Origin: Myxococcales bacterium
Lineage (GTDB): Bacteria; Myxococcota_A; Polyangia; Polyangiales; DASUME01
NCBI GenBank assembly: GCA_047601445.1
Contig: JASGJH010000001.1
Location: 6,272,001 to 6,336,000, forward strand
DNA: 64,000 nucleotides
Direction of reading: 5' to 3'
This document shows positions 1 through 64,000 of this stretch, one piece after another. Below the pieces are notes generated by a model that saw only the letters and a list, made by a program, of their open reading frames with translations, was not told the DNA's origin and ran no database searches. The translations under genes were made by a program, and so were the position numbers. Positions within the stretch are counted from its first letter, which is position 1. Every line of letters begins with the position of its first letter.

Positions 1-225
1 GAGGGCGACTCGTATCAAGACGCCGAAGCGCGCTGCGCACCCTTCGACCGCATCGTGCGCGAAGACGAAGAGAACCGCCTCCTCCTCGCGCGCTTGGTAG
101 CCAAGGCACACGCCCACGACGTGCCCGCCTACGTGCTGGTCGACAACAAGGCCGAGGGCTCGGCACCACACAGCATCGTGAGGCTGGCGGGGGCGTTCAT
201 GGAGCACTGCCACAGCCCACCGTGA
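1..225 (+). CDS. DUF72-family protein, C-terminal part (5' truncated by window)
   Basis: Frame 1 is open from base 1 to TGA 223-225. It reads ...APFDRIVREDEENR...PAYVLVDNKAEGSAPHSIVRLA, matching the recalled DUF72 C-terminal NNKAEGSAP motif. Confidence 0.7.
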   Translation, partial: EGDSYQDAEARCAPFDRIVREDEENRLLLARLVAKAHAHDVPAYVLVDNKAEGSAPHSIVRLAGAFMEHCHSPP

Positions 226-285
226 TCCGACGCCCCTAGCTGGTGGCCCATGGCAAGCTGTACGTGATCGTATCGTTCCCACACC

Positions 286-1075
286 TCACTTGCGCCTAGC
301 GCCACCTCGCCCCGCGAACAACGACGGCGCAAAGCGATCCGCGTCCCCTTCGTTCCACCGCAAGTACGCCACCGCCCGTCGTGCCTGGCTGTAGGTCTCC
401 ACCAGCAGCTTGTAAGCCCGCTGGCGCTCGCGATTGAGTTGGCCCTGTTCGCTCAGCGCCTGTTCGCGCGCGCTGAGGACGCCGAAGATGTTGTGCGCCA
501 GCGTGTCGGCTTCCTCGATGTCTTGCAGCGTGACGCTCAGTTTGCCGTTGAGTCTCGGCCAGCCCTCGCGCAGCGCGCCCGCCAAGCCTGCGAGGTCCAG
601 GGCCATGTTGCGATGGGCGCTTGACCCGCGCAGGTCTTTCAGCACCGTGCTCTCCAGTAGACCTAACTTGGCGAGCAACGTGACCTGTGACAGCAAAATG
701 TGGCGCACGGTGCTGCCTCGCTGAATCAGCTCCGGCATGACCTCAGGCGGCGTGGCTATCGACGTCCAGCGCATGTGCACGTGACCCAGCGCGTAGGCGT
801 AGAGCTCGAGCTGGTCGAACTCGCCAAGGTCGAACCTCGGCAGCTCCGCTTCGATCGCCGGACGCAAGCTGCGCATGAGCTTCACGGAGCCGAGCACTTG
901 GCTCACCGCGCTCGGGATCTCCAAGTTGATGTGCGGCGTGTTCTCTTCGGGAATACGTTCGATGCGCTCCTTCACCTGCTCGTAGGCTCGCCGCCACGCT
1001 TCGACCTCGGCGGAATCCGGGCTCAGGCGGCGGTACTTTGCTGGTAGGTCGGGAACCACTGTGTACTTCGGTCAT
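286..1075 (-). CDS. Conserved myxobacterial hypothetical protein (alpha-helical); start ATG 1075 if one extra base at 1014/1015 is removed, otherwise GTG 1059
   Basis: 257-aa ORF ending RAYKLLVETYSQARRAVAYLRWNEGDADRFAPSLF. Changing GAATC (1013-1017) to GATC joins it to ATG 1075, which has an AGGA upstream. Confidence 0.65.
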
Positions 1076-1490
1076 GCAGATCCTGTTGGCAGTGCAGAAC
1101 AGATATCGGCCTCGCGGGGGCCAGGTTGCGTGCAAAACAGAAGAGCTCGCGCGCGACAGGATGTGAGCCGATAGTTCAACTATTGCGATCTAGGGTGCGG
1201 CGACCTGGCTTTGGTTGAAACCTTCGCTCGCTGTCGGCGCAGATTGTCCGCATTAGTCGAAGCATCCACGACGATGTGGTCACGCGAGTCTAGAAAGTGT
1301 CAGTTCGGACTCTCTCTTGATGTCGATTGAAAGCGCACTAACTATGGAATGCGCAAGGCAGCTTGCTGCGCGCTGCGTTCACCGCTGACCGTAACAGATA
1401 CCTACGCTTTAACCGTGCCCCCAACCTGGACGCGCGAAAGCGCATCGCGTAGTTCAAGGACGACAACTTCTCCGATCCTTGTCCCGGACT

Positions 1491-1506
1491 TGGGCACGCG
1501 CGCTGC
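1491..1506 (+). promoter_or_regulatory. Possible sigma54 -24/-12 promoter of the Rhs gene
   Basis: GGGCACGCGCGCTGC has GG-N10-GC spacing, about 35 bp upstream of GTG 1543. Confidence 0.3.
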
Positions 1507-1518
1507 CGCGCCGACGCC

Positions 1519-4500
1519 TTGGTGTTTGGGCGAAAGGCACCCGTGCGCGCTCTGCGATTTCTTCCGGTCCTCGCCTCTGTCACTCTCCTCAGCTGCCTCG
1601 CTCCCGGCGATGAGGGCGAGCCCTACGACGACGAACTCGACGCGGGCATGGAGGAGAACTCCGATGCACCCGTCGTTCACGGCGTGGAACAGGGGCTGCA
1701 AACAAGCCTATGCGGCAACGTCGCGGGCCTGCAGGCGAACGCAGGATCACCTATGCGCGGAGGCTGCCCGACCCACTCTGCGCAGAGCTCGCTCTACGGG
1801 CCCGCAACGCTCCCCGCGCAACCCAACTGGGCGCGCGACACGCTGTGGGACGTGCGCTCCGCGCCGGCTGTGGCCGCTGACGGCACCATCTACTTCGGGT
1901 CCGACGACAGCTACTTCTACGCCATCAACCCGACCAACGGCACCGAGAAGTGGAAAGTGTTCCTGTGGAACCAGATCAAGTCGAGTCCCGCCATCGCGGC
2001 CAACGGCACCATCTACGTGGGCTCCAACGCGAACAAGATCCACGCCATCAGCCCCACCACGCACGCTGAGATCGCAGCTTTCGACACCTTCGACGACGTG
2101 ACCGCGTCCCCTGTCATCGGTGGCGACGGCACCGTGTACATCGGAAGCAAGACCGGCAAGTTTTACGCCCTCAACGCCAGCCTCGGAAAGAAGTGGGAGT
2201 TCACCACCGGCGGCGCCATCCGCACCTCCGCGGCCGTCGGTCCCGACGGCACCATCTACTTCAGCTCTGACGACAACAAGCTCTACGCCCTCACGTCGAC
2301 CGGCGCGGCCAAGTTCCCCGCCAAGACCCTCGGCGTCACCAACACCGAGTCCTCCCCCGCCGTGGCCAACGGCAAAGTCTACGTGGCCTCCAACGCCAAC
2401 AAGCTTCATGCGTTCGATGCGGTGACCGGCAACCTCCTCTGGGAGCGCACCCTCGGCAGCGGCAGCTCTTACGTGGGCTCCCCCGCAGTCGATGCCAACG
2501 GCGTCATCTATATCGGCGGCGGCGATTTCAAACTCCACGCCTTCACTCCCGACGGCGACGAACTCTGGGCGTTCCCGACCCTGGGCGCCATCCTCGCCGC
2601 CCCCGCCATCGACCGTGGCGGGAACATCTACTTTGGCAGCGACGATGATTCTCTTTACTCCGTCGACGCCGGCGGCAATCTGCGCTGGAAATACACCACC
2701 TGGAACAACGTCGAAGGGCACCCGGTGATCGGTGCGAACGGCGCGATTTTGGTGGGCAGCGATGACAACAAGCTGCACAGCGTGGGCGCGGCAGGGCCGG
2801 CGCCCAAGGCGGTGGGGCAGACTTGTGCGCTCGATGCGGATTGTGCGCAGGGGTTGATCTGTGGGGATGGGAATGGCGCGAGGTACGGCCTCGCGGCGAC
2901 TGCTCGCGCCTGCTGGGAGCCGAGTTGCCAGAACGGAGTAAAGGACCAGGGGGAGACCAAGGTCGACTGCGGTGGTCCGTGCGGAACTTGCAACGCGATC
3001 TGCGTGAGTCCGTGCGTGCTCGGGGAGCAAGTTGCTCCGCCCGCGATTGCATCCCTGAACTTCGAAGCCGGAACCTTCGTACGTGGCAGCCTCGCGACGT
3101 TTACCAAGGAGGACGGAACCATCGAAAGGGCCACTGCGCACCAGCTTCGGTACCTCAGTTCGCCTGGCAAGAAGCGCATCGCCCTCTTCGAGGGTGAGCG
3201 CACCAATACCGTCATTCGCTCGGAAGAGCTGAACAAGATCCCCGGCTGGTTTGTGCCCGACTTCTTGGTCGGGGCCCCGATTCAGCTCCAGGTCGATGTC
3301 GGCACGGCGCCGGACGGCACCACCAGCGCCGACAAGCTCCTCGCTCCGAACGGAGGGATTCCCGCTACGATTCAGCTCGCAGCGAACCCCAATGGCGCCG
3401 GCACCTTAAGTGCCTTCGTAAAGAACGCGGGCTCAAATGCCGGCAAGACACGCCTCATCTTGTTCGATCCCATTGTCAGCAACCTCTACGCGAACGCAGA
3501 CGCGTGGGACCTGCCTACTCAGTGGAAGCGCTTTGACAAGGATTCGCAGGCTGCAGCCATCCCACTGTACCTGGCGGCCTCTCATGTACAGAACTACCCG
3601 GCCGGGTTCGGCGATTTGATTCCCTCTCTGCCCGCGGCCGACTACTTCCTCTGGGGCGTGCAGTGGGAATCCGGCTCGTTCCCGAGTTCCTATCTCCCAA
3701 CGAACGACCAGTATCGGAAGCGCAATCCGGACCGCCTGACCTATCCCGCTGCGCAGGTTCCGGCGTGGATGCGTTCGGGAGTCTGGCAGTTCGATGTAAT
3801 GCCCGAGTATTCGAGTGCCGAGCTTCAGAATGGAGAACAGTTCGTGCTGTTCTCGTTTGGAGGCGCTGCGAATACGGTCTCTCTTTCCAAGACCGGCGGA
3901 ACCGGTCATCTCATTCTGAAGGCTGGCGGAGTAGTCGCCTTCGACGGTTCGTTTTCGTGGCAGCGTGGGCAAGTCATCACGGTGACCGTCGACACGGCGG
4001 CGGGCCTTGCTCACTTGAAGGGGCGCGAGTTTGATGCGTGGACGACACCGCACGCTTTCTCGTTCGGCTCCGGTGACCTTCGCGTAGGCGGCATTCTTGC
4101 TGGTGCGACCGAAGCATTCGCTGGGTTGACGGAACCCAGGCAGGTGACGGCACCCGCCGTAGTTTGTCAGCCGGACCCAAGCTGCACGCTCTGCGGCGAC
4201 GGCCAAGTCTCTGCGGGCGAGACCTGCGACCCCGGCACAAATCCTCGTTGTGCTGGCGATTGCCTGGCCGAGAGCGGGCTAACACTGTGCGACACCGCGG
4301 ACGGCTGCGTTTGTCCCCCGGGAACGAGTCTGCCAGTCCAGCGCAACGGTGGCGCGTTCGGTGCTTCGGCGTCGCGCTTCGTTTGTGTCCCTACCGCGCT
4401 CTGCCCAGCTCAATGCGGCAGCATCGACGGAGTCTGTGGCCTGTGCCCGGCCTGCGTTCCTCACTGTGAAGGAGCAACGTGCGGCTCTCCAGGCGACGGT

Positions 4501-7500
4501 TGTGGCGGAAGCTGCCCAGTCTGTCAGGGCGGTCAGACCCCGCCAGACGAAGAAGGCTGCGCTCCAGGATACGTGCTTGGCGATGGCAATGGATGGCGCT
4601 TCCTCGGAGGCGCAAAGGACGAGCGCAGTGTGTGCTGGCCCCGGATCTGCGAGTTCCCGGATGAGCGCAGAATTCCCTGCGGACAGCCGACGGATCCTTG
4701 TGGTGTGTGCGATCCCGAAGTGCTCACTCAATCATTCAACGGAATTCTCGATAAGAAGCGAACTGCTCCGGCGTGTGCTGCCGGCATGGTCAGCAACTCC
4801 GTGGGTGCCTGTCTTCCCGTTGTTGACGCAAAGCTCACCACCTTGGCTTCTCCTGATGCCGTGGGGGCCCTTTCCGGTGCCTTCAGCGTCGAGTTGAACG
4901 GCTCTGCCACATATTCCGTGCCGGTCAACGTGCCTCCTGGTCGTGGTGGCCTGGCACCAGAGTTGGCCTTGACCTATCGCAGTTCCAGCGGAAACAGCTT
5001 GGTCGGCTTTGACTGGTCGATCTCTGGCCTCTCGGCCATCAGCGTCTGCCAACCGACGGTGGTTCAAGACAAGACGCTCAGCAGCCCCGCTTCCGTCATG
5101 GTTCCATTCTGCTTGGATGGTCGAAGACTCATCCCCAAGTCATACGACGCAACCTTGAACCGTACAGAGTGGAGAGTTGAATTCGATCCTGCCGTCCGCG
5201 TTTTTAGCGATGGCGATCAGGACGCGCGCCATGGCTTGCCGACCGGCGACATCGCCCCACAGAGTTGGACCGTCGAAACGGGCGACGGGCGAAAGTCGGA
5301 GTATGGGCTCGATGATCTATCCCGGCTCGACAGAAACAGCTTCGGAGTTCTTCCGGTCGAAGGATCCTATGGCCACATCGGGGCAAGGGCCTGGGCAATA
5401 AGCCGCATTACCGATCGAGCGGGAAATCGCATCAACTTCCAGTATGCGGATAACGGTACGAACCAAGCAGCCAAGCCCGCTTGGATTGGATACAACCCGG
5501 TCACTGTCAACGGAAACGGCGACGACGCGACCTCGGAAATCGTATTCACATACGACGCCCCGCAACAGAACGGCTTTGAGGTGCTCCCGCGTCCCGACGT
5601 GTTTTTTGGCGCGCAGTACCGAGAGGGGATCCATCGGGTCGACCGCTTGGCGAAGATTGAGGTACGATCGTTTGGACGCGTACTTCGGTCATACGTCATA
5701 TCAATCAAAACCAGTGGCAACGGTCTAACCCTGGTGGACCACATCACTGAATGTGCGGGACCCGGGGATGGACATTGCACCTCACCGACCAAGTTCACGT
5801 ATGCGCCATCGGACAGGACCACTTTCAAACTGACCGACCCATCGGTTCCAGCGCCAAGTGATGGCAAGCACCAGCAGGTGGGGCTCGATTGGAATTCCGA
5901 CGGCTTCGATGACCTTGCAGTTTTCGACGGAAATCGATGGGACGTGTTTCTAGGAAGTTCCTCTGGGCTTGCCATGGCCGCGACGAGTTCTTTCTCTGCA
6001 AAGCCGCTTCGCGCGACCAAGAACGCCGCCGGCTTTTTGACACAACCTGTCTTTGTGCTCGATTTTGAGCAAGACGGGCAACAGGATGTCATCCTCGAGT
6101 CGGTCGATACGCAGAACAAGGCTGCTCTTGTTCGGGTCTCTGCCTTCCACAGCCCGCAGGTGTTGTACGTACCATGGCCCAGTGGAATGCCCGCAAAGAA
6201 CGGGCAATTCGTTGCCTTCGATGCCAACGGAGACAGTCTCGACGACTTCCTCTACTGTACCGGGGATTCACGCAAATGGCTTCTGTTCAGGAATGCTGGC
6301 GGTTCCCTTTCCTCACCTGTGGAGATCGCGAACACGAAGGGGTTCTGCGACGACGCAGTCGTGATGCCTACACAGTGGGGCAATGAAACGGTGCTCTGGA
6401 CCGAGCGTCGCGACGGCGACATCATGCAGCTCGACAGCGGCATGTTCACCGCGGCCTTCTACGCTCACCCGACGCCGCCCGCTGACGGTCTTGACCCCGA
6501 CCCCGCCATCGACCTTGTTGGCCTCTCCGATGTGAATGGCGACGGCTTGGGTGATGTGATTCGTGCCTCGGAGGTGCAAGAGGGGTCCGACGACTGGGGT
6601 AAGACGCTCTTCAAGATCTACGCTGGGACCGGTGGCACGCCGTACTACTACGGTGTCGGGCGCCGCTTGACGGGAAATCTGGGTGAAAAAGTCTACGCAG
6701 CTGCGACTTCCGTTCGGACCATGGATTTTGATCGCGACGGCAAGCAGGATCTGCTTCTTGCAACGACGGATTTCGATCGCACGAAGACGACTTGGGACTT
6801 CTATAAGGAGTCACGCGTGCCGTCCGGCCCCACCTGGCCCGTCACCTATGGAGAGGATCTGAAGGGCTTTCAGACCGTCGTCATCAACAGTCCCTACGCG
6901 GCGCCCGAGTTCATCGACGTCAACGGCGATGGCGCAGCAGATCTCCTGGCCGACGGAAGGCTCTACTGGGGCCAGCAACCAAACGCAAACCTTCTAACTG
7001 GTATCACGATCTCATCGCACGCGTCCGATGTCCCCGATGGGCTTGAGATCAACTACACAACGGGTATTGGTTCCGGCGTTTATCAACCTGGAGGAAGTGG
7101 AAATGGTTGCGACGACCGTCTAACTACCACCGCCATGTGCATGCGCCGATTGCCGCATCCCGTGGTCGCAAATTGGACACGCCGTTCGTTCAAGCAAGCT
7201 GCTGCGGATCCGCAGATCGTTCGCAGCTCTGGCGAGGTGTATACATACGAGGACTCGCGCTACGACAGGCTAGGCCGAGGGTGGCTTGGCTTTGGGAAGC
7301 GAACCGTCTATCGCTTCGGATTCGACGGCGTCCAATCTTCAACCGTCGAGGAGCACTACGACCTGAGTCGGGTCAGCCAAGGGGATCAGGATACGGGGGT
7401 CGTCCCGTACTTCGCGCAGCTACCGTTAACCCAAGGCCAGAGATGGGGCGCCCTCGAGCGCCTTGACTACTACTACTATCCGTACGTGTTTCGTCCTTCG

Positions 7501-10500
7501 CTCGTGCGTGAAACCACGAGTGCGCTGGGCGACGAAACAACGCGCGGCGGACTCATAACGCGGGTCCAGGAAACGTCGTACGAGTATGAGCTGATTCCGA
7601 CGGATTATGATGCAGTGCCATACACGGCTCTGCGCAGGTCCGAAGCGAAGCTCTTTGAGGGCGACGCCTTGGTTGATCAGGAGGTCTCCACCTATACCCA
7701 CGATTCATACGGCAATGTGAAAACCTGGGTCCGCTCGTTTCCCCTCGAGCCAAACGACGCCATGGAGACTCGGTTCAACTCCTTCGCACACGAGTCTGAT
7801 CCGAGCCGAATTGATAGATGGCAGGTCGCTCTCCCTGCTGAGGAGGCTTTTGTGGCCACGCAGGGACCTGAAGACGTCCCTCTCGTCGCCATCAAGAACC
7901 TTGAATACGATTCACAGGGGCTCGTGTCCGTGGTGTTCCTTAACAAGGACGACGCACTCCGAGCAGCGGGTTCAAAGACAACATTCGGAAGAGACCCGTG
8001 GAACAACATCGGAAGTGCGACCGTCGAGCCCTTGGAGGGGCCTGCTGAACTAAAGGTGACCTCCGTACAGTTCGACTCGCTTGGCATTCTACCTACGGCA
8101 GTTACGAATCCCGCGGGGCATGTGGACCACTATGACTTTAGCTTCGCCGACGGTCGGCTGGTCAAGCATACGGACTCGAACTCGCTTGTGAGCGAATGGC
8201 AGTACGACGGGTTCGGTCGCCTGGTTGCTCGTTCATCGGCGGGAATTTCCGAAACATTCAGATACTCTGCCGCGGCATACAGCGAGTCCGAGGTCCTGTC
8301 TGTCAATGCTGTGACCTCAATCTTGATCTCGACGGTAGCGGGCGGCTTGTCTTTGGAAGAGACGACATTCGTTAGCCAGGATGGTGACGTTGTCGGCCAG
8401 AAGTCACCGGGCTTTCAGGGAACCGTCGTCCTTCAGGAGTTCACCTACGACGGCCTAGGTCGTCGAACGCAGGCAAGTCGACCGCATTTGTCGGGCGACA
8501 GAACTCAGGGAAGCCAGTCCTACGACTATGACGCTTGGGGGCGTCTCGTGAAGACGAGAGCCGCCGACAGTACAGAAACGAAGTACTTCTATGCCAGCTC
8601 GGCAACGACCAGCTACGATCCAAGCACCATTCAAATGAGTCCAAGGGCTCGTTGGATCACTACCACCGAAACACCCAAGCATGAACGACTGATTCGGCAG
8701 CTCGATGCAGACGGCCAGGTGCTGGTGATGCATGATGCAGGTGGCCAGGCGGTCTCAACGTTTGAATACGGCATTGGCGGGTTCGTAACGGGCATTGTGG
8801 ATCCGGACGGGAACCGTACGGTGCGTGTGCCAGACCTTCAGGGACGGCTAAGGGAACTCCACGATCCCGACACGGGCGATCACTCGTTCGACTACAAATG
8901 GAGCGGCGAATTGAAGTCGCACATTCAGAACGGCGAGGAGAACGCGTTCGACTACGATTCCATCGGGCGTCTGTTGGTACGAACCAATCGAGACGGAGAG
9001 GCTAGATGGACCTGGGACCACGACGAGCTAAGAGGGGTCACGCGCGTCGGCGCACTGCTTCGGACCACTAGCCCGTCTGGGAGTGCTGAAGAGCTGTCGT
9101 ACGACCACCCGTATGGCGCGCTGACCTCGATCAAGAGGACGTTCAAGAACCCGAGGGGAGATGTCGAACTCGCGGTAGGTCTCGAATATGACGCCTTCCT
9201 GCGCCCAGAGTTCATCCAATATCCGGGTGCACTGCGAATCAAGAACGAATACGACGGCGCCTTCTTGTCGCAAGTGCGGAACGCGAACGTCAGCGCCGAG
9301 GTGTTCTGGAAGTTGGAGGCTGCTTATCAGGGATATCTCCCGTCGCGCGTTGCGCTAGGCACTAGCAATATGAGGCAGTTCACAACCTACGAGCCATCGA
9401 CCGGTCGTGTCAGCGGACTTCAGACGACTGCTCCCGGACAGCAGGATCTGGTTTCTCAGACGATGGGATACGATCCGAATGGAAGAACTGAGTGGCTTCA
9501 CGACATCCCCCACGTGGCGGAGAACAAGTTCGTGTACGACGACTTGGGGCGCCTCAAGTCCGTTAGACGTCGATTTGGTTCGGCATCCGATCCCGATCTT
9601 GCGCACTTCGACTACTCGCCATCAGGCAGGATCCTCAGCAAATCCGACGTCGGAACATACGTCTACGATCCGAGCAATGGGCATCCTCATGCGGTGGACA
9701 GTGTTGTCGGACCGGACGGGACGACCAGCTACTTCTACGACTCATTCGGAAGGCTGGAGCGACGCACTGGGCCAGCTATTCCATCCGGCGAGCAGAAGCT
9801 GGCGTATGACGGGACAGGCCTGATCAAGACGATCGAAAGCAACGTTGAAGGGTTGCGCGAGTACTCGTACGGTGCATCTGGCGACAAGATGATGGTGATT
9901 TCCAAGCCATCCGCTGAATCGCCGGCTTCATCGGTAGCTCTTTTTCTCGGCAAGTGGTTCGAGCAGCGGCAGGCGGCTGAGCAGGGGCCCTGGACCGAGA
10001 TATCGCGAATCTTTGCAGCGGGAACGGCGATCGCTGAAGTCATTACGGTCAACGGCGCAGAACGCAAAGTGAGATACCTGCATCGGGATCACCTCAATTC
10101 GGTTGTCGCAGTCTCCGACGGCGATGGAGGTAATCGCGAGGTCAGGTCCTTCGGATTCTTTGGCGAGAACGAGAGTGTGGAGGAGGCGGTCGAGACCCTC
10201 GGGTACACGGGGCATCAACACGAGCCCGACACATCGTTGATAGACATGGTTGGCCGGCTCTACGACAGCTATATCGGTCGATTCGTAACGCCAGATCCCG
10301 GGATCCCGAACCCAGAATCCACCCAGTCATATGATCGCTACGCGTACGTGTTCAACGACCCACTCACGCTGATCGATCCGTCTGGCTTCGTCCCAGACAT
10401 GCCACCGTCGCAACCACCGTCCAACTGCGATACGGACTGCCAAGTCCCTCCGCAAGGTGGCGTTGGAATCGGAGGACGAAGTCGCGAAGCGCGCGAAAGT

Positions 10501-11301
10501 CATGTGAATCATGCGAAGCGCATTCTGAAGGAGATCTTCACCCTCGGATTTGCCGACACGGACACCGACAAGAGCATTGCGCCCAAGAACAAGGGCGCCG
10601 ATCCTGGCCGGATTGAGGGGTCCAGTGGTCCGACGCCGACGAAGCTCTTTTCATTGGGTAGCGTGCCGTGGCCGCTCGGAACGCTCAACGCTCCGAAGGA
10701 AACCCCTTGGCACGGCTGGGCCAAGGAGTTCCTTAGAAAGATCGATGAGACTGAATCGCGGATTCGGAATCGCGGATTCGTCGAGACCTTGGACGTACCA
10801 AAGCTCGCTCTACTCGTGATCGGTGAGTTCTTTGTAGGGCTTGCTGCCGACGCGACACCAGAACAGGTGCTCATCGCGATTGCATCACAAGGGAGGGCCG
10901 TTGGAGCCGGCGGTGTCGGGGGACCGCTTGCGGCGATGGCTCCGCGGTTCCGTTACCCTGCCGCAAGGGGACCCCAGGCGCCGTCGCCCATTCGCAATAT
11001 TCCAGCGAACGCCCAAATCCGCGTGCTGAAGCCTGACCCGAACGGCGGCGCACAGTATGGTGTCGAGTACAAGTGGATAGATCAGCAAGGACAAACCGTT
11101 CGCTTCCGTGTTCATGGACCCGACGGAACCGCTCCTTCCGGTTCCAACGCGGCGAGCGGCGTTACATTTCGCGTGCAGGTTGGGGGACGTTACATGGACG
11201 CAGAAGGGAACCTGTACCCGCGAGGTGTGCACAATCCGCAGAGCCCGAACTACGACCCTGCAGCCGCGAACGCGACCCACATTCCCTGGCCTGGAGAGTG
11301 A
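1519..11301 (+). CDS. Rhs/YD-repeat polymorphic toxin with lipoprotein signal, PQQ-like beta-propeller, Cys-rich regions, SpvB, FG-GAP and TcdB-middle regions, Rhs core and C-terminal Ntox30-type RNase (likely start GTG 1543)
   Basis: Lipobox VTLLSC. About 8 SPAxxxDGTIYxGSxDxKLYA repeats (1747-2787). SpvB motif GSATYSVPVNVPPGRGGLAPELALTY. DxNGDGxxD repeats and YDxxGR repeats. Core GRLYDSYIGRFVTPDP...YAYVFNDPLTLIDPSG. Tip with RVH and terminal THIP motifs. Confidence 0.95.
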   Translation: MVFGRKAPVRALRFLPVLASVTLLSCLAPGDEGEPYDDELDAGMEENSDAPVVHGVEQGLQTSLCGNVAGLQANAGSPMRGGCPTHSAQSSLYGPATLPAQPNWARDTLWDVRSAPAVAADGTIYFGSDDSYFYAINPTNGTEKWKVFLWNQIKSSPAIAANGTIYVGSNANKIHAISPTTHAEIAAFDTFDDVTASPVIGGDGTVYIGSKTGKFYALNASLGKKWEFTTGGAIRTSAAVGPDGTIYFSSDDNKLYALTSTGAAKFPAKTLGVTNTESSPAVANGKVYVASNANKLHAFDAVTGNLLWERTLGSGSSYVGSPAVDANGVIYIGGGDFKLHAFTPDGDELWAFPTLGAILAAPAIDRGGNIYFGSDDDSLYSVDAGGNLRWKYTTWNNVEGHPVIGANGAILVGSDDNKLHSVGAAGPAPKAVGQTCALDADCAQGLICGDGNGARYGLAATARACWEPSCQNGVKDQGETKVDCGGPCGTCNAICVSPCVLGEQVAPPAIASLNFEAGTFVRGSLATFTKEDGTIERATAHQLRYLSSPGKKRIALFEGERTNTVIRSEELNKIPGWFVPDFLVGAPIQLQVDVGTAPDGTTSADKLLAPNGGIPATIQLAANPNGAGTLSAFVKNAGSNAGKTRLILFDPIVSNLYANADAWDLPTQWKRFDKDSQAAAIPLYLAASHVQNYPAGFGDLIPSLPAADYFLWGVQWESGSFPSSYLPTNDQYRKRNPDRLTYPAAQVPAWMRSGVWQFDVMPEYSSAELQNGEQFVLFSFGGAANTVSLSKTGGTGHLILKAGGVVAFDGSFSWQRGQVITVTVDTAAGLAHLKGREFDAWTTPHAFSFGSGDLRVGGILAGATEAFAGLTEPRQVTAPAVVCQPDPSCTLCGDGQVSAGETCDPGTNPRCAGDCLAESGLTLCDTADGCVCPPGTSLPVQRNGGAFGASASRFVCVPTALCPAQCGSIDGVCGLCPACVPHCEGATCGSPGDGCGGSCPVCQGGQTPPDEEGCAPGYVLGDGNGWRFLGGAKDERSVCWPRICEFPDERRIPCGQPTDPCGVCDPEVLTQSFNGILDKKRTAPACAAGMVSNSVGACLPVVDAKLTTLASPDAVGALSGAFSVELNGSATYSVPVNVPPGRGGLAPELALTYRSSSGNSLVGFDWSISGLSAISVCQPTVVQDKTLSSPASVMVPFCLDGRRLIPKSYDATLNRTEWRVEFDPAVRVFSDGDQDARHGLPTGDIAPQSWTVETGDGRKSEYGLDDLSRLDRNSFGVLPVEGSYGHIGARAWAISRITDRAGNRINFQYADNGTNQAAKPAWIGYNPVTVNGNGDDATSEIVFTYDAPQQNGFEVLPRPDVFFGAQYREGIHRVDRLAKIEVRSFGRVLRSYVISIKTSGNGLTLVDHITECAGPGDGHCTSPTKFTYAPSDRTTFKLTDPSVPAPSDGKHQQVGLDWNSDGFDDLAVFDGNRWDVFLGSSSGLAMAATSSFSAKPLRATKNAAGFLTQPVFVLDFEQDGQQDVILESVDTQNKAALVRVSAFHSPQVLYVPWPSGMPAKNGQFVAFDANGDSLDDFLYCTGDSRKWLLFRNAGGSLSSPVEIANTKGFCDDAVVMPTQWGNETVLWTERRDGDIMQLDSGMFTAAFYAHPTPPADGLDPDPAIDLVGLSDVNGDGLGDVIRASEVQEGSDDWGKTLFKIYAGTGGTPYYYGVGRRLTGNLGEKVYAAATSVRTMDFDRDGKQDLLLATTDFDRTKTTWDFYKESRVPSGPTWPVTYGEDLKGFQTVVINSPYAAPEFIDVNGDGAADLLADGRLYWGQQPNANLLTGITISSHASDVPDGLEINYTTGIGSGVYQPGGSGNGCDDRLTTTAMCMRRLPHPVVANWTRRSFKQAAADPQIVRSSGEVYTYEDSRYDRLGRGWLGFGKRTVYRFGFDGVQSSTVEEHYDLSRVSQGDQDTGVVPYFAQLPLTQGQRWGALERLDYYYYPYVFRPSLVRETTSALGDETTRGGLITRVQETSYEYELIPTDYDAVPYTALRRSEAKLFEGDALVDQEVSTYTHDSYGNVKTWVRSFPLEPNDAMETRFNSFAHESDPSRIDRWQVALPAEEAFVATQGPEDVPLVAIKNLEYDSQGLVSVVFLNKDDALRAAGSKTTFGRDPWNNIGSATVEPLEGPAELKVTSVQFDSLGILPTAVTNPAGHVDHYDFSFADGRLVKHTDSNSLVSEWQYDGFGRLVARSSAGISETFRYSAAAYSESEVLSVNAVTSILISTVAGGLSLEETTFVSQDGDVVGQKSPGFQGTVVLQEFTYDGLGRRTQASRPHLSGDRTQGSQSYDYDAWGRLVKTRAADSTETKYFYASSATTSYDPSTIQMSPRARWITTTETPKHERLIRQLDADGQVLVMHDAGGQAVSTFEYGIGGFVTGIVDPDGNRTVRVPDLQGRLRELHDPDTGDHSFDYKWSGELKSHIQNGEENAFDYDSIGRLLVRTNRDGEARWTWDHDELRGVTRVGALLRTTSPSGSAEELSYDHPYGALTSIKRTFKNPRGDVELAVGLEYDAFLRPEFIQYPGALRIKNEYDGAFLSQVRNANVSAEVFWKLEAAYQGYLPSRVALGTSNMRQFTTYEPSTGRVSGLQTTAPGQQDLVSQTMGYDPNGRTEWLHDIPHVAENKFVYDDLGRLKSVRRRFGSASDPDLAHFDYSPSGRILSKSDVGTYVYDPSNGHPHAVDSVVGPDGTTSYFYDSFGRLERRTGPAIPSGEQKLAYDGTGLIKTIESNVEGLREYSYGASGDKMMVISKPSAESPASSVALFLGKWFEQRQAAEQGPWTEISRIFAAGTAIAEVITVNGAERKVRYLHRDHLNSVVAVSDGDGGNREVRSFGFFGENESVEEAVETLGYTGHQHEPDTSLIDMVGRLYDSYIGRFVTPDPGIPNPESTQSYDRYAYVFNDPLTLIDPSGFVPDMPPSQPPSNCDTDCQVPPQGGVGIGGRSREARESHVNHAKRILKEIFTLGFADTDTDKSIAPKNKGADPGRIEGSSGPTPTKLFSLGSVPWPLGTLNAPKETPWHGWAKEFLRKIDETESRIRNRGFVETLDVPKLALLVIGEFFVGLAADATPEQVLIAIASQGRAVGAGGVGGPLAAMAPRFRYPAARGPQAPSPIRNIPANAQIRVLKPDPNGGAQYGVEYKWIDQQGQTVRFRVHGPDGTAPSGSNAASGVTFRVQVGGRYMDAEGNLYPRGVHNPQSPNYDPAAANATHIPWPGE
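10686..10956 (+). repeat. 271-bp direct repeat, copy 1 (inside the Rhs C-terminal region; copy 2 at 15331-15601)
   Basis: CAACGCTCCGAAGGAAACCCC...GCTCCGCGGTTCCGTTAC is colinear and near-identical with 15331-15601, with mostly synonymous differences. Confidence 0.95.
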
Positions 11302-11303
11302 TA

Positions 11304-11639
11304 ATGTCCATGAGCAATTCAGATGTTCTTGATGTACTCCGTCAATTGATCTCTCCGGATCACCAAGAGCGCGAACTCGCTGCCGAGGAGCTCACTGATG
11401 TGGTGCGCTCCCTGGAGTCCTTTCAGGTGGCACTCCTCGCAAGTGCGTTGGTTGTTGCGCGCCTCTGCGAGTCCAACGTCACTACTCAAGAGGCTCAGCT
11501 CAATGCGCTTAGCGAGCTTAAGGAATGGCATGACGTGAGCGCCGCTTTGCTAATGCCGCTCAAGCAACTGAGCGCCAACGAACTTCCTGGCTCGCAGGCG
11601 CAACATTTCGCCGACCTGCTCGGATTAGAGCGGGGTTGA
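11304..11639 (+). CDS. Putative cognate immunity protein of the Ntox30-type tip (111 aa, helical)
   Basis: ATG 2 bp after the toxin stop, with a GGAGAG RBS. Small acidic ORF in the canonical immunity position. Confidence 0.8.
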   Translation: MSMSNSDVLDVLRQLISPDHQERELAAEELTDVVRSLESFQVALLASALVVARLCESNVTTQEAQLNALSELKEWHDVSAALLMPLKQLSANELPGSQAQHFADLLGLERG

Positions 11640-11786
11640 CCGGACATCAGTTTCGGTCCATTCGCCAAAAAATGGGATTTGTTTACGGACGCACTGCGTG
11701 AATGGGGGTTTACGGGGCCACCCGAGCGACGTCCGCCCTGGCTCTCGCGCTAGCCAGCAGTGAGAATGGTGCTTGTCTACTGCTCA

Positions 11787-12383
11787 GTAACCGTCCTGTA
11801 GACCGCGTGGTCGCGGCCCCGATCGCCACCGCGTAGACATTCTCGCAGGAGGCGAGATGCCGCGAGGACAAGTAGAGGCAAGCGCCGAGGTCTGGCGGGA
11901 CCGTGTGCAGCGTTGGAAGCAAAGCGGTTTGACTGCAAAGGCATTTGCAGAGCTCGAAGGGCTTCCGCGGGCAGGCGCGCTGTCGTGGTGGCGTCACCAG
12001 CTCGCTGCACGGGATAAGAAGTCGCTGCCGGTCGTCGACGGGCCGGTGCGCCTGGTCCGGCTGGAGGCCGTGCCGACGACGCCGAGCGGCAAACGTCGGG
12101 GGCGTGAGGAAGCGGTCGTGGCGCCAATCGAGATTGCGTGCGGGGCGTACCGCGTGGTCGTTCGCGCCGGCTTCGACCCCATGATGCTCGAAGGCGTGCT
12201 GCGAGCGTTGGAGCGTGCACGATGATCGGACGCAACGTTGCGATTTACGTGGCCGTGACGCCGCTCGATATGCGTCGCAGCTTCGACGGGCTCGCGGCAG
12301 CAGCACGCGAGACGCTGCGTCAGGACCCAGAGAGCGGCGCATTGTTCCTGTTTGCAAACAAACGCGGACATCGCGTCAAGATC
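11787..12383 (+). mobile_element. IS66 left-end fragment 1 (IRL + tnpA + 5' tnpB), 597 bp
   Basis: Starts GTAACCGTCCTGTAGACC and matches 12825-13421. Stops after ...CGTCAAGATC, directly before the next IRL. Confidence 0.95.
11857..12225 (+). CDS. tnpA: IS66 accessory protein TnpA (copy 1)
   Basis: WRDRVQRWKQSGLTAKAFAE HTH-like motif, typical of IS66 Orf1. Confidence 0.85.
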   Translation: MPRGQVEASAEVWRDRVQRWKQSGLTAKAFAELEGLPRAGALSWWRHQLAARDKKSLPVVDGPVRLVRLEAVPTTPSGKRRGREEAVVAPIEIACGAYRVVVRAGFDPMMLEGVLRALERAR

Positions 12384-12398
12384 GTAACCGTCCTGTAG
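12222..12398 (+). pseudogene. tnpB: Truncated IS66 TnpB (Orf2)
   Basis: DMRRSFDGL...LFLFANKR..RVKI, then interrupted by the next IRL. Confidence 0.85.
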
Positions 12399-12824
12399 AC
12401 CGCGTGGTCGCGGCCCCGATCGCCACCGCGTAGACATTCTCGCAGGAGGCGAGATGCCGCGAGGACAAGTAGAGGCAAGCGCCGAGGTCTGGCGGGACCG
12501 TGTGCAGCGTTGGAAGCAAAGCGGTTTGACTGCAAAGGCATTTGCAGAGCTCGAAGGGCTTCCGCGGGCAGGCGCGCTGTCGTGGTGGCGTCACCAGCTC
12601 GCTGCACGGGATAAGAAGTCGCTGCCGGTCGTCGACGGGCCGGTGCGCCTGGTCCGGCTGGAGGCCGTGCCGACGACGCCGAGCGGCAAACGTCGGGGGC
12701 GTGAGGAAGCGGTCGTGGCGCCAATCGAGATTGCGTGCGGGGCGTACCGCGTGGTCGTTCGCGCCGGCTTCGACCCCATGATGCTCGAAGGCGTGCTGCG
12801 AGCGTTGGAGCGTGCACGATGATC
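12384..12824 (+). mobile_element. IS66 left-end fragment 2 (IRL + tnpA), 441 bp
   Basis: Same IRL; ends ...CACGATGATC directly before the third IRL. Confidence 0.95.
12454..12822 (+). CDS. tnpA: IS66 TnpA (copy 2)
   Basis: Identical 122-aa ORF. Confidence 0.85.
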   Translation: MPRGQVEASAEVWRDRVQRWKQSGLTAKAFAELEGLPRAGALSWWRHQLAARDKKSLPVVDGPVRLVRLEAVPTTPSGKRRGREEAVVAPIEIACGAYRVVVRAGFDPMMLEGVLRALERAR

Positions 12825-12894
12825 GTAACCGTCCTGTAGACCGCGTGGTCGCGGCCCCGATCGCCACCGCGTAGACATTCTCGCAGGAGGCGAG

Positions 12895-13263
12895 ATGCCG
12901 CGAGGACAAGTAGAGGCAAGCGCCGAGGTCTGGCGGGACCGTGTGCAGCGTTGGAAGCAAAGCGGTTTGACTGCAAAGGCATTTGCAGAGCTCGAAGGGC
13001 TTCCGCGGGCAGGCGCGCTGTCGTGGTGGCGTCACCAGCTCGCTGCACGGGATAAGAAGTCGCTGCCGGTCGTCGACGGGCCGGTGCGCCTGGTCCGGCT
13101 GGAGGCCGTGCCGACGACGCCGAGCGGCAAACGTCGGGGGCGTGAGGAAGCGGTCGTGGCGCCAATCGAGATTGCGTGCGGGGCGTACCGCGTGGTCGTT
13201 CGCGCCGGCTTCGACCCCATGATGCTCGAAGGCGTGCTGCGAGCGTTGGAGCGTGCACGATGA
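12895..13263 (+). CDS. tnpA: IS66 TnpA (copy 3)
   Basis: Identical 122-aa ORF; ATGA overlap with tnpB. Confidence 0.88.
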   Translation: MPRGQVEASAEVWRDRVQRWKQSGLTAKAFAELEGLPRAGALSWWRHQLAARDKKSLPVVDGPVRLVRLEAVPTTPSGKRRGREEAVVAPIEIACGAYRVVVRAGFDPMMLEGVLRALERAR

Positions 13264-13637
13264 TCGGACGCAACGTTGCGATTTACGTGGCCGTGACGCC
13301 GCTCGATATGCGTCGCAGCTTCGACGGGCTCGCGGCAGCAGCACGCGAGACGCTGCGTCAGGACCCAGAGAGCGGCGCATTGTTCCTGTTTGCAAACAAA
13401 CGCGGACATCGCGTCAAGATCCTATGGTGGGACCGGACGGGCTACTGTCTTTTGCAAAAACGGCTCGAATGGGGAGCATTTCGTTTGCCTCGTACACTCG
13501 ATGCAAATGCGACCACCGTGGCGATCGACGTGGCGGAGCTGTCGAAGATCCTCGAAGGCGTGAAGCTGCCGCCGAAGAAGCACCGCATGCGCAAGCAGGC
13601 GGAAGAGAAGCCATCCATCTTCAAGTTGCCACGCTGA
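13260..13637 (+). CDS. tnpB: IS66 accessory protein TnpB (Orf2)
   Basis: PLDMRRSFDGL, KILWWDRTGYCLLQKRLEWGAF motifs. Confidence 0.92.
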   Translation: MIGRNVAIYVAVTPLDMRRSFDGLAAAARETLRQDPESGALFLFANKRGHRVKILWWDRTGYCLLQKRLEWGAFRLPRTLDANATTVAIDVAELSKILEGVKLPPKKHRMRKQAEEKPSIFKLPR

Positions 13638-13662
13638 GATCGGAGGTGTAAGTCACGCTAGC

Positions 13663-15294
13663 GTGACCTTTGAAGAGCTCGTCGCGAACTTCCAGAAGCT
13701 CTCGAGCAGACTCGAGCAAGTAAAGCACGTCGCGACACGTGCTAGCGAAGAGCGAGACGAGTTCAAGCGTGAGCGAGACGAGTATCGGAAGCTCTACGAG
13801 CTCGTGTCATTGGAGCTTGAGCGTACGCGTCGCCACCTGTTCGGCCGCAAAGCAGAGGCCGCCGATGCCGCGCAGACGCAGCTCGCGTTCTTGCTCGCTA
13901 CGGATCCCTCGGCAACCGCCGATGCGGCTCTCGCTAACGAAGGGGCGTCGAGCGGTTCTTCGCGGGGCGAGCGACCGAAGGCCGCGCCGCATGGTCGGAA
14001 CAAGATCCCAGACCATCTGCCGACCGAGCGGATCGAGCTCGTCCCGCCGGAGGTCCAGCGTGAACCTGAGGCGTTCGAACGCATTGGCGAAGAGACCCGC
14101 GAATTGATCGAGTGGCGGAGCGCTTCTCACGTGCGCGTGATAGTCGTGCGCCCGAAGTTTGTGCGTCGTGGGGCATCGACCAACAGCGTGCTCATCGCCG
14201 AGCCGTTGTCGCTGCCCATCGAGCGCGGTCTCGCTGGGCCCGGACTTCTGGCCTGGGTGTTGGTCAGCAAATACTGCGACCATCTTCCGCTGCATCGCCT
14301 CGAAGGCATGCTGGAGCGCTATGGCGTGCCGGTCGCGCGCTCGACGCTGTGCGGCTGGGTCGAAGCGATGCACCTCCTGGCGGCGCCCGTGGTGAGTGCG
14401 ATGTGGGACGATGCGCTGACGAGCGACTACATCGCAGTCGACGCCACCGGCGTGCTGGTCCAGGCAAAGGAGCGATGCCGACGCGGCCACTTCTGGGTGC
14501 TTGCTTCGGACAACGGGCACGTGCTCTTTCGCTATACCAAGCGGCACACCAAGGGCCACGTCCGCGAACTGCTCGGCGGCTATCGCGGCTACCTGCAGGC
14601 CGACGCGGCCACGGTCTACGATTTTCTGTACCTCGACGAGTCGTGCGTCGAGGTCGGCTGCTGGGCCCATTGCCGCCGCCGGTTCTTCGATGCGCTCTCG
14701 ACCGACCGCGAGAGAGCCAACACCGCGCTCGGTTTCATCGCAAAGCTCTATCAGATCGACCGCGACACCTTGGAACTCGGCGCCGAACGTCGTACCCACG
14801 AACGGGCCGCACGCGCGGGCCCCGTGCTCGAAGCTTTCTTTGCCTGGCTCGATGAACGTGAACTCGAGGTTCTTCCCGAAAGTCCGATCGGAAAGGCCGT
14901 CGGCTACGCCCACAATCAGCGGGTCGCACTCCAGCGTTTCCTGGACGACGGTCGGCTTCGGCTCGACAACAACCGCAGCGAGCGTGAGCTTCGCCGTGAG
15001 GCGGTCGGTCGCAAAAAATGGCTCTTCGTCGGCAGCGACGACGGCGCCAAATGGAACGCCACCTTCGTGTCCCTGATCGCCAGCTGCCAGCAGCACAAGC
15101 TCGAGCCCTGGGCTTACCTCCGCGACCTCTTCTGCCTGATTCCAGACTGGCCGCAGACCCGCCTGCTCGACCTCGCACCCAAGCACTGGCGCCAGACAAG
15201 CGAGCAGCCCGAAGTTCAGCGACGACTCGCCGCCAACAAACTCCGCGCCATTTCGCTCGCTGCTACGCACTCAGCCCAGGCTACGCCGGGATAG
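13663..15294 (+). CDS. tnpC: IS66 DDE transposase TnpC
   Basis: KYCDHLPLHR, VDATG, LQADA, CWAHCRR, LDNNRSERELR, GRKKWLF motifs. Confidence 0.97.
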   Translation: MTFEELVANFQKLSSRLEQVKHVATRASEERDEFKRERDEYRKLYELVSLELERTRRHLFGRKAEAADAAQTQLAFLLATDPSATADAALANEGASSGSSRGERPKAAPHGRNKIPDHLPTERIELVPPEVQREPEAFERIGEETRELIEWRSASHVRVIVVRPKFVRRGASTNSVLIAEPLSLPIERGLAGPGLLAWVLVSKYCDHLPLHRLEGMLERYGVPVARSTLCGWVEAMHLLAAPVVSAMWDDALTSDYIAVDATGVLVQAKERCRRGHFWVLASDNGHVLFRYTKRHTKGHVRELLGGYRGYLQADAATVYDFLYLDESCVEVGCWAHCRRRFFDALSTDRERANTALGFIAKLYQIDRDTLELGAERRTHERAARAGPVLEAFFAWLDERELEVLPESPIGKAVGYAHNQRVALQRFLDDGRLRLDNNRSERELRREAVGRKKWLFVGSDDGAKWNATFVSLIASCQQHKLEPWAYLRDLFCLIPDWPQTRLLDLAPKHWRQTSEQPEVQRRLAANKLRAISLAATHSAQATPG

Positions 15295-15330
15295 CGTCGG
15301 CGCCCACGACGCGGTTCACCGGACGCTTAC

Positions 15331-15937
15331 CAACGCTCCGAAGGAAACCCCTTGGCACGGCTGGGCCAAGGAGTTCCTTAGAAAGATCGATGAGACTGAA
15401 TCGCGGATTCGGAATCGCGGATTCGTCGAGACCTTGGACGTACCAAAGCTTGCCCTACTCGTGATCGGTGAGTTCTTTGTAGGGCTAGCTGCCGACGCGA
15501 CACCAGAACAGGTGGTCATCACAATTGCGTCACAAGGGCGAGCCGTTGGGGCCGGAGGTGTCGGGGGACCGCTTGCGGCGATGGCTCCGCGGTTCCGCTA
15601 CTCTGTCCCAAGGGCGGCGGCGTTCCCGCGAGCCACGCTACAAGGAGTTTCGCTGAGATGGCTGCAACGAAACAAGCCTAGCGGCTGGAGAACGGTAACG
15701 ACCGCAAACAACGAGGGTTGGATTTGGAAGGACTCAAACGGCATCGAGCGATTGAGGTTCATGCGTCCCAACGGGTCCAATCCGGCGGGCAGCCAATGGA
15801 GCAGACAGGCCAACGGGTACTTTCGTTGGCAGAACGAGGCAGGCGAGTACTTGGATGTGAGTGGCAATGTAGTTCAGCGGTCCGACCCTCGGTTCGAAGA
15901 ACTCTCACATATCATGTACGAAGGGCCTCTGCCGTGA
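15331..15937 (+). pseudogene. Orphan Rhs C-terminal toxin module (5' truncated by IS66) with an alternative toxin tip
   Basis: The first 271 bp repeat 10686-10956. After MAPRFRY the sequence diverges into a distinct ~110-aa tip ending GEYLDVSGN...EELSHIMYEGPLP. Confidence 0.88.
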
Positions 15938-15952
15938 TAAGGGAGCCATTGA

Positions 15953-16432
15953 ATGCGCACGATCGACTCGCCCGACGAAGTGCTCGGCAGGATGCTCGAA
16001 TGTCTTGTAATTGCATTTTCATATTCAGTCGAAGCGAAGAGATTCGTGCTTGTGTCTGACTATCCCGATAAGTCACCCGGGAGTGTGCGAGAGCTGATTG
16101 CACTTGTTTTCCACGACGTGGACCGATTCTTCCGTGAGCCGGGTGATTTGCCAGCGCTAGCCAGATTCCATTTCAGCTATTTTGCCAGAGACGAAGTCGG
16201 TGGGCGCGTAGTGCAATCCGTACAGAGCACAGACGTGGCGCCAGGTCTTCGGCGCGCAAGATTTTGGTTCGGGCCGAACTTCGGTGGCGTAACACTCGAC
16301 TATCGATCCCTTGCAGGACTCGCGCGCGGTTCACGCGTCGTGCAGAAGGGGCGCGAGTTCGTCTACAGCGACGTGCAGACTAGTCTTGAGTTCGACTTCT
16401 ACAACCCGTTTCCCGATCTGCTGAACCCGTAG
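15953..16432 (+). CDS. Putative immunity protein of the orphan toxin (159 aa)
   Basis: Directly downstream of the orphan tip, with an AAGGGAG RBS; no resemblance to the first immunity protein. Confidence 0.78.
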   Translation: MRTIDSPDEVLGRMLECLVIAFSYSVEAKRFVLVSDYPDKSPGSVRELIALVFHDVDRFFREPGDLPALARFHFSYFARDEVGGRVVQSVQSTDVAPGLRRARFWFGPNFGGVTLDYRSLAGLARGSRVVQKGREFVYSDVQTSLEFDFYNPFPDLLNP

Positions 16433-16799
16433 ATGCCGTGGTTCGATCCGCGAAAGCGGCGGTCGCTAGGCAAACGGCCATTGGGAAGCGGAGGAGGACG
16501 ACGACCCCGATGGGTGGTTTGCTTTGACGCCGTACATGCGTGGGTTGGTACGACACGTCGACACCTGAGTTGCTGGCAGGGACCGTTGATAGCTTGTCGG
16601 GCGGCTCACGCTACACGCTACGGCTCGCGATCGGAGCGCAGCACCGAAGTCGCCGCCTTGTTCTGCAGCTCTCATCGAGAGCGCGAAGTTGGCCCGCGTG
16701 GAACCAGAGGTCTTCCTCGCCGCCGTAGCCCGATCCGCGGTTCGCTAGCAGCCGATTCTGCTGCCTGACGAACTCGCGACCGCCTGAGCAGCGCAACGT

Positions 16800-16863
16800 T
16801 GCACATGTGCCGTCTTGCACACCCGCGGTACTGCACACCCGCGGTACTGCACATGTGCCGTAC
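16800..16863. repeat. Four 16-bp tandem units (A-B-B-A), each starting TGCACA
   Basis: TGCACATGTGCCGTCT / TGCACACCCGCGGTAC / TGCACACCCGCGGTAC / TGCACATGTGCCGTAC. Confidence 0.85.
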
Positions 16864-16961
16864 GGCAAATCGGCACTGGCCTCCGACCTCGCTTCAAGAC
16901 GCTGCCGGGCGAGGAGTTACTGTTCGATGCGCCAAGCGCCCTTGTGACCGCCCTCCAGCCA

Positions 16962-18044
16962 TCACGTCCCTCCACACATCAACGGCAAACACGCCTGCCC
17001 CGTGACGGTGCCCATCGCATCCGTGATCGGGTTGCCCTGATCGTCCACGACGTCCACGCACTCGTAGCCGGGCAAACACGAGGTGCCCTCGCTGCAATCC
17101 GGCACGCAGCGCGAGAGGCCCTGCTGTACGCCGTCGAGTCGCAAGCACCACGAGCGATTGCGGGAGATGGTGGGTGAGTATCCGAGGCAGTTGGTGTGGA
17201 AGGCGCACAAGCCGCCGTGGGGTTGAGCCGCGGGCACGGGTCCCGTGCGCGGGCCGCAGTCGACGCAGTCGGTGCCCCAGTCGCAGGCTGCGGAGCTCGC
17301 GGTGTAGAGGTCTCCGTCGTCGCATTCACCGTCACCAGCCCACTCGCCCAAATCGTTCAGGCCGCAGCTGTTGCGGCAGGTGAGGTTCTGGCAGTTGCCG
17401 GGCTGCCGCGTGTCGGGGCAGGTCACGGTGGCGCAGGTCGCGTCGCGCTCGGAGTTGCAGGCGCGGGTCAAGCAGACTTCGCGGTTGCCAGCCGTGATCG
17501 GGCAGTCCGAAGAACATTCATCCTGCACATTCGGGCTGTCGCAGTAGTCCTCCGCGCAGGTGAAACCGCAGAACTGCGACCAACGCTGGCACTGCACCCG
17601 GCAGCGACGCTTGCAGATCTCCTCGAACGTGAGCGGGCTCTCCACGCCCTCTACGTGCTCGCAGAGGATCACTTCGGGGGCCTTGCCCGAATGCGGCAAA
17701 GGATCGGCCGCCTCGCAGTAGTTCACGCACTCGCCGGTGTCCGCGGCACACACCTGGGGGGCCGGGCAGGAACAATCGGGATCGATGGGGGTCACCTCGG
17801 TGCCCTCGCCCTTGCCCTGGTCCCCAAAGTCGAAGCGTCCGCCCTTGAGCTTCTTGCCGCACAGCTCTTCGCCCGTGGGCCGCACCGCGCACAGCAGATC
17901 GAAGTCGCAGGCGCGGTTGTCGCAGCGTCCGCCGAGGCAGCGCAGGCTGCCCTTGGGACAGTGATCGACTTCGCCACACCCTGAGGCCCCGAGCAGCAGG
18001 AAGGACAAGACTGAAAGGACCCAACATGCTCGCCAGCTACTCAT
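16962..18044 (-). CDS. Cys-rich lipoprotein (paralogue B)
   Basis: Signal peptide ending LLLGASGC; 40 further Cys; DGECDDGD...CDWGTDCVDCGPR motif. Confidence 0.85.
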   Translation of the reverse strand: MSSWRACWVLSVLSFLLLGASGCGEVDHCPKGSLRCLGGRCDNRACDFDLLCAVRPTGEELCGKKLKGGRFDFGDQGKGEGTEVTPIDPDCSCPAPQVCAADTGECVNYCEAADPLPHSGKAPEVILCEHVEGVESPLTFEEICKRRCRVQCQRWSQFCGFTCAEDYCDSPNVQDECSSDCPITAGNREVCLTRACNSERDATCATVTCPDTRQPGNCQNLTCRNSCGLNDLGEWAGDGECDDGDLYTASSAACDWGTDCVDCGPRTGPVPAAQPHGGLCAFHTNCLGYSPTISRNRSWCLRLDGVQQGLSRCVPDCSEGTSCLPGYECVDVVDDQGNPITDAMGTVTGQACLPLMCGGT

Positions 18045-18265
18045 CGTGCGGTCCCATGTCTCCCTGTCTGGCTGCCCCAGACTCCCCGGAGTTGTGCTCA
18101 TAGCATGCATGAAGAGTGCGCCGAAACATCGTGATCATCAGCGCATGAGCGATCGATCGTGATGGACCGCCACGGCACGCCCACTGAAACGACTTCGGCC
18201 GCTCGCCTCGCTCCGAGGAGCAGGTCGAGCGGCCGCTGTGTGGAGCGCCGAGCTCGCGACTCAGG

Positions 18266-19351
18266 TCACATGCAGATCTGCGGATCGCAGACCTTGGCTT
18301 CCAGGTCGCCCTGCGTGATCGGATCCTGGTTCGAGTCGACCAGCGTGGTGCACTTGTAGCCTTCACCGCAGTTGTCGCCGAGCGTGCAGTCGGGCATGCA
18401 GCGGTAGACGCCGGAGTCGCCCACCGACAGACACCAGCTCTTGTTGTTGCGCAGGTCCTCGGTGTAGCCGCGGCACTGCTGGTGGCCGACGCACAGGGCG
18501 CCGATGTCGAGCGGGAGGGTAGGCGGCGTGCCGAGACGTGGACCGCAGTCGCCGCAGTCCGTGCCCCAGTCGCAGACGCCGAAGGCCGCCGTGCTCACGT
18601 CGCCGTCGTCGCAGGAGCCGTCGTTGGTGAAGTTGGGGTTGCCGGGACAGGTGTTCTTGCACGTGCCGACATTGGCGCAGTTCTTCGGGAACGTCGGCAT
18701 GGCCGGATCCTCGGACATGCCGGCGTCGCACTCGGTGAAGGTCTCGCACGTGCTGTCGCGCAGGGTCTCGCAGTAGCCGGAGACGTCCGCGAGCGTCGGG
18801 TAGAACTGCATGCACCAGTCCTGGGCCTTCTGCGTCGAGTAGAAGTTCGGATCGCAGATGTAGCCGGGGCAGTAGACCGGGGCGCGCAGGCAGAACTGGG
18901 TCCACAGGGCCTTGCAGGCGTTCTGGTAGGTGACCGGTTGGCCGTCGTCGCCGGTGCGGCACGGCAGGACTTCCTGGCGGCGGTTGGCCACCGGGACGGT
19001 GCCGGGCTCCTCGCAGTAGTTGATGCACTGGTCGGAGGTGCCGGGCACGCAAAGCGCGCCTCCGGTGCAGTTGCAGGGCACCGCGTCTCCGTCTCCGTCG
19101 CCGTTCACAGGCGTGGCGTTCTTGCAGTCGAGGTCCTCGCCGCAGTCGTAGCCGACGTCGAGCTCCTTGCCGCAGACTTGCTGCGCGCCGACGGCCACGC
19201 ACGCGAGATCGAACTCACAGTTCGCGCCCGCCATGCAGGAGCCCCCGATGCAACCGTCATCGCCAGGCTTACAGTGATCCACTTCGCTACACGCGGAGCC
19301 CGCGAGCGAAAGCGCCAAGGAGAACGCAGTCATCCAAAATCGCTTATCCAT
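18266..19351 (-). CDS. Cys-rich lipoprotein (paralogue A)
   Basis: Signal peptide ending LAGSAC; 38 further Cys; colinear with paralogue B (EVDHC, FDL.C, NYCE, CDDGD, CDWGTDC.DCGPR, SWCL, PDC). Confidence 0.85.
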   Translation of the reverse strand: MDKRFWMTAFSLALSLAGSACSEVDHCKPGDDGCIGGSCMAGANCEFDLACVAVGAQQVCGKELDVGYDCGEDLDCKNATPVNGDGDGDAVPCNCTGGALCVPGTSDQCINYCEEPGTVPVANRRQEVLPCRTGDDGQPVTYQNACKALWTQFCLRAPVYCPGYICDPNFYSTQKAQDWCMQFYPTLADVSGYCETLRDSTCETFTECDAGMSEDPAMPTFPKNCANVGTCKNTCPGNPNFTNDGSCDDGDVSTAAFGVCDWGTDCGDCGPRLGTPPTLPLDIGALCVGHQQCRGYTEDLRNNKSWCLSVGDSGVYRCMPDCTLGDNCGEGYKCTTLVDSNQDPITQGDLEAKVCDPQICM

Positions 19352-19375
19352 CAAAGTCCTTCTCCCCGTCATGGA

Positions 19376-20329
19376 TCAGAAGCGGAACTTGCAGGTGGCG
19401 CTGGCGAAGCCCACGCCGCACTGAGTGGCGGCTTGCTGCTTGTCATCGCGGCCGCTCAGGGCGCCCCACACGATAAGGCCCGCACCGCCTGCCAGGAGTG
19501 CGCCGCCGACCGCGTAGCCGACGATGCTCTGGGTCTTCACAGAGTCGTTCTGGCCAGGGTCCGGGCAGTAGTCTTTGTCGCAGTCGACCTTGTCGCCGCC
19601 GCGCACGCCGCCGTAGATCAACAGGCCGGCGCCGACGGCCGCCACGCCGCTGCCCACGCCGATCAGGATCCACTTCTTCTTGTTCGAGCCCGAGTCCGTG
19701 GTCGCCGCGCCACCCGTGGTGGTGGTGCCGCCGACGACGACGGTGCCGCCGGCTCCCTTGCCCGCGTCCGCCGGCAGGGCCACTTCGATGACCTGACCGG
19801 CAGGTACGATGACGTTGGTGCGGAACTCGGGCTGTCCGGACCAGGTCACCACCAGCACGTGGCTGCCGGGAGCCAGCGTGATCTTGTCGGGGCGCGGTGT
19901 GCGGCCCCAGTCCTGCTGGTCGACGGTGATCAAGCCGCCCTCGGCGCCACCGCGCACGAGGAGACCGGTGGCCGCGATGCGCGCCTGCAGCGCGGAGAGC
20001 CGCGCGTTGGCGTCGGAGTACATGGGGTCGTCGGGATCCGCCGAGTCCAGGAACTGCCTGAGCGCGGCCATGGCCTTCTCGAGATCGCCGATGCGCTCGT
20101 AGGCCTGCGACAAGTTGAACTGGATGCGCGGGCGCGGATCCGCCGAATAGGCGGCCGACCACTCGCGAATGGCCATGTCGTAGTTGCCGGCGCTGTAGGC
20201 CGCTTCGCCGCGGCGGAAGGCTTCACGAGCGTCGACGGCCGGGGCCGGAGCACTCGTAGGAGCCTGCGCGAAGCTGGCGGCAGGGATGAGGAGCAAGAAC
20301 GCGAAATACAAGGCTCTGAGGCGCAGCAT
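19376..20329 (-). CDS. Exported TPR + PEGA-like domain protein with a C-terminal Gly-rich hydrophobic region
   Basis: Signal peptide; TPR (AREAFRRGEAAYSAGNYDMAIREW...FNLSQAYERIGD); PEGA-like ITVD...GRTP...LAPGSHVLVV; ends CKFRF. Confidence 0.85.
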   Translation of the reverse strand: MLRLRALYFAFLLLIPAASFAQAPTSAPAPAVDAREAFRRGEAAYSAGNYDMAIREWSAAYSADPRPRIQFNLSQAYERIGDLEKAMAALRQFLDSADPDDPMYSDANARLSALQARIAATGLLVRGGAEGGLITVDQQDWGRTPRPDKITLAPGSHVLVVTWSGQPEFRTNVIVPAGQVIEVALPADAGKGAGGTVVVGGTTTTGGAATTDSGSNKKKWILIGVGSGVAAVGAGLLIYGGVRGGDKVDCDKDYCPDPGQNDSVKTQSIVGYAVGGALLAGGAGLIVWGALSGRDDKQQAATQCGVGFASATCKFRF

Positions 20330-20477
20330 CGATTCTCCCATGGCACGGCGCGTCACGCTGGCGAGGATACCCTTTCCCCGGGGGGGTGCGCGAACTTCCA
20401 TTGCAACGACTCCGTGGAAATCCGCTCCGCCTCGAGATCACGGGACGAAAAAAGGACCGGGTCCGTCGCGCCGTCAG

Positions 20478-21005
20478 TCAGGCGCCGGTCTTCTCGGTGG
20501 CGGCCAGCAGCTCGGGCGGCAGCGTGATGCGCCCGGTGTTGCGCTGGCGATTCTCCGGATCGCGCAGGGCTTCCGTGAGGCGCGCGCGATCGAGGGCGCG
20601 GTAGTCGGGGGCTGCTCCGTTGGGGGGCGGCCCCTCGGCGGCCACCCACAGCCGAATCGGGCCGAGAGCGATCACGGCCTGTCCGAGGATGGCCACCCAC
20701 TCGTTCAGACGTTTGCCGTTGACCGTGGTGCTGCCGAGACGCAGCGCGTCCTCGAGCCAGAAGTTGGTGCCGTCCCAAACGGCGTCAAAGTGGCGTGGTG
20801 CGACGCTCGGGTGTCGCAGGCACAGGCTCGCATTGGCGTCGCTTCCGATTACCAAGCGCGCGGGGCGGCCAGCCTCGAAGAGAAACCTGCGCGGGGTATC
20901 GCCGCGCACGATCACCAGTCGTGCCCAGGCGCCACCATTTGCCTTCGCTTGTTCCACACCTACTCCGTGCGACCGACGTGGGCCCTCGACCCTCTGCCAT
21001 CTCAC
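20478..21005 (-). CDS. FHA domain protein
   Basis: LVIGS...LRHPSVAPRH...FWLED...STTVNG pattern (degenerate FHA). Confidence 0.75.
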   Translation of the reverse strand: MRWQRVEGPRRSHGVGVEQAKANGGAWARLVIVRGDTPRRFLFEAGRPARLVIGSDANASLCLRHPSVAPRHFDAVWDGTNFWLEDALRLGSTTVNGKRLNEWVAILGQAVIALGPIRLWVAAEGPPPNGAAPDYRALDRARLTEALRDPENRQRNTGRITLPPELLAATEKTGA

Positions 21006-21121
21006 CTACGCTCCCGGCCCGGCGAGATCCCCTGCTATTTTTCCCAATGGTGGCTGGAATCAATCACTGAACGTTTTGTCAGAAATTTGGACATCTGTTC
21101 AGGTAGGCGGATACTGGTCGC

Positions 21122-21592
21122 ATGAACAGCCAAGCGTCCCGCCCCCACACCGCTCTCGCCCTCGAACCAAGCGCTCAGGTCGTCCTGCGCGCGCTCTTCC
21201 AGCTCGCCCTTGCGGATTGCCCGGCCGACGCCGGTAGCGTTGCCCGCCTGCTCGGCCTGCGCGCGAGCCAGGTGGCCCAGGCGCTCGTGGAGCTCGACGT
21301 TCAGGGCCTGGTCGATGCCGAGCGCGCCCGGCTCACCATGCGTGGGCTGGCCGTCGCGGCAGGCCTGCCCGCGATCACGGTGCCGGAGAACGAGGCTCGT
21401 CCCGCGCTGCGTCAGGGCCTCGCGCTGCACCGGCAGCCGCATCCCGCCGAGCTGTCCTCGGCGTCGGGCCGAGAGCTGCGCCATACGCGCGTGGCTCGCC
21501 GCGCGGCCTTCAGGAGCTCACGCGCAGAACCGCGCGCTTCGACGGCGGGGCGGCGCACGATTCGCGCGAGCCATTCGGCGGTTTCGCTGTAG
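21122..21592 (+). CDS. Hypothetical protein with a winged-helix-like N-terminus
   Basis: VARLLGLRASQVAQALVELDVQGLVD...RLT pattern; lies upstream of the kinase in the same orientation. Confidence 0.55.
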   Translation: MNSQASRPHTALALEPSAQVVLRALFQLALADCPADAGSVARLLGLRASQVAQALVELDVQGLVDAERARLTMRGLAVAAGLPAITVPENEARPALRQGLALHRQPHPAELSSASGRELRHTRVARRAAFRSSRAEPRASTAGRRTIRASHSAVSL

Positions 21593-21604
21593 CCTCGTCC
21601 CTGC

Positions 21605-23380
21605 GTGTGGAGCGTCGGTCAGCGGATCGGGGACTATGAGCTGCTTGCCCACCTACGGGACGGCGGCATGGCCTCGCTCTTTCTGGCACGTCGCCTGGGT
21701 GCCGCGGGCTTTTCCCGCGACGTCGCCATCAAGATCGTGCATCCCGAGCTCGCGAGCGACGCGCAGTTCCGGGCGATGTTCCTGGACGAAGCCCTGCTGT
21801 CAGCGCGCATCCAGCATCCCAACGTGGGCCATGTGGAGGAGTTGGGGGAGATCGCGGGCACGCACTTCCTGGTGATGGAGTTCGTGCATGGCTGCTCGTT
21901 GGCCCAGCTGCAGCGCGCCCTGATCGCCAAGGGGCGGCGGCTCGCGCCCGCCTTCGCCACTCGCATCGCGATGCACGTCGCCGAGGGACTGCACGCGGCG
22001 CACGAGACCTGCGACGAGCATGGGCGGCGGCTCGACGTGGTGCATCGCGACGTGAGCCCCGAGAACATCCTGCTCGCCTACGCGGGCCACGTGAAGCTGA
22101 TCGACTTCGGCATCGCCAAGGCCTACGGGCGTCGGCATCGCACCGAGGATGGCCTGCTCAAGGGCAAGTTCCGCTACATGAGCCCGGAGCAGGCGTCGGG
22201 ACAACCTATCGATCGTCGCACCGACGTGTACCAGCTGGGCATCGTGCTGTGGGAGATGCTGACCCTGCGGCGGCTGTTCGACGCGGAGACCGACGTCGAC
22301 CTGTTGAATCAGGTGCGGGCGCCCAGGATCGCGCCGCCGAGCTTGCTGGTCGATCGCATCTCGCCCGCGCTCGAGGCCGTGGTGATGGCGGCGCTCGATC
22401 CGAGCGCGGCCCGGCGCATCCCCGATGCCCAGACCTTCGCGCGACGGCTCGGCAAGGCCATGCCGAGCGCCCACGAGGTGGACAGCGGCGCGCTCAGCGC
22501 GCTGTTGCTTGCGTTGATGCAGGAGCAGCGCCGCGAGCAGAAAAAGACCTACCCCTCGGGGCTCTACGATCAGCTGGAGCAACAGGTGCCCACCGAGCGC
22601 GCCGAGGGTGGCTCGAGCGATCCCAAGGGGCCCGTGTTCCGCAGCTACACGCTCGAGCACACCTCGCCGTATGGCAGCGATGCGCCTTCGCCGCCCCCGC
22701 CGCGTCGTCGGCTGGAGACCACCGAGCCCGCCTACGCGGGTGCCGGGCAGGACCCCGTGCGCATGCCGCCGGATGTCGCACCCCAGGGGCCGAGGCAGCG
22801 GCGCTTGGTGCGGCTGGCCAGCGGCATTCGGGACACCTTCCAGGAGCTCGGAACCACCATCACCCAGCTGACGGGTTTCAAGTCGCCGGTCGTGAAGGCG
22901 CTCGGGATGGTGGCGCTGGGCGCGCTGTCTATGGGCATCGTGCTGGTTGGCATAGCGTTCATGCTGCGCCGCCCAGCGCCGGTGCCGTCGCAGGTGCCCG
23001 TACCAGCGCCTTTGCCAGCCGTTCCGCTGGCCTTGCCCAGGCTCGAGCAACCGCCGCCGGCCAAGGCGCTCGCGGCGGACTCCGAATTGCCTTCGCGCGA
23101 TTCCGCCCCGATCGCGCGCGATTCAGCGCCACTGGTGCTCACACCCGTGCGCACGTTGCCCGCCGAGGTCGCGAACCAAGCTCCCGCGGCTCCGCCCGTC
23201 GAGGCTGGCGCAGCGCGGCGCGCGACCGGGAGCGAGCGCGCAGGGGGCACCGAACGAGCGGCTGCACCCGAGGCCTCGGAGCGCCCTCAGCGGGACGAGG
23301 AGCGCAAAACGCCCGCCGGACGCCTGGCGGCGCCTGTGGTCGTCGACGGTACGCCGATCATCCCCGAACCAGGATTTTGA
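21605..23380 (+). CDS. Membrane-anchored Hanks-type Ser/Thr protein kinase
   Basis: GGMA, VAIK, HRDVSPEN, DFG and YMSPEQ motifs; one TM helix; Pro/Ala-rich tail. Confidence 0.95.
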   Translation: MWSVGQRIGDYELLAHLRDGGMASLFLARRLGAAGFSRDVAIKIVHPELASDAQFRAMFLDEALLSARIQHPNVGHVEELGEIAGTHFLVMEFVHGCSLAQLQRALIAKGRRLAPAFATRIAMHVAEGLHAAHETCDEHGRRLDVVHRDVSPENILLAYAGHVKLIDFGIAKAYGRRHRTEDGLLKGKFRYMSPEQASGQPIDRRTDVYQLGIVLWEMLTLRRLFDAETDVDLLNQVRAPRIAPPSLLVDRISPALEAVVMAALDPSAARRIPDAQTFARRLGKAMPSAHEVDSGALSALLLALMQEQRREQKKTYPSGLYDQLEQQVPTERAEGGSSDPKGPVFRSYTLEHTSPYGSDAPSPPPPRRRLETTEPAYAGAGQDPVRMPPDVAPQGPRQRRLVRLASGIRDTFQELGTTITQLTGFKSPVVKALGMVALGALSMGIVLVGIAFMLRRPAPVPSQVPVPAPLPAVPLALPRLEQPPPAKALAADSELPSRDSAPIARDSAPLVLTPVRTLPAEVANQAPAAPPVEAGAARRATGSERAGGTERAAAPEASERPQRDEERKTPAGRLAAPVVVDGTPIIPEPGF

Positions 23381-23422
23381 GTCCGCGCGCAACTTGGTGC
23401 TCGCTCGACCGATAGCAACCCC

Positions 23423-24602
23423 GTGCAGCAAACGGCTCGGGTCGAGGTCGCGGCCAGTTCGCATGGGATCTTTGGGGTGCTCGGGACCCTGGGGGCGTTC
23501 CTCTTGTGGGCGTGGTCCTGCGCGGTTCACGCCGCGCCACCCGAGCTCAGAGAGCTGAGCCTCGAGCCAGGCCAGCAGCTGAGCCTGTCGGCAGCCGGCG
23601 TGAAGAGCTACTCCGCGGGCGTGCCCGGCGTGGTCGAAGTGCGGCTGTCCAAGGAGGGCGATCAGTTCGTGCTGCTGGCGTTGCGGCCGGGGCTCACCAC
23701 GCTGCTCCTCTTCATGCTGGATGGGCGCGAGATCCAGTATCGCATCGAGGTCGTCGCCCCGGAGCGCGAGCCAGGGCAGCGCATCCTGGTGGCGCCGCAA
23801 GACAACATCCGGCTCGACTTCTACTTCGTGCAGGTCTCACAAGACTCGGGTCATCAGCTAGGCGTGGCGTTCCCCGACAGCCTGGGCGGGGAGGCACGCG
23901 TGAGCGCGAACTTCAACTTGCTCTCGGGTGCCCTCACGGACGCCACCTTGGGCATCGCGGATCAAGTGCTGCCAAGGCTCGATTGGGCCCAACGCGGCGG
24001 TTGGGCGCGCGTCTCGCGGCAGGCGGCCGTGGTCGCGGAGAACGGCAAGCAGGCCGAGTTTCACAGCGGCGGGGAGGTCAACGTGTCCATCCAGGGAGCG
24101 CTCACGGCCGAGGTGCGCGCCATCTCCTACGGCAGTCGGGTCACCGTCCAGCCGCGCTTCGAATCGCGAGTCGGGACGCATCGAGCTGCAGGTCGGTGCG
24201 GAGGTGGCCGACCTGTCCAACGACAGCGGCACGAGCATTCCCGGGCGGCAGCTCGCCAAGCTCGACACGGTGGTGAACCTCGATCTCGGTAAGTCGTTGG
24301 TGCTGGCGGGGCTCAACAGCGCGCGCGAGGCGCGTAGTCGGCGTGGGTTACCCGGGCTCAGCCGTATTCCCATCCTCGGCGCCCTGTTCGGCACGCGCAA
24401 TCGCCTCAGTGAAGAGACCAAGAACCTGCTCTTCATCGTGCCCACCGTGGTGCAAGCCGTGCCGCTACGAGAACGCGACCTGGTGGAGGAGATGTTGCGT
24501 GTGTACCAGGCCTTCGAGGGCGACACGACGCAGGTGAACCTGCTCGAGCGCTCGCCTGGCAAGGCGACCGCGGCGCCGCGAAGTGCGGAGCACCGTCCAT
24601 GA
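23423..24602 (+). CDS. CpaC/RcpA-like secretin (pilus assembly N-domain + secretin), split by a +1 frameshift at 24162/24163
   Basis: N-domain (LSLEPGQQ...GLTTLLLF), AEFHSGGEV and GLPGLSRIPILGALFG...LLFIVPTVV. Removing one A from GAATC restores PRFDRESGRIEL. Confidence 0.85.
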
Positions 24603-25237
24603 GCGCGATGCGGAGGCTGGCTGGTCTGCTGTTGCTCGGTCACTTGCTCGTCGCGGGCTGCGCACCCGTGGGCCCAGTGGCGGCATCGCCCGCGGCCGCG
24701 AGCCGCGCCCTTTCCGCGTCCGAGCTGTACGCCGCGGGCATGGCGTTTCTGGCCGCCCAGGATCTCGTGCGCGCGGAGCAGTATCTGGCCAGTGCCCTGC
24801 ATAGCGGCTTCGACGAGCGTACTTGCGTGCGAGCCCTATTGAGCGCCACCGTGGCCGCCTCCCGCCTGCGCTCCGCGCTGCTCTATGCCGAGCCCTACCT
24901 GTTGCGCCACCCACAGGACCTCGCGCTCGCTCAGCTGGTGGCCACGTTGCATCTAGTGCTCGGGGAACTTCCACAAGCAGAGCAGGAACTGCGTCGGGTC
25001 CTGGCGCTCCATGACCAGCAGCCAGAGGCTCAGTATCTGCTCGCGCTGGTGCTCGAGCGCTCGGGGGGCTCGCCTTCGGCCCGACGTGAGGTCATGCAGA
25101 CCTACTTGCGGCTCGCACCCAGGGGACGCCACGCGGCCGAACTGCGTGCGAGCTTGCTCACGCTCGGGGCGCTCGAGCCGGTGCCGGCGTCCGAGCCCGC
25201 GCGGAGCAGCCGAGTTCGCTTGCGCAAAGGAGGATGA
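24599..25237 (+). CDS. TPR lipoprotein (possible secretin pilotin/TadD-like partner)
   Basis: Lipobox LVAGC; TPR-like helices, YLRLAPRGRHA; overlaps the secretin stop. Confidence 0.7.
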   Translation: MSAMRRLAGLLLLGHLLVAGCAPVGPVAASPAAASRALSASELYAAGMAFLAAQDLVRAEQYLASALHSGFDERTCVRALLSATVAASRLRSALLYAEPYLLRHPQDLALAQLVATLHLVLGELPQAEQELRRVLALHDQQPEAQYLLALVLERSGGSPSARREVMQTYLRLAPRGRHAAELRASLLTLGALEPVPASEPARSSRVRLRKGG

Positions 25238-25609
25238 TTGGCGAGCGTCATACGCAGCATGCCTGCCCTGCACCACTTGGCCTTGCGGACCCGCGATGTG
25301 GCGGGGCTCGCGCAATTCTATCGGGATTGGTTCGAGCTCGACGTCGTTCGCGAGCAGCGACCGCGTTCGTTGTGGCTCGGGCTGGGCGCGGACGCCGTGC
25401 TCATGATCGAGGCCGCGGGGGAGGGGGAGCCGGGTATCCCGGCGGGCACGCTCGAACTCGTGGCTCTGCGGGTGAGCAGCGCCGAGCGCGAGCTCCTGCG
25501 GGCCCGCCTCGTGGCGCACGACATGCTCGAGGCCGAGACGGCCCACAGCGTGTACTTCCGGGATCCCGATGGGCGTCGGGTGGGGGCCTCGAGCTTCCCG
25601 CTGCCGTGA
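25238..25609 (+). CDS. VOC/glyoxalase family protein
   Basis: LHHLALRTRD...FY...SVYFRDPDGRRV. Confidence 0.85.
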   Translation: MASVIRSMPALHHLALRTRDVAGLAQFYRDWFELDVVREQRPRSLWLGLGADAVLMIEAAGEGEPGIPAGTLELVALRVSSAERELLRARLVAHDMLEAETAHSVYFRDPDGRRVGASSFPLP

Positions 25610-25664
25610 GAGCGAGTACGCATGGTCGACGCGGGAGCGCCTGCCGGCGAGTGAGGCCCAAAGG

Positions 25665-25702
25665 CGAAAGCCGCGCCCGGAAGGACGCGGCTTTCGTGTT
25701 TT
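25665..25702. terminator. Rho-independent terminator, probably bidirectional
   Basis: Stem CGAAAGCCGCG / CGCGGCTTTCG followed by TGTTTT, between the convergent VOC gene and tRNA. Confidence 0.75.
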
Positions 25703-25704
25703 AG

Positions 25705-25777
25705 TGGAGCTGAGGGGGATCGAACCCCTGACCTCTGCATTGCGAACGCAGCGCTCTCCCGGCTGAGCTACAACCCC
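25705..25777 (-). tRNA. tRNA-Ala(CGC); CCA not encoded
   Basis: GGGGTTGTAGCTCAGCCGGGAGAGCGCTGCGTTCGCAATGCAGAGGTCAGGGGTTCGATCCCCCTCAGCTCCA folds as a cloverleaf with G3:U70, anticodon CGC and a GTTCGA T-loop. Confidence 0.97.
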
Positions 25778-25865
25778 GTTGCCCCGGTGACCCAGGGGCG
25801 CGGTAGTTACCACGCAGCTTTCCGACCCGCAAGGCCGTCTCCCGTAAGCACGCGTTTCCGTGGAT

Positions 25866-25930
25866 GGGGAGGTCACGCGACCTCCAAGGCCGCGCCGAGG
25901 CCCACCCCACCGTGAAGTTGCTTTGCTCAA
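25866..25930. repeat. REP-like palindromic dispersed element (copy also at 61030-61152)
   Basis: GGGGAGGTCACGCGACCTCC hairpin plus similar downstream sequence. Confidence 0.7.
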
Positions 25931-25956
25931 CGGCGGAAGGACATGTTCGCGTCTCG

Positions 25957-27549
25957 TCAGGGGGTGGAAGCGCGCAGCCGGATCGTCAGGCCCTCGGAGG
26001 CCAACGTCGGTGCCTGCGGGCTCCCCGCTACCAACAGGCTCAAGCGCCCCGCGTCCACGCCGCGTGCCAACAAGGCGGCCCCCACCGCCTGCACCCGGCC
26101 CTGGGCGAGCTCGAGCGACTCCGCCCACAGCGTGAGCTCGGCGCTCAAGCGCGGACGCGCCGCCAGCAAGGCCGCGACGTCGTCGAGCACCGCCTCCGAC
26201 CCTGCTGCGAGCTGCGCCCCCACGAACGTGAGCGGAGAGGCCAGGGCGATCTGGTCGCCCACGAAGCGCGCGTGGGCGCGGCAGCCCGCATGGGCCGGAG
26301 AGCCCGTCACGTCGGGGCAGGCGTCTGCGTCGTCATCGAGACCGTCGGAGTCGAGGTCACGCTCGGGGCAGCCATCCAGGTCGCGCGCGCCATTGAAGTT
26401 CTCGGGATCCTCTGGACAGCGATCGCTGGCGTCGGGAATGCCATCCGCGTCCGCGTCCGCGACGGGGCAGCCATGGACGGGCTCGCCGGGTTGCGAGGGA
26501 CAGTGGTCGAGTTCGTCGGGCACGCCATCTGCGTCGTTGTCTTGATCCGTGCAGCCGTCGGTGTCCTCGAAGCCATCCAGGTCCTCGCGTTGCTGGGGAC
26601 ACTCGTCGTCTGCGTCGGCCACCCAGTCGTGGTCCTGGTCGATCACCTTGGGGGCGGCCGGGGCCGGCGGAGGCGCGGGTCTCGGCTCGAGGCCGAGGCT
26701 GAACAGGGCCCGAAAGGCGGGCTCTCCCAGCGCGCTGCTCAGACCCGTGCCCAGGGCGAGGCCCGAGCGCATGCGTACGGCGCCGGTGTCGGCCGTGTAC
26801 CGTCCTCCGAGCAAGAGGTCGAGGGTATCGGCCGCGGATGGTCCCGCGCGGTCCCGCAGGCCCAGCGCTCCGAAGGCCTCTAGCAAGAGCTCGAGCCCGT
26901 GCCGAGCGGACACGCGCACGAGCGCACCCCACTCGAGCTCGTTGCCGATGCGGGCCGAGGCGTAATCGCGGGGCGGTCGGTACAAAAAGCCGCCGTTCAG
27001 GGTGAACGAGAGGGGGCCGTGCACGTACTCCGCCAGGCCCTGCACGCGCGGGGCAAGCGCCGAGTCCCCTGCCAGCTGCCCGCGGTTCCCGCTCGGCGTC
27101 ACGAGCTCCGCGCGGGTCCCGAGCATGAAGCCACGCGCCGAGAACAAGCGTCCCGTGGCTCCGAGCGCGATATCGGAAAGCGCGAGCCCGCCCGGCGCAT
27201 TGAAAGCCGTCTGCTGATACACGACGTCATGCCCCAACGAGAGCACCGTGAGCGGCACTCGCGCGTAGACCTCGAGCACCTCCCATAGACCCACGGCCAT
27301 GGTGATCTGGGCGCCCAACCGCTGCGCCACCACGGCTTGCTCGCCCGGGTTCCGCAACACCAGTGGGCGCAGCGTGTAGTTTCCCACGAACTGCGCCGAC
27401 CACACCCCGTGCTCGAGCACCCCGGGGCGCGTGACCGAGAAGCCGTCGCGACTGGTGGGGGCGCTGACCCAGCGCTCGAGTCGAAAGCCCTCCGCCGGGG
27501 CGTACTGCGCCGCGCCCACGCTGCACACGAGCGAGCAGACGAGCAGCAC
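25957..27549 (-). CDS. OmpA-family outer-membrane protein with TSP3-like Ca-binding repeats and a degenerate OmpA C-domain (true start possibly ATG 27592 via a +1 error)
   Basis: Beta-barrel-like N-part; DxDxDGxxDxxDxCP repeats; C-terminal LDDVAALL...L.ARGVDAGRL. Confidence 0.8.
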   Translation of the reverse strand: MLLVCSLVCSVGAAQYAPAEGFRLERWVSAPTSRDGFSVTRPGVLEHGVWSAQFVGNYTLRPLVLRNPGEQAVVAQRLGAQITMAVGLWEVLEVYARVPLTVLSLGHDVVYQQTAFNAPGGLALSDIALGATGRLFSARGFMLGTRAELVTPSGNRGQLAGDSALAPRVQGLAEYVHGPLSFTLNGGFLYRPPRDYASARIGNELEWGALVRVSARHGLELLLEAFGALGLRDRAGPSAADTLDLLLGGRYTADTGAVRMRSGLALGTGLSSALGEPAFRALFSLGLEPRPAPPPAPAAPKVIDQDHDWVADADDECPQQREDLDGFEDTDGCTDQDNDADGVPDELDHCPSQPGEPVHGCPVADADADGIPDASDRCPEDPENFNGARDLDGCPERDLDSDGLDDDADACPDVTGSPAHAGCRAHARFVGDQIALASPLTFVGAQLAAGSEAVLDDVAALLAARPRLSAELTLWAESLELAQGRVQAVGAALLARGVDAGRLSLLVAGSPQAPTLASEGLTIRLRASTP

Positions 27550-27610
27550 CCAGAGCCAGCTCGAGCGCGGGAGTAGACCTGGCGGAGATCATCCTGTGGG
27601 GGACAGGGTA

Positions 27611-28909
27611 CTACTTGGCGTGGCGATAGTGGGCCAGCACCGACGCAGAAGGATTCACCCGCACCACGCCCTGATCCGCGTCGACCAGCACCGTGTCGCC
27701 GTTGCGTACCCAGGCAAATAGCCCGGCCACCTCGGCCACGACGGGCAATCGCCCCGCCTTGGCCAGCGCGGCAGCCAAGGACTTCTCGTCCACGCTGCCG
27801 CCGACCACGATGCCCGACACGCCGCGCGCCACGGCCCACAACACCGTAAAGGCGCACAAGCGGTCGGCGACCACTGCCACGCTGCCCGGACCCGCGCCGC
27901 TGTCGCCCGCGGCATCTCCGGCCAGCCATAGGCAGAGCTCTTCGATCTCGCCGGCCCGTGCACTGAGCCAGGGGTCCACGCTGCCGTCGCCGCCCAGCAG
28001 GTAGGGAGCCGTGACGTACTCGCGCGCCACCTTGCGCAGGCCCGCGACGACGCCGAGCTCCACCGAGGCGTTCTGCATCAGCGAGAGCAGGCGTTGGTCT
28101 TGCAATGTGACCTGCAGGCCTGCCAGTGCGCGGCGGTTGTCCGGCGAGAGGTCAGCGTCCAGCCGCGCTCCCGTACGATGAATCTGCTCGTTTACCCGCG
28201 CGAGCGCGCTCTCGACGGCTTCGCGCGCCTTGGGACTCGGTCCCACCGGCTCCTGCAGTGCGCGGAAGGTCAGCGCGCTCTGGGCCTTGCCCACGGCGTG
28301 CCCGCGTCCCACGCGCAGACCCGTGAGTCGCGCCGAACGTCCTGGCTCCTGCTGATCGCCGCCGCCCGCGGGGCGGTGCAGGTTGCGGTCCAGGGCCAGC
28401 GTGAAGGGCGTAGCCAGCGCCGCGGCGAGCGCCACCTCGGCGGGCGTGAAATCGCCGTCGCGACGGCGCTGCAAGTTCAGCACGCCCACGGCCTTGCCGC
28501 CGATCACCAGCGGGATGGAAAGGAACGTGGGGAACGCTTCTTCGCCGAGGGACGGCACGTACTTGTAGTGGCTATCCTGCTCGGCAATGGCGGCCGAAAC
28601 GGGGCGCAGGCACTCGGCTGCGAAGCCGGTGATGCCCTCCCCGAGGTCGAGCTTGACGTTGCCCACCATCTCACTGGGAAAGCCTACGTTGGCGCGCATC
28701 ACGAAGGCGGTGCGGCCGTGCTCCACCTCGCGGACGTAGACGCTCACCACTTCCGCGTGAGCGATCGTCGCGACCTGCTCGCACATTCGCTGCAGCACCT
28801 CGGGCAACGGGGCGATTCGTGAGGATTCCTCGATCAGCGAGAGGATGCCGTCGATCCGGCGGTCCTCGCTGCCGTGCACTTGCATGCGGATGGGGCGCGT
28901 CGTGTCCAT
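27611..28909 (-). CDS. GAF + PTS enzyme I N-terminal/phosphocarrier-like protein (truncated PtsP-like, no catalytic His, no PEP-binding domain)
   Basis: GAF with LGEGITG and YKYVPSLGEE; EI-like helical region; GDTVLVDADQGVVRVNP; the TSH site reads KSL. Confidence 0.8.
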   Translation of the reverse strand: MDTTRPIRMQVHGSEDRRIDGILSLIEESSRIAPLPEVLQRMCEQVATIAHAEVVSVYVREVEHGRTAFVMRANVGFPSEMVGNVKLDLGEGITGFAAECLRPVSAAIAEQDSHYKYVPSLGEEAFPTFLSIPLVIGGKAVGVLNLQRRRDGDFTPAEVALAAALATPFTLALDRNLHRPAGGGDQQEPGRSARLTGLRVGRGHAVGKAQSALTFRALQEPVGPSPKAREAVESALARVNEQIHRTGARLDADLSPDNRRALAGLQVTLQDQRLLSLMQNASVELGVVAGLRKVAREYVTAPYLLGGDGSVDPWLSARAGEIEELCLWLAGDAAGDSGAGPGSVAVVADRLCAFTVLWAVARGVSGIVVGGSVDEKSLAAALAKAGRLPVVAEVAGLFAWVRNGDTVLVDADQGVVRVNPSASVLAHYRHAK

Positions 28910-29059
28910 GTCGCAGGACGCAGCGTAGCAGCTTCAGGAGCCGCGAGGGAGCGCCGAAGCGTGGCCGTTTTTCACAGGGGTTTCGGAGCGTAAGGCAGCA
29001 TGCACCCGGCGAATTATCCGAGTAGAAACGTGGGGCCTAGCACGCTAAGAACCGCGCAC

Positions 29060-30643
29060 GTGACGGCGCGTCAGCTCAGCTTCGACGAGATCGAGATCGA
29101 CCTAGGGATCGATGAACCGGAGGACGAGGCGCTGATCCGTAGCCGTGTCGCCCGGCGCCTCGGCGTCGATGAGCACCAGTTGCCACCCCTGGAGCTCAAG
29201 AAGCGGGCGATCGATGCGCGAAAAGGGCGGATCCGTTTCCATCTCACGCTGGCCCCCGTGGACAGCTCACCACTGCCCAAGGGTGCTCCCGAGCCACGCG
29301 AGGTCGACCGGAACGCACGCGTCCTGATCGTCGGCGACGGCCCGTGCGGCCTGTTCTGCGCCTACGAGTTGGCTCGCCATGGCATCGGCTCGGTGGTGCT
29401 CGACCGCGGCAAGCCGGTGCAGCCGCGCCGCCGTGATCTCAAGGGGCTCACGCAGCACGGCCGGGTAGACGAGAACAGCAACTACTGCTTCGGCGAGGGC
29501 GGTGCCGGCACGTATAGCGACGGCAAGCTCTACACGCGCTCCCACAAGCGCGGCGACGTCCGCGATGTGCTCGAGCTGCTCGCCGTTCACGGCGCACCCG
29601 AGCGCATCCTGGTCGACGCGCGCCCGCACATCGGCTCGAACAAGCTGCCCAAGGTGATCACCGCCATGCGCGAGCACCTGGAGCGCCTGGGCGTGAGCTT
29701 CTTGTTCGATGCCCGCGTCACCGGCATCCGCAAGAACGCGCGCGGTCACGTGCAAGGCGTGGTTTTGGCCGATGGGCGCGAGCTCGCCTGCGAAGCCCTG
29801 GTGCTGGCCACGGGGCACTCCGCCCGTGACGTCTACGAGATGCTCGACGACGCCGGCGTGCGGCTGATCGCCAAGGGCTTCGCACTCGGGGTCCGCATCG
29901 AGCACCCGCAGCCGCTCATCAACCGCATCCAGTACGGTCGCTTCGCCAACCATCCGCGCTTGCCCAACGCCGCCTACCGCATCGCCCACACCGAAGGCGA
30001 GCGCGGGGTGTTCTCGTTCTGCATGTGCCCGGGTGGTTTCATCGTGCCCGCTGCGACCGAAGTCGATGGCCTCGTGGTCAACGGCATGAGCCTGTCGCGT
30101 CGTGATTCGCCATTCGCCAACTCGGGGCTCGTGGTCTCGGTGGAACCGAGTGACCTGACGCCCTTCGGCTTCAAGGGACCGCTCGGGGGCATCGCGTTCC
30201 AGCGTGCTATCGAGCAAGCCGCCAAGCGCGCCGGGGGCGGCGACCTGCGCGCCCCCGCCAGCCGAGTCACGGATTTTCTGGCCAAGCGCGCCTCGAACAG
30301 CGCGCCCGCCACCAGCTACGAGCCGGGCTTGATGCCCTGCAACGTGGCCGACGTGCTCGACTCCACGGGGCTCCAGCTGTCCGCGCGCGTGCGGCAGGCG
30401 CTCGAGGTGTTCGGCAAGCAAATGCGCGGCTACGTGAGCGACGATGGCGTGCTCGTGGGGGTCGAGTCCCGCACCAGTTCGCCCGTGCGTGTGCCGCGTG
30501 ATCCCGACAGCTTCGAGTCGCCCGATCTGCTCGGGCTGTATCCGGCGGGTGAGGGCGCCGGTTACGCGGGCGGCATCGTGAGCGCTGCCATGGATGGCAT
30601 GCGTGTGGCACGTGCAATCGCCCAAGTGATGAGCACAACGTAG
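29060..30643 (+). CDS. NAD(P)/FAD-dependent oxidoreductase (uncharacterised FAD-dependent dehydrogenase family)
   Basis: IVGDGPCGL, FGEGGAGTYSDGKL, FCMCPGG, GEGAGYAGGIVSAA. Confidence 0.9.
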   Translation: MTARQLSFDEIEIDLGIDEPEDEALIRSRVARRLGVDEHQLPPLELKKRAIDARKGRIRFHLTLAPVDSSPLPKGAPEPREVDRNARVLIVGDGPCGLFCAYELARHGIGSVVLDRGKPVQPRRRDLKGLTQHGRVDENSNYCFGEGGAGTYSDGKLYTRSHKRGDVRDVLELLAVHGAPERILVDARPHIGSNKLPKVITAMREHLERLGVSFLFDARVTGIRKNARGHVQGVVLADGRELACEALVLATGHSARDVYEMLDDAGVRLIAKGFALGVRIEHPQPLINRIQYGRFANHPRLPNAAYRIAHTEGERGVFSFCMCPGGFIVPAATEVDGLVVNGMSLSRRDSPFANSGLVVSVEPSDLTPFGFKGPLGGIAFQRAIEQAAKRAGGGDLRAPASRVTDFLAKRASNSAPATSYEPGLMPCNVADVLDSTGLQLSARVRQALEVFGKQMRGYVSDDGVLVGVESRTSSPVRVPRDPDSFESPDLLGLYPAGEGAGYAGGIVSAAMDGMRVARAIAQVMSTT

Positions 30644-30658
30644 GGTCTCGGACTAGCT

Positions 30659-32122
30659 TTGAAGTACATGCAGCGTCTGCTCTACGAGAAGCAACTGCGT
30701 TTGCAGCGCATGGAGATTCGACTGGTCGAGGCGCTGTTTCAGCACCCGGGCACCGTCGATCGCCGCACCGAGCACGAGCTGCGCTACGCGCTCTCCTTTG
30801 CTCAACTCGGTACCTTCCAGCCTGGGGCAGCCGCTCAGGGGCGTCGCAACCACCGACCGGACGTGGAGCTGCGTGACGTCGAGCTCACGCGTTTCCGCAA
30901 CCTCGTGCTGGAGCACTTCTCGCCGCTGTTGTTGAGTCGTCGCAGCGCGCGCGATCGCCTGGAGAAGACGGTGAGCGCGCTCGGTCGCATTCGGCGCGCT
31001 TTGCACGAGGCGCGCAGCGCGGTGATCCGCAACCACGCCAACGAGTTCAGCGCCCAGGAGCTCGATCTCGAGGTCGGCAAGAAGACCTTGGTCAGTGTTG
31101 CGGGAGGTGGTGGCGGCGCCGGCTACGTCTACGTGGGCGCCTGGGACGTGCTCCAGCAGGCGGGCCTCACTCCGGGCTACGTCCTCGGCTCTTCCATCGG
31201 GGCCGTGCTCGGTCTGTTTCGTTGCCTGCGCAAGCAGGCCGACTGGGACGACTACATGGCCTTCGCCAAGCACCTCAAGTTCGAGGAGGTGCTGCGTGTG
31301 ATGAGCTTCCGCGCACGCTACGGGCTGCCCGGCATCTTCCGGTTGTTTCTGCACGGGGCCATCGGCTCGGTGTTCAAGCTCGACCGCCGCAACATGCGCC
31401 TCAACGACCTCGAGATCCCCTTCGAGTGCGTGGTGGGCGGCATCCGGCGCGGCGCACTCGGTGAAACCCCGGACGAATACGGGCGCTCTCATCACCTGCC
31501 CGAAGACCAAAAGCTGAGCCCCTTCGCGCTGCGCGCTCAAATCGCCTCCCAGCTCGTGCGTATGGTGGGCTTCTTCAATCCCATCCTGGTGCGCGAGATC
31601 GTGATCGGCGGCGACGCCCTCACGCGCGAGTTCGACTGCGTGGATGCAGCGGGCTTCTCGGCGGCGGTGCCAGGCGTGCTCCACTACGACGTTACCCGCG
31701 ACGACGCGCGCATGCACGGCATCCTCGGCCAGCTGCTCGCGCGCGAGGACGTGGTGGCATTGATCGACGGAGGCGTGGCCAACAACGTGCCCGCGAACAC
31801 CGCCTTCCGTCGGGTTCAGGAGGGCGTGGTGGGCACCCGCAACTGCTTCTACCTGTGCTTCGATTCGCTGCGGCCCCAGACGCGCATCAGCCATCTCTGG
31901 TTCTCACCGCTGGCGCAGATCGTGGCCCTGCAAGTGGCCCTCCATCAGCGCTACATGCACCGGCACATCCGCTTCAAACCCACCTTGTCGGTGATCAACG
32001 TGCTGCCCAACGTGTCCCAAATGGCGCAGGCGGTGCTCTGGGGACGCGAGCAAATGGCCGAGGAGCTGCCCTTCGTGCAGAAGTTTTTCGAGCCGGTGAT
32101 CTTCATGGGCGGGGCCGTCTAA
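30659..32122 (+). CDS. Patatin-like phospholipase family protein
   Basis: Gly-rich GGGGGAG, nucleophile GSSIG, DGG motif. Confidence 0.88.
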   Translation: MKYMQRLLYEKQLRLQRMEIRLVEALFQHPGTVDRRTEHELRYALSFAQLGTFQPGAAAQGRRNHRPDVELRDVELTRFRNLVLEHFSPLLLSRRSARDRLEKTVSALGRIRRALHEARSAVIRNHANEFSAQELDLEVGKKTLVSVAGGGGGAGYVYVGAWDVLQQAGLTPGYVLGSSIGAVLGLFRCLRKQADWDDYMAFAKHLKFEEVLRVMSFRARYGLPGIFRLFLHGAIGSVFKLDRRNMRLNDLEIPFECVVGGIRRGALGETPDEYGRSHHLPEDQKLSPFALRAQIASQLVRMVGFFNPILVREIVIGGDALTREFDCVDAAGFSAAVPGVLHYDVTRDDARMHGILGQLLAREDVVALIDGGVANNVPANTAFRRVQEGVVGTRNCFYLCFDSLRPQTRISHLWFSPLAQIVALQVALHQRYMHRHIRFKPTLSVINVLPNVSQMAQAVLWGREQMAEELPFVQKFFEPVIFMGGAV

Positions 32123-32170
32123 TGACGGTGCTATGGTCGGCCCCTCGTGCGGATCGTCGGCCTCAGGTTC

Positions 32171-32953
32171 ATGCGTGTGATCGCCGTGGCGCTCTTGGCC
32201 TACCTGGCGCTGGCGGGGGCCAACGCGATGGGCTTGCCGTGGCTCGGCTATGGCGTGGCGGGCGCGCTGTTCGTGGGATACGGCCTGTTGACGGTCTTCG
32301 AGAGCAAGAAGCGCTCGGCCTTTCTGCGCGAAGCGCGCTGGGAGCAGGCCATCTACGACGGCAAGGGCCGCGCGCGCGCCATCAGCGAGGTCAGCGCCGC
32401 ACGCAAGAAGCTCGACCCGAGCCGCGCCAAGACACGCGCTGAGTTCGCACGCCTCTCGGTGTTGCTTGCCGAGCTCCTCGACGCCGAGGGCGACTGGGGA
32501 GCGGCGCGCGAGACCATCGACGCGGTGCCCCTCGATGGCTTGTCGGCGCTCGAGGCCGGACTGGTGCGGCACACGCGCGCGGTGGTCCACCTGCGGGCCG
32601 GCGATCCGGTGGCCGCCCTGGGCGCTCTCGAAAGCCGCAAAGACACCGGCGACGTCGAGCTCGATCAACGTCTGGAGCTGCTCGAAGCCTACGCCCAGGT
32701 CGAAAACGGCGACGCCCGACCCGCCCTGCTGCGCGCCGAGGCCATCGCCCAGCGCGACAGCATCGACGACAGCGTGCGCACCGAGGCGCGCGTGGTGCGG
32801 GCCGCGGCACTCGACGTTCTGCAGCGACGGGAGGAGGCCCTGGTGGTGTTGGCCGCGCTCGGTCGGGACTCGCTCGTGCCCCTCTCGCAGCTCGGTCAGC
32901 CGCGCGTGCGCGCCCTCGCCAAGCAGATCCTCGAAGGACTCGAGGAGGAGTAG
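32171..32953 (+). CDS. Membrane-anchored helical (TPR-like) hypothetical protein
   Basis: Two N-terminal hydrophobic helices followed by Ala/Leu/Arg-rich helical repeats; typical codon usage. Confidence 0.65.
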   Translation: MRVIAVALLAYLALAGANAMGLPWLGYGVAGALFVGYGLLTVFESKKRSAFLREARWEQAIYDGKGRARAISEVSAARKKLDPSRAKTRAEFARLSVLLAELLDAEGDWGAARETIDAVPLDGLSALEAGLVRHTRAVVHLRAGDPVAALGALESRKDTGDVELDQRLELLEAYAQVENGDARPALLRAEAIAQRDSIDDSVRTEARVVRAAALDVLQRREEALVVLAALGRDSLVPLSQLGQPRVRALAKQILEGLEEE

Positions 32954-32972
32954 CGGGCTCACCCGCGACCGA

Positions 32973-35189
32973 TCAGGCCGGGAGCTCTTCGGAGACCTCG
33001 GTGGAACGGTTCGCGGCGGGTGCCGCCGAGGCTCCCGTGTGCGCCTCATCGGCGGACTTGCGGGGGCCCGCCACTGGAATCTTGAAGCGGAACGTACTGC
33101 CACGTCCGATCTCGCTCTCGACCCAGATCTCTCCGTCGTGTAGCTCCACCAACGACTTCGAGATCGATAGCCCCAAACCGGTGCCTCCGTAACGCCGGGT
33201 GTCCCCCTGGTCCACTTGCTCGAAGCTGCGGAAGATCCGCTCGCGGTGCTCCGGGGCCACGCCGATGCCCTGGTCCCTCACGGCGAACACCACGTGATCG
33301 CCCTCTGGCTCCGCGCTCACGCTCACTCGTCCGCGTCCGTTCGAGAACTTGATCGCGTTGCCGATCAGGTTGATCAGCACCTGGCGCAGCCGCAGCGCAT
33401 CTGCCGTGATGAAACCCGGACCCAGATACTCGGACAACTCGAGCTTCACGCCAGTCTTCTCCGCCAGATTGACCAGCGGCTCCACCGCGTCCTCGAGCAG
33501 CCGACCCACCTCTACCTGGTCCAGCGCGAGCATGAACTTGCCCGCCTCCAGCTTGCTCACGTCGAGGATGGTGCTCACCATCTGCAGCAGGTGCTTGCCC
33601 GAGCGCTCGATGTGGCCGAGGTGCTTCACCAGCTGATCGGGTGCCCCCACGAAGTGGTGACGCCTTTGCACGTTGAGGCTGCCCTCCTGTCGGCACTCGG
33701 GACATGCCGTGGCCGCGCTCACCTGCTCAGCCTCCTCGAGCGCGAAGGCAGTCTGACAGCGCGCGCAGGTGGCGATCTCGATCAGCGGGACGTCTTCGAT
33801 CAGCGCCAGCGGGATGTTGATGATGGCGTTGAGCGGCGTCCGCAGCTCATGGGACACGGTGGCCAGGAAATCGCCCTTGGCGCGCGTGGCCTCCTCGGCG
33901 CGGACCAAGGCCTCCTCCAGGCGCTGCACGTTGGCGCTCAAGCGGGCGTTCAGGGCCGCGAGATCGGCGCGCATCTCGTTGATGCGATCGGCCAGCGCCA
34001 GCGAGAGCAAGATCACCTCCAGCGACGCCCCCACCTGGATGCCCCAGGTCGTCACGAAGTGTGTGGGCAAGAGGCCGAGCGTCTTGGCGAAGTAGAGCAG
34101 CACGCCCAGAATCAGAGCGCTCCAGGCGAGCAAGTAGAGCTTGGCTCCGCGATGCCCTCCGCGCGCCATGCGATAGGTGAGGATCGGCGCGAGCATGGTC
34201 AACACGGCGCCCGTCACCACCAGCACGCGGATCGACCAGGCGTAGGGGCCCACCAGGCCGAACAGGGCGAGCAAGCCCGAGCCCCAGGCCGCCACCTTCA
34301 CGAAGCGCGACCAGCCCGGCATGGACTCGGGGATGTTCAGGTAGTTGGCTTGGAACAGCGCGGTCCAGGTGAACGAGAGCCCGATGGAGAAGGGCAGCAC
34401 GTGATTGGCGAGCCAGATTTGGTTGCCGAGCAGGTGCTGGAAGGTGTGGCCGTTGAGCGTGGCCTGAAAGATCAGCAGCGAGACGATGTAGAGCGCATAG
34501 AACAGATACTCGCGCTGCCGCACGAAGAAGAAGATGAAGGCGTTGTAGACGGCCATCACGAGCATCAGCCCGTAGAACATGAAAATGACCGAGAGCTCGC
34601 GATCCTGGTGCTCGAGGAAGGCCAGCGTGGACCATGCGACCAGCGGCAGATTCAAGGAGCCCGAGGTGCGCACCCGCAGGTAGTACGTGCGGTCCGCGTG
34701 GGCCGGCTCGCTGAGCGAGAAGACGAAGTTGCGGGTGTCGAGGTCGCGCTGCGAGAACGGCACGTGGTCGCCGGTGACCTTGCGCTGCCACTCGCCGTTG
34801 CCCAAGGGCACGAACAGCGTGACCTGGTCGAGATGCGGGTAGGCGAGCTCGAGCAGCCACGGCCGCTCGCTCTCGCCGCGGTTGACCACGCGCAAGCGCA
34901 CCCAGTACGCCGAGTTGGTGAAGCCGAAGCCGGGGGCAGTGTGGGGGGTCGTCTCGAAGCGCGGGTGCTTGGTCAGGAGCTGCTCGAGGCTCAGCGTGCC
35001 CGAGCTGTCTTCGTAGAGGCCCAGGCGCTCGCCGAGGGCCACGCCGTCGAGGGAGCGCGCCACATCGAGCTCGCTCGGCGGGGAGCTCGTGGAATCGAGC
35101 GGCGTCTGCGCGCGCACCCCCGAGCACAACGCGAGGCCCAGGCAGACCAGGCAAAGCACGTGGCGAAGAGCCAGGCGGGAAATCGCCAT
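32973..35189 (-). CDS. 7TM-DISM sensor histidine kinase with a CxxC...CxxC insert in the DHp domain
   Basis: GFTNSAYWVRL (DISMED2), 7 TMs, SHELRTPLN, NAIKF, DQGIG, GGTGLGL. Confidence 0.93.
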   Translation of the reverse strand: MAISRLALRHVLCLVCLGLALCSGVRAQTPLDSTSSPPSELDVARSLDGVALGERLGLYEDSSGTLSLEQLLTKHPRFETTPHTAPGFGFTNSAYWVRLRVVNRGESERPWLLELAYPHLDQVTLFVPLGNGEWQRKVTGDHVPFSQRDLDTRNFVFSLSEPAHADRTYYLRVRTSGSLNLPLVAWSTLAFLEHQDRELSVIFMFYGLMLVMAVYNAFIFFFVRQREYLFYALYIVSLLIFQATLNGHTFQHLLGNQIWLANHVLPFSIGLSFTWTALFQANYLNIPESMPGWSRFVKVAAWGSGLLALFGLVGPYAWSIRVLVVTGAVLTMLAPILTYRMARGGHRGAKLYLLAWSALILGVLLYFAKTLGLLPTHFVTTWGIQVGASLEVILLSLALADRINEMRADLAALNARLSANVQRLEEALVRAEEATRAKGDFLATVSHELRTPLNAIINIPLALIEDVPLIEIATCARCQTAFALEEAEQVSAATACPECRQEGSLNVQRRHHFVGAPDQLVKHLGHIERSGKHLLQMVSTILDVSKLEAGKFMLALDQVEVGRLLEDAVEPLVNLAEKTGVKLELSEYLGPGFITADALRLRQVLINLIGNAIKFSNGRGRVSVSAEPEGDHVVFAVRDQGIGVAPEHRERIFRSFEQVDQGDTRRYGGTGLGLSISKSLVELHDGEIWVESEIGRGSTFRFKIPVAGPRKSADEAHTGASAAPAANRSTEVSEELPA

Positions 35190-35194
35190 TACGC

Positions 35195-35683
35195 TCAGGT
35201 GCGGCGCTGTTGCATGCGGGCCAGGTGGAGCTGCGTGAGGGCCAGGCTCAGCGCCGCGAAGTCCACGGGCTTCGGGATCACGCGGTCACCGCCCGCGCGC
35301 GTCAGCATGGTGTCGGAGTACTTGGACACGTGGGCCGTCACGAAAATGATCGGCGTGGATGTCAGCACCGGTGCGCGCTTGGCGTACTCCGGAAGGCGCT
35401 CCTTGGGGCGCTTACCGCGCAGGATCTCGGTCAGCTCGACGCCGTTGAAGTCGGAGCCCGAGAGCGCAATGTCCATCAATATGGCCGAAAGGTCGGCCTT
35501 CCGCGCCGTGATCAGGTCGCAGGCCTCCTCGGCGGTGCGCGCGCGCAGGAGGTCGTAGGCGTGGCTCAAGCGCAGGTTGGCGATTTGCCAGTTGTCGTCG
35601 TCGTCTTCCACATAGAGCACGGTCTCCAGCTTCTGCCCGATCGGACGGAGACCCGACACCGACACCGAACTGAGCTTCTTCAT
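35195..35683 (-). CDS. Single-domain response regulator
   Basis: LYVEDD, ILMDI, VTAH and KP motifs; adjacent to the kinase. Confidence 0.9.
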   Translation of the reverse strand: MKKLSSVSVSGLRPIGQKLETVLYVEDDDDNWQIANLRLSHAYDLLRARTAEEACDLITARKADLSAILMDIALSGSDFNGVELTEILRGKRPKERLPEYAKRAPVLTSTPIIFVTAHVSKYSDTMLTRAGGDRVIPKPVDFAALSLALTQLHLARMQQRRT

Positions 35684-35829
35684 CGACCGCGATCCCTCGG
35701 CTGCGCCTGCAAAAGCACCCTGCGACTCGAAGGTCGCGTGACACGAACGTCTGATGCTAACACCGGCGCCACAGCCGTTGTCATCGGGTTCTCTTCTGGG
35801 TCACCCACTCTGTCAGGCCCATGCAGCGC

Positions 35830-36383
35830 TCACTTGAGCGCGCGCTGCTTGGCATACATGTCAGCATTCCGCTTGATCAGATCGAGCTCTGCAAAGGAAC
35901 GAGTGCTCTCACGTCGCAGCGCTTCCGAGTTCCACACCAGCCCGTAGGTGCCGTCGTCGGCTCGGTACAGGTCGACCTTCTCGCCACGCAGCGTCTCGAC
36001 CTGCGCTAGGCGGTCCTTCTCTTGGACCTTGCGCGGCGGGGACAACCGAGCGGCGAGGGCATCCATGCAGGCTTCGGGGCAGCGCAGGGCGAACAGGGCC
36101 TCCCCCGACTCCGCCTGCAGCGCGTCTCCCAGGCTCGCCAGGGCCTCGGCCTGAGCCTCCTTGGGATAGCCCGTCTGGATCACGTCCGCGGCTCGCTTCC
36201 TGGCCTTCACCATGCCGTGCAGCGCACTTCGCGCCCGCTCGTCCAGGCTTTGGAAGAGGGCCTGACTGTCGCGGTTCGAGGCGGCGGCTTCGGAGCGCGC
36301 GATGGCGCCCTCGACCTGGTGGGCGTCCGGTTCGCAGCCGGTGCTAAACAACAGTGCAGTAAGGAATACGAGAGAGCTCGCAC
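35830..36383 (-). CDS. Hypothetical lipoprotein (start uncertain; possible indel near 36370-36378)
   Basis: LVFLTALLFSTGC lipobox then a helical domain; the nearest plausible GTG (36383) is out of frame. Confidence 0.55.
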
Positions 36384-36544
36384 TCTGGCGCGCCTTGCGT
36401 ATAGACTCTGAAGGATGGGCTGATCGGGGGATGGAACCCTTGACAGCTCTTGGGAACCTGAGAACCTTGGTCGAGCCGAAATCAAAAGCGCGCGGCTCCG
36501 CGCGCGAGCGAAACTTGGAAAGTTCGAGCCCGGAACGGGAGTCC

Positions 36545-37312
36545 ATGCACATCGTCGCGGCAGGCCTATCAGATGTTGGGCTCCAGCGGGAGCACAACGA
36601 GGACAGTTTTTGCATCCTGCCGGAGTTCGACCTTTTCGTCGTCGCCGATGGGATGGGCGGACACAAGGCGGGGGACGTCGCGAGCCGAATGGCTACGCAC
36701 ACGGTCGCTTCGTTCTTTCGGGCCACCCAGAGTGAAGACGCCACCTGGCCGTTCCACTTCGACCCTCACCTGTCGATGGCAGAGAACCGCCTGGTCACTG
36801 GCATCAAGCTGGCCAACAAGCAGATCTTCGAAGCCTCCTTGAGCAACCACGCCGTGCACGGCATGGGCACCACAGTGGTCGGGGCCCTGTTCTCCAAGGA
36901 GCGCAAGGCCATGTACGTGGCCCACGTGGGCGACAGCCGCTGCTACCTCATTCGCGACGGCAAAATCAGCCAGCTCACGCGTGATCACTCGCTGCTCAAC
37001 GACTACCTCCTGGTGATGCCCGATATGTCTGCCGAGCAGCAGGCCGAGCTTCCCAAGAACGTCATCACGCGCGCCCTGGGTATGCAGGACTCGGTCACGG
37101 TCGACCTGGTTCCCGCGCAGCCCAAGGTGGGCGACCGCTTCCTGCTCTGCTCCGACGGTCTCAGCGGCATGGTCACCGACGAGGAGATCTGCGAGATCGT
37201 CACCAAGGCGGGCAACGACCTCGACCTGGCCACCAAGCGCCTCATCGAGTGCGCCAACGACCACGGCGGCGAAGACAACTGTACCGTCGTGATCGTCGGC
37301 ATCGCCAGCTGA
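36545..37312 (+). CDS. PP2C/Stp1-family Ser/Thr phosphatase
   Basis: SDVGLQREHNED, VADGMGGH, HVGDSR, DHS, ITRALG, LCSDGL, GGEDN. Confidence 0.95.
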   Translation: MHIVAAGLSDVGLQREHNEDSFCILPEFDLFVVADGMGGHKAGDVASRMATHTVASFFRATQSEDATWPFHFDPHLSMAENRLVTGIKLANKQIFEASLSNHAVHGMGTTVVGALFSKERKAMYVAHVGDSRCYLIRDGKISQLTRDHSLLNDYLLVMPDMSAEQQAELPKNVITRALGMQDSVTVDLVPAQPKVGDRFLLCSDGLSGMVTDEEICEIVTKAGNDLDLATKRLIECANDHGGEDNCTVVIVGIAS

Positions 37313-37367
37313 GCGATCACTGCAAAGCGCTGTGAGGCGAGCGTCAGGGCTGCTAAGCCTTGGCGTC

Positions 37368-37877
37368 ATGCACACGCGTATCGAGAACGTGCTCCAGGTG
37401 ACGCCCGAGGTGTTCTGGAAACACCTGTTCTTCGACGCGGACTTCAACCGCGACCTCTATCGAGAGCTCGGCTTCGAGGCCTACGAGGTGCAGGCGCTCG
37501 AGACGCTGCCTGACGGACGGGTGCGCCGGGTGTTGCGCGCGGAGCCACCGCTCAACGCACCGTCCATGATCAAGAGCCGGCTCAAAGGACGGGTCTTCTA
37601 CACCGAGGAAGGCATCTACGATCCGGTCCGCGGCGTGTGGGAGTTCGCCAACGAGTCGAGCGTGGCGAGCGACTCGACACGTGTCTCCGGCAGCATCCGC
37701 GCCGAGCCGCATCCCGAGGGCATGCTGCACGTGGTGGAGCTCGACATCGAGGTCAAGGCCTTTGGCTTGGGTGCCGTGGTAGAGCGGGTCATCGAGAAGA
37801 ATACGCGCGACAGCTACCGGGTCAGCACCGAGTTCGTCAATCGCTACGCCCGCGAGCGCGGCCTTTCGTCGCAGTAG
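37368..37877 (+). CDS. DUF2505 (START-like) family protein
   Basis: FWKHLFFD..FN..LY..LGF start and VKAFGLGAVVERVIE end, recalled family pattern. Confidence 0.65.
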   Translation: MHTRIENVLQVTPEVFWKHLFFDADFNRDLYRELGFEAYEVQALETLPDGRVRRVLRAEPPLNAPSMIKSRLKGRVFYTEEGIYDPVRGVWEFANESSVASDSTRVSGSIRAEPHPEGMLHVVELDIEVKAFGLGAVVERVIEKNTRDSYRVSTEFVNRYARERGLSSQ

Positions 37878-37978
37878 TCGAGCCAAATGCAACCGAGTTG
37901 CATTAGATTCGGGGTGGCATTATGGTCGGGTCCCACGGTCGGACGGGCTCGGTCGTGCTGGAAAGGCAGGCTTGCGAG

Positions 37979-38887
37979 ATGAAGCGCGCGTGGGCATCGA
38001 CGAGCATGCTGACAGTGTTGGCCGGCGCTGCCACGGTGGCTTCGAGCAACCTCGGCTGCGGTGAGGACGGAAACGGCGAGAGCGACTTGAGCGTGCTTCT
38101 GGTGGCGGAGGAGACGATCACGAACGGCGTCGCGGTCGGATCGGCCGAGGAAGACAGCCAGGACTACGCCGTCACCTTCACCAAGTACCTGGTGAGCCTC
38201 GGACAAGTGCGGATGGCCGAGGCGAACGGCAAGCATCCGCGCCATGACGACACGGTCTATATCGCCGACATGCAGCGCGTGGGCGAAGAGGGCGTGGAGA
38301 TTGCCACCTTCCGCGATCTCGAAGCGGGCCAGTGGCCGGAGTTCGGCTTCGCCACGACGGTGCCCACCGCGGACGCGGTGGCGCTCGGCGGCGTCACGCC
38401 CGAGGACAGGGTACAGATGGTCGAGCACGGCTGGACCTACTGGATCGAGGGCCAAGTGGAGCGTCCAGTCGAGCAGGGCGGACCCGTGAGCTTCGTGCTG
38501 CAGGTGCCCGTGCACAGCGAGTACTACGACTGCGCGTCCGACGCCGAGCCCGGCGTGACCGTGATGAACGGCCCATCGAGCGCCACCATTACGCTCCACG
38601 GCGACCACATCTTCTTCAACGCCTTTCCGAGCGGCACCGAAGGCCTCATCAAGCGCCGTGCCGGCTGGATCATCGAAGCAGACCAGGACGGCGACGGGCA
38701 CGTGACCAGCGAAGACCTTGCCAAGATCGACGCCAGCGTTCTCTTCACCAGCGCCAACGGCTACAGTCTCAACCTCCCGTTCGACGGCTTCCCCCTCAAC
38801 ACTGCGCTCGACTTCGTGCGCGCGCAGCTTGCGACGCAGGGGCACCTCAATGGGGAGGGGGGGTGTAGTCAGAGGTTTTCGCCGTAA
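37979..38887 (+). CDS. Hypothetical lipoprotein
   Basis: Signal peptide ending NLGC; TITLHGDHIFF; EF-hand-like DQDGDGHVTSEDL. Confidence 0.7.
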   Translation: MKRAWASTSMLTVLAGAATVASSNLGCGEDGNGESDLSVLLVAEETITNGVAVGSAEEDSQDYAVTFTKYLVSLGQVRMAEANGKHPRHDDTVYIADMQRVGEEGVEIATFRDLEAGQWPEFGFATTVPTADAVALGGVTPEDRVQMVEHGWTYWIEGQVERPVEQGGPVSFVLQVPVHSEYYDCASDAEPGVTVMNGPSSATITLHGDHIFFNAFPSGTEGLIKRRAGWIIEADQDGDGHVTSEDLAKIDASVLFTSANGYSLNLPFDGFPLNTALDFVRAQLATQGHLNGEGGCSQRFSP

Positions 38888-38912
38888 AACCCGCCCAATC
38901 CGGCCCCATCCG

Positions 38913-39066
38913 GCCATCAGCGAGCTGCCATCAGCGAGCTGCCATCAGCCATCTGCCATCGGCCATCCGCCATCAGCGAGCTGCCATCGGCCATCAGCCA
39001 TCCGCCATCGGCCATCAGCGAGCTGCCATCGGCCATCGGCCATCTGCGCGCAGCCATCTGCGCGCA
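38913..39066 (+). repeat. Heptamer tandem array (GCCATCN with GCGAGCT/GCGCGCA variants), 22 units
   Basis: Strict 7-bp register read directly. Confidence 0.92.
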
Positions 39067-39199
39067 CGCCACATCTCCGCTGCGAGTATCAGGGCTTCCT
39101 ATCGAGACACGGAGACACGATTTCTCGCGTGAGCCTACCCCAGAGGGAAACCGCGAACAGCTGATGAGAGATTGAGCGCACGACGGACACGCGTGGGGC

Positions 39200-39297
39200 C
39201 GACGGCCGTTAGCGGATGGCCGACCGCAGATAGCCGATGGCGGATGGCGGATGGCGGATGGCAGATGGCCGATGGCAGATGGCAGATGGCAGATGGC
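39200..39297 (-). repeat. Inverted heptamer array (NGATGGC), 14 units
   Basis: Reverse complement of the preceding array. Confidence 0.92.
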
Positions 39298-39311
39298 CGA
39301 TCGAAACGTGC

Positions 39312-40058
39312 TCAGCGCATCCCACCACTAGCGATGAGGATCTCCCCGGTGAGCCACGCAGAGTCTTGCGCCGCCAAGAAGACGGCGATCGGAGCGATGT
39401 CGCTGACTCGGCCGGAGCGTCCGAAGGGGACCGTGGTGATGACGTTTTTCTCGAACTCCGAGCCGATGAAGCCTGCTGCGTGGGTTCCTTCGGTCTCCAC
39501 GATGCCGGGGTTGATGGAGTTGACGCGGATCTTTCTCGGGCCGAGCTCCCGTGAGAGGACGCCGGTGATGGCGTCGACGGCGCCCTTGGTGGCGGTGTAG
39601 ACCGCAGAGTTGACCGGCGTGATGCGGGTGACTGCGGAGCTGATGTTGATGATGCTGCCGCCTTCGCCCAGATGTTTCACGGCGGCCTGGGTGGTGTGCA
39701 GTAGGCCGAGCACGTTGACGTTAAAGATCCTGTGAAAATGGTCGTCGCTGATCGCTTCGATGGGGGCGAACTCGTAGATGCCCGAGTTGTTTACGAGGAT
39801 GTCGAGTGTGCCGTAGGTTTCGATGGCCGCGTCGATGAGCGCCTGCGCTTCCTCTTGCTTGGAGACGTCGGCGCGCACCGCCAGCGCGCGACCACCGTTT
39901 TGCGTGATGGCTTTGACCACCGCCTCGGCCCCCTCGGGGCTCGACGCGTAGTTCACCACCACGCTCGCACCCTCCGCGGCCAGGGCGAGCGCAATGCCGG
40001 CGCCAATGCCCTTGGATGCACCCGTAACGATTGCAACTTTGTTGGTAAGTTTGCCCAT
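39312..40058 (-). CDS. Short-chain dehydrogenase/reductase (SDR)
   Basis: TGASKGIG, NNSG, YTATK. Confidence 0.95.
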   Translation of the reverse strand: MGKLTNKVAIVTGASKGIGAGIALALAAEGASVVVNYASSPEGAEAVVKAITQNGGRALAVRADVSKQEEAQALIDAAIETYGTLDILVNNSGIYEFAPIEAISDDHFHRIFNVNVLGLLHTTQAAVKHLGEGGSIINISSAVTRITPVNSAVYTATKGAVDAITGVLSRELGPRKIRVNSINPGIVETEGTHAAGFIGSEFEKNVITTVPFGRSGRVSDIAPIAVFLAAQDSAWLTGEILIASGGMR

Positions 40059-40126
40059 GACCTTGCTCCCCTGAACGGCCGCCCGGAAGCCCTCTTCCCG
40101 GCGCATGGGCAGTTGGTCGTCGTTAA

Positions 40127-40145
40127 TGTGATTTTGTTAGTCACA
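40127..40145. promoter_or_regulatory. Putative Rrf2 operator upstream of the SDR
   Basis: TGTGA-N9-TCACA palindrome in an AT-rich patch. Confidence 0.5.
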
Positions 40146-40184
40146 ATTAAAGAAAAAGAGGAGCCGTGGAGCCGTCGGTGTTCC

Positions 40185-40613
40185 TTAGCGACTCCGCCGC
40201 CGAATATCGGCGATCATGTCGGCCAGGGTGATGCCTGACAGGGTGCGCTCGAAGCTCTGTTGGGCCTTGTCGAGCACACCGGACATGCAGCCTTTGATGG
40301 AGGAGCTGATGGCGCAGCTCTTCATCACAGGATAGTCGTGCAATGCGAAGGCGGGCGGCGGCTGGCTCGCGCGGTAGATGTCCAGCATGGTGATCTGCTT
40401 GGGCGAACGCACGAGCGTGCTCGCACCGCCCTTGCCCCGACTGGTCTCGATGAGGCCGGCCTTGGCGAGCTTGGAGAGCGACTTGCGGACGAAGCTAGGG
40501 TTGGCGTTTACGCTCTGGGCGAGCTCCGCCGAGGACACGGGCTCTCCATGATGGAAGCCGAGTGCGGCCATGATGTGCGCCGCCACGGCGAACTGCACGT
40601 TCGTGCCGGACAT
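40185..40613 (-). CDS. Rrf2-family transcriptional regulator (no 3-Cys Fe-S motif)
   Basis: SSAELAQSVNANPSFVRK..L.KAGLI...GKGG...ITMLDIY. Confidence 0.92.
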   Translation of the reverse strand: MSGTNVQFAVAAHIMAALGFHHGEPVSSAELAQSVNANPSFVRKSLSKLAKAGLIETSRGKGGASTLVRSPKQITMLDIYRASQPPPAFALHDYPVMKSCAISSSIKGCMSGVLDKAQQSFERTLSGITLADMIADIRRRSR

Positions 40614-40695
40614 AAAATGCGTTTATCAATGTAACAAAATAAGGGATGAACGGCCAATCGGCCAGCCGCTGGCTGCTTGCGCCCTGCCCGCCGGC

Positions 40696-40716
40696 GGATG
40701 GCGGATGGCGGATGGC
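40696..40716 (-). repeat. Short heptamer array (GGATGGC)3
   Basis: Same family as 39200-39297. Confidence 0.7.
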
Positions 40717-40747
40717 TGAAGAGCTGGTGGCGGCCACCATCAGCCCT

Positions 40748-41140
40748 TCAGTTCACGAGCGCGATTTCGACCTTCGGCAACCGCTTCTGAGCGGCCTTGC
40801 GGATCTCGATGCCGTTGGCCACGACGCGGAGGTCGTAGGCCGGGACGCTGACGGTGTCGTCGTCGAGGCATTCGCCGGTCTTGAGGCAGAAGTTCTGCTT
40901 GAAGATCGGGGATGCCACCTTGATGCGCCCGTTGCGATCTCCAACGAGGCCCCGGGAGAGCACGTTGGCGCGGCTGAAGGGGTCGAAGTTTCCGATCGCG
41001 AAGCAGGTCTCGCCCCCGCCCACGCGGAACACCGCGACCTGCTCGCCCGCGAGCAACACACAGACGCCCGTGTTGGGCAGGATGTCGGTAAGCGCACAGA
41101 CGCGCGTCCACTCTTGTTCGGTTTCTTTGACTTGCATCAT
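40748..41140 (-). CDS. nirD: Nitrite reductase (NADH) small subunit
   Basis: IGNFDPFSRANVLSRGLVGD...VASPIFKQNF.L.TG.CL. Confidence 0.95.
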   Translation of the reverse strand: MMQVKETEQEWTRVCALTDILPNTGVCVLLAGEQVAVFRVGGGETCFAIGNFDPFSRANVLSRGLVGDRNGRIKVASPIFKQNFCLKTGECLDDDTVSVPAYDLRVVANGIEIRKAAQKRLPKVEIALVN

Positions 41141-43687
41141 GGCACCACCCTCAGGAGTCGGCGTTCGTCGCTACGAGCCGGTCGCACCTGACCGCGCTCT
41201 TCCACGAACACCACGTTGTCGTCCTTCGCGTCACTGTTGACGAAATGCCGGAAGCGCTTGCGCTTCTCCGGATCTTCCACGGCCACCTTCCACTCACAGG
41301 CGTACGTATCGACCAGCTTCTGCATCTCGGCTTCGAGTTCGGCGCCGATGCCCAGGCTGTCTTCCACCACCACCTTGCGAACGTAGTCCGAACCGCCTTC
41401 GAGCTGGTTCAGCCAGGTCGACGTGCGTTGCAGGCGGTCCGCGGTGCGGATGTAGAACATCAGGAAGCGGTCGATGTAGCGGATGAGGTGCTCTTCATCG
41501 AGATCCGACGCGAGCAGAAACGCGTGCTGGGGCTTCATGCCGCCGTTGCCGCACACGTACAGGTTGTAGCCCTTCTCGGTGGCGATGATGCCGAAGTCCT
41601 TGCTCTGTGCCTCGGCGCACTCGCGCGTGCAGCCCGAGACGGCCGACTTGAGCTTGTGCGGCGAGCGTAGCCCGCGGTAGCGGAGCTCGATCTTGATGGC
41701 CATTCCCACCGAGTCCTGCACGCCGTAGCGGCACCACGTGCTGCCCACGCAGGATTTCACCGTGCGCAACGCCTTGCCGTAGGCATGGCCCGACTCGAAG
41801 CCGGCGGCGATGAGCTCCTCCCAGATGAACGGCAGCTGTTCGACGCGCGCACCGAACATGTCGACGCGCTGGCCGCCGGTGATCTTGGTGTACAGGCCGT
41901 ACTTCTTCGCGACGCGGCCCACGGCGATCAGGCCGTCGGGCGTGACCTCGCCGCCGGGCATGCGTGGCACCACGGAGTAGGTGCCGTCCTTCTGGATGTT
42001 GGCCAGGAAGTAGTCGTTGGAGTCCTGCAGCGCGGCTTGCTTGGGTTCGAGGATGTGCTCATTCCAGAGCGAGGCGAAGATGGAGGCCGCCGCGGGCTTG
42101 CAGAATCTCACAGCCGAGGCCCTTGCCGTGCTTGGCCAAAAGCTCGTCGAAGGTCTTGAGCTTGCCGATCTTGCACAGGTGGAAGAGCTCCTGGCGCGTG
42201 TGGTCGAAGTGCTCGCAGATGGCGTTGGATACGGCCTGGCCCATGGCCAGGAGCTCGGTCTTGAGGATCTGCGTGACCAGTGCGCTGCAACCGCCGCAGC
42301 CCGTGCCGGCCTTGGTGCACTTCTTGAGCGCGGGCATCTCGGTGGCGCCGCCGCGGATGGCCGAGCACACGGCGCCTTTGGTGACGTTGTTGCACGAGCA
42401 CACCATGGCGCTGTCGGAGAGCTCCATCTTGGGGCGCGAGCTCGCGTCCTGCGGGGCCACCAGGAGGCTCTCCGGGTAGGTCGGCATCGGCGACTTTTCG
42501 CGCACCATGGCGGCCAGCAGGTCGTAGTCGGCCGCGTCGCCCACCAGCATGCCGCCGAGCAGGGTCTTGCCGTCGGAGCTCACGTAGATGCGCTTGTAGA
42601 CCTCCTTGAGGTCGTCGCTCACGCTGACGCCGCGGGCGCCTTCGCTGGTGCCGAAGGCGTCACCGAAGCTCGCCACGTCCACGCCCATGAGCTTGAGCTT
42701 GGTGGACATGTCGGCGCCCTCGAACTTGAGGCTCTCGCCCTGGATGTGCGCGGCTGCACTGCGCGCCATGGAGTAGCCGGGTCCGACCAGGCCGTAGATA
42801 CGGTTGTCGAAGAGCGCGCACTCGCCGATGGCATAGATGCTGGGGTCGCTGGTGAGGCAATGGTGGTCGATGGCGATGCCGCCGCGCGGGCCGGTGGCGA
42901 GGCCAGCCGCTTTCGCGAGCTCGTCGCGCGGGCGAATGCCGGCAGAGAACAACACCAGGTCGGTCTCGAGCTGGCTGCCGTCCGCGAAGGCGAGTCCACG
43001 TACCTTGCGTTGCTCGTCGATCACGACCTGCGTGGTGTTGGCGTCGGTCTTGACCGTGACCCCAAGAGCTTCGATGCGCCCGCGCAGTACGCGGCCGCCA
43101 GCGGCGTCGAGCTGCATCGGCATCAGGCGAGGCGCGAACTCCACCACGGTGGTTGCCAGGCCGAGCTCCTTGAGCGCCTTGGCCGCTTCCAGGCCCAGCA
43201 AGCCGCCGCCAATGACCACGCCGCGCTTCACGCGCTTGGCGTAGGCCTCGATGGCGAACAGGTCGTCGATGGTGCGGTACACGAAGCAGCCGCGGGACTC
43301 GTTGTTGGGCAGCGGCGGCACGAACGCCTTGGAGCCCGTGGCGAGCACCAACATGTCGTAGGGAACGCGAAAGCCTGCGCAGGTGAATACGAGACGTTGC
43401 GCGCGATCGATGCGCTCGGCGCGGTCTCCCAGGCGCGTCTCGATGTCGAGCTCTGCGTAGCGCTCACGCGTGGCCACGGCGAGGTCGTCTGCAGACTTGC
43501 CTTCGAAGTAGGCGCTGAGATGGACGCGGTCGTAGGCGAGGCGCGGCTCTTCACCGATGACAGTGATGGAGAGCTGACGCTGCGGGTCCCGTTCGCGTAG
43601 TTCTTCTACGAAACGATGCCCCACGAGACCGTTGCCGATCACGACGATGCGGAGGCGTGAGGAGTTGCGAGCGGGGGTGTTGGTCAT
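41137..43687 (-). CDS. nirB: Nitrite reductase (NADH) large subunit, split by a +1 frameshift at 42104/42105
   Basis: GNGLVG, GGGLLGLEAA, CSCNNV..GTGCGGC, TVKSCVGSTWC, SGCTRECAEA. Removing one base restores GCEICKP. Confidence 0.95.
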
Positions 43688-43766
43688 TGGTTCGTTTCCT
43701 GCTTATTTCGGTCTCGAGGCACAGCGTTTTCGCGGTAAAACAGCTGCAGGGGACGAGCGAAAGTAC

Positions 43767-43782
43767 AGCAATTCGCATGCCT
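43767..43782 (-). promoter_or_regulatory. Sigma54 -24/-12 promoter for nirBD
   Basis: Minus strand AGGCATGCGAATTGCT (GG-N10-GC). Confidence 0.6.
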
Positions 43783-43834
43783 TTCTCGGATCTGCGCATC
43801 TCCCCGAAGAAACGGCGCGCGGGCCGGAAATGAC

Positions 43835-43869
43835 CGACATCTTTGTCGAGCCGTCGACAAATTTGTCGA
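43835..43869. promoter_or_regulatory. Tandem palindromic sites CGACA-N4-TGTCG, 20 bp apart (putative enhancer)
   Basis: CGACATCTTTGTCG (43835-43848) and the perfect palindrome TCGACAAATTTGTCGA (43854-43869). Confidence 0.6.
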
Positions 43870-43954
43870 GCGCATCCTGAGCTCAAGATTGCCGTCGCGT
43901 TTCCGCGATCAACGCGCTGCAAGAAACTCGCAACGTGTATTCACCGCGCGCTGT

Positions 43955-43970
43955 TGGCCACTGTCTTGCA
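43955..43970 (+). promoter_or_regulatory. Sigma54 -24/-12 promoter for the nitrate transporter
   Basis: TGGCCACTGTCTTGCA (GG-N10-GC). Confidence 0.6.
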
Positions 43971-43996
43971 CAAGCGAACTCGTTATCGACGCAGTC

Positions 43997-45331
43997 ATGT
44001 CTGCCACCGAATCGAGAGAGCTAGTGAGCACGCCCGCCAATCGAATCGATCTGTTCAGCTTCAAAGGCCCGTCCATGCGCGCCTTTCACATGGCTTGGTC
44101 TGCGTTCCTGCTGACGTTCTTCGGTTGGTTCGCGGTGGCGCCCTTGATGCCGGTGATCCGCGAAGAGATGCAGCTGACCAAGGAGCAGATTGGCAACTGC
44201 ATAGTCGCTTCCGTGGTAGCGACCATCTTCGTGCGCTTGGTGGTGGGCGCCATCTGCGACCGCGTGGGGCCGCGACGAACGTACTCCTGGTTGCTGATGC
44301 TCGGCTCGCTGCCTGTTATGCTCATTGGCCTCGCCCACGACTACACATCGTTCCTGCTCTTCCGCCTGGCCATCGGTGGCGTCGGCGCTTCGTTCGTGGT
44401 GACGCAGTACCACTCGAGCGTGATGTTCGCGCCCAACGTCGTCGGTCGCGCAGCAGCCATCACGGCCGGCTGGGGCAACCTCGGCGGCGGCATCGCGCAG
44501 ATCGCCATGCCCCTGTTGATGGCGAGCCTCGTCTCACTCGGTGTCAGCCAGGCCTGGGGTTGGCGCCTAGCCATGGTGGTGCCCGGCGCGCTGATGTTCG
44601 TATGGGGCCTGCTCTATTCGCGCGTCACCCAGGACTATCCCGCTGGCAACGCGGAAGACGGTGTAACCCCCCTCAAGAAGTACGGCGCGTCGCACGAAAA
44701 CGCTTTCCTGCTCGCCTGTCGCGACTACCGCGTGTGGGCTCTGTTCCTCACCTACGCCTCTTGCTTCGGCGTCGAGCTCACCTTCCACAATCTGGCCGCG
44801 CTCTACTACAAGGACACCTTCTCGCTCAGCCTCACCGCGGCAGGCGTGGTGGCTGGCAGCTACGGTCTGATGAACATCTTTGCGCGCGGCCTCGGGGGCT
44901 ATGCGTCCGACCGCGTGGCCATGCGCTTTGGGATCCGTGGTCGCGTGTTGCTCCTGGGCCTCCTGCTGGTCGGCGAAGGCGTGGGTCTCGTGCTCTTCTC
45001 GCAGATGAGGACGCTGCCTGCGGCGATCGCGGCCATGGTGTTGTTCGCGCTGTTCACGCAGATGGCCTCGGGTGGTACCTACGCGGTGGTGCCCTTCCTC
45101 AACCGCCGGGCGCTCGGCTCGGTGGCCGGCATCGTCGGGGCCGGAGGCAACGTGGGCGCGGTGATCGCCGGCCTGCTGTTCCGCGAGGCGCAGGCCCCAA
45201 TGTCGACGACCTTCGCCTGGTTGGGCCTGACGGTCATCGCCTGCGCCAGCCTGACCCTGTTCGTGCGCTTCTCGGACGACACCGAGGAGCGCGAGCGAGC
45301 ACTGCTCGACGCCGCCTCGCTCAATACCTGA
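43997..45331 (+). CDS. NarK/NRT2-family MFS nitrate/nitrite transporter
   Basis: MRAFHMAW..F...FFGWF, AGWGNLGGG, FARGLGG..SD, GIVGAGGNVG. Confidence 0.95.
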   Translation: MSATESRELVSTPANRIDLFSFKGPSMRAFHMAWSAFLLTFFGWFAVAPLMPVIREEMQLTKEQIGNCIVASVVATIFVRLVVGAICDRVGPRRTYSWLLMLGSLPVMLIGLAHDYTSFLLFRLAIGGVGASFVVTQYHSSVMFAPNVVGRAAAITAGWGNLGGGIAQIAMPLLMASLVSLGVSQAWGWRLAMVVPGALMFVWGLLYSRVTQDYPAGNAEDGVTPLKKYGASHENAFLLACRDYRVWALFLTYASCFGVELTFHNLAALYYKDTFSLSLTAAGVVAGSYGLMNIFARGLGGYASDRVAMRFGIRGRVLLLGLLLVGEGVGLVLFSQMRTLPAAIAAMVLFALFTQMASGGTYAVVPFLNRRALGSVAGIVGAGGNVGAVIAGLLFREAQAPMSTTFAWLGLTVIACASLTLFVRFSDDTEERERALLDAASLNT

Positions 45332-45336
45332 GGGCG

Positions 45337-45418
45337 GCGAGCGGCCATCGGAGAGCGATGGCTGCTGGCGGATGGCTGCCGGCGGATGGCTGCTGGCCGA
45401 TCCCCAATGGCCGCTCGC
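45337..45418. repeat. Hairpin with 15-bp imperfect terminal inverted repeats enclosing heptamer units
   Basis: GCGAGCGGCCATCGG ... CCAATGGCCGCTCGC, with internal CGATGGC/TGCTGGC/GGATGGC. Confidence 0.75.
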
Positions 45419-45442
45419 AGACTCGTGGCACACTCAGCCCTC

Positions 45443-46096
45443 ATGGAGCCTCAATCCAAGCCCACGGCGGCGATCGCCAAAGCCTATGACAGTCTGCGTG
45501 AGCACGGGCTGGCCTATCCAGAAACCCACGAGGACCATCCTTGGGGCCACAGCGCGCTCAAGGTGAAGGGGAAGGCGTTCGCGTTCCTGTGGGCCGATGG
45601 GGAGGGCCTGAGCATCTCGGCCAAGCTTCCGGTCTCCAACGATCTCGCGCTCAACCTGCCCTTCGCGCAACCCACCGGCTACGGGCTTGGGAAGAGCGGG
45701 TGGGTCAGCGGCAAGTTCGGCAGCAAGGACAAGGTGCCGCTCGAGCTGCTGTTCGCCTGGCTGGAGGAGAGCTACCGGTCGATCGCTCCCAAGAAGTTGT
45801 CGGCTCTGCTCGGCGGCGCGGTAGGAACCACCAGGCTGCCCGGAGCGCGCGCCGAGGAGGCGTCGGGAGGGCCCGCCAAGGGGAAGGCCGTGAGGCGCGC
45901 GGGTGCGAGCAAGGGAGCGAAGGGGAAGCCCGGGAAGGGCAAGGCGCCAGGCGAGGGAGCGAAGTCGGCCAAGCCAGCGAGCGCGCGCACGACCTCCACG
46001 ACCGGGAAGGCCGCGGCCAAAGGGGGGCCCAAGGGGGGCGCGAAGAAGCGGGCGTCCAAAGTGAGCAGCAAGAAAGCACCCGCAAGGCGCCGCTGA
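45443..46096 (+). CDS. MmcQ/YjbR-family protein with a Lys/Ala/Gly-rich basic tail
   Basis: YPETHEDHPWG..ALKVKGKAF, TGYGLGKSGWV, EESYRSIAPKKL. Confidence 0.85.
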   Translation: MEPQSKPTAAIAKAYDSLREHGLAYPETHEDHPWGHSALKVKGKAFAFLWADGEGLSISAKLPVSNDLALNLPFAQPTGYGLGKSGWVSGKFGSKDKVPLELLFAWLEESYRSIAPKKLSALLGGAVGTTRLPGARAEEASGGPAKGKAVRRAGASKGAKGKPGKGKAPGEGAKSAKPASARTTSTTGKAAAKGGPKGGAKKRASKVSSKKAPARRR

Positions 46097-46140
46097 GCAG
46101 CTCGCGTGCGCCGCGGAGCCGGCGGCGGTAGGTTGGCTGG

Positions 46141-47157
46141 ATGACGAAGAACCGCGGTTTTCTGCTCGCCTCACGTCCCGAAGGGGAACCCAGTCTGGAG
46201 AACTTCTCCCTGGTGGAGGAGACCCTGCCGGCGCTGCGCCCCGGACAGGTGTTGGTGCGCCACCACTACCTCTCGCTCGACCCCTACATGCGCGGACGCA
46301 TGAGCGACGCCAAGAGCTACGCGGCGCCGCAGCCGCTCGGCAAGGTGATGATCGGCGGCACCGTGGGCGAGGTGGTCGAGTCCCAGAACGACTTTTTCAA
46401 GGTCGGCGACAAGGTGCTCGGCATGGGCGGATGGCAGGAGTACGCCATCGTGGACGCCGGCCAACGCGGCGTGCTGCAGAAGGTGGATACCGGCAAGATC
46501 CCGCTCTCGGCCTACTTGGGCTCCGTGGGCATGCCGGGGGTCACGGCCTGGTACGGCCTGAACGAGATTATCGCGCCCAAGGCGGGGCAGACGGTGGTGG
46601 TGAGCGCGGCGAGCGGCGCGGTGGGCTCGGTGGTGGGGCAGCTCGCCAAACAGAAGGGCTGTCGCGCCCTGGGCATCGCCGGGGGACGCGAGAAGTGCGA
46701 CTACGTGGTGAAGGAACTCGGGTTCGATGCCTGCCTCGACTACAAGGAGCTCAGGGATCCCAGGGCCCTCGGCGCAGCGCTGCGCGAGGCCGCCCCGCAG
46801 GGCATCGATGGCTGCTTCGAGAACGTGGGCGGTGCGCTGCTCGACGCGGTGATGCTCCAGATGAACCCGTTCGGACGCATCGCGGTGTGCGGGATGATCG
46901 CCGGCTACAACGGCGAGCCCACGCCCATGAAGTACCCCGGGCTCATTCTGGTCTCCCGCCTGACCATCCGTGGCTTCGTTGTCACCGAACACATGGAGGC
47001 GTGGCCCAAGGCGCTGCAGGAGCTGGGACCCCTGGTCGCGTCAGGGGCGCTCAAGTTCCGTGAGAGCGTGGCGCAGGGGCTGGACAGTGCTCCGGAGGCT
47101 TTCCTTGGGCTGTTGAAGGGAAAGAATTTCGGAAAGCAGTTGGTGAAGCTGATCTAG
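46141..47157 (+). CDS. NADP-dependent oxidoreductase (CurA/YncB/PTGR-like MDR)
   Basis: YLSLDPYMRGRM, GMPGVTAWYGL, SAASGAVGS, FENVGG. Confidence 0.93.
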   Translation: MTKNRGFLLASRPEGEPSLENFSLVEETLPALRPGQVLVRHHYLSLDPYMRGRMSDAKSYAAPQPLGKVMIGGTVGEVVESQNDFFKVGDKVLGMGGWQEYAIVDAGQRGVLQKVDTGKIPLSAYLGSVGMPGVTAWYGLNEIIAPKAGQTVVVSAASGAVGSVVGQLAKQKGCRALGIAGGREKCDYVVKELGFDACLDYKELRDPRALGAALREAAPQGIDGCFENVGGALLDAVMLQMNPFGRIAVCGMIAGYNGEPTPMKYPGLILVSRLTIRGFVVTEHMEAWPKALQELGPLVASGALKFRESVAQGLDSAPEAFLGLLKGKNFGKQLVKLI

Positions 47158-47192
47158 GATCGGGGTGAATACACGGGGAGTGCACTGAAACC

Positions 47193-47552
47193 ATGCGTCG
47201 CTATTTTGCTCGCGCGCCGAACCACCCGCTTCGCCGGCTTGGACTCGGACTCGGAATGATGCTCGCGGCGGGTTGCACCGACCCCTGCGGAGAACGCTCC
47301 ATCGCCGACTGCAACGACGGGTGCTCCGTGGTTCACGGTAAGCCTGCAGACGAAGCGCTGATGTGTTTGGGCGAGACCCAGGCCGCAGGGTGCATGGAGT
47401 CTGGCCACACTTGTCAGCAGCAGATTGGCCTTGCGCGCGACACCAAGGGAAACCTCTGGTGGTTCCCCAACATCTGCATCCCCGAGAACTGGACCTTGGT
47501 CAACGACGAGAGCGGCGCCGAAGACTGGTCGGCCTGCATGAGCTCTCCCTAA
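47193..47552 (+). CDS. Small Cys-rich lipoprotein
   Basis: LAAGC lipobox; WWFPNICIPENW. Confidence 0.6.
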   Translation: MRRYFARAPNHPLRRLGLGLGMMLAAGCTDPCGERSIADCNDGCSVVHGKPADEALMCLGETQAAGCMESGHTCQQQIGLARDTKGNLWWFPNICIPENWTLVNDESGAEDWSACMSSP

Positions 47553-47576
47553 ATCTCTGGGGCAACGGCAGCGTGA

Positions 47577-49598
47577 CTACGGCGCGATCACGCTGAGCTT
47601 CACCACGCCTTCGGGGTTGTGCGCGGAGTACAGGACGAGGCGTCCGCCGACTTCCACCATGGTCAGGTTGCGCGGCGGGATGGGCAAGCTCTCGAGCAGC
47701 GTGGACCAGCTGTTGGCCGTGGGATCGTATACCTCGAGCGACGGGTTCTCGACCAGGCCTCCCTCACCGGGGCTCGAGCCGCCTGCAAGGTAGAGCTTGC
47801 CGTCGAGGGCCACGAGCTGCGCCGAGATGCGCGGCGTGGGACACGGGATTTCGCCGAAAGTCTTGCGCTCGAAGTCGAACACTTCGCAGCTGGTCACCGG
47901 CGCGAAGCCCTCGGCCATGCCTCCGATCAAGTAGTACTTGCCGTCGAGCTGCGCGCCGGCGAAGGCGCGGCGCGGATGGGGGAGCTCGATGCCCGTAGGC
48001 TCGAAGGCATGATTGGCCTCCGCGCGGAGGACGCCGCGTGGATGGTCGAACTGAGCTTGCTCGCCCTTGGCCGGGTCGAAATTCAAGCCGCCGAAGATCC
48101 ACAGTGCGCCGCCTTGTTCGGCGAGTCCGAACTGCGTGCGCGGCTTGTCGAGCGCGTAGGGCGAAGCCTGCCAGCGCCCATGCTCGAAGTCGAAGGCGAA
48201 CGCGTCGGATTGGGCGCGTGCTTCCTGGCCCCCTACCGCCGGTTCGTCGAAGCCGAAGCCACCGATGGCGAGCGCTTGACCCTCCTGAGCGCTCTCTGGC
48301 ACCAAGGTCTGCATGCTCTGGCGCGCGCGCGGAAAGTCGGGCAGGCGCTCCCAGAACATGCCTCCGAGATCCAGACGAGCAGCGTCCGCCGCGAAGTCTT
48401 TGGGCGTGAAGTCGTGCTGATTCAGGCTGCGGTTGCCGCCGAACACATACAGCGAGTCTCCCTCCGCGAATACGCCCTGGCGATTGCGCCCCCCGAGCGG
48501 GTTCTCGAGCGTGAAGCTCACGACCTCGGGACCGTTCTTGGTGAGATCCAGGATCTCCACGGGCCGCGTGCGCGCGCCGAAGTGCATGCCGGAGATGCCG
48601 CCGAGGGCCACGACGTGGGTGGCGTCAGGCATCACCAGCTGATGGAAGAAGCGAGGAAAGGCCAGCTTCTTGGCGTTGCGCCAGGTGCCACTGACGTCGT
48701 CGAGCGCCCACAACACACCGTCACGGGCGCTGGCGAAGAGGCTGTCGCCGTTGGAGGTGGCGGCGATGCCGAAGCCGTCACCCGGTAGATCGGGGCCTCG
48801 CGACCATGCCTGCGTGGCGGGATCGAAGACATGGACTTCCTGCGACGTCTTGGCGTCGGCGTTCATGCCTCCCAGCACCACCAACTTGCCGTCGAGCACC
48901 GCGGCCGCCAGCGCGCGCAGACGAAAGGGCTGCGGCATGCTCTGCCAGGCGCCTCGAGCCGCGTCGTACACGAACATGGTGTCCGCGAACTTGCCGTCTT
49001 TGCGCGCTCCGCTGAGGGTCCAGCCACCCACCACGTACAGGCGATCGCCGAGTGCGACCAGCGCATGCGACGAGCGGGCCTCGGGCAATGGAGGCAGGCT
49101 CTGCCAGTGTTGGGACGCGAGATCGAACGAGCGCGCCTCCGAGAGCGACACGATGTGCTCGGGTTGATCTCGCGTGTTGAGCGCGCGCATTCCGCCCACG
49201 CTCACCAGCCCGTCCCGCAAGACCACGAGCGGCATGCCTTGAGCGGGTTCGAGCGCCGGCAGCTCGGTCCATCCGACGGGGGACGCGCTGGCCTGGGCCT
49301 CGCCGCTTGCGAGTGGGTAGCGCCACAGAGCGCCGGACTGGCCCTCACGGCTGTAGGCGTGGGGCACACCCGCATAGCCGCCGAGTGCGTAAAGCGCATT
49401 CCCCTGGGCCACGGCGCCGAAGCTGGTGACGGCATGGGGCATCAGCGGGACGTCGGCCGCGATGACGTCGGGGGGCGGAACGCTCGCGGGGTCCGTGGCA
49501 CGAGCCGCGTTTTCAGGGGTCGTGGGGCGGTGCTTGGCGTTGGGACAGCCGCAGCCCACGAGGAGGCTGAGCAAGGTGACATAGGTGCGCGAGCGCAT
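47577..49598 (-). CDS. Kelch-repeat lipoprotein (two propellers)
   Basis: LVGC lipobox; about 12 repeats with GG...YD/FD...W. Confidence 0.88.
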   Translation of the reverse strand: MRSRTYVTLLSLLVGCGCPNAKHRPTTPENAARATDPASVPPPDVIAADVPLMPHAVTSFGAVAQGNALYALGGYAGVPHAYSREGQSGALWRYPLASGEAQASASPVGWTELPALEPAQGMPLVVLRDGLVSVGGMRALNTRDQPEHIVSLSEARSFDLASQHWQSLPPLPEARSSHALVALGDRLYVVGGWTLSGARKDGKFADTMFVYDAARGAWQSMPQPFRLRALAAAVLDGKLVVLGGMNADAKTSQEVHVFDPATQAWSRGPDLPGDGFGIAATSNGDSLFASARDGVLWALDDVSGTWRNAKKLAFPRFFHQLVMPDATHVVALGGISGMHFGARTRPVEILDLTKNGPEVVSFTLENPLGGRNRQGVFAEGDSLYVFGGNRSLNQHDFTPKDFAADAARLDLGGMFWERLPDFPRARQSMQTLVPESAQEGQALAIGGFGFDEPAVGGQEARAQSDAFAFDFEHGRWQASPYALDKPRTQFGLAEQGGALWIFGGLNFDPAKGEQAQFDHPRGVLRAEANHAFEPTGIELPHPRRAFAGAQLDGKYYLIGGMAEGFAPVTSCEVFDFERKTFGEIPCPTPRISAQLVALDGKLYLAGGSSPGEGGLVENPSLEVYDPTANSWSTLLESLPIPPRNLTMVEVGGRLVLYSAHNPEGVVKLSVIAP

Positions 49599-49751
49599 TC
49601 GCAGAGCCTAGCCTTCGGGCACGCTCATGGCACCACGCGCAACCTCCTTGCGTGATCGCACAAGTCCCGTCTTGAGGACCCGCGAGCCGCACACCGGGAG
49701 GTCTGGGACGGTGGTAAGGTGCCAGGCAGCCGAGCCAAAGGAGCTTCTGCC

Positions 49752-51212
49752 ATGGACGCGTCCGCCGTTTCGATGCCTACGAGCGACCCAAACCAGGCCA
49801 ACGCCATGCGAGAGCTGTTGCGCCGTCAGCGCGAGTCGTTCCTGCGTGACGGGCCAGCCTCCGCCGAGCTGCGTATGGAGCGTCTGCAGCGCCTGATCAC
49901 CAGCGTGGTCGCGCACGAGCGGCGCATCGTCGAGGCCTGCGCCGCCGATTTCGGGCATCGCAGCAAGGACGCCTCGCGCTGGACCGACGTGGCCGCGATC
50001 ATCGAGAGCGCCAAGTACAGCAAGAAGCACCTGCGTAGCTGGATGAAGCCCGAGAAGCGCAGTGCTGCGTTCCCTGTCAACCTGCTCGGAGCCAAGGCCG
50101 AGGTGCGTTATCAGGCGCTCGGCGTGGTAGGCATCGTGAGCCCCTGGAATTTCCCGGTCTATCTCTCGCTCTCGCCCCTCGCGAGCGTGCTCTCGGCGGG
50201 CAATCGCGCGCTGATCAAGCCGTCCGAGGTGACCCCAGCCTGCGCCGAGGTGGTCGCCGAGATCGTGGCCAAGGCCTTCGACGAGAGCGAGGTAGCCGTG
50301 GTTACCGGCGGCCCCGAAGCCGCAGCTGCGTTCACGTCGCTGCCCCTCGACCACCTGCTGTACACCGGTGGGCCCGGCATCGCGCGTCATGTGATGCGCG
50401 CGGCGGCGGAGCACCTGGTGCCGGTGACCCTGGAGTTGGGCGGCAAGTGTCCCGTCATCGTGGGCAAGGACGCGGACCTCACGGACGTGGCGCTCAAGGT
50501 GATGAACGCCAAGTGCCTCAACGCGGGGCAAATCTGCCTGTCTCCGGATTATCTGATGGTGCCGGCGGCGCGTGAGGCGGAGTTGGTCTCGGCGCTGCGA
50601 TCGGCGGTGGAAGGAATGTTCACGGGGCTCGTCGAGAACCCGGACTACAGCTCGGTGGTGAACCAGCGTCACAAGCAGCGCCTGCAGGGATACCTCGACG
50701 ATGCGCGCAGCAAGGGGGCCCAGCTCATCGAGCTCAATCCCCAGGGCGAGTCGTTCGAAGGGCAGAGCGCGCACAAGATGCCTCCGACGCTGGTGCTCAA
50801 CCCCAAGGAGCACATGGCGATCATGCAAGAGGAGATCTTCGGACCCATGCTGCCCATCAAGAGCTACGGGCAGATCGACGAAGCCATCGCCTACGTCAAC
50901 GCCGGAGAGCGGCCGCTCGCACTCTACTACTTCGGAGACGACGCGGAGGAACGCGAGCGCGTGCTCGCCAGGACCACGTCGGGCGGCGTGAGCTTGAACG
51001 ACGTGGCCATGCACGTGATCCAGAACGACCTGCCGTTCGGCGGCGTGGGTCACAGCGGCATGGGCGCCTATCACGCGCGCGAGGGCTTTCTGCGTTTCTC
51101 CCACGCGCGCAGCGTGTTCACGCAGAGCAAGGTCGGCCTGCTCGGTAAGATCCTGCGCCCGCCCTTTGGCAAGGCGTACCGCAAGCTCGTGGCCAGCATG
51201 ATCAAGGCATAG
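49752..51212 (+). CDS. Aldehyde dehydrogenase (coniferyl-aldehyde DH/CalB-like)
   Basis: PWNFP, KPSE, LELGGK, NAGQIC, EEIFGP, PFGGVG.SG. Confidence 0.93.
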   Translation: MDASAVSMPTSDPNQANAMRELLRRQRESFLRDGPASAELRMERLQRLITSVVAHERRIVEACAADFGHRSKDASRWTDVAAIIESAKYSKKHLRSWMKPEKRSAAFPVNLLGAKAEVRYQALGVVGIVSPWNFPVYLSLSPLASVLSAGNRALIKPSEVTPACAEVVAEIVAKAFDESEVAVVTGGPEAAAAFTSLPLDHLLYTGGPGIARHVMRAAAEHLVPVTLELGGKCPVIVGKDADLTDVALKVMNAKCLNAGQICLSPDYLMVPAAREAELVSALRSAVEGMFTGLVENPDYSSVVNQRHKQRLQGYLDDARSKGAQLIELNPQGESFEGQSAHKMPPTLVLNPKEHMAIMQEEIFGPMLPIKSYGQIDEAIAYVNAGERPLALYYFGDDAEERERVLARTTSGGVSLNDVAMHVIQNDLPFGGVGHSGMGAYHAREGFLRFSHARSVFTQSKVGLLGKILRPPFGKAYRKLVASMIKA

Positions 51213-51343
51213 GGTGTAGCTGAGGGCACTCGCTCCTGGCGCCCGCGTGCGAACGCGTGGCGTCCGACGGTCTGCTCCTTGCAACTCCCTGGGTGTGCGG
51301 TCTGCGCGCGTTGTTGCGCGCTCCGCAGCCAGGGAGGTTCCCG

Positions 51344-52759
51344 ATGCGGAACAGCAAGTGGATTGCATGCTGCTTGGGGTCGGCGTTGACGCTCGTGGGA
51401 CTTCCCGCAGGCGCCGAACAAGGTGCGCCGAGTAACAAGGCCGCCGAGAAAGCCACCGAGCAGGACCTGGTCGAGCTGGCCGATGAGGCCTACGTCTATG
51501 CCCTGCCGCTGATGTTGCTCGACGCGACCACGCAGGCCGTCACCAATGTGGCGTCGCCCACCGGCCATCGCGCCCCATGGAACCAATTCGCACGCGTGGA
51601 CGTGCTGCCCGACGCCAAGTTCAGCGCGGTGGTGCTGCCCAACGTGGACACGCTCTACACCAGCGCCATGCTCGACCTGAGCCGCGAGCCCGTGGTGCTG
51701 CACGTGCCCGATACCCAGGGGCGCTACTACTTGATGCCGATGCTCGACGCCTACACGAACGTGTTCGCGGCCCCCGGCAAGCGCACCACGGGGACGGGCG
51801 AGCTGAAGGTCGCCATCGTGGGCCCGCACTTCAAGGGCAAGTTGCCCAAGGGACTCACCAAGATCGAGGCTCCCACCGATCGCGTGTGGCTGCTCGGTCG
51901 TACGCAGATCAACGGCAAAGAGGACTTGCCCAAGGTGATCGAGCTGACCAACAAGTACACGCTCACGCCGCTCTCGGCCTACGGTAAGGCCTACCTGCCG
52001 CCCAAGGGCAGGGTCGATCCGGAGGTCGACATGCAGACACCGCCGCCCAGGCAGATCGCCAATCTCGGCGACCAGGCCTACTTCGAGCGCGCGGCGCTCT
52101 TGCTCAAGCAATTCCCGCCGCCCGCGGCCGACAAGCCGCAGCTGGCGAGGTTTGCCAAGCTGGGCTTCGGGCCGGGCAAGTTCATGCCCTCGCCCGAGGC
52201 CGACAAGGCCATCCAGGGCACGGGTGCGCGCGCGACGAAGCTGCTCAAGGCGCACCTGGCGGAGATCGGCCAGCCCCGCAACGGCTGGCGCTTGACCACC
52301 GAGGCAGGCAGCTACGGCACGAACTACGAAGTGCGCGCGGCGGTCGCGTTGTGGGCGCTGGGCGCCAACTTGCCCGAGGACGCGCTGTACCCGGCGACCT
52401 CGCGGGATGCCGAAGGGCAACCGCTGAACGGTAACCACCGCTACGTGATCCACTTTCCGAAAGGACAGGAGCCGCCTGCCCATGCGTTCTGGTCGTTGAG
52501 CATGTACAACGGCGCGGGCTACTTCGTGGACAACCCCATCGGTCGCTACGCCATCGGCAGTCGCGACGCATTGCAGCGCAATCCGGACGGTTCATTGGAC
52601 CTCCTGCTGCAGAGCGATGCACCGCAGGGCGAGCTGCTCGCCAACTGGCTACCGACTCCGCAGGGACCGTTCCAGCTGCTGATGCGGATCTACTGGCCCG
52701 ACCAGAAGGTCATGGATGGCGCGTGGGAGCTACCGGCGGTGATTCGGCTGAAGCCTTGA
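51344..52759 (+). CDS. DUF1254/DUF1214 exported protein
   Basis: EAYVYALPL, PNVDTLY, GRYY, FWSLSMY, NWLP.P, MRIYWP. Confidence 0.92.
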   Translation: MRNSKWIACCLGSALTLVGLPAGAEQGAPSNKAAEKATEQDLVELADEAYVYALPLMLLDATTQAVTNVASPTGHRAPWNQFARVDVLPDAKFSAVVLPNVDTLYTSAMLDLSREPVVLHVPDTQGRYYLMPMLDAYTNVFAAPGKRTTGTGELKVAIVGPHFKGKLPKGLTKIEAPTDRVWLLGRTQINGKEDLPKVIELTNKYTLTPLSAYGKAYLPPKGRVDPEVDMQTPPPRQIANLGDQAYFERAALLLKQFPPPAADKPQLARFAKLGFGPGKFMPSPEADKAIQGTGARATKLLKAHLAEIGQPRNGWRLTTEAGSYGTNYEVRAAVALWALGANLPEDALYPATSRDAEGQPLNGNHRYVIHFPKGQEPPAHAFWSLSMYNGAGYFVDNPIGRYAIGSRDALQRNPDGSLDLLLQSDAPQGELLANWLPTPQGPFQLLMRIYWPDQKVMDGAWELPAVIRLKP

Positions 52760-52763
52760 GCCC

Positions 52764-53327
52764 TCAGGCCCGTCCGCGACTCGTCCCGCGGGTGATGCCT
52801 CCGGCGATCAAGTGCGCGAGGCGCAGCGCCTCGGGGATCTTGCCGTGCAGGGTGGTCGCCTCCAGCATTCGCTCCGCTGCGTCGCGGGTGACCCCGGCGT
52901 GCTGCACCCACAACCCGCGTAGCGGCGCGGGCGTTCCGGCGCGCTGCATGCAGCGCCACTTGTCCTCGGGGTCGATCCCGATCGCGTCCAGGGCGGCTCG
53001 GATGGACGCGAAGTTCGGCATGCGACGCGCCACCACGACCACGGGCAGGCCGAGGCGCTCGGACAGCGCCCGAATGTCGACAACATTGAAGCCTGCGAGC
53101 GCAATGCCCTGCAGAAGCACCGCTCGCGCGTAGCCGACGAACTGGGAACGCTCGATCGCCTCCGCAAGCCGAACGGTGGCATCGTCTCCATTGCGGGCAA
53201 CCCAAGTGCAGACCACGCCATCGAGCCGCGTGCGCGCGCAAACCACGCCCACGACCCGCACGTCTTCGCGCGAAGCGCGCTCGAAGGGCGCATCGTCGAA
53301 GCCTATGATGTTGGTGATCGCCTTCAT
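52764..53327 (-). CDS. DUF99 family (endonuclease V-like) protein
   Basis: IIGFDDAPF, GDDAT, LQGIALAGFNVVD, G.IPEALRLAHLIA. Confidence 0.88.
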   Translation of the reverse strand: MKAITNIIGFDDAPFERASREDVRVVGVVCARTRLDGVVCTWVARNGDDATVRLAEAIERSQFVGYARAVLLQGIALAGFNVVDIRALSERLGLPVVVVARRMPNFASIRAALDAIGIDPEDKWRCMQRAGTPAPLRGLWVQHAGVTRDAAERMLEATTLHGKIPEALRLAHLIAGGITRGTSRGRA

Positions 53328-53436
53328 ATCAGCTCGATACCACGGGGTCCGTGGGTGAGGAATTCGAGGCCGCTCTCGCGCATCCGGGTCGTAGTCTCCT
53401 TGGTAGGTGCGCGCCCCGCGCGTTAGCATTCGCGCG

Positions 53437-54636
53437 ATGCTCGACGCTCCGTCACCAGCAGCTGCCGCCCACAGCGGCCCCACGCAGTCCGCACGCAAGG
53501 AGCGCATCGTGGCGCTCGATGTGGTGCGTGGCGCGGCCATCTTCGGCATCTTGATGGTGAATGCCTGGGCCCTCGGCAGCCCGTATCCCTGGTACGGGCG
53601 CGAACCCTGGACCGACGGCGTGAGCCGCTCCATCTACGCGAGCCTCGACTTCGTCTTCGTGAGCAAGTTCTTCCCCCTGTTCTCGCTGTTGTTCGGGATG
53701 GGTTTGAGCCTGCAAATCGCGGCCTTCGAGGCGCGCGGTGAGTCCCCGCGCCGGTTCGTGTTGCGACGCCTCGGCGTGCTGTTCCTGTTTGGTCTGGTCC
53801 ACCTGGCGTTGCTCTCGCCGTTCGACATCCTGGTACCCTACGCGCTGCTCGGTTGTCTGACGCTGGCGCTGCGTAAGCTGCCACCGCGACGCTTGCTCAC
53901 GGTGGCTGGGCTCTGTCTATGCGTGCCGCCCGTGCTGTCGCTGCTCCACGCGGGTGGGAACTTGCTCGGCAGCCAGCCCCATACACCCCACGATCCTCCC
54001 GCGGCGGCGTTCCTCGAGACCTATCAACATGGCTCGCTGGCGGCGATCTACACACTGCGCTTTGCCGAGATCGCGGAGTATTACTTCTGGAGCGCGGCCT
54101 ACGCCTTCTGGATCGTGGCAGCCATGATGACGCTAGGCATGTATGCCGTACGCAGCGGCCTGCTGGAGGCCCTGTTGCACGATCGCATGCGCCTCGGCAG
54201 CTTCGCGCGACGTGCCCTCGGATTCGGCGCGCCGATAGCGCTGGTCCACACGCTGTTCTGGCGCTCGATGCATGGCATGGACCCGCAGCCCGGTTATGGC
54301 TGGCCGGTGCTGAGCGCACTGGGGGTGTTGGGAGAACCGTGGATGGCCATCGGGTACGCCTGTGGCCTCGCCTGGTGGACGCCCGCGATGCCAGGCTGGT
54401 TGAGCCGCAAACTGGCTGCCGTGGGCAAGCTCGCGCTCTCCAACTACGTGCTCCAGTCCCTGGTGATGTTCGTGGTGTTCATGGCACCCGGCTTCGGCAG
54501 CTACGGGAAGCACTCGCCGGCCTGGACGGTCGGGTTCTGCGTGGTGCTCTACGCGTGCCAGTGCGTGTTGAGCGAGCGCTGGTTGCGCCGCCACGAGCTC
54601 GGTCCGCTCGAGAGGCTTTGGCGTCGCTTTACGTAA
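53437..54636 (+). CDS. DUF418 membrane protein
   Basis: RIVALDVVRG.AIFGI, KF..LFSLLFG, VGKLALSNY, GPLE.LWR. Confidence 0.92.
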   Translation: MLDAPSPAAAAHSGPTQSARKERIVALDVVRGAAIFGILMVNAWALGSPYPWYGREPWTDGVSRSIYASLDFVFVSKFFPLFSLLFGMGLSLQIAAFEARGESPRRFVLRRLGVLFLFGLVHLALLSPFDILVPYALLGCLTLALRKLPPRRLLTVAGLCLCVPPVLSLLHAGGNLLGSQPHTPHDPPAAAFLETYQHGSLAAIYTLRFAEIAEYYFWSAAYAFWIVAAMMTLGMYAVRSGLLEALLHDRMRLGSFARRALGFGAPIALVHTLFWRSMHGMDPQPGYGWPVLSALGVLGEPWMAIGYACGLAWWTPAMPGWLSRKLAAVGKLALSNYVLQSLVMFVVFMAPGFGSYGKHSPAWTVGFCVVLYACQCVLSERWLRRHELGPLERLWRRFT

Positions 54637-54646
54637 ATTGAGAGCG

Positions 54647-54707
54647 GCCATCTGCCATCTGCCATTGGCCATCGGCCATCAGCGAGCGGCCATCGTATCC
54701 GCCATCT
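54647..54707 (+). repeat. Heptamer array (GCCATCN)
   Basis: GCCATCT GCCATCT GCCATTG GCCATCG GCCATCA GCGAGCG GCCATCG... Confidence 0.85.
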
Positions 54708-54727
54708 ACCAAACAGCCATGCGCAGT

Positions 54728-55130
54728 GAGGGTGGCAGGAATTCCGTGTAACTTGGCATTCAGGCGGGTAGACGTCCTTCGAAGACGATGTCGAGATGCG
54801 CTACTGCGGAACTCCATTCTTTGGGTGCTTTCCAGCGGCCCTCAGCGTTCTGGATGACCAGGAAGAACAGCTTGAAGGCAGCGTCGTCGTTTTGGGAAGG
54901 GCCTACGGTCACGGGTCACCTTGCGCAGCTGTGAGTCGAGCGATTCGATGCAGTTGGTTGTAGAGAGCACACGACGAATGGGCACAGGATGGGCCAGGAA
55001 CGGTACAAAGAGAGCCCAGCGCTGCTTCCAGGTCCGAATGGCGGCCGGATACTTGGCTCTCCGGGTTGCCTCGAGCTCAACCAAGGTCTCTGCCGCGGCG
55101 GCCTCGTTCTCGGCCGTGTAGAGGGGCTCC
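54728..55130 (-). mobile_element. IS256-family remnant (3' transposase fragment + right IR), frameshifted
   Basis: Minus strand reads KYPAAIRTW...IRRVLSTTNCIESL.SQLRKVTR...FP/NDDAAFKL...FEGRL*, then the IR-like TTACACGGAATTCCTGCCACCCTC. Confidence 0.85.
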
Positions 55131-55167
55131 CGTTCGCCGACAGCCGACAGCAGCTGTTAGCCGACGC

Positions 55168-55342
55168 CGATGGCGGATGGCAGATGGCAGATGACGCATA
55201 GCGGATGGCCGCTGGCGGATGGCAGATGGCAGATGGCCGCTGGCGGATGGCCGATGGCCGATGGCAGATGGCCGATGGCCGATGGCCGATGGCCGATGGC
55301 GGATGGCGGATGGCAGATGGCAGATGGCAGATGGCAGATGGC
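55168..55342 (-). repeat. Inverted heptamer array (NGATGGC), 25 units
   Basis: 7-bp register read directly. Confidence 0.92.
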
Positions 55343-55369
55343 CGACGCCAGATGTAATTGGTGGCCCAA

Positions 55370-56917
55370 ATGCAGTCAGCGCGCACGTTGATGGTCCAGG
55401 GCACGGCTTCGTCGGTGGGCAAGAGCCTGCTGGTGACGGCTCTTTGTCGATATTTCAAACGCCAGGGACTGTCGGTTGCACCCTTCAAATCGCTCAACAT
55501 GGCGCTCAACGCACACGTCACACGCGAGGGGCTCGAGATGGCACGCGCGCAGGCCGTGCAGGCCGAGGCGTGCGGCCTTGCGCCGAGCGTGGAGATGAAC
55601 CCGGTGCTGCTCAAGCCCGAGGGCGACCGCAAGAGTCAGGTGATCTTGCTGGGCAAGGCGCAGGGATCGCGCAGTGCGCGCGAGCTGTTCCAGACCGGGC
55701 TAGAGCAAGGCGCCGATCCCCGGGCGGGCGCTCGTGAGGTGGTGCTCTCCTCGCTGGCCACGCTGCGGGCGCGTCACGATCTGGTGATCATCGAAGGCGC
55801 GGGGAGCCCGGCTGAGATCAACCTGCGCGCGCGCGACATCGCTAACATGTTCGTGGCGCGCTCGGTGCAAGCCCCCGTGTTGTTGGCAGGTGACATCGAT
55901 CGCGGCGGCGTGTTCGCGGCTTTCGTGGGCACGTTGAGCTTGCTGGAGCCCGAGGACCGCCGGCTGGTGAAGGGCTTCTTGGTGAACAAGTTCCGAGGCG
56001 ACGTGAGCCTCTTGCAGCCTGGACTCGAGTGGCTCACCGAGCACACTCAGATCCCCGTGGCGGGCGTGCTGCCGCACCTCGGCCGGCTGCAGATCGCCGA
56101 GGAGGACTCGCTCAATGTGGACGCCCGTGCCAGCGCCCGGGCCGTGCAACAGCGCCTGAGTGTGTGCGTGCTGCGCCTGCCTCGCATCTCCAATCACGAC
56201 GAGTTCCAGCCCCTCGAGCACGAACCAGGTGTGAGCTTGTCGTTCGTCGAGGCCCCGGAGCAGGCGCTCGCCGCGGACCTTCTGATCGTGCCGGGCACCA
56301 AGAGCACCGTGGCCGATCTCGCCTGGCTGCGCGCGCAGGGGCTCGATCACATCATCCGGCTGCGCGCCCAGCGCGGCCGGCCCGTGCTCGGCATCTGTGG
56401 CGGTTGTCAGATGTTGGGGGAACGTATCGCCGACCCGCACGCCGTGGAGTCTGCGAGCGCGTTCGCGCAGGGCCTGGGCCTACTCCCCTTGTCCACGGAG
56501 TTCCGGCCCGAGAAGCGCACCCTGCAAGTGTGGGCTCGCAAGACCGAGCGATCGAACTGGCTCACCGAGCGCTTACCCGCGGACGTGGAGATCCCGGGCT
56601 ACTACATTCACGCCGGCATCACCGAGGGAGCCGCGCGCATCTGGAGCACGCGCGTGGAGACACGGGATCCACACGCGGGTCAGGACAACCGTCTGGACGG
56701 CTCGGTGAGCGAGAACGGCGCCGTGGTCGGTACCATGGTCCACGGGCTGCTCGAACACGACGGTTTACGTCACGCTTTGCTGGACACGCTGCGCATGCGG
56801 CGCGGCCTGGCCGCGGAGGCCGGTGTCTCCTGGAATCGCGAGGCCGAATACGACCGCCTGGCGGACGCCATCGCCGAGCACTGCGATACCAAGTTGCTCC
56901 GCGAATTGACCATGTAA
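55370..56917 (+). CDS. cobQ: Cobyric acid synthase
   Basis: MVQGTASSVGKS, PFKS.NM, MNPVLLKP, EGAGSPAEINL, DIDRGG, NKFRGD, GICGG.QMLG. Confidence 0.95.
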   Translation: MQSARTLMVQGTASSVGKSLLVTALCRYFKRQGLSVAPFKSLNMALNAHVTREGLEMARAQAVQAEACGLAPSVEMNPVLLKPEGDRKSQVILLGKAQGSRSARELFQTGLEQGADPRAGAREVVLSSLATLRARHDLVIIEGAGSPAEINLRARDIANMFVARSVQAPVLLAGDIDRGGVFAAFVGTLSLLEPEDRRLVKGFLVNKFRGDVSLLQPGLEWLTEHTQIPVAGVLPHLGRLQIAEEDSLNVDARASARAVQQRLSVCVLRLPRISNHDEFQPLEHEPGVSLSFVEAPEQALAADLLIVPGTKSTVADLAWLRAQGLDHIIRLRAQRGRPVLGICGGCQMLGERIADPHAVESASAFAQGLGLLPLSTEFRPEKRTLQVWARKTERSNWLTERLPADVEIPGYYIHAGITEGAARIWSTRVETRDPHAGQDNRLDGSVSENGAVVGTMVHGLLEHDGLRHALLDTLRMRRGLAAEAGVSWNREAEYDRLADAIAEHCDTKLLRELTM

Positions 56918-57037
56918 GCCGAATTTCTTCCCGCGCACGGCGGGACCCCTGGTCCGATCGGTCACCCGGTGCGATCCTTTTAGTCAATTGCGTGGCTCAC
57001 CTTCCAAGGGGCCAACGCAAGGCAGGAGCGCGGGACA

Positions 57038-58504
57038 GTGAGCGAAGGACACCAAAACGAACTGGATGTGGTCGTCGTGGGAGCCGGCCTGTCGGGCATC
57101 GGCGCGGGCTACCACCTGCAGACCCACTGCCCCGGTAAGCGCTACGCCATCTTCGAGGCGCGCGAGAGTTTGGGCGGGACCTGGGACCTGTTTCGCTATC
57201 CCGGCATCCGCTCCGACTCGGACATGTACACGCTCGGCTATTCGTTCCGTCCGTGGACCCACCCCAAGGCCATCGCGGATGGGAAGTCCATCCTCGACTA
57301 CCTGCGCGACACGGCTGCGACCTACGGCATCGATCGCAAGATCCAGTACGGTCAACGCGTGGAGCGCGCGAGCTGGTCGAGCCGCGAGCAGCGTTGGACC
57401 GTGCAGGTGCGAGACCTGGCTTCCGACAGCGTACGCGAGGTGCGCTGTGCGTTCCTATTGATGTGCGCCGGCTACTACGATTACGACCAGGGCTATTTGC
57501 CTGAGTTCCCGGGCAAAGAGCGTTTTCAGGGCCGCATCGTGCACCCGCAGCACTGGCCCCAGGACCTCGACTATAGCGGCAAGCGCGTCGTCGTGATCGG
57601 TAGCGGCGCCACCGCGGTGACCTTGGTGCCCGAGCTGGCCAAGCGCGCGGCCCACGTGACCATGCTGCAGCGCTCGCCCACTTATATCCTCTCGCGGCCT
57701 GACAGCGACCCCGTGGCGAACTGGCTGCGCGAGCGCATCTCGAGCGAGTCGGCCTACGCGTTGACGCGTTGGAAAAACGTGATCCTGACGATGGGCTTCT
57801 ATCAGTGGTGCAAGCGCTTTCCCGAGCAGTCCAAGCGCGTGCTGGTCGAGCTGGTGCGGCATCAGCTGCGCGGTAAGGTCGATGCGGACCCCCACTTCAC
57901 GCCCCACTACAACCCGTGGGATCAACGTCTGTGCCTGGTGCCCAACGGCGATCTCTTCAAGTCCCTGCGCAAGGGCCAGAGCTCGGTGGTCACCGACCAC
58001 ATCGAGACCTTCACGGAAACGGGCGTGCTCCTCAAGTCGGGTCGGGAGCTCGAGGCCGACGTGATCGTCACTGCCACCGGGTTGCGCGTGAAATTCCTCG
58101 GCGGCATGAAGGTCGACCTCGACGGCCAGCCCGTGGATCTGTCGAAGAGCATGACCTATCGCGGCATGATGTGTAGCGACGTGCCCAACCTGGCCTTCGC
58201 CATCGGTTACACGAATGCTTCCTGGACCCTCAAGTGCGATCTGACCTTCGAGTACTTCTGCCGCTTGCTCAATCACATGGAGAAGCGCGGCTACACTCAG
58301 TTCGTTCCGCGTAACACGGGCGATGTGGAAGAGGAATCCTTGATGAGCCTCAGCGCGGGCTATCTGCAACGCGCCCAGCACCTGCTGCCGCGACAGGGCA
58401 AGATTCACCCCTGGAAGCTCTACCAGAACTACGCGCTCGACCGGCTCACCCTGCGGCACAGCAAAATCGAAGACGGCGCGCTGCAGTTCCTCCGCGCCAG
58501 CTGA
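57038..58504 (+). CDS. Flavin-containing (Baeyer-Villiger) monooxygenase, EthA-like
   Basis: GAGLSG, GGTWDLFRYPGIRSDSD, F.G.IVHPQHWP, GSGATA, PWDQRLC. Confidence 0.93.
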   Translation: MSEGHQNELDVVVVGAGLSGIGAGYHLQTHCPGKRYAIFEARESLGGTWDLFRYPGIRSDSDMYTLGYSFRPWTHPKAIADGKSILDYLRDTAATYGIDRKIQYGQRVERASWSSREQRWTVQVRDLASDSVREVRCAFLLMCAGYYDYDQGYLPEFPGKERFQGRIVHPQHWPQDLDYSGKRVVVIGSGATAVTLVPELAKRAAHVTMLQRSPTYILSRPDSDPVANWLRERISSESAYALTRWKNVILTMGFYQWCKRFPEQSKRVLVELVRHQLRGKVDADPHFTPHYNPWDQRLCLVPNGDLFKSLRKGQSSVVTDHIETFTETGVLLKSGRELEADVIVTATGLRVKFLGGMKVDLDGQPVDLSKSMTYRGMMCSDVPNLAFAIGYTNASWTLKCDLTFEYFCRLLNHMEKRGYTQFVPRNTGDVEEESLMSLSAGYLQRAQHLLPRQGKIHPWKLYQNYALDRLTLRHSKIEDGALQFLRAS

Positions 58505-58567
58505 CCACCCCGACCAGTGAACTATTTACTATGGCGGATCGCTCGACCCATCGCCTAAAGATGGGAC

Positions 58568-59530
58568 ATGAAGCGGCACGTCCTGATCTTGATTCACGGC
58601 ATTACCACCGACGAGCAGCCCAAGGTTCGCGAGCAGTACACGAAGTTCCTGGTGGCTGTGTCCGAGGCGAAGCTGCCCCTCAGTGGCAGACCTTGCGAGG
58701 TGCAATGGGGAGTGCCGGTCACGGATCGCGCTGCGCGGCCGGATCAGTTCCTTTCGGGCGCTGAGGCGGCAGTCGCGCGGCGTCTGGCAGAGAAGCGGCC
58801 GGCCGGGGAGCAGGATCGCATGCCCGGCTCGTCGGGGCATGACTGGGGCGTTTGGCCCGTACGAGGCGGAGTCGAGAAACTGCGGCGCAGCGTGGTGCAG
58901 TTTGGACTGTCCGACGCCATCTACTACGCCTCGGCAGACGGCGAGCAGGCTGTGCGCAACACGGTATTCGAGCAGGTCTTTCGCGAGCTCGAACCACACC
59001 TCGGCGATGGCACCGTGGTGCTCCACATCGTAGCCCACAGCTTGGGCGTCAGTGTGGCCCACGACTTTCTCTACGCGTTGTTCGGTCGCAAGTTCGACCC
59101 GGATTATCCAAAGGAAAGCGAGCCCGAACTCAAGCCCCTGCACGACGAGAATCGACAGCGCCGTGATCGCTGGCGCGACCAGGCCGAGCAGGGGCAGCTC
59201 AAGCTGGGGACTTTCATCAGCTTCGCCTCGCAGCTGCCGCTATTCGTGATGCGCAAGCAGAAGCTGGTGGAGCGCATCGCCGCGGGAGAGCGGCTCGATC
59301 CACGCGTTATCGGCATCGAGATGGAGCGCCGCGATGTACAGTGGGCCATCCTATTCGACGGCGACGACCCGCTCGGCTTTCGCACGCGCGCGCTGTACAA
59401 GGAAACGCCCGCCATCTGCGACATCCAGGTGAGCAGCGGCCTGGGACCGGCCAGCGCTCACCTGGGTTACTGGAAGCAGGAGGACATCGTGAAGCGCTGC
59501 GTCGCCCTGTTGCGGGTCAACATGGACTAG
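58568..59530 (+). CDS. Alpha/beta-hydrolase-fold hypothetical protein
   Basis: LILIHGI, VAHSLG, DDPLG, AHLGYW. Confidence 0.75.
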   Translation: MKRHVLILIHGITTDEQPKVREQYTKFLVAVSEAKLPLSGRPCEVQWGVPVTDRAARPDQFLSGAEAAVARRLAEKRPAGEQDRMPGSSGHDWGVWPVRGGVEKLRRSVVQFGLSDAIYYASADGEQAVRNTVFEQVFRELEPHLGDGTVVLHIVAHSLGVSVAHDFLYALFGRKFDPDYPKESEPELKPLHDENRQRRDRWRDQAEQGQLKLGTFISFASQLPLFVMRKQKLVERIAAGERLDPRVIGIEMERRDVQWAILFDGDDPLGFRTRALYKETPAICDIQVSSGLGPASAHLGYWKQEDIVKRCVALLRVNMD

Positions 59531-59581
59531 GGAGGCGCTGGAGGGGAGTCGGCGCGCTGGCCCAGGCGAGTGCTCCGAGCT

Positions 59582-60673
<1,092 letters not shown>

Positions 60674-61029
60674 GTTTAGAAGCTCCAAGCAGTGAGGTTG
60701 GCGGACGCTCTCACGCACCGAAAAAGGGCGCAAGAGGGGGGTCCTTTCGCGGGGTTACGTCCGCTGCACCTACGGCCATGCACGTCGAAAAATCACCGTG
60801 GAGGTGAAATTTCGGAGCATTTCGAAGAGCTCTCCGGGGCGCGCGAAAAAAGCGGCGAAAGATGAGTCAATTGGGGGCCTTGGCGGAATGACTCGAGAGA
60901 CCAGAAAAGCGTCAGCGCAGGCTTCACGCGACACTTGGGGACAGTCCGTCGACTCCTTGGGTCAGCGCCCAGCAGGGGGCCCGAATCAGGCAGAAGAGCG
61001 TGATTTGCCTAGCAAACGCTCGTCGATTT

Positions 61030-61152
61030 GCGGGGAGGTCACGCGACCTCCCCGCCCGTCGCGGCGAAGCCGCGCCTGGACCCATCCGACCGCGAGGTTC
61101 GCTTCGATCACGAGTGGGTCCGCGAGTGCACGAAGGCAGTCACGCGACCTCC
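61030..61152. repeat. REP-like multi-hairpin element
   Basis: GCGGGGAGGTC-ACGC-GACCTCCCCGC, CGCGGC-GAA-GCCGCG, GGACCCA...TGGGTCC and a second GTCACGCGACCTCC. Confidence 0.7.
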
Positions 61153-61165
61153 TTGGGGGCTAGCG

Positions 61166-61726
61166 CTACTCGCGGGGCGGGAACTTTTGCAGCATGCGTT
61201 GCAGGCTGCGGCGGTGGAGCTTGAGCTTGCGCGCCGCTTCGGAGACGTTGCCTCCGCAGTCGGCCAGCACACGGCTGAGGTGCTCCCACTTCACGCGCTC
61301 GAGCGAGGGCGGGTCGAGGTCGTCCGGGAGGGCGCCGAGCGGTGGTGCCTCCGCGCGTTGGAAGGCCGCCAGGATGTCGTCGGCGTCGGCGGGCTTCTGC
61401 AGGTAGTACACGGCGCCGAGGCGCATGGCGTCGATGGTAGTCGCGATGCTCCCGTAGCCCGTGAGCACCACGATCTTGGTCTCCGGGTCACTCTCCTTGA
61501 GCGCTCGAATCAACTCGAGACCCGACGGGCCGGGCATGCGCAGATCCACCACCGCGAACTCTGGCGAAGCCTGCTGAGCCACGGCCAGGGCGTCGTCGTA
61601 GTTGCCTGCCGTGCGCACCAGGAAGCCACGCTTCTCCAGCGCACGCGCCAGACGTTCGCGCAGCGGAGCATCGTCATCAACCACCAGAATGAGCGGGGTG
61701 GTGCCGTCGTCGACGCCCATGATCAT
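61166..61726 (-). CDS. regA: RegA/PrrA/ActR-family response regulator
   Basis: VDDD, VVDLRM, VVLTGYGSIAT, KP, WEH..RVL..CGGNVSEAARKL.LHRRSLQR. Confidence 0.92.
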   Translation of the reverse strand: MIMGVDDGTTPLILVVDDDAPLRERLARALEKRGFLVRTAGNYDDALAVAQQASPEFAVVDLRMPGPSGLELIRALKESDPETKIVVLTGYGSIATTIDAMRLGAVYYLQKPADADDILAAFQRAEAPPLGALPDDLDPPSLERVKWEHLSRVLADCGGNVSEAARKLKLHRRSLQRMLQKFPPRE

Positions 61727-63055
61727 GGCTGTTGTAGCGACTTCCTCGCGCCTTCGCCCTGCGGCAAAAGGACGCGTGCCAGCGTGCCCTGGCCGACCGC
61801 CGAGCTGAATTCGAGACTACCACCGAGGCGCTCGCAGAGCGCGCGCGCCAGGAACACGCCGAGGCCCATGCCGTAGCCCGGCTCCTTGGTGGTGAAGAAA
61901 GGCTCTCCGACTTTGGCCAACAGGTCCGGCGTCATCCCGGTGCCGTGGTCCTCGATCTCGATCAGCACTGCTTGCCCTCGGCTCAGCGCGCGCACCTGCA
62001 CGGGCTCGCTCGAGGCCTGGAGCGCGTTGCGGATCAACCCGCGCAGGGCGCGGCCCAAGGCGCGTAGCGGGACCCGCAGCGGCGTCGCGCTGTCGACCTG
62101 CACGCGCAGGCGGGCGAACTCGCTCAAGTCGAGTGTGGCCTCCCGCACGAGCTCTTCGGGACTCACACTGCGGAAGGCCTCACCAGCGCTCTCTCCGGCG
62201 TCGGTGGCCATCTGATCCAAAATGCCGCGGCAGCGCTGGACCTCATCGCGGATCAGACGCGCGTCGGCGGCGCTCTCTTCGGCGGCCGGCAGTGCACCGA
62301 GGTCGCGCTCGAGCTCCTTGGCCGCGACGGCGATGGTGGACAGCGGCGTGCCGAGCTCGTGGGCGGCGCCTGCAGCGAGGGTCGCCAGCGACGCCAGGCG
62401 CTCGCTGCGTAGGGCCCGTGTGCGTGCCTGGGCCGCCTCGTTGCGCTGGATCTCTGAGATCGTGCGTGACGCGCGTGACGAAGTACGCGATGACCGCGGC
62501 GGCGATCGCGAACGCCACCCACATGCCTTGCAGGTGCAACGCCATGGCGCTCGACTGTGGGTGCCCCATGTGGTGATGCATGGCCATGCTGTGGTTGGTT
62601 CCCGGCAGCACGAACAGTGCGAAGAAGCAGCCCATCGCCATGCCCGCCAGGGACCAGGCATAGGTCGCCTTCAGCACCACCGCGGCCAGTGCGATGTGCA
62701 CCAGGAACAGCACGGTGAAGGGATTACTGGGACCGCCCGAGGCGTGCAACAGCGCCGTCAACACCACGAAGTCGAAGGCCATGATGGCCGCCAGCATCCA
62801 CTCGCGCACGTGGGGGCCACGCTTGAGCCAGAGCATGCAGGCGATGTTGGAGGCGAAGGCCAGACCCACCAGCGCGAACAGCCGCGCGGCGTCGAACTCC
62901 ATACCGATGTAGCGCACCGCGATTACGGTGGCGGCTTGGGCGAGCACGGCTACCCAGCGCAGGCGCACCAGCCAGGTGAAGTTCTGGGCCCAGAACTTCT
63001 GGCGTTCATCGACTTCGGGGGCACCGGGCAGGCCCTGCGTGGAGGCGAGTTCCAT
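61723..63055 (-). CDS. regB: RegB/PrrB-family sensor kinase, split by a +1 frameshift at about 62455
   Basis: LVRLRW.A...Q, SGGPSNPF, HLQGMW, LATLAAGAAHELGTPL, RC..IL, PFFTTK, GMGLG. Confidence 0.9.
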
Positions 63056-63139
63056 CGCGCTCAGTGTCGCATATCGGTGGGCCCCATCGCGAGGTTCGCT
63101 GCGCTCACGAAGTGCCTTGATTTCAGACCCCTCTAGGGC

Positions 63140-64000
63140 TCACTTGCCCCGCAGGCGCTTCAAAACCGCCATGAAATCCTCGGGCGGTTCCTGCGAGAAG
63201 CGCATCGCCCTGCCGGTCCGGGGGTGCACGAAGCCGAGCTCCTGGGCGTGCAGCATGGGCCGGGGCGCGTCGATGCGCTCTCCGCGAAAGTCCCGGATGT
63301 ACACGCGCTCTCCCAGCAGCGGATGCCCGGCCTCACTCAAGTGAATGCGGATCTGGTGCTGTCTCCCGGTCTCCAGCATGCACTCCACCAGACACGCCTG
63401 TTCGAAGCGCTCCAGCACGCGCACGTGGGTCACCGCGCGTTGTGCATCGGGTGGCGGTGCACCGCGGGCTGCGCGAAAGTGTCCATGGGAGCCGCGCAGG
63501 CCGTCCCCGCGATCGCGCAACAGCATGCTCTCGAAAGTGCGACCGATGGGCGCGCCGTGGACCAGCGCCACGTAGCGACGGTGGGTGGTGTGGGCGCGGA
63601 ACTGGCCGGCCAGGTGGCGCTTGGCGGAGAGGTTGCGTGTGAACACCAGGAGCCCGGTCGTGTCGATGTCGATGCGATGGACGATGCCGAGTTCCGGGTC
63701 GAATCCGCTGCCCTTGCCGCCGCGCTGGCTGCGGCGCCGCAAGGCAGCCCGCGTGATGTCGATCAGCGTGTCGCGATCGCCGTGTTCGAACGGGACGCTC
63801 ATGATGCCGGCCGGCTTGTTGACCACCACCACGTCCGCATCGACATGGATGAAAGCGTCGTCCGAGAGCACGCCCTTGCGCAAGCGGGGAGCGTTCGGAT
63901 CCACCGCCACTACACAGCCTGGCGAGACACGAAGCTCGGCGTCGACCACCGTGGCGCCGTCCACTTGAACGCGGCCGGAGCGCACCAGCTCGCGGGCCTT
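63140..64000 (-). CDS. RluA/RluD-family pseudouridine synthase with S4 domain (5' end beyond window)
   Basis: VVNKPAG, HRIDIDTTG, LETGRQHQIRIH, LHAQELGFVHP. Confidence 0.93.
   Translation of the reverse strand, partial: KARELVRSGRVQVDGATVVDAELRVSPGCVVAVDPNAPRLRKGVLSDDAFIHVDADVVVVNKPAGIMSVPFEHGDRDTLIDITRAALRRRSQRGGKGSGFDPELGIVHRIDIDTTGLLVFTRNLSAKRHLAGQFRAHTTHRRYVALVHGAPIGRTFESMLLRDRGDGLRGSHGHFRAARGAPPPDAQRAVTHVRVLERFEQACLVECMLETGRQHQIRIHLSEAGHPLLGERVYIRDFRGERIDAPRPMLHAQELGFVHPRTGRAMRFSQEPPEDFMAVLKRLRGK

Follow-up and report, generated by a model that had tools for sequence, protein, structure and literature searches.

Rhs shells encapsulate the C-terminal part of the protein, which is released by an aspartyl autoprotease. 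The TcdB/TcaC class, as set out in the 2012 toxin catalogue (Zhang et al. 2012, PMC3482391), counts delta-proteobacteria among its hosts, and the Ntox30 toxin family is listed with it. In Myxococcus xanthus, Rhs4 and Rhs5 are reported to act in kin discrimination independently of outer-membrane exchange (OME) and of type VI secretion, T6SS (PMC10433427, PMC10047993), and large myxobacterial Rhs proteins are described as still killing with OME and T6SS knocked out (PMC10433427). The OME genes traAB are found in all three suborders and are lacking in some large-genome myxobacteria, with no conclusive OME transfer reported in Sorangium (PMC6372800). How giant signal-peptide Rhs/YD cocoons recognize and enter their targets is stated as open in two accounts (PMC13018210; PMC10047993).

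The DNA considered here (the window) is a stretch of 64,000 nucleotides from a Myxococcales bacterium, whose genome (G000) forms a single contig of 9.5 Mb with 66% GC and 98.7% completeness. The locus it carries is best read as encoding, in one gene, a polymorphic Rhs toxin that belongs to the SpvB/FG-GAP (TcdB/TcaC) class and is TcA-independent. Its features are the following:

1543..11301, + strand: gene for the giant Rhs toxin; 3252 aa when started at GTG 1543, frame open from TTG 1519
1543..1596, + strand: predicted signal peptide of type II with its lipobox Cys (LLS-C), a pattern match, with a Cys lipobox also in the paralogue and orthologues
1828..2790, + strand: PQQ/BamB-like beta-propeller, an exchangeable N-terminal module (Pfam PF13360, PF13570)
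2824..3015, + strand: Cys-rich linker 1, with 11 Cys (from Cys positions)
3016..4170, + strand: two-jelly-roll lectin module, CBM4/16-like plus LamG/ConA-like (NF048003, phrog_5939, PDB 8env/9b45, model)
4165..4812, + strand: Cys-rich linker 2, with 28 Cys (from Cys positions)
4843..10386, + strand: shell of SpvB-N, FG-GAP and YD repeats, with the Rhs core at its end and DPSG at 10375-10386; precomputed PF25023
10387..10989, + strand: pre-toxin segment within the ~300-aa cargo; contains a Gly-rich linker and, at aa ~3090-3114, a hydrophobic stretch; the orphan has 10686-10969 in common with it
10990..11292, + strand: Ntox30 toxin tip (PF15532; RxH...THIP)
11304..11639, + strand: candidate for the cognate immunity gene; product of 111 aa with a HEAT-like helical fold and no Pfam family
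11787..15330, + strand: IS66 (tnpA/tnpB/tnpC) between immunity gene and orphan; left end and tnpA threefold
15331..15937, + strand: orphan toxin cassette, Ntox30-related tip without Rhs core; ORF 15434-15937
15953..16432, + strand: candidate immunity gene for the orphan, encoding 159 aa; a ribosome-binding-site-like AGGGAG is present

The plus-strand frame 1519-11301 is uninterrupted and counts 3260 codons from TTG, the length given in a previous reading made from the letters alone (the sequence-only reading). The frame does stand open from TTG 1519, but the likely start is GTG 1543, which is preceded 5 nt upstream by AAAGG, agrees with the database call (P0005) and gives 3252 aa. A start further downstream, lacking the signal, was rejected because the orthologues retain it. 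From GTG 1543 the signal reads MRALRFLPVLASVTLLS-C, its Cys being aa 26 in the TTG frame. LLS-C matches a PROSITE-like lipoprotein pattern; the Leu at -2 presumably falls outside the strict lipobox consensus, and the short h-region also counts against a type II call. The Leu at +2 and the Glu at +7 fit outer-membrane sorting under the rule given in PMC5562445. The paralogue in the same genome has the lipobox Cys as well (LLSC), as do the full-length orthologue from the genome G009 (LSAC) and two fragments from G008 (LGAC, LVAC), and this conservation in paralogue and congeneric orthologues upholds the type II signal as a prediction.

In a homologue search for lipobox architectures, 13 of 72 shell homologues (query left out) carry the pattern, two of them apparent false positives by eye, against a mean of 1.9 and a maximum of 9 in 1000 shuffles of the first 60 residues of the same proteins. 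It is found in 8 of the 13 best shell homologues, including proteins named from Corallococcus and Myxococcus, and many of the remaining homologues display ordinary type I-like signals. As far as N-terminal patterns tell, SpvB-Rhs proteins with a lipid anchor form a real class that is overrepresented in the nearest homologues; with type I-like signals in many others, such an anchor is optional.

Pfam and NCBIfam bore out the architecture claimed earlier, from propeller, Cys-rich arms and SpvB/FG-GAP/YD shell to DPSG and Ntox30 tip. By Pfam the PQQ_2/BamB-like propeller occupies aa ~104-424; a Cys-free block (aa 500-884) follows, flanked by the linkers with 11 and 28 cysteines. SpvB lies at aa 1126-1318 (E 1e-11), thus internally and not directly behind the signal, and precedes an integrin-like FG-GAP propeller (FG-GAP_3) and RHS/YD repeats; PF03534, PF13517 and PF05593 are all over cut-off. 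The Rhs core TIGR03696 covers aa 2881-2956 with DPSG at aa 2953, and leaves a cargo of ~300 aa behind it (~33 kDa counted from aa 2952). Pfam profiles found no NHL domain in the toxin, the SpvB/FG-GAP arrangement standing instead. Compared with the PDB by sequence, the shell matched only Tse15 (E 1e-5).

The gene is a mosaic as judged by sequence identity to the paralogue at 5.57 Mb, which amounts to 93% over the N-terminal signal-to-propeller region, 70% over the arm and 26-27% over the shell; GC3 drops from 0.85 to 0.67 along the gene. This pattern of identity supports an independent reshuffling of the two ends.

The tip matches Ntox30 at aa 3158-3258 with 113 bits (PF15532; E 8.5e-33, cut-off 25), and RxH and THIP are invariant in 15/15 aligned tips, in line with the motif-based assignment in the sequence-only reading. 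The RNase label of this family is a Pfam prediction only and not an established activity. With the tip model (pLDDT 87.7), the single structural match above background was PT7 (8owu; Z 7.0, rmsd 2.9, 72 aligned; tool trust level 8), Foldseek gave nothing at E<=0.001, and a sequence comparison of the tip with the PDB gave chance matches only. PT7 is described as a DNase, not a tRNase (bioRxiv 10.1101/2021.10.19.465003), and we take the DNase-like fold of the modelled tip only as a lead.

The product of the downstream gene 11304-11639, already proposed as immunity gene, is HEAT-like in an Atlas model. Among 17 metagenome loci that encode a related tip, some of them near-duplicates, 14 have its tblastn homologue immediately 3′ of that tip, and the same motif could be aligned in the remaining three. 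Further downstream, the orphan toxin-immunity pair is likewise present as reported (15434-15937 and 15953-16432). The orphan cassette starts at the IS66 end and shares 284 bp, 94.7% identical, with the main pre-toxin region (10686-10969); its tip is different, with 30% identity to the main Ntox30, and gave no match when compared with plasmids. Sixteen homologues of the 15953-16432 product were retrieved, and in one independent locus only (G030) a relative of the orphan tip (68% identity) directly precedes a 43% homologue of this product. Neither immunity protein matched Pfam or NCBIfam. Each of the two small genes is also found next to its type of tip elsewhere, and both therefore probably encode the cognate immunity proteins. 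The table of the 2012 catalogue gives no immunity family for Ntox30 (PMC3482391), and candidate families are thus supplied here for two Ntox30-type tips. With its DPxG core, variable tip, adjoining immunity gene and orphan cassette, the locus is, on sequence grounds, that of a Rhs polymorphic toxin.

The IS66 between immunity gene and orphan, absent from the sequence-only reading, accounts for 3.5 kb of the interval reported there. Its left end and tnpA are present in three copies with 100% identity; no target-site duplication was seen at 11787-15330, and no second IS66 copy was found in the host genome.

Another module that had gone unmentioned is the lectin module in the Cys-free block, aa 500-884. 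Residues 556-730 are over cut-off for NF048003, a phage/GTA head spike fibre model, and the block as a whole matches the tail-protein family phrog_5939 (E 8e-16) and two phage baseplate proteins in the PDB (8env/9b45, E 7e-5), its best solved sequence matches being structural baseplate proteins. The AlphaFold model built from 61 sequences is all-beta (pLDDT 90.5) and superposes on a phage baseplate chain (Z 14.9, rmsd 3.0, 169 aligned) and on CBM4-2 (Z 13.4), with further matches to CBM16, tailspikes and LamG/pentraxin domains; at full length it resembles viral tail-fibre and ConA-like proteins with TM 0.6-0.7. A head spike of this kind, that of RcGTA, is reported to bind capsule polysaccharide (PMC10218006).

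In a search of 1.8 billion proteins, all 11 arm matches with E<=1e-30 present the lectin module followed by SpvB, an order found in 13 of the 22 distinct arm-matching proteins examined. Propeller, CBM96, C-type lectin or LamG stand upstream of the arm in these relatives, and the tips of arm-bearing relatives vary as well (e.g. Ntox17, HINT-linked, Tox-ART-HYD1). Of the 13 arm+SpvB proteins, six have a lipobox (four as pattern matches and two judged by eye), two have a type I-like signal and five are incomplete at the N-terminus; P0002 and P0138 combine the same arm and shell with a type I-like signal in place of the lipobox. Lectin arm and shell would thus be the constant part of the subfamily, and the lipid anchor one optional means of holding the capsule. 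Of 60 related genomes, nine are congeneric, and strong arm matches come from four of these nine and no others; a contig scan with aa 1-1094 gave one locus, on an uncultured Polyangiales contig. All four NF048003 matches in the host genome fall within three paralogous Rhs genes. In the class, the model is over cut-off in 18/201 genomes, and large surface proteins that are not toxins (P0141, P0143, P0165) have the spike domain too. For these two reasons the arm is taken only as related by sequence to phage tail-fibre/GTA head-spike proteins, not as captured directly from a phage. On the same grounds it may serve adhesion in general and not the choice of a target.

Taken together, we hold it to be rather probable that the protein is a Sec-exported, outer-membrane-tethered and surface-displayed cocoon whose arm binds a glycan of a neighbouring bacterium and which releases an autocleaved nuclease cargo for contact killing. 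The protein would be exported by Sec, acylated at the lipobox Cys and sorted to the outer membrane, then exposed at the surface, perhaps by a secretin system or by lipoprotein flipping; the host genome has four secretin loci, and only a Tad-like secretin gene lies near (window 23.4-24.6 kb). The last ~300 aa would be enclosed by the folding YD shell and severed by the DPSG aspartyl autoprotease. Disulfide-rich arms may hold out the propeller and, as modelled, the lectin pair, which we suppose to bind surface glycans of the neighbour; the shell would then open and the cargo enter the target, led by its hydrophobic pre-toxin segment. Inside, the Ntox30 tip is predicted from its family to act as a nuclease, and the HEAT-like protein would protect kin. 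The orphan cassette may be a spare tip, reachable via the 284-bp shared region, whose immunity gene may still protect. The surface-tethered Rhs cocoon of Sec/SPII type, as put forward in the sequence-only reading, is thus probably right as a prediction from lipobox and shell architecture.

A more far-reaching version, which we put forward only tentatively, would make it a doubly polymorphic self-targeting toxin: a lectin of phage receptor-binding type on a lipid-anchored cocoon, with target modules and payload reshuffled independently and with entry that dispenses with TcA, T6SS, CdiB and TraAB. If true, giant Rhs proteins that work without a secretion system would have a receptor hypothesis for the first time. 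The arm hints in any case how such capsules might find their victims, and the subfamily offers a discrete 385-aa lectin module, well folded in the model, whose binding to cells or glycans can be assayed in isolation.

Unlikely, though the best of the remaining alternatives, is a toxin that leaves the cell, either on outer-membrane vesicles or by being cut from its anchor, and acts at a distance on competitors or prey. The type I-signal members P0002 and P0138, without evident anchor, agree with such a release, and a closed shell would suit extracellular transit; the lipobox is however kept in orthologues, and Pfam found no ZU5-type releasing protease.

Pfam detected no VgrG, PAAR, WXG, CdiB or TcA family among the window ORFs scanned (those of the toxin locus plus 55 from 19.4 kb on, nearly all at least 200 aa), in agreement with the sequence-only reading, and the T6SS and Tc loci of the genome lie >1 Mb away. 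The T9SS profile PF11751 gave no match in the host genome, where its controls were also silent. The one T6SS of the host (VipB at 5.167 Mb, VgrG at 5.183 Mb) has its single VgrG 1.09 Mb from the toxin locus, and Pfam found no PAAR in the toxin protein. A Sec signal is moreover hard to reconcile with T6SS loading, which was rejected on these three points.

It is improbable that the shell serves as BC subunit of a Tc-like ABC complex, docking on a TcA or giant lipoprotein encoded elsewhere that would give the channel, with targets that could include eukaryotes. The SpvB/FG-GAP shell is TcB/TcC-like, and the host has a Tc locus at 148-165 kb (TcA at 148-157 kb) as well as three paralogous giant proteins of ~2800 aa, each upstream of another SpvB-Rhs gene; such partners could act in trans. 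The giants show neither BLAST similarity to the host TcA nor a Pfam/NCBIfam match, and the name TcA-like is therefore avoided for them. A TcA or giant partner gene adjoins none of the three genes with a spike arm. TcdB_toxin_midN, which reaches E 1e-17 to 1e-23 in the partner-linked shells, stays below cut-off here (E 0.019), and the cognate immunity gene points to bacterial targets.

We give still less credit to a protein that is mainly an adhesin or surface protein with an accessory or vestigial tip: the 1100-aa N-terminus is adhesin-like and a M. xanthus Rhs mutant is reported with motility phenotypes (PMC10433427), yet the tip motif is intact, its immunity linkage is conserved, and there is an orphan cassette and tip polymorphism.

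Least probable of all is a route proposed before, a lipoprotein cargo moved SitA-like by TraAB exchange, for which speak the outer-membrane-type lipobox, OME being known to move outer-membrane lipoproteins (PMC5562445), and two TraB-like genes that follow genes with MYXO-CTERM-like C-termini (by eye), and against which stand the sitA genes, found only together with traAB according to PMC5562445, and the missing TraA. The TraA model TIGR04566 had no match in the 98.7% complete host genome or in 121 genomes of the order, nor in the two genes upstream of the TraB-like genes, whereas it is over cut-off in 1 of 151 phylum genomes, G233 of the same class, which serves as positive control and whose TraA found no tblastn match in the host. 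On NF033763 the control reached 611 bits, and the five TraB-like host proteins compared with it 109-258 bits. With TraA undetected and TraB-like scores so far below the control, OME delivery is unlikely, a judgement drawn from profile and tblastn searches that could miss a highly divergent TraA. The proposal of TraAB delivery is further weakened by type I-signal relatives and by Rhs killing without OME or T6SS.

The tethered toxin shares major features with several described systems. As in the TcdB/TcaC class set out in PMC3482391, it has a signal peptide, SpvB, an integrin-like propeller and RHS repeats, and with its signal (predicted) and SpvB/FG-GAP/RHS profiles it is a member of that class by sequence; it differs in the ~1100 aa (propeller, Cys arms, lectin pair) placed between signal and SpvB, and in a signal that is a lipobox. 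Compared with a canonical Tc ABC toxin, the tcA-tcB/tcC linkage is absent, the Tc locus being ~6.1 Mb off in sequence coordinates. Teneurin-like proteins (TLPs), as described in PMC13018210, equally wrap a YD shell round a polymorphic toxin, vary in their N-terminal adhesion domains and have immunity genes, and those of Myxococcota have a Sec/SPII prediction and no obvious delivery machine; they however build on an FN-plug/NHL/TIP superfold, whereas our toxin is of SpvB/FG-GAP type by its Pfam matches. Like M. xanthus Rhs4/Rhs5 in the accounts cited (PMC10433427, PMC10047993), it is giant and signal-bearing and, by analogy, probably works in the same way; these are carried on prophages, whereas no phage genes were seen adjoining the toxin locus (a comparison made via reviews). 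With SitA, as presented in PMC5562445, it has in common a lipobox, a C-terminal nuclease (predicted here) and an adjacent immunity gene; SitA occurs only with traAB, and TraA went undetected in our host. To our knowledge, SitA has no Rhs shell. The jelly-roll module of aa 500-884 is homologous to the RcGTA head spike fibre and phage tail fibres (NF048003; PMC10218006), but is embedded here in a cellular toxin.

In view of the TcdB/TcaC class, the Sec/SPII TLPs and the OME- and T6SS-independent Rhs precedents, an Rhs cocoon that is lipid-anchored and needs no secretion system is nothing new in kind. The distinct route proposed in the sequence-only reading accordingly stands in so far as T6SS, CDI and TcA genes are not linked, and falls as a novelty. 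No description of a spike-fibre arm on a SpvB-Rhs toxin was found in the literature searched, supplements and most subscription papers being outside its scope. As far as that search reaches, and with Rhs4/5 compared via reviews, two things are new: a subfamily marked by the spike-fibre arm and by exchange at either end, and the two immunity families.

Elsewhere on contig JASGJH010000001.1 of the source genome, three paralogous giant proteins are encoded directly upstream of SpvB/FG-GAP/Rhs genes:

5727938-5736541, protein of ~2800 aa
8138971-8147268, protein of ~2800 aa
9446173-9455120, protein of ~2800 aa

They share 28-40% identity, and the N-termini of the first two look lipobox-like by eye. 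None of the three has a match in Pfam or NCBIfam, and BLAST against the TcA of the same genome detected no similarity. It is possible that they constitute an unrecognised partner or translocase. The TcA belongs to a Tc-type locus of this myxobacterium (147722-164803), in which TcA and TcB-TcC homologues are divergently arranged and occupy two ORFs each.

A fourth unclassified ORF, lipoprotein-like and of 1883 aa (6895362-6901013), is convergent with an SpvB-Rhs gene accompanied by a long array of Rhs-core orphans (6.865-6.891 Mb). Another cluster of such orphans (2861327-2880607) comprises at least seven fragments, with no full-length gene nearby.

Within the window, other genes include:

19376-25237, TPR proteins, a Ser/Thr kinase and a Tad/CpaC-like secretin (PF13629 and PF00263), ~3-9 kb downstream of the main Rhs locus
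25957-27549, minus strand, TraB-like barrel/TSP3 protein (NF033763, 109 bits, far under the cut-off)
59582-60733, minus strand, PET hydrolase-like protein (PF12740, E 3e-66)

Throughout the genome many genes take the form of overlapping frame pairs (e.g. window 23423-24602 and genome 7494862-7501585), which suggests that the assembly carries indel errors. Artefacts of this sort could account for the split genes and for the IS end being present in triplicate.

The main Rhs gene has two paralogues on the contig:

5576289-5564856, paralogue of the main Rhs gene
5559027-5548942, paralogue of the main Rhs gene

One of them has a doubled spike module, the phage tail-fibre/GTA head-spike-like lectin module, and is split over two ORFs. 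The product of the other starts with a type I-like signal and has a tip of the Tox-ART-HYD1 family. Upstream/5′ DNA is common to the main gene and both paralogues. Among database homologues, the metagenomic protein P0039 (3199 aa) combines a lipobox, the same propeller as in the main Rhs protein, LamG domains and an SpvB-Rhs shell. Lacking the spike domain, it is an architecture parallel to that of the main Rhs protein.
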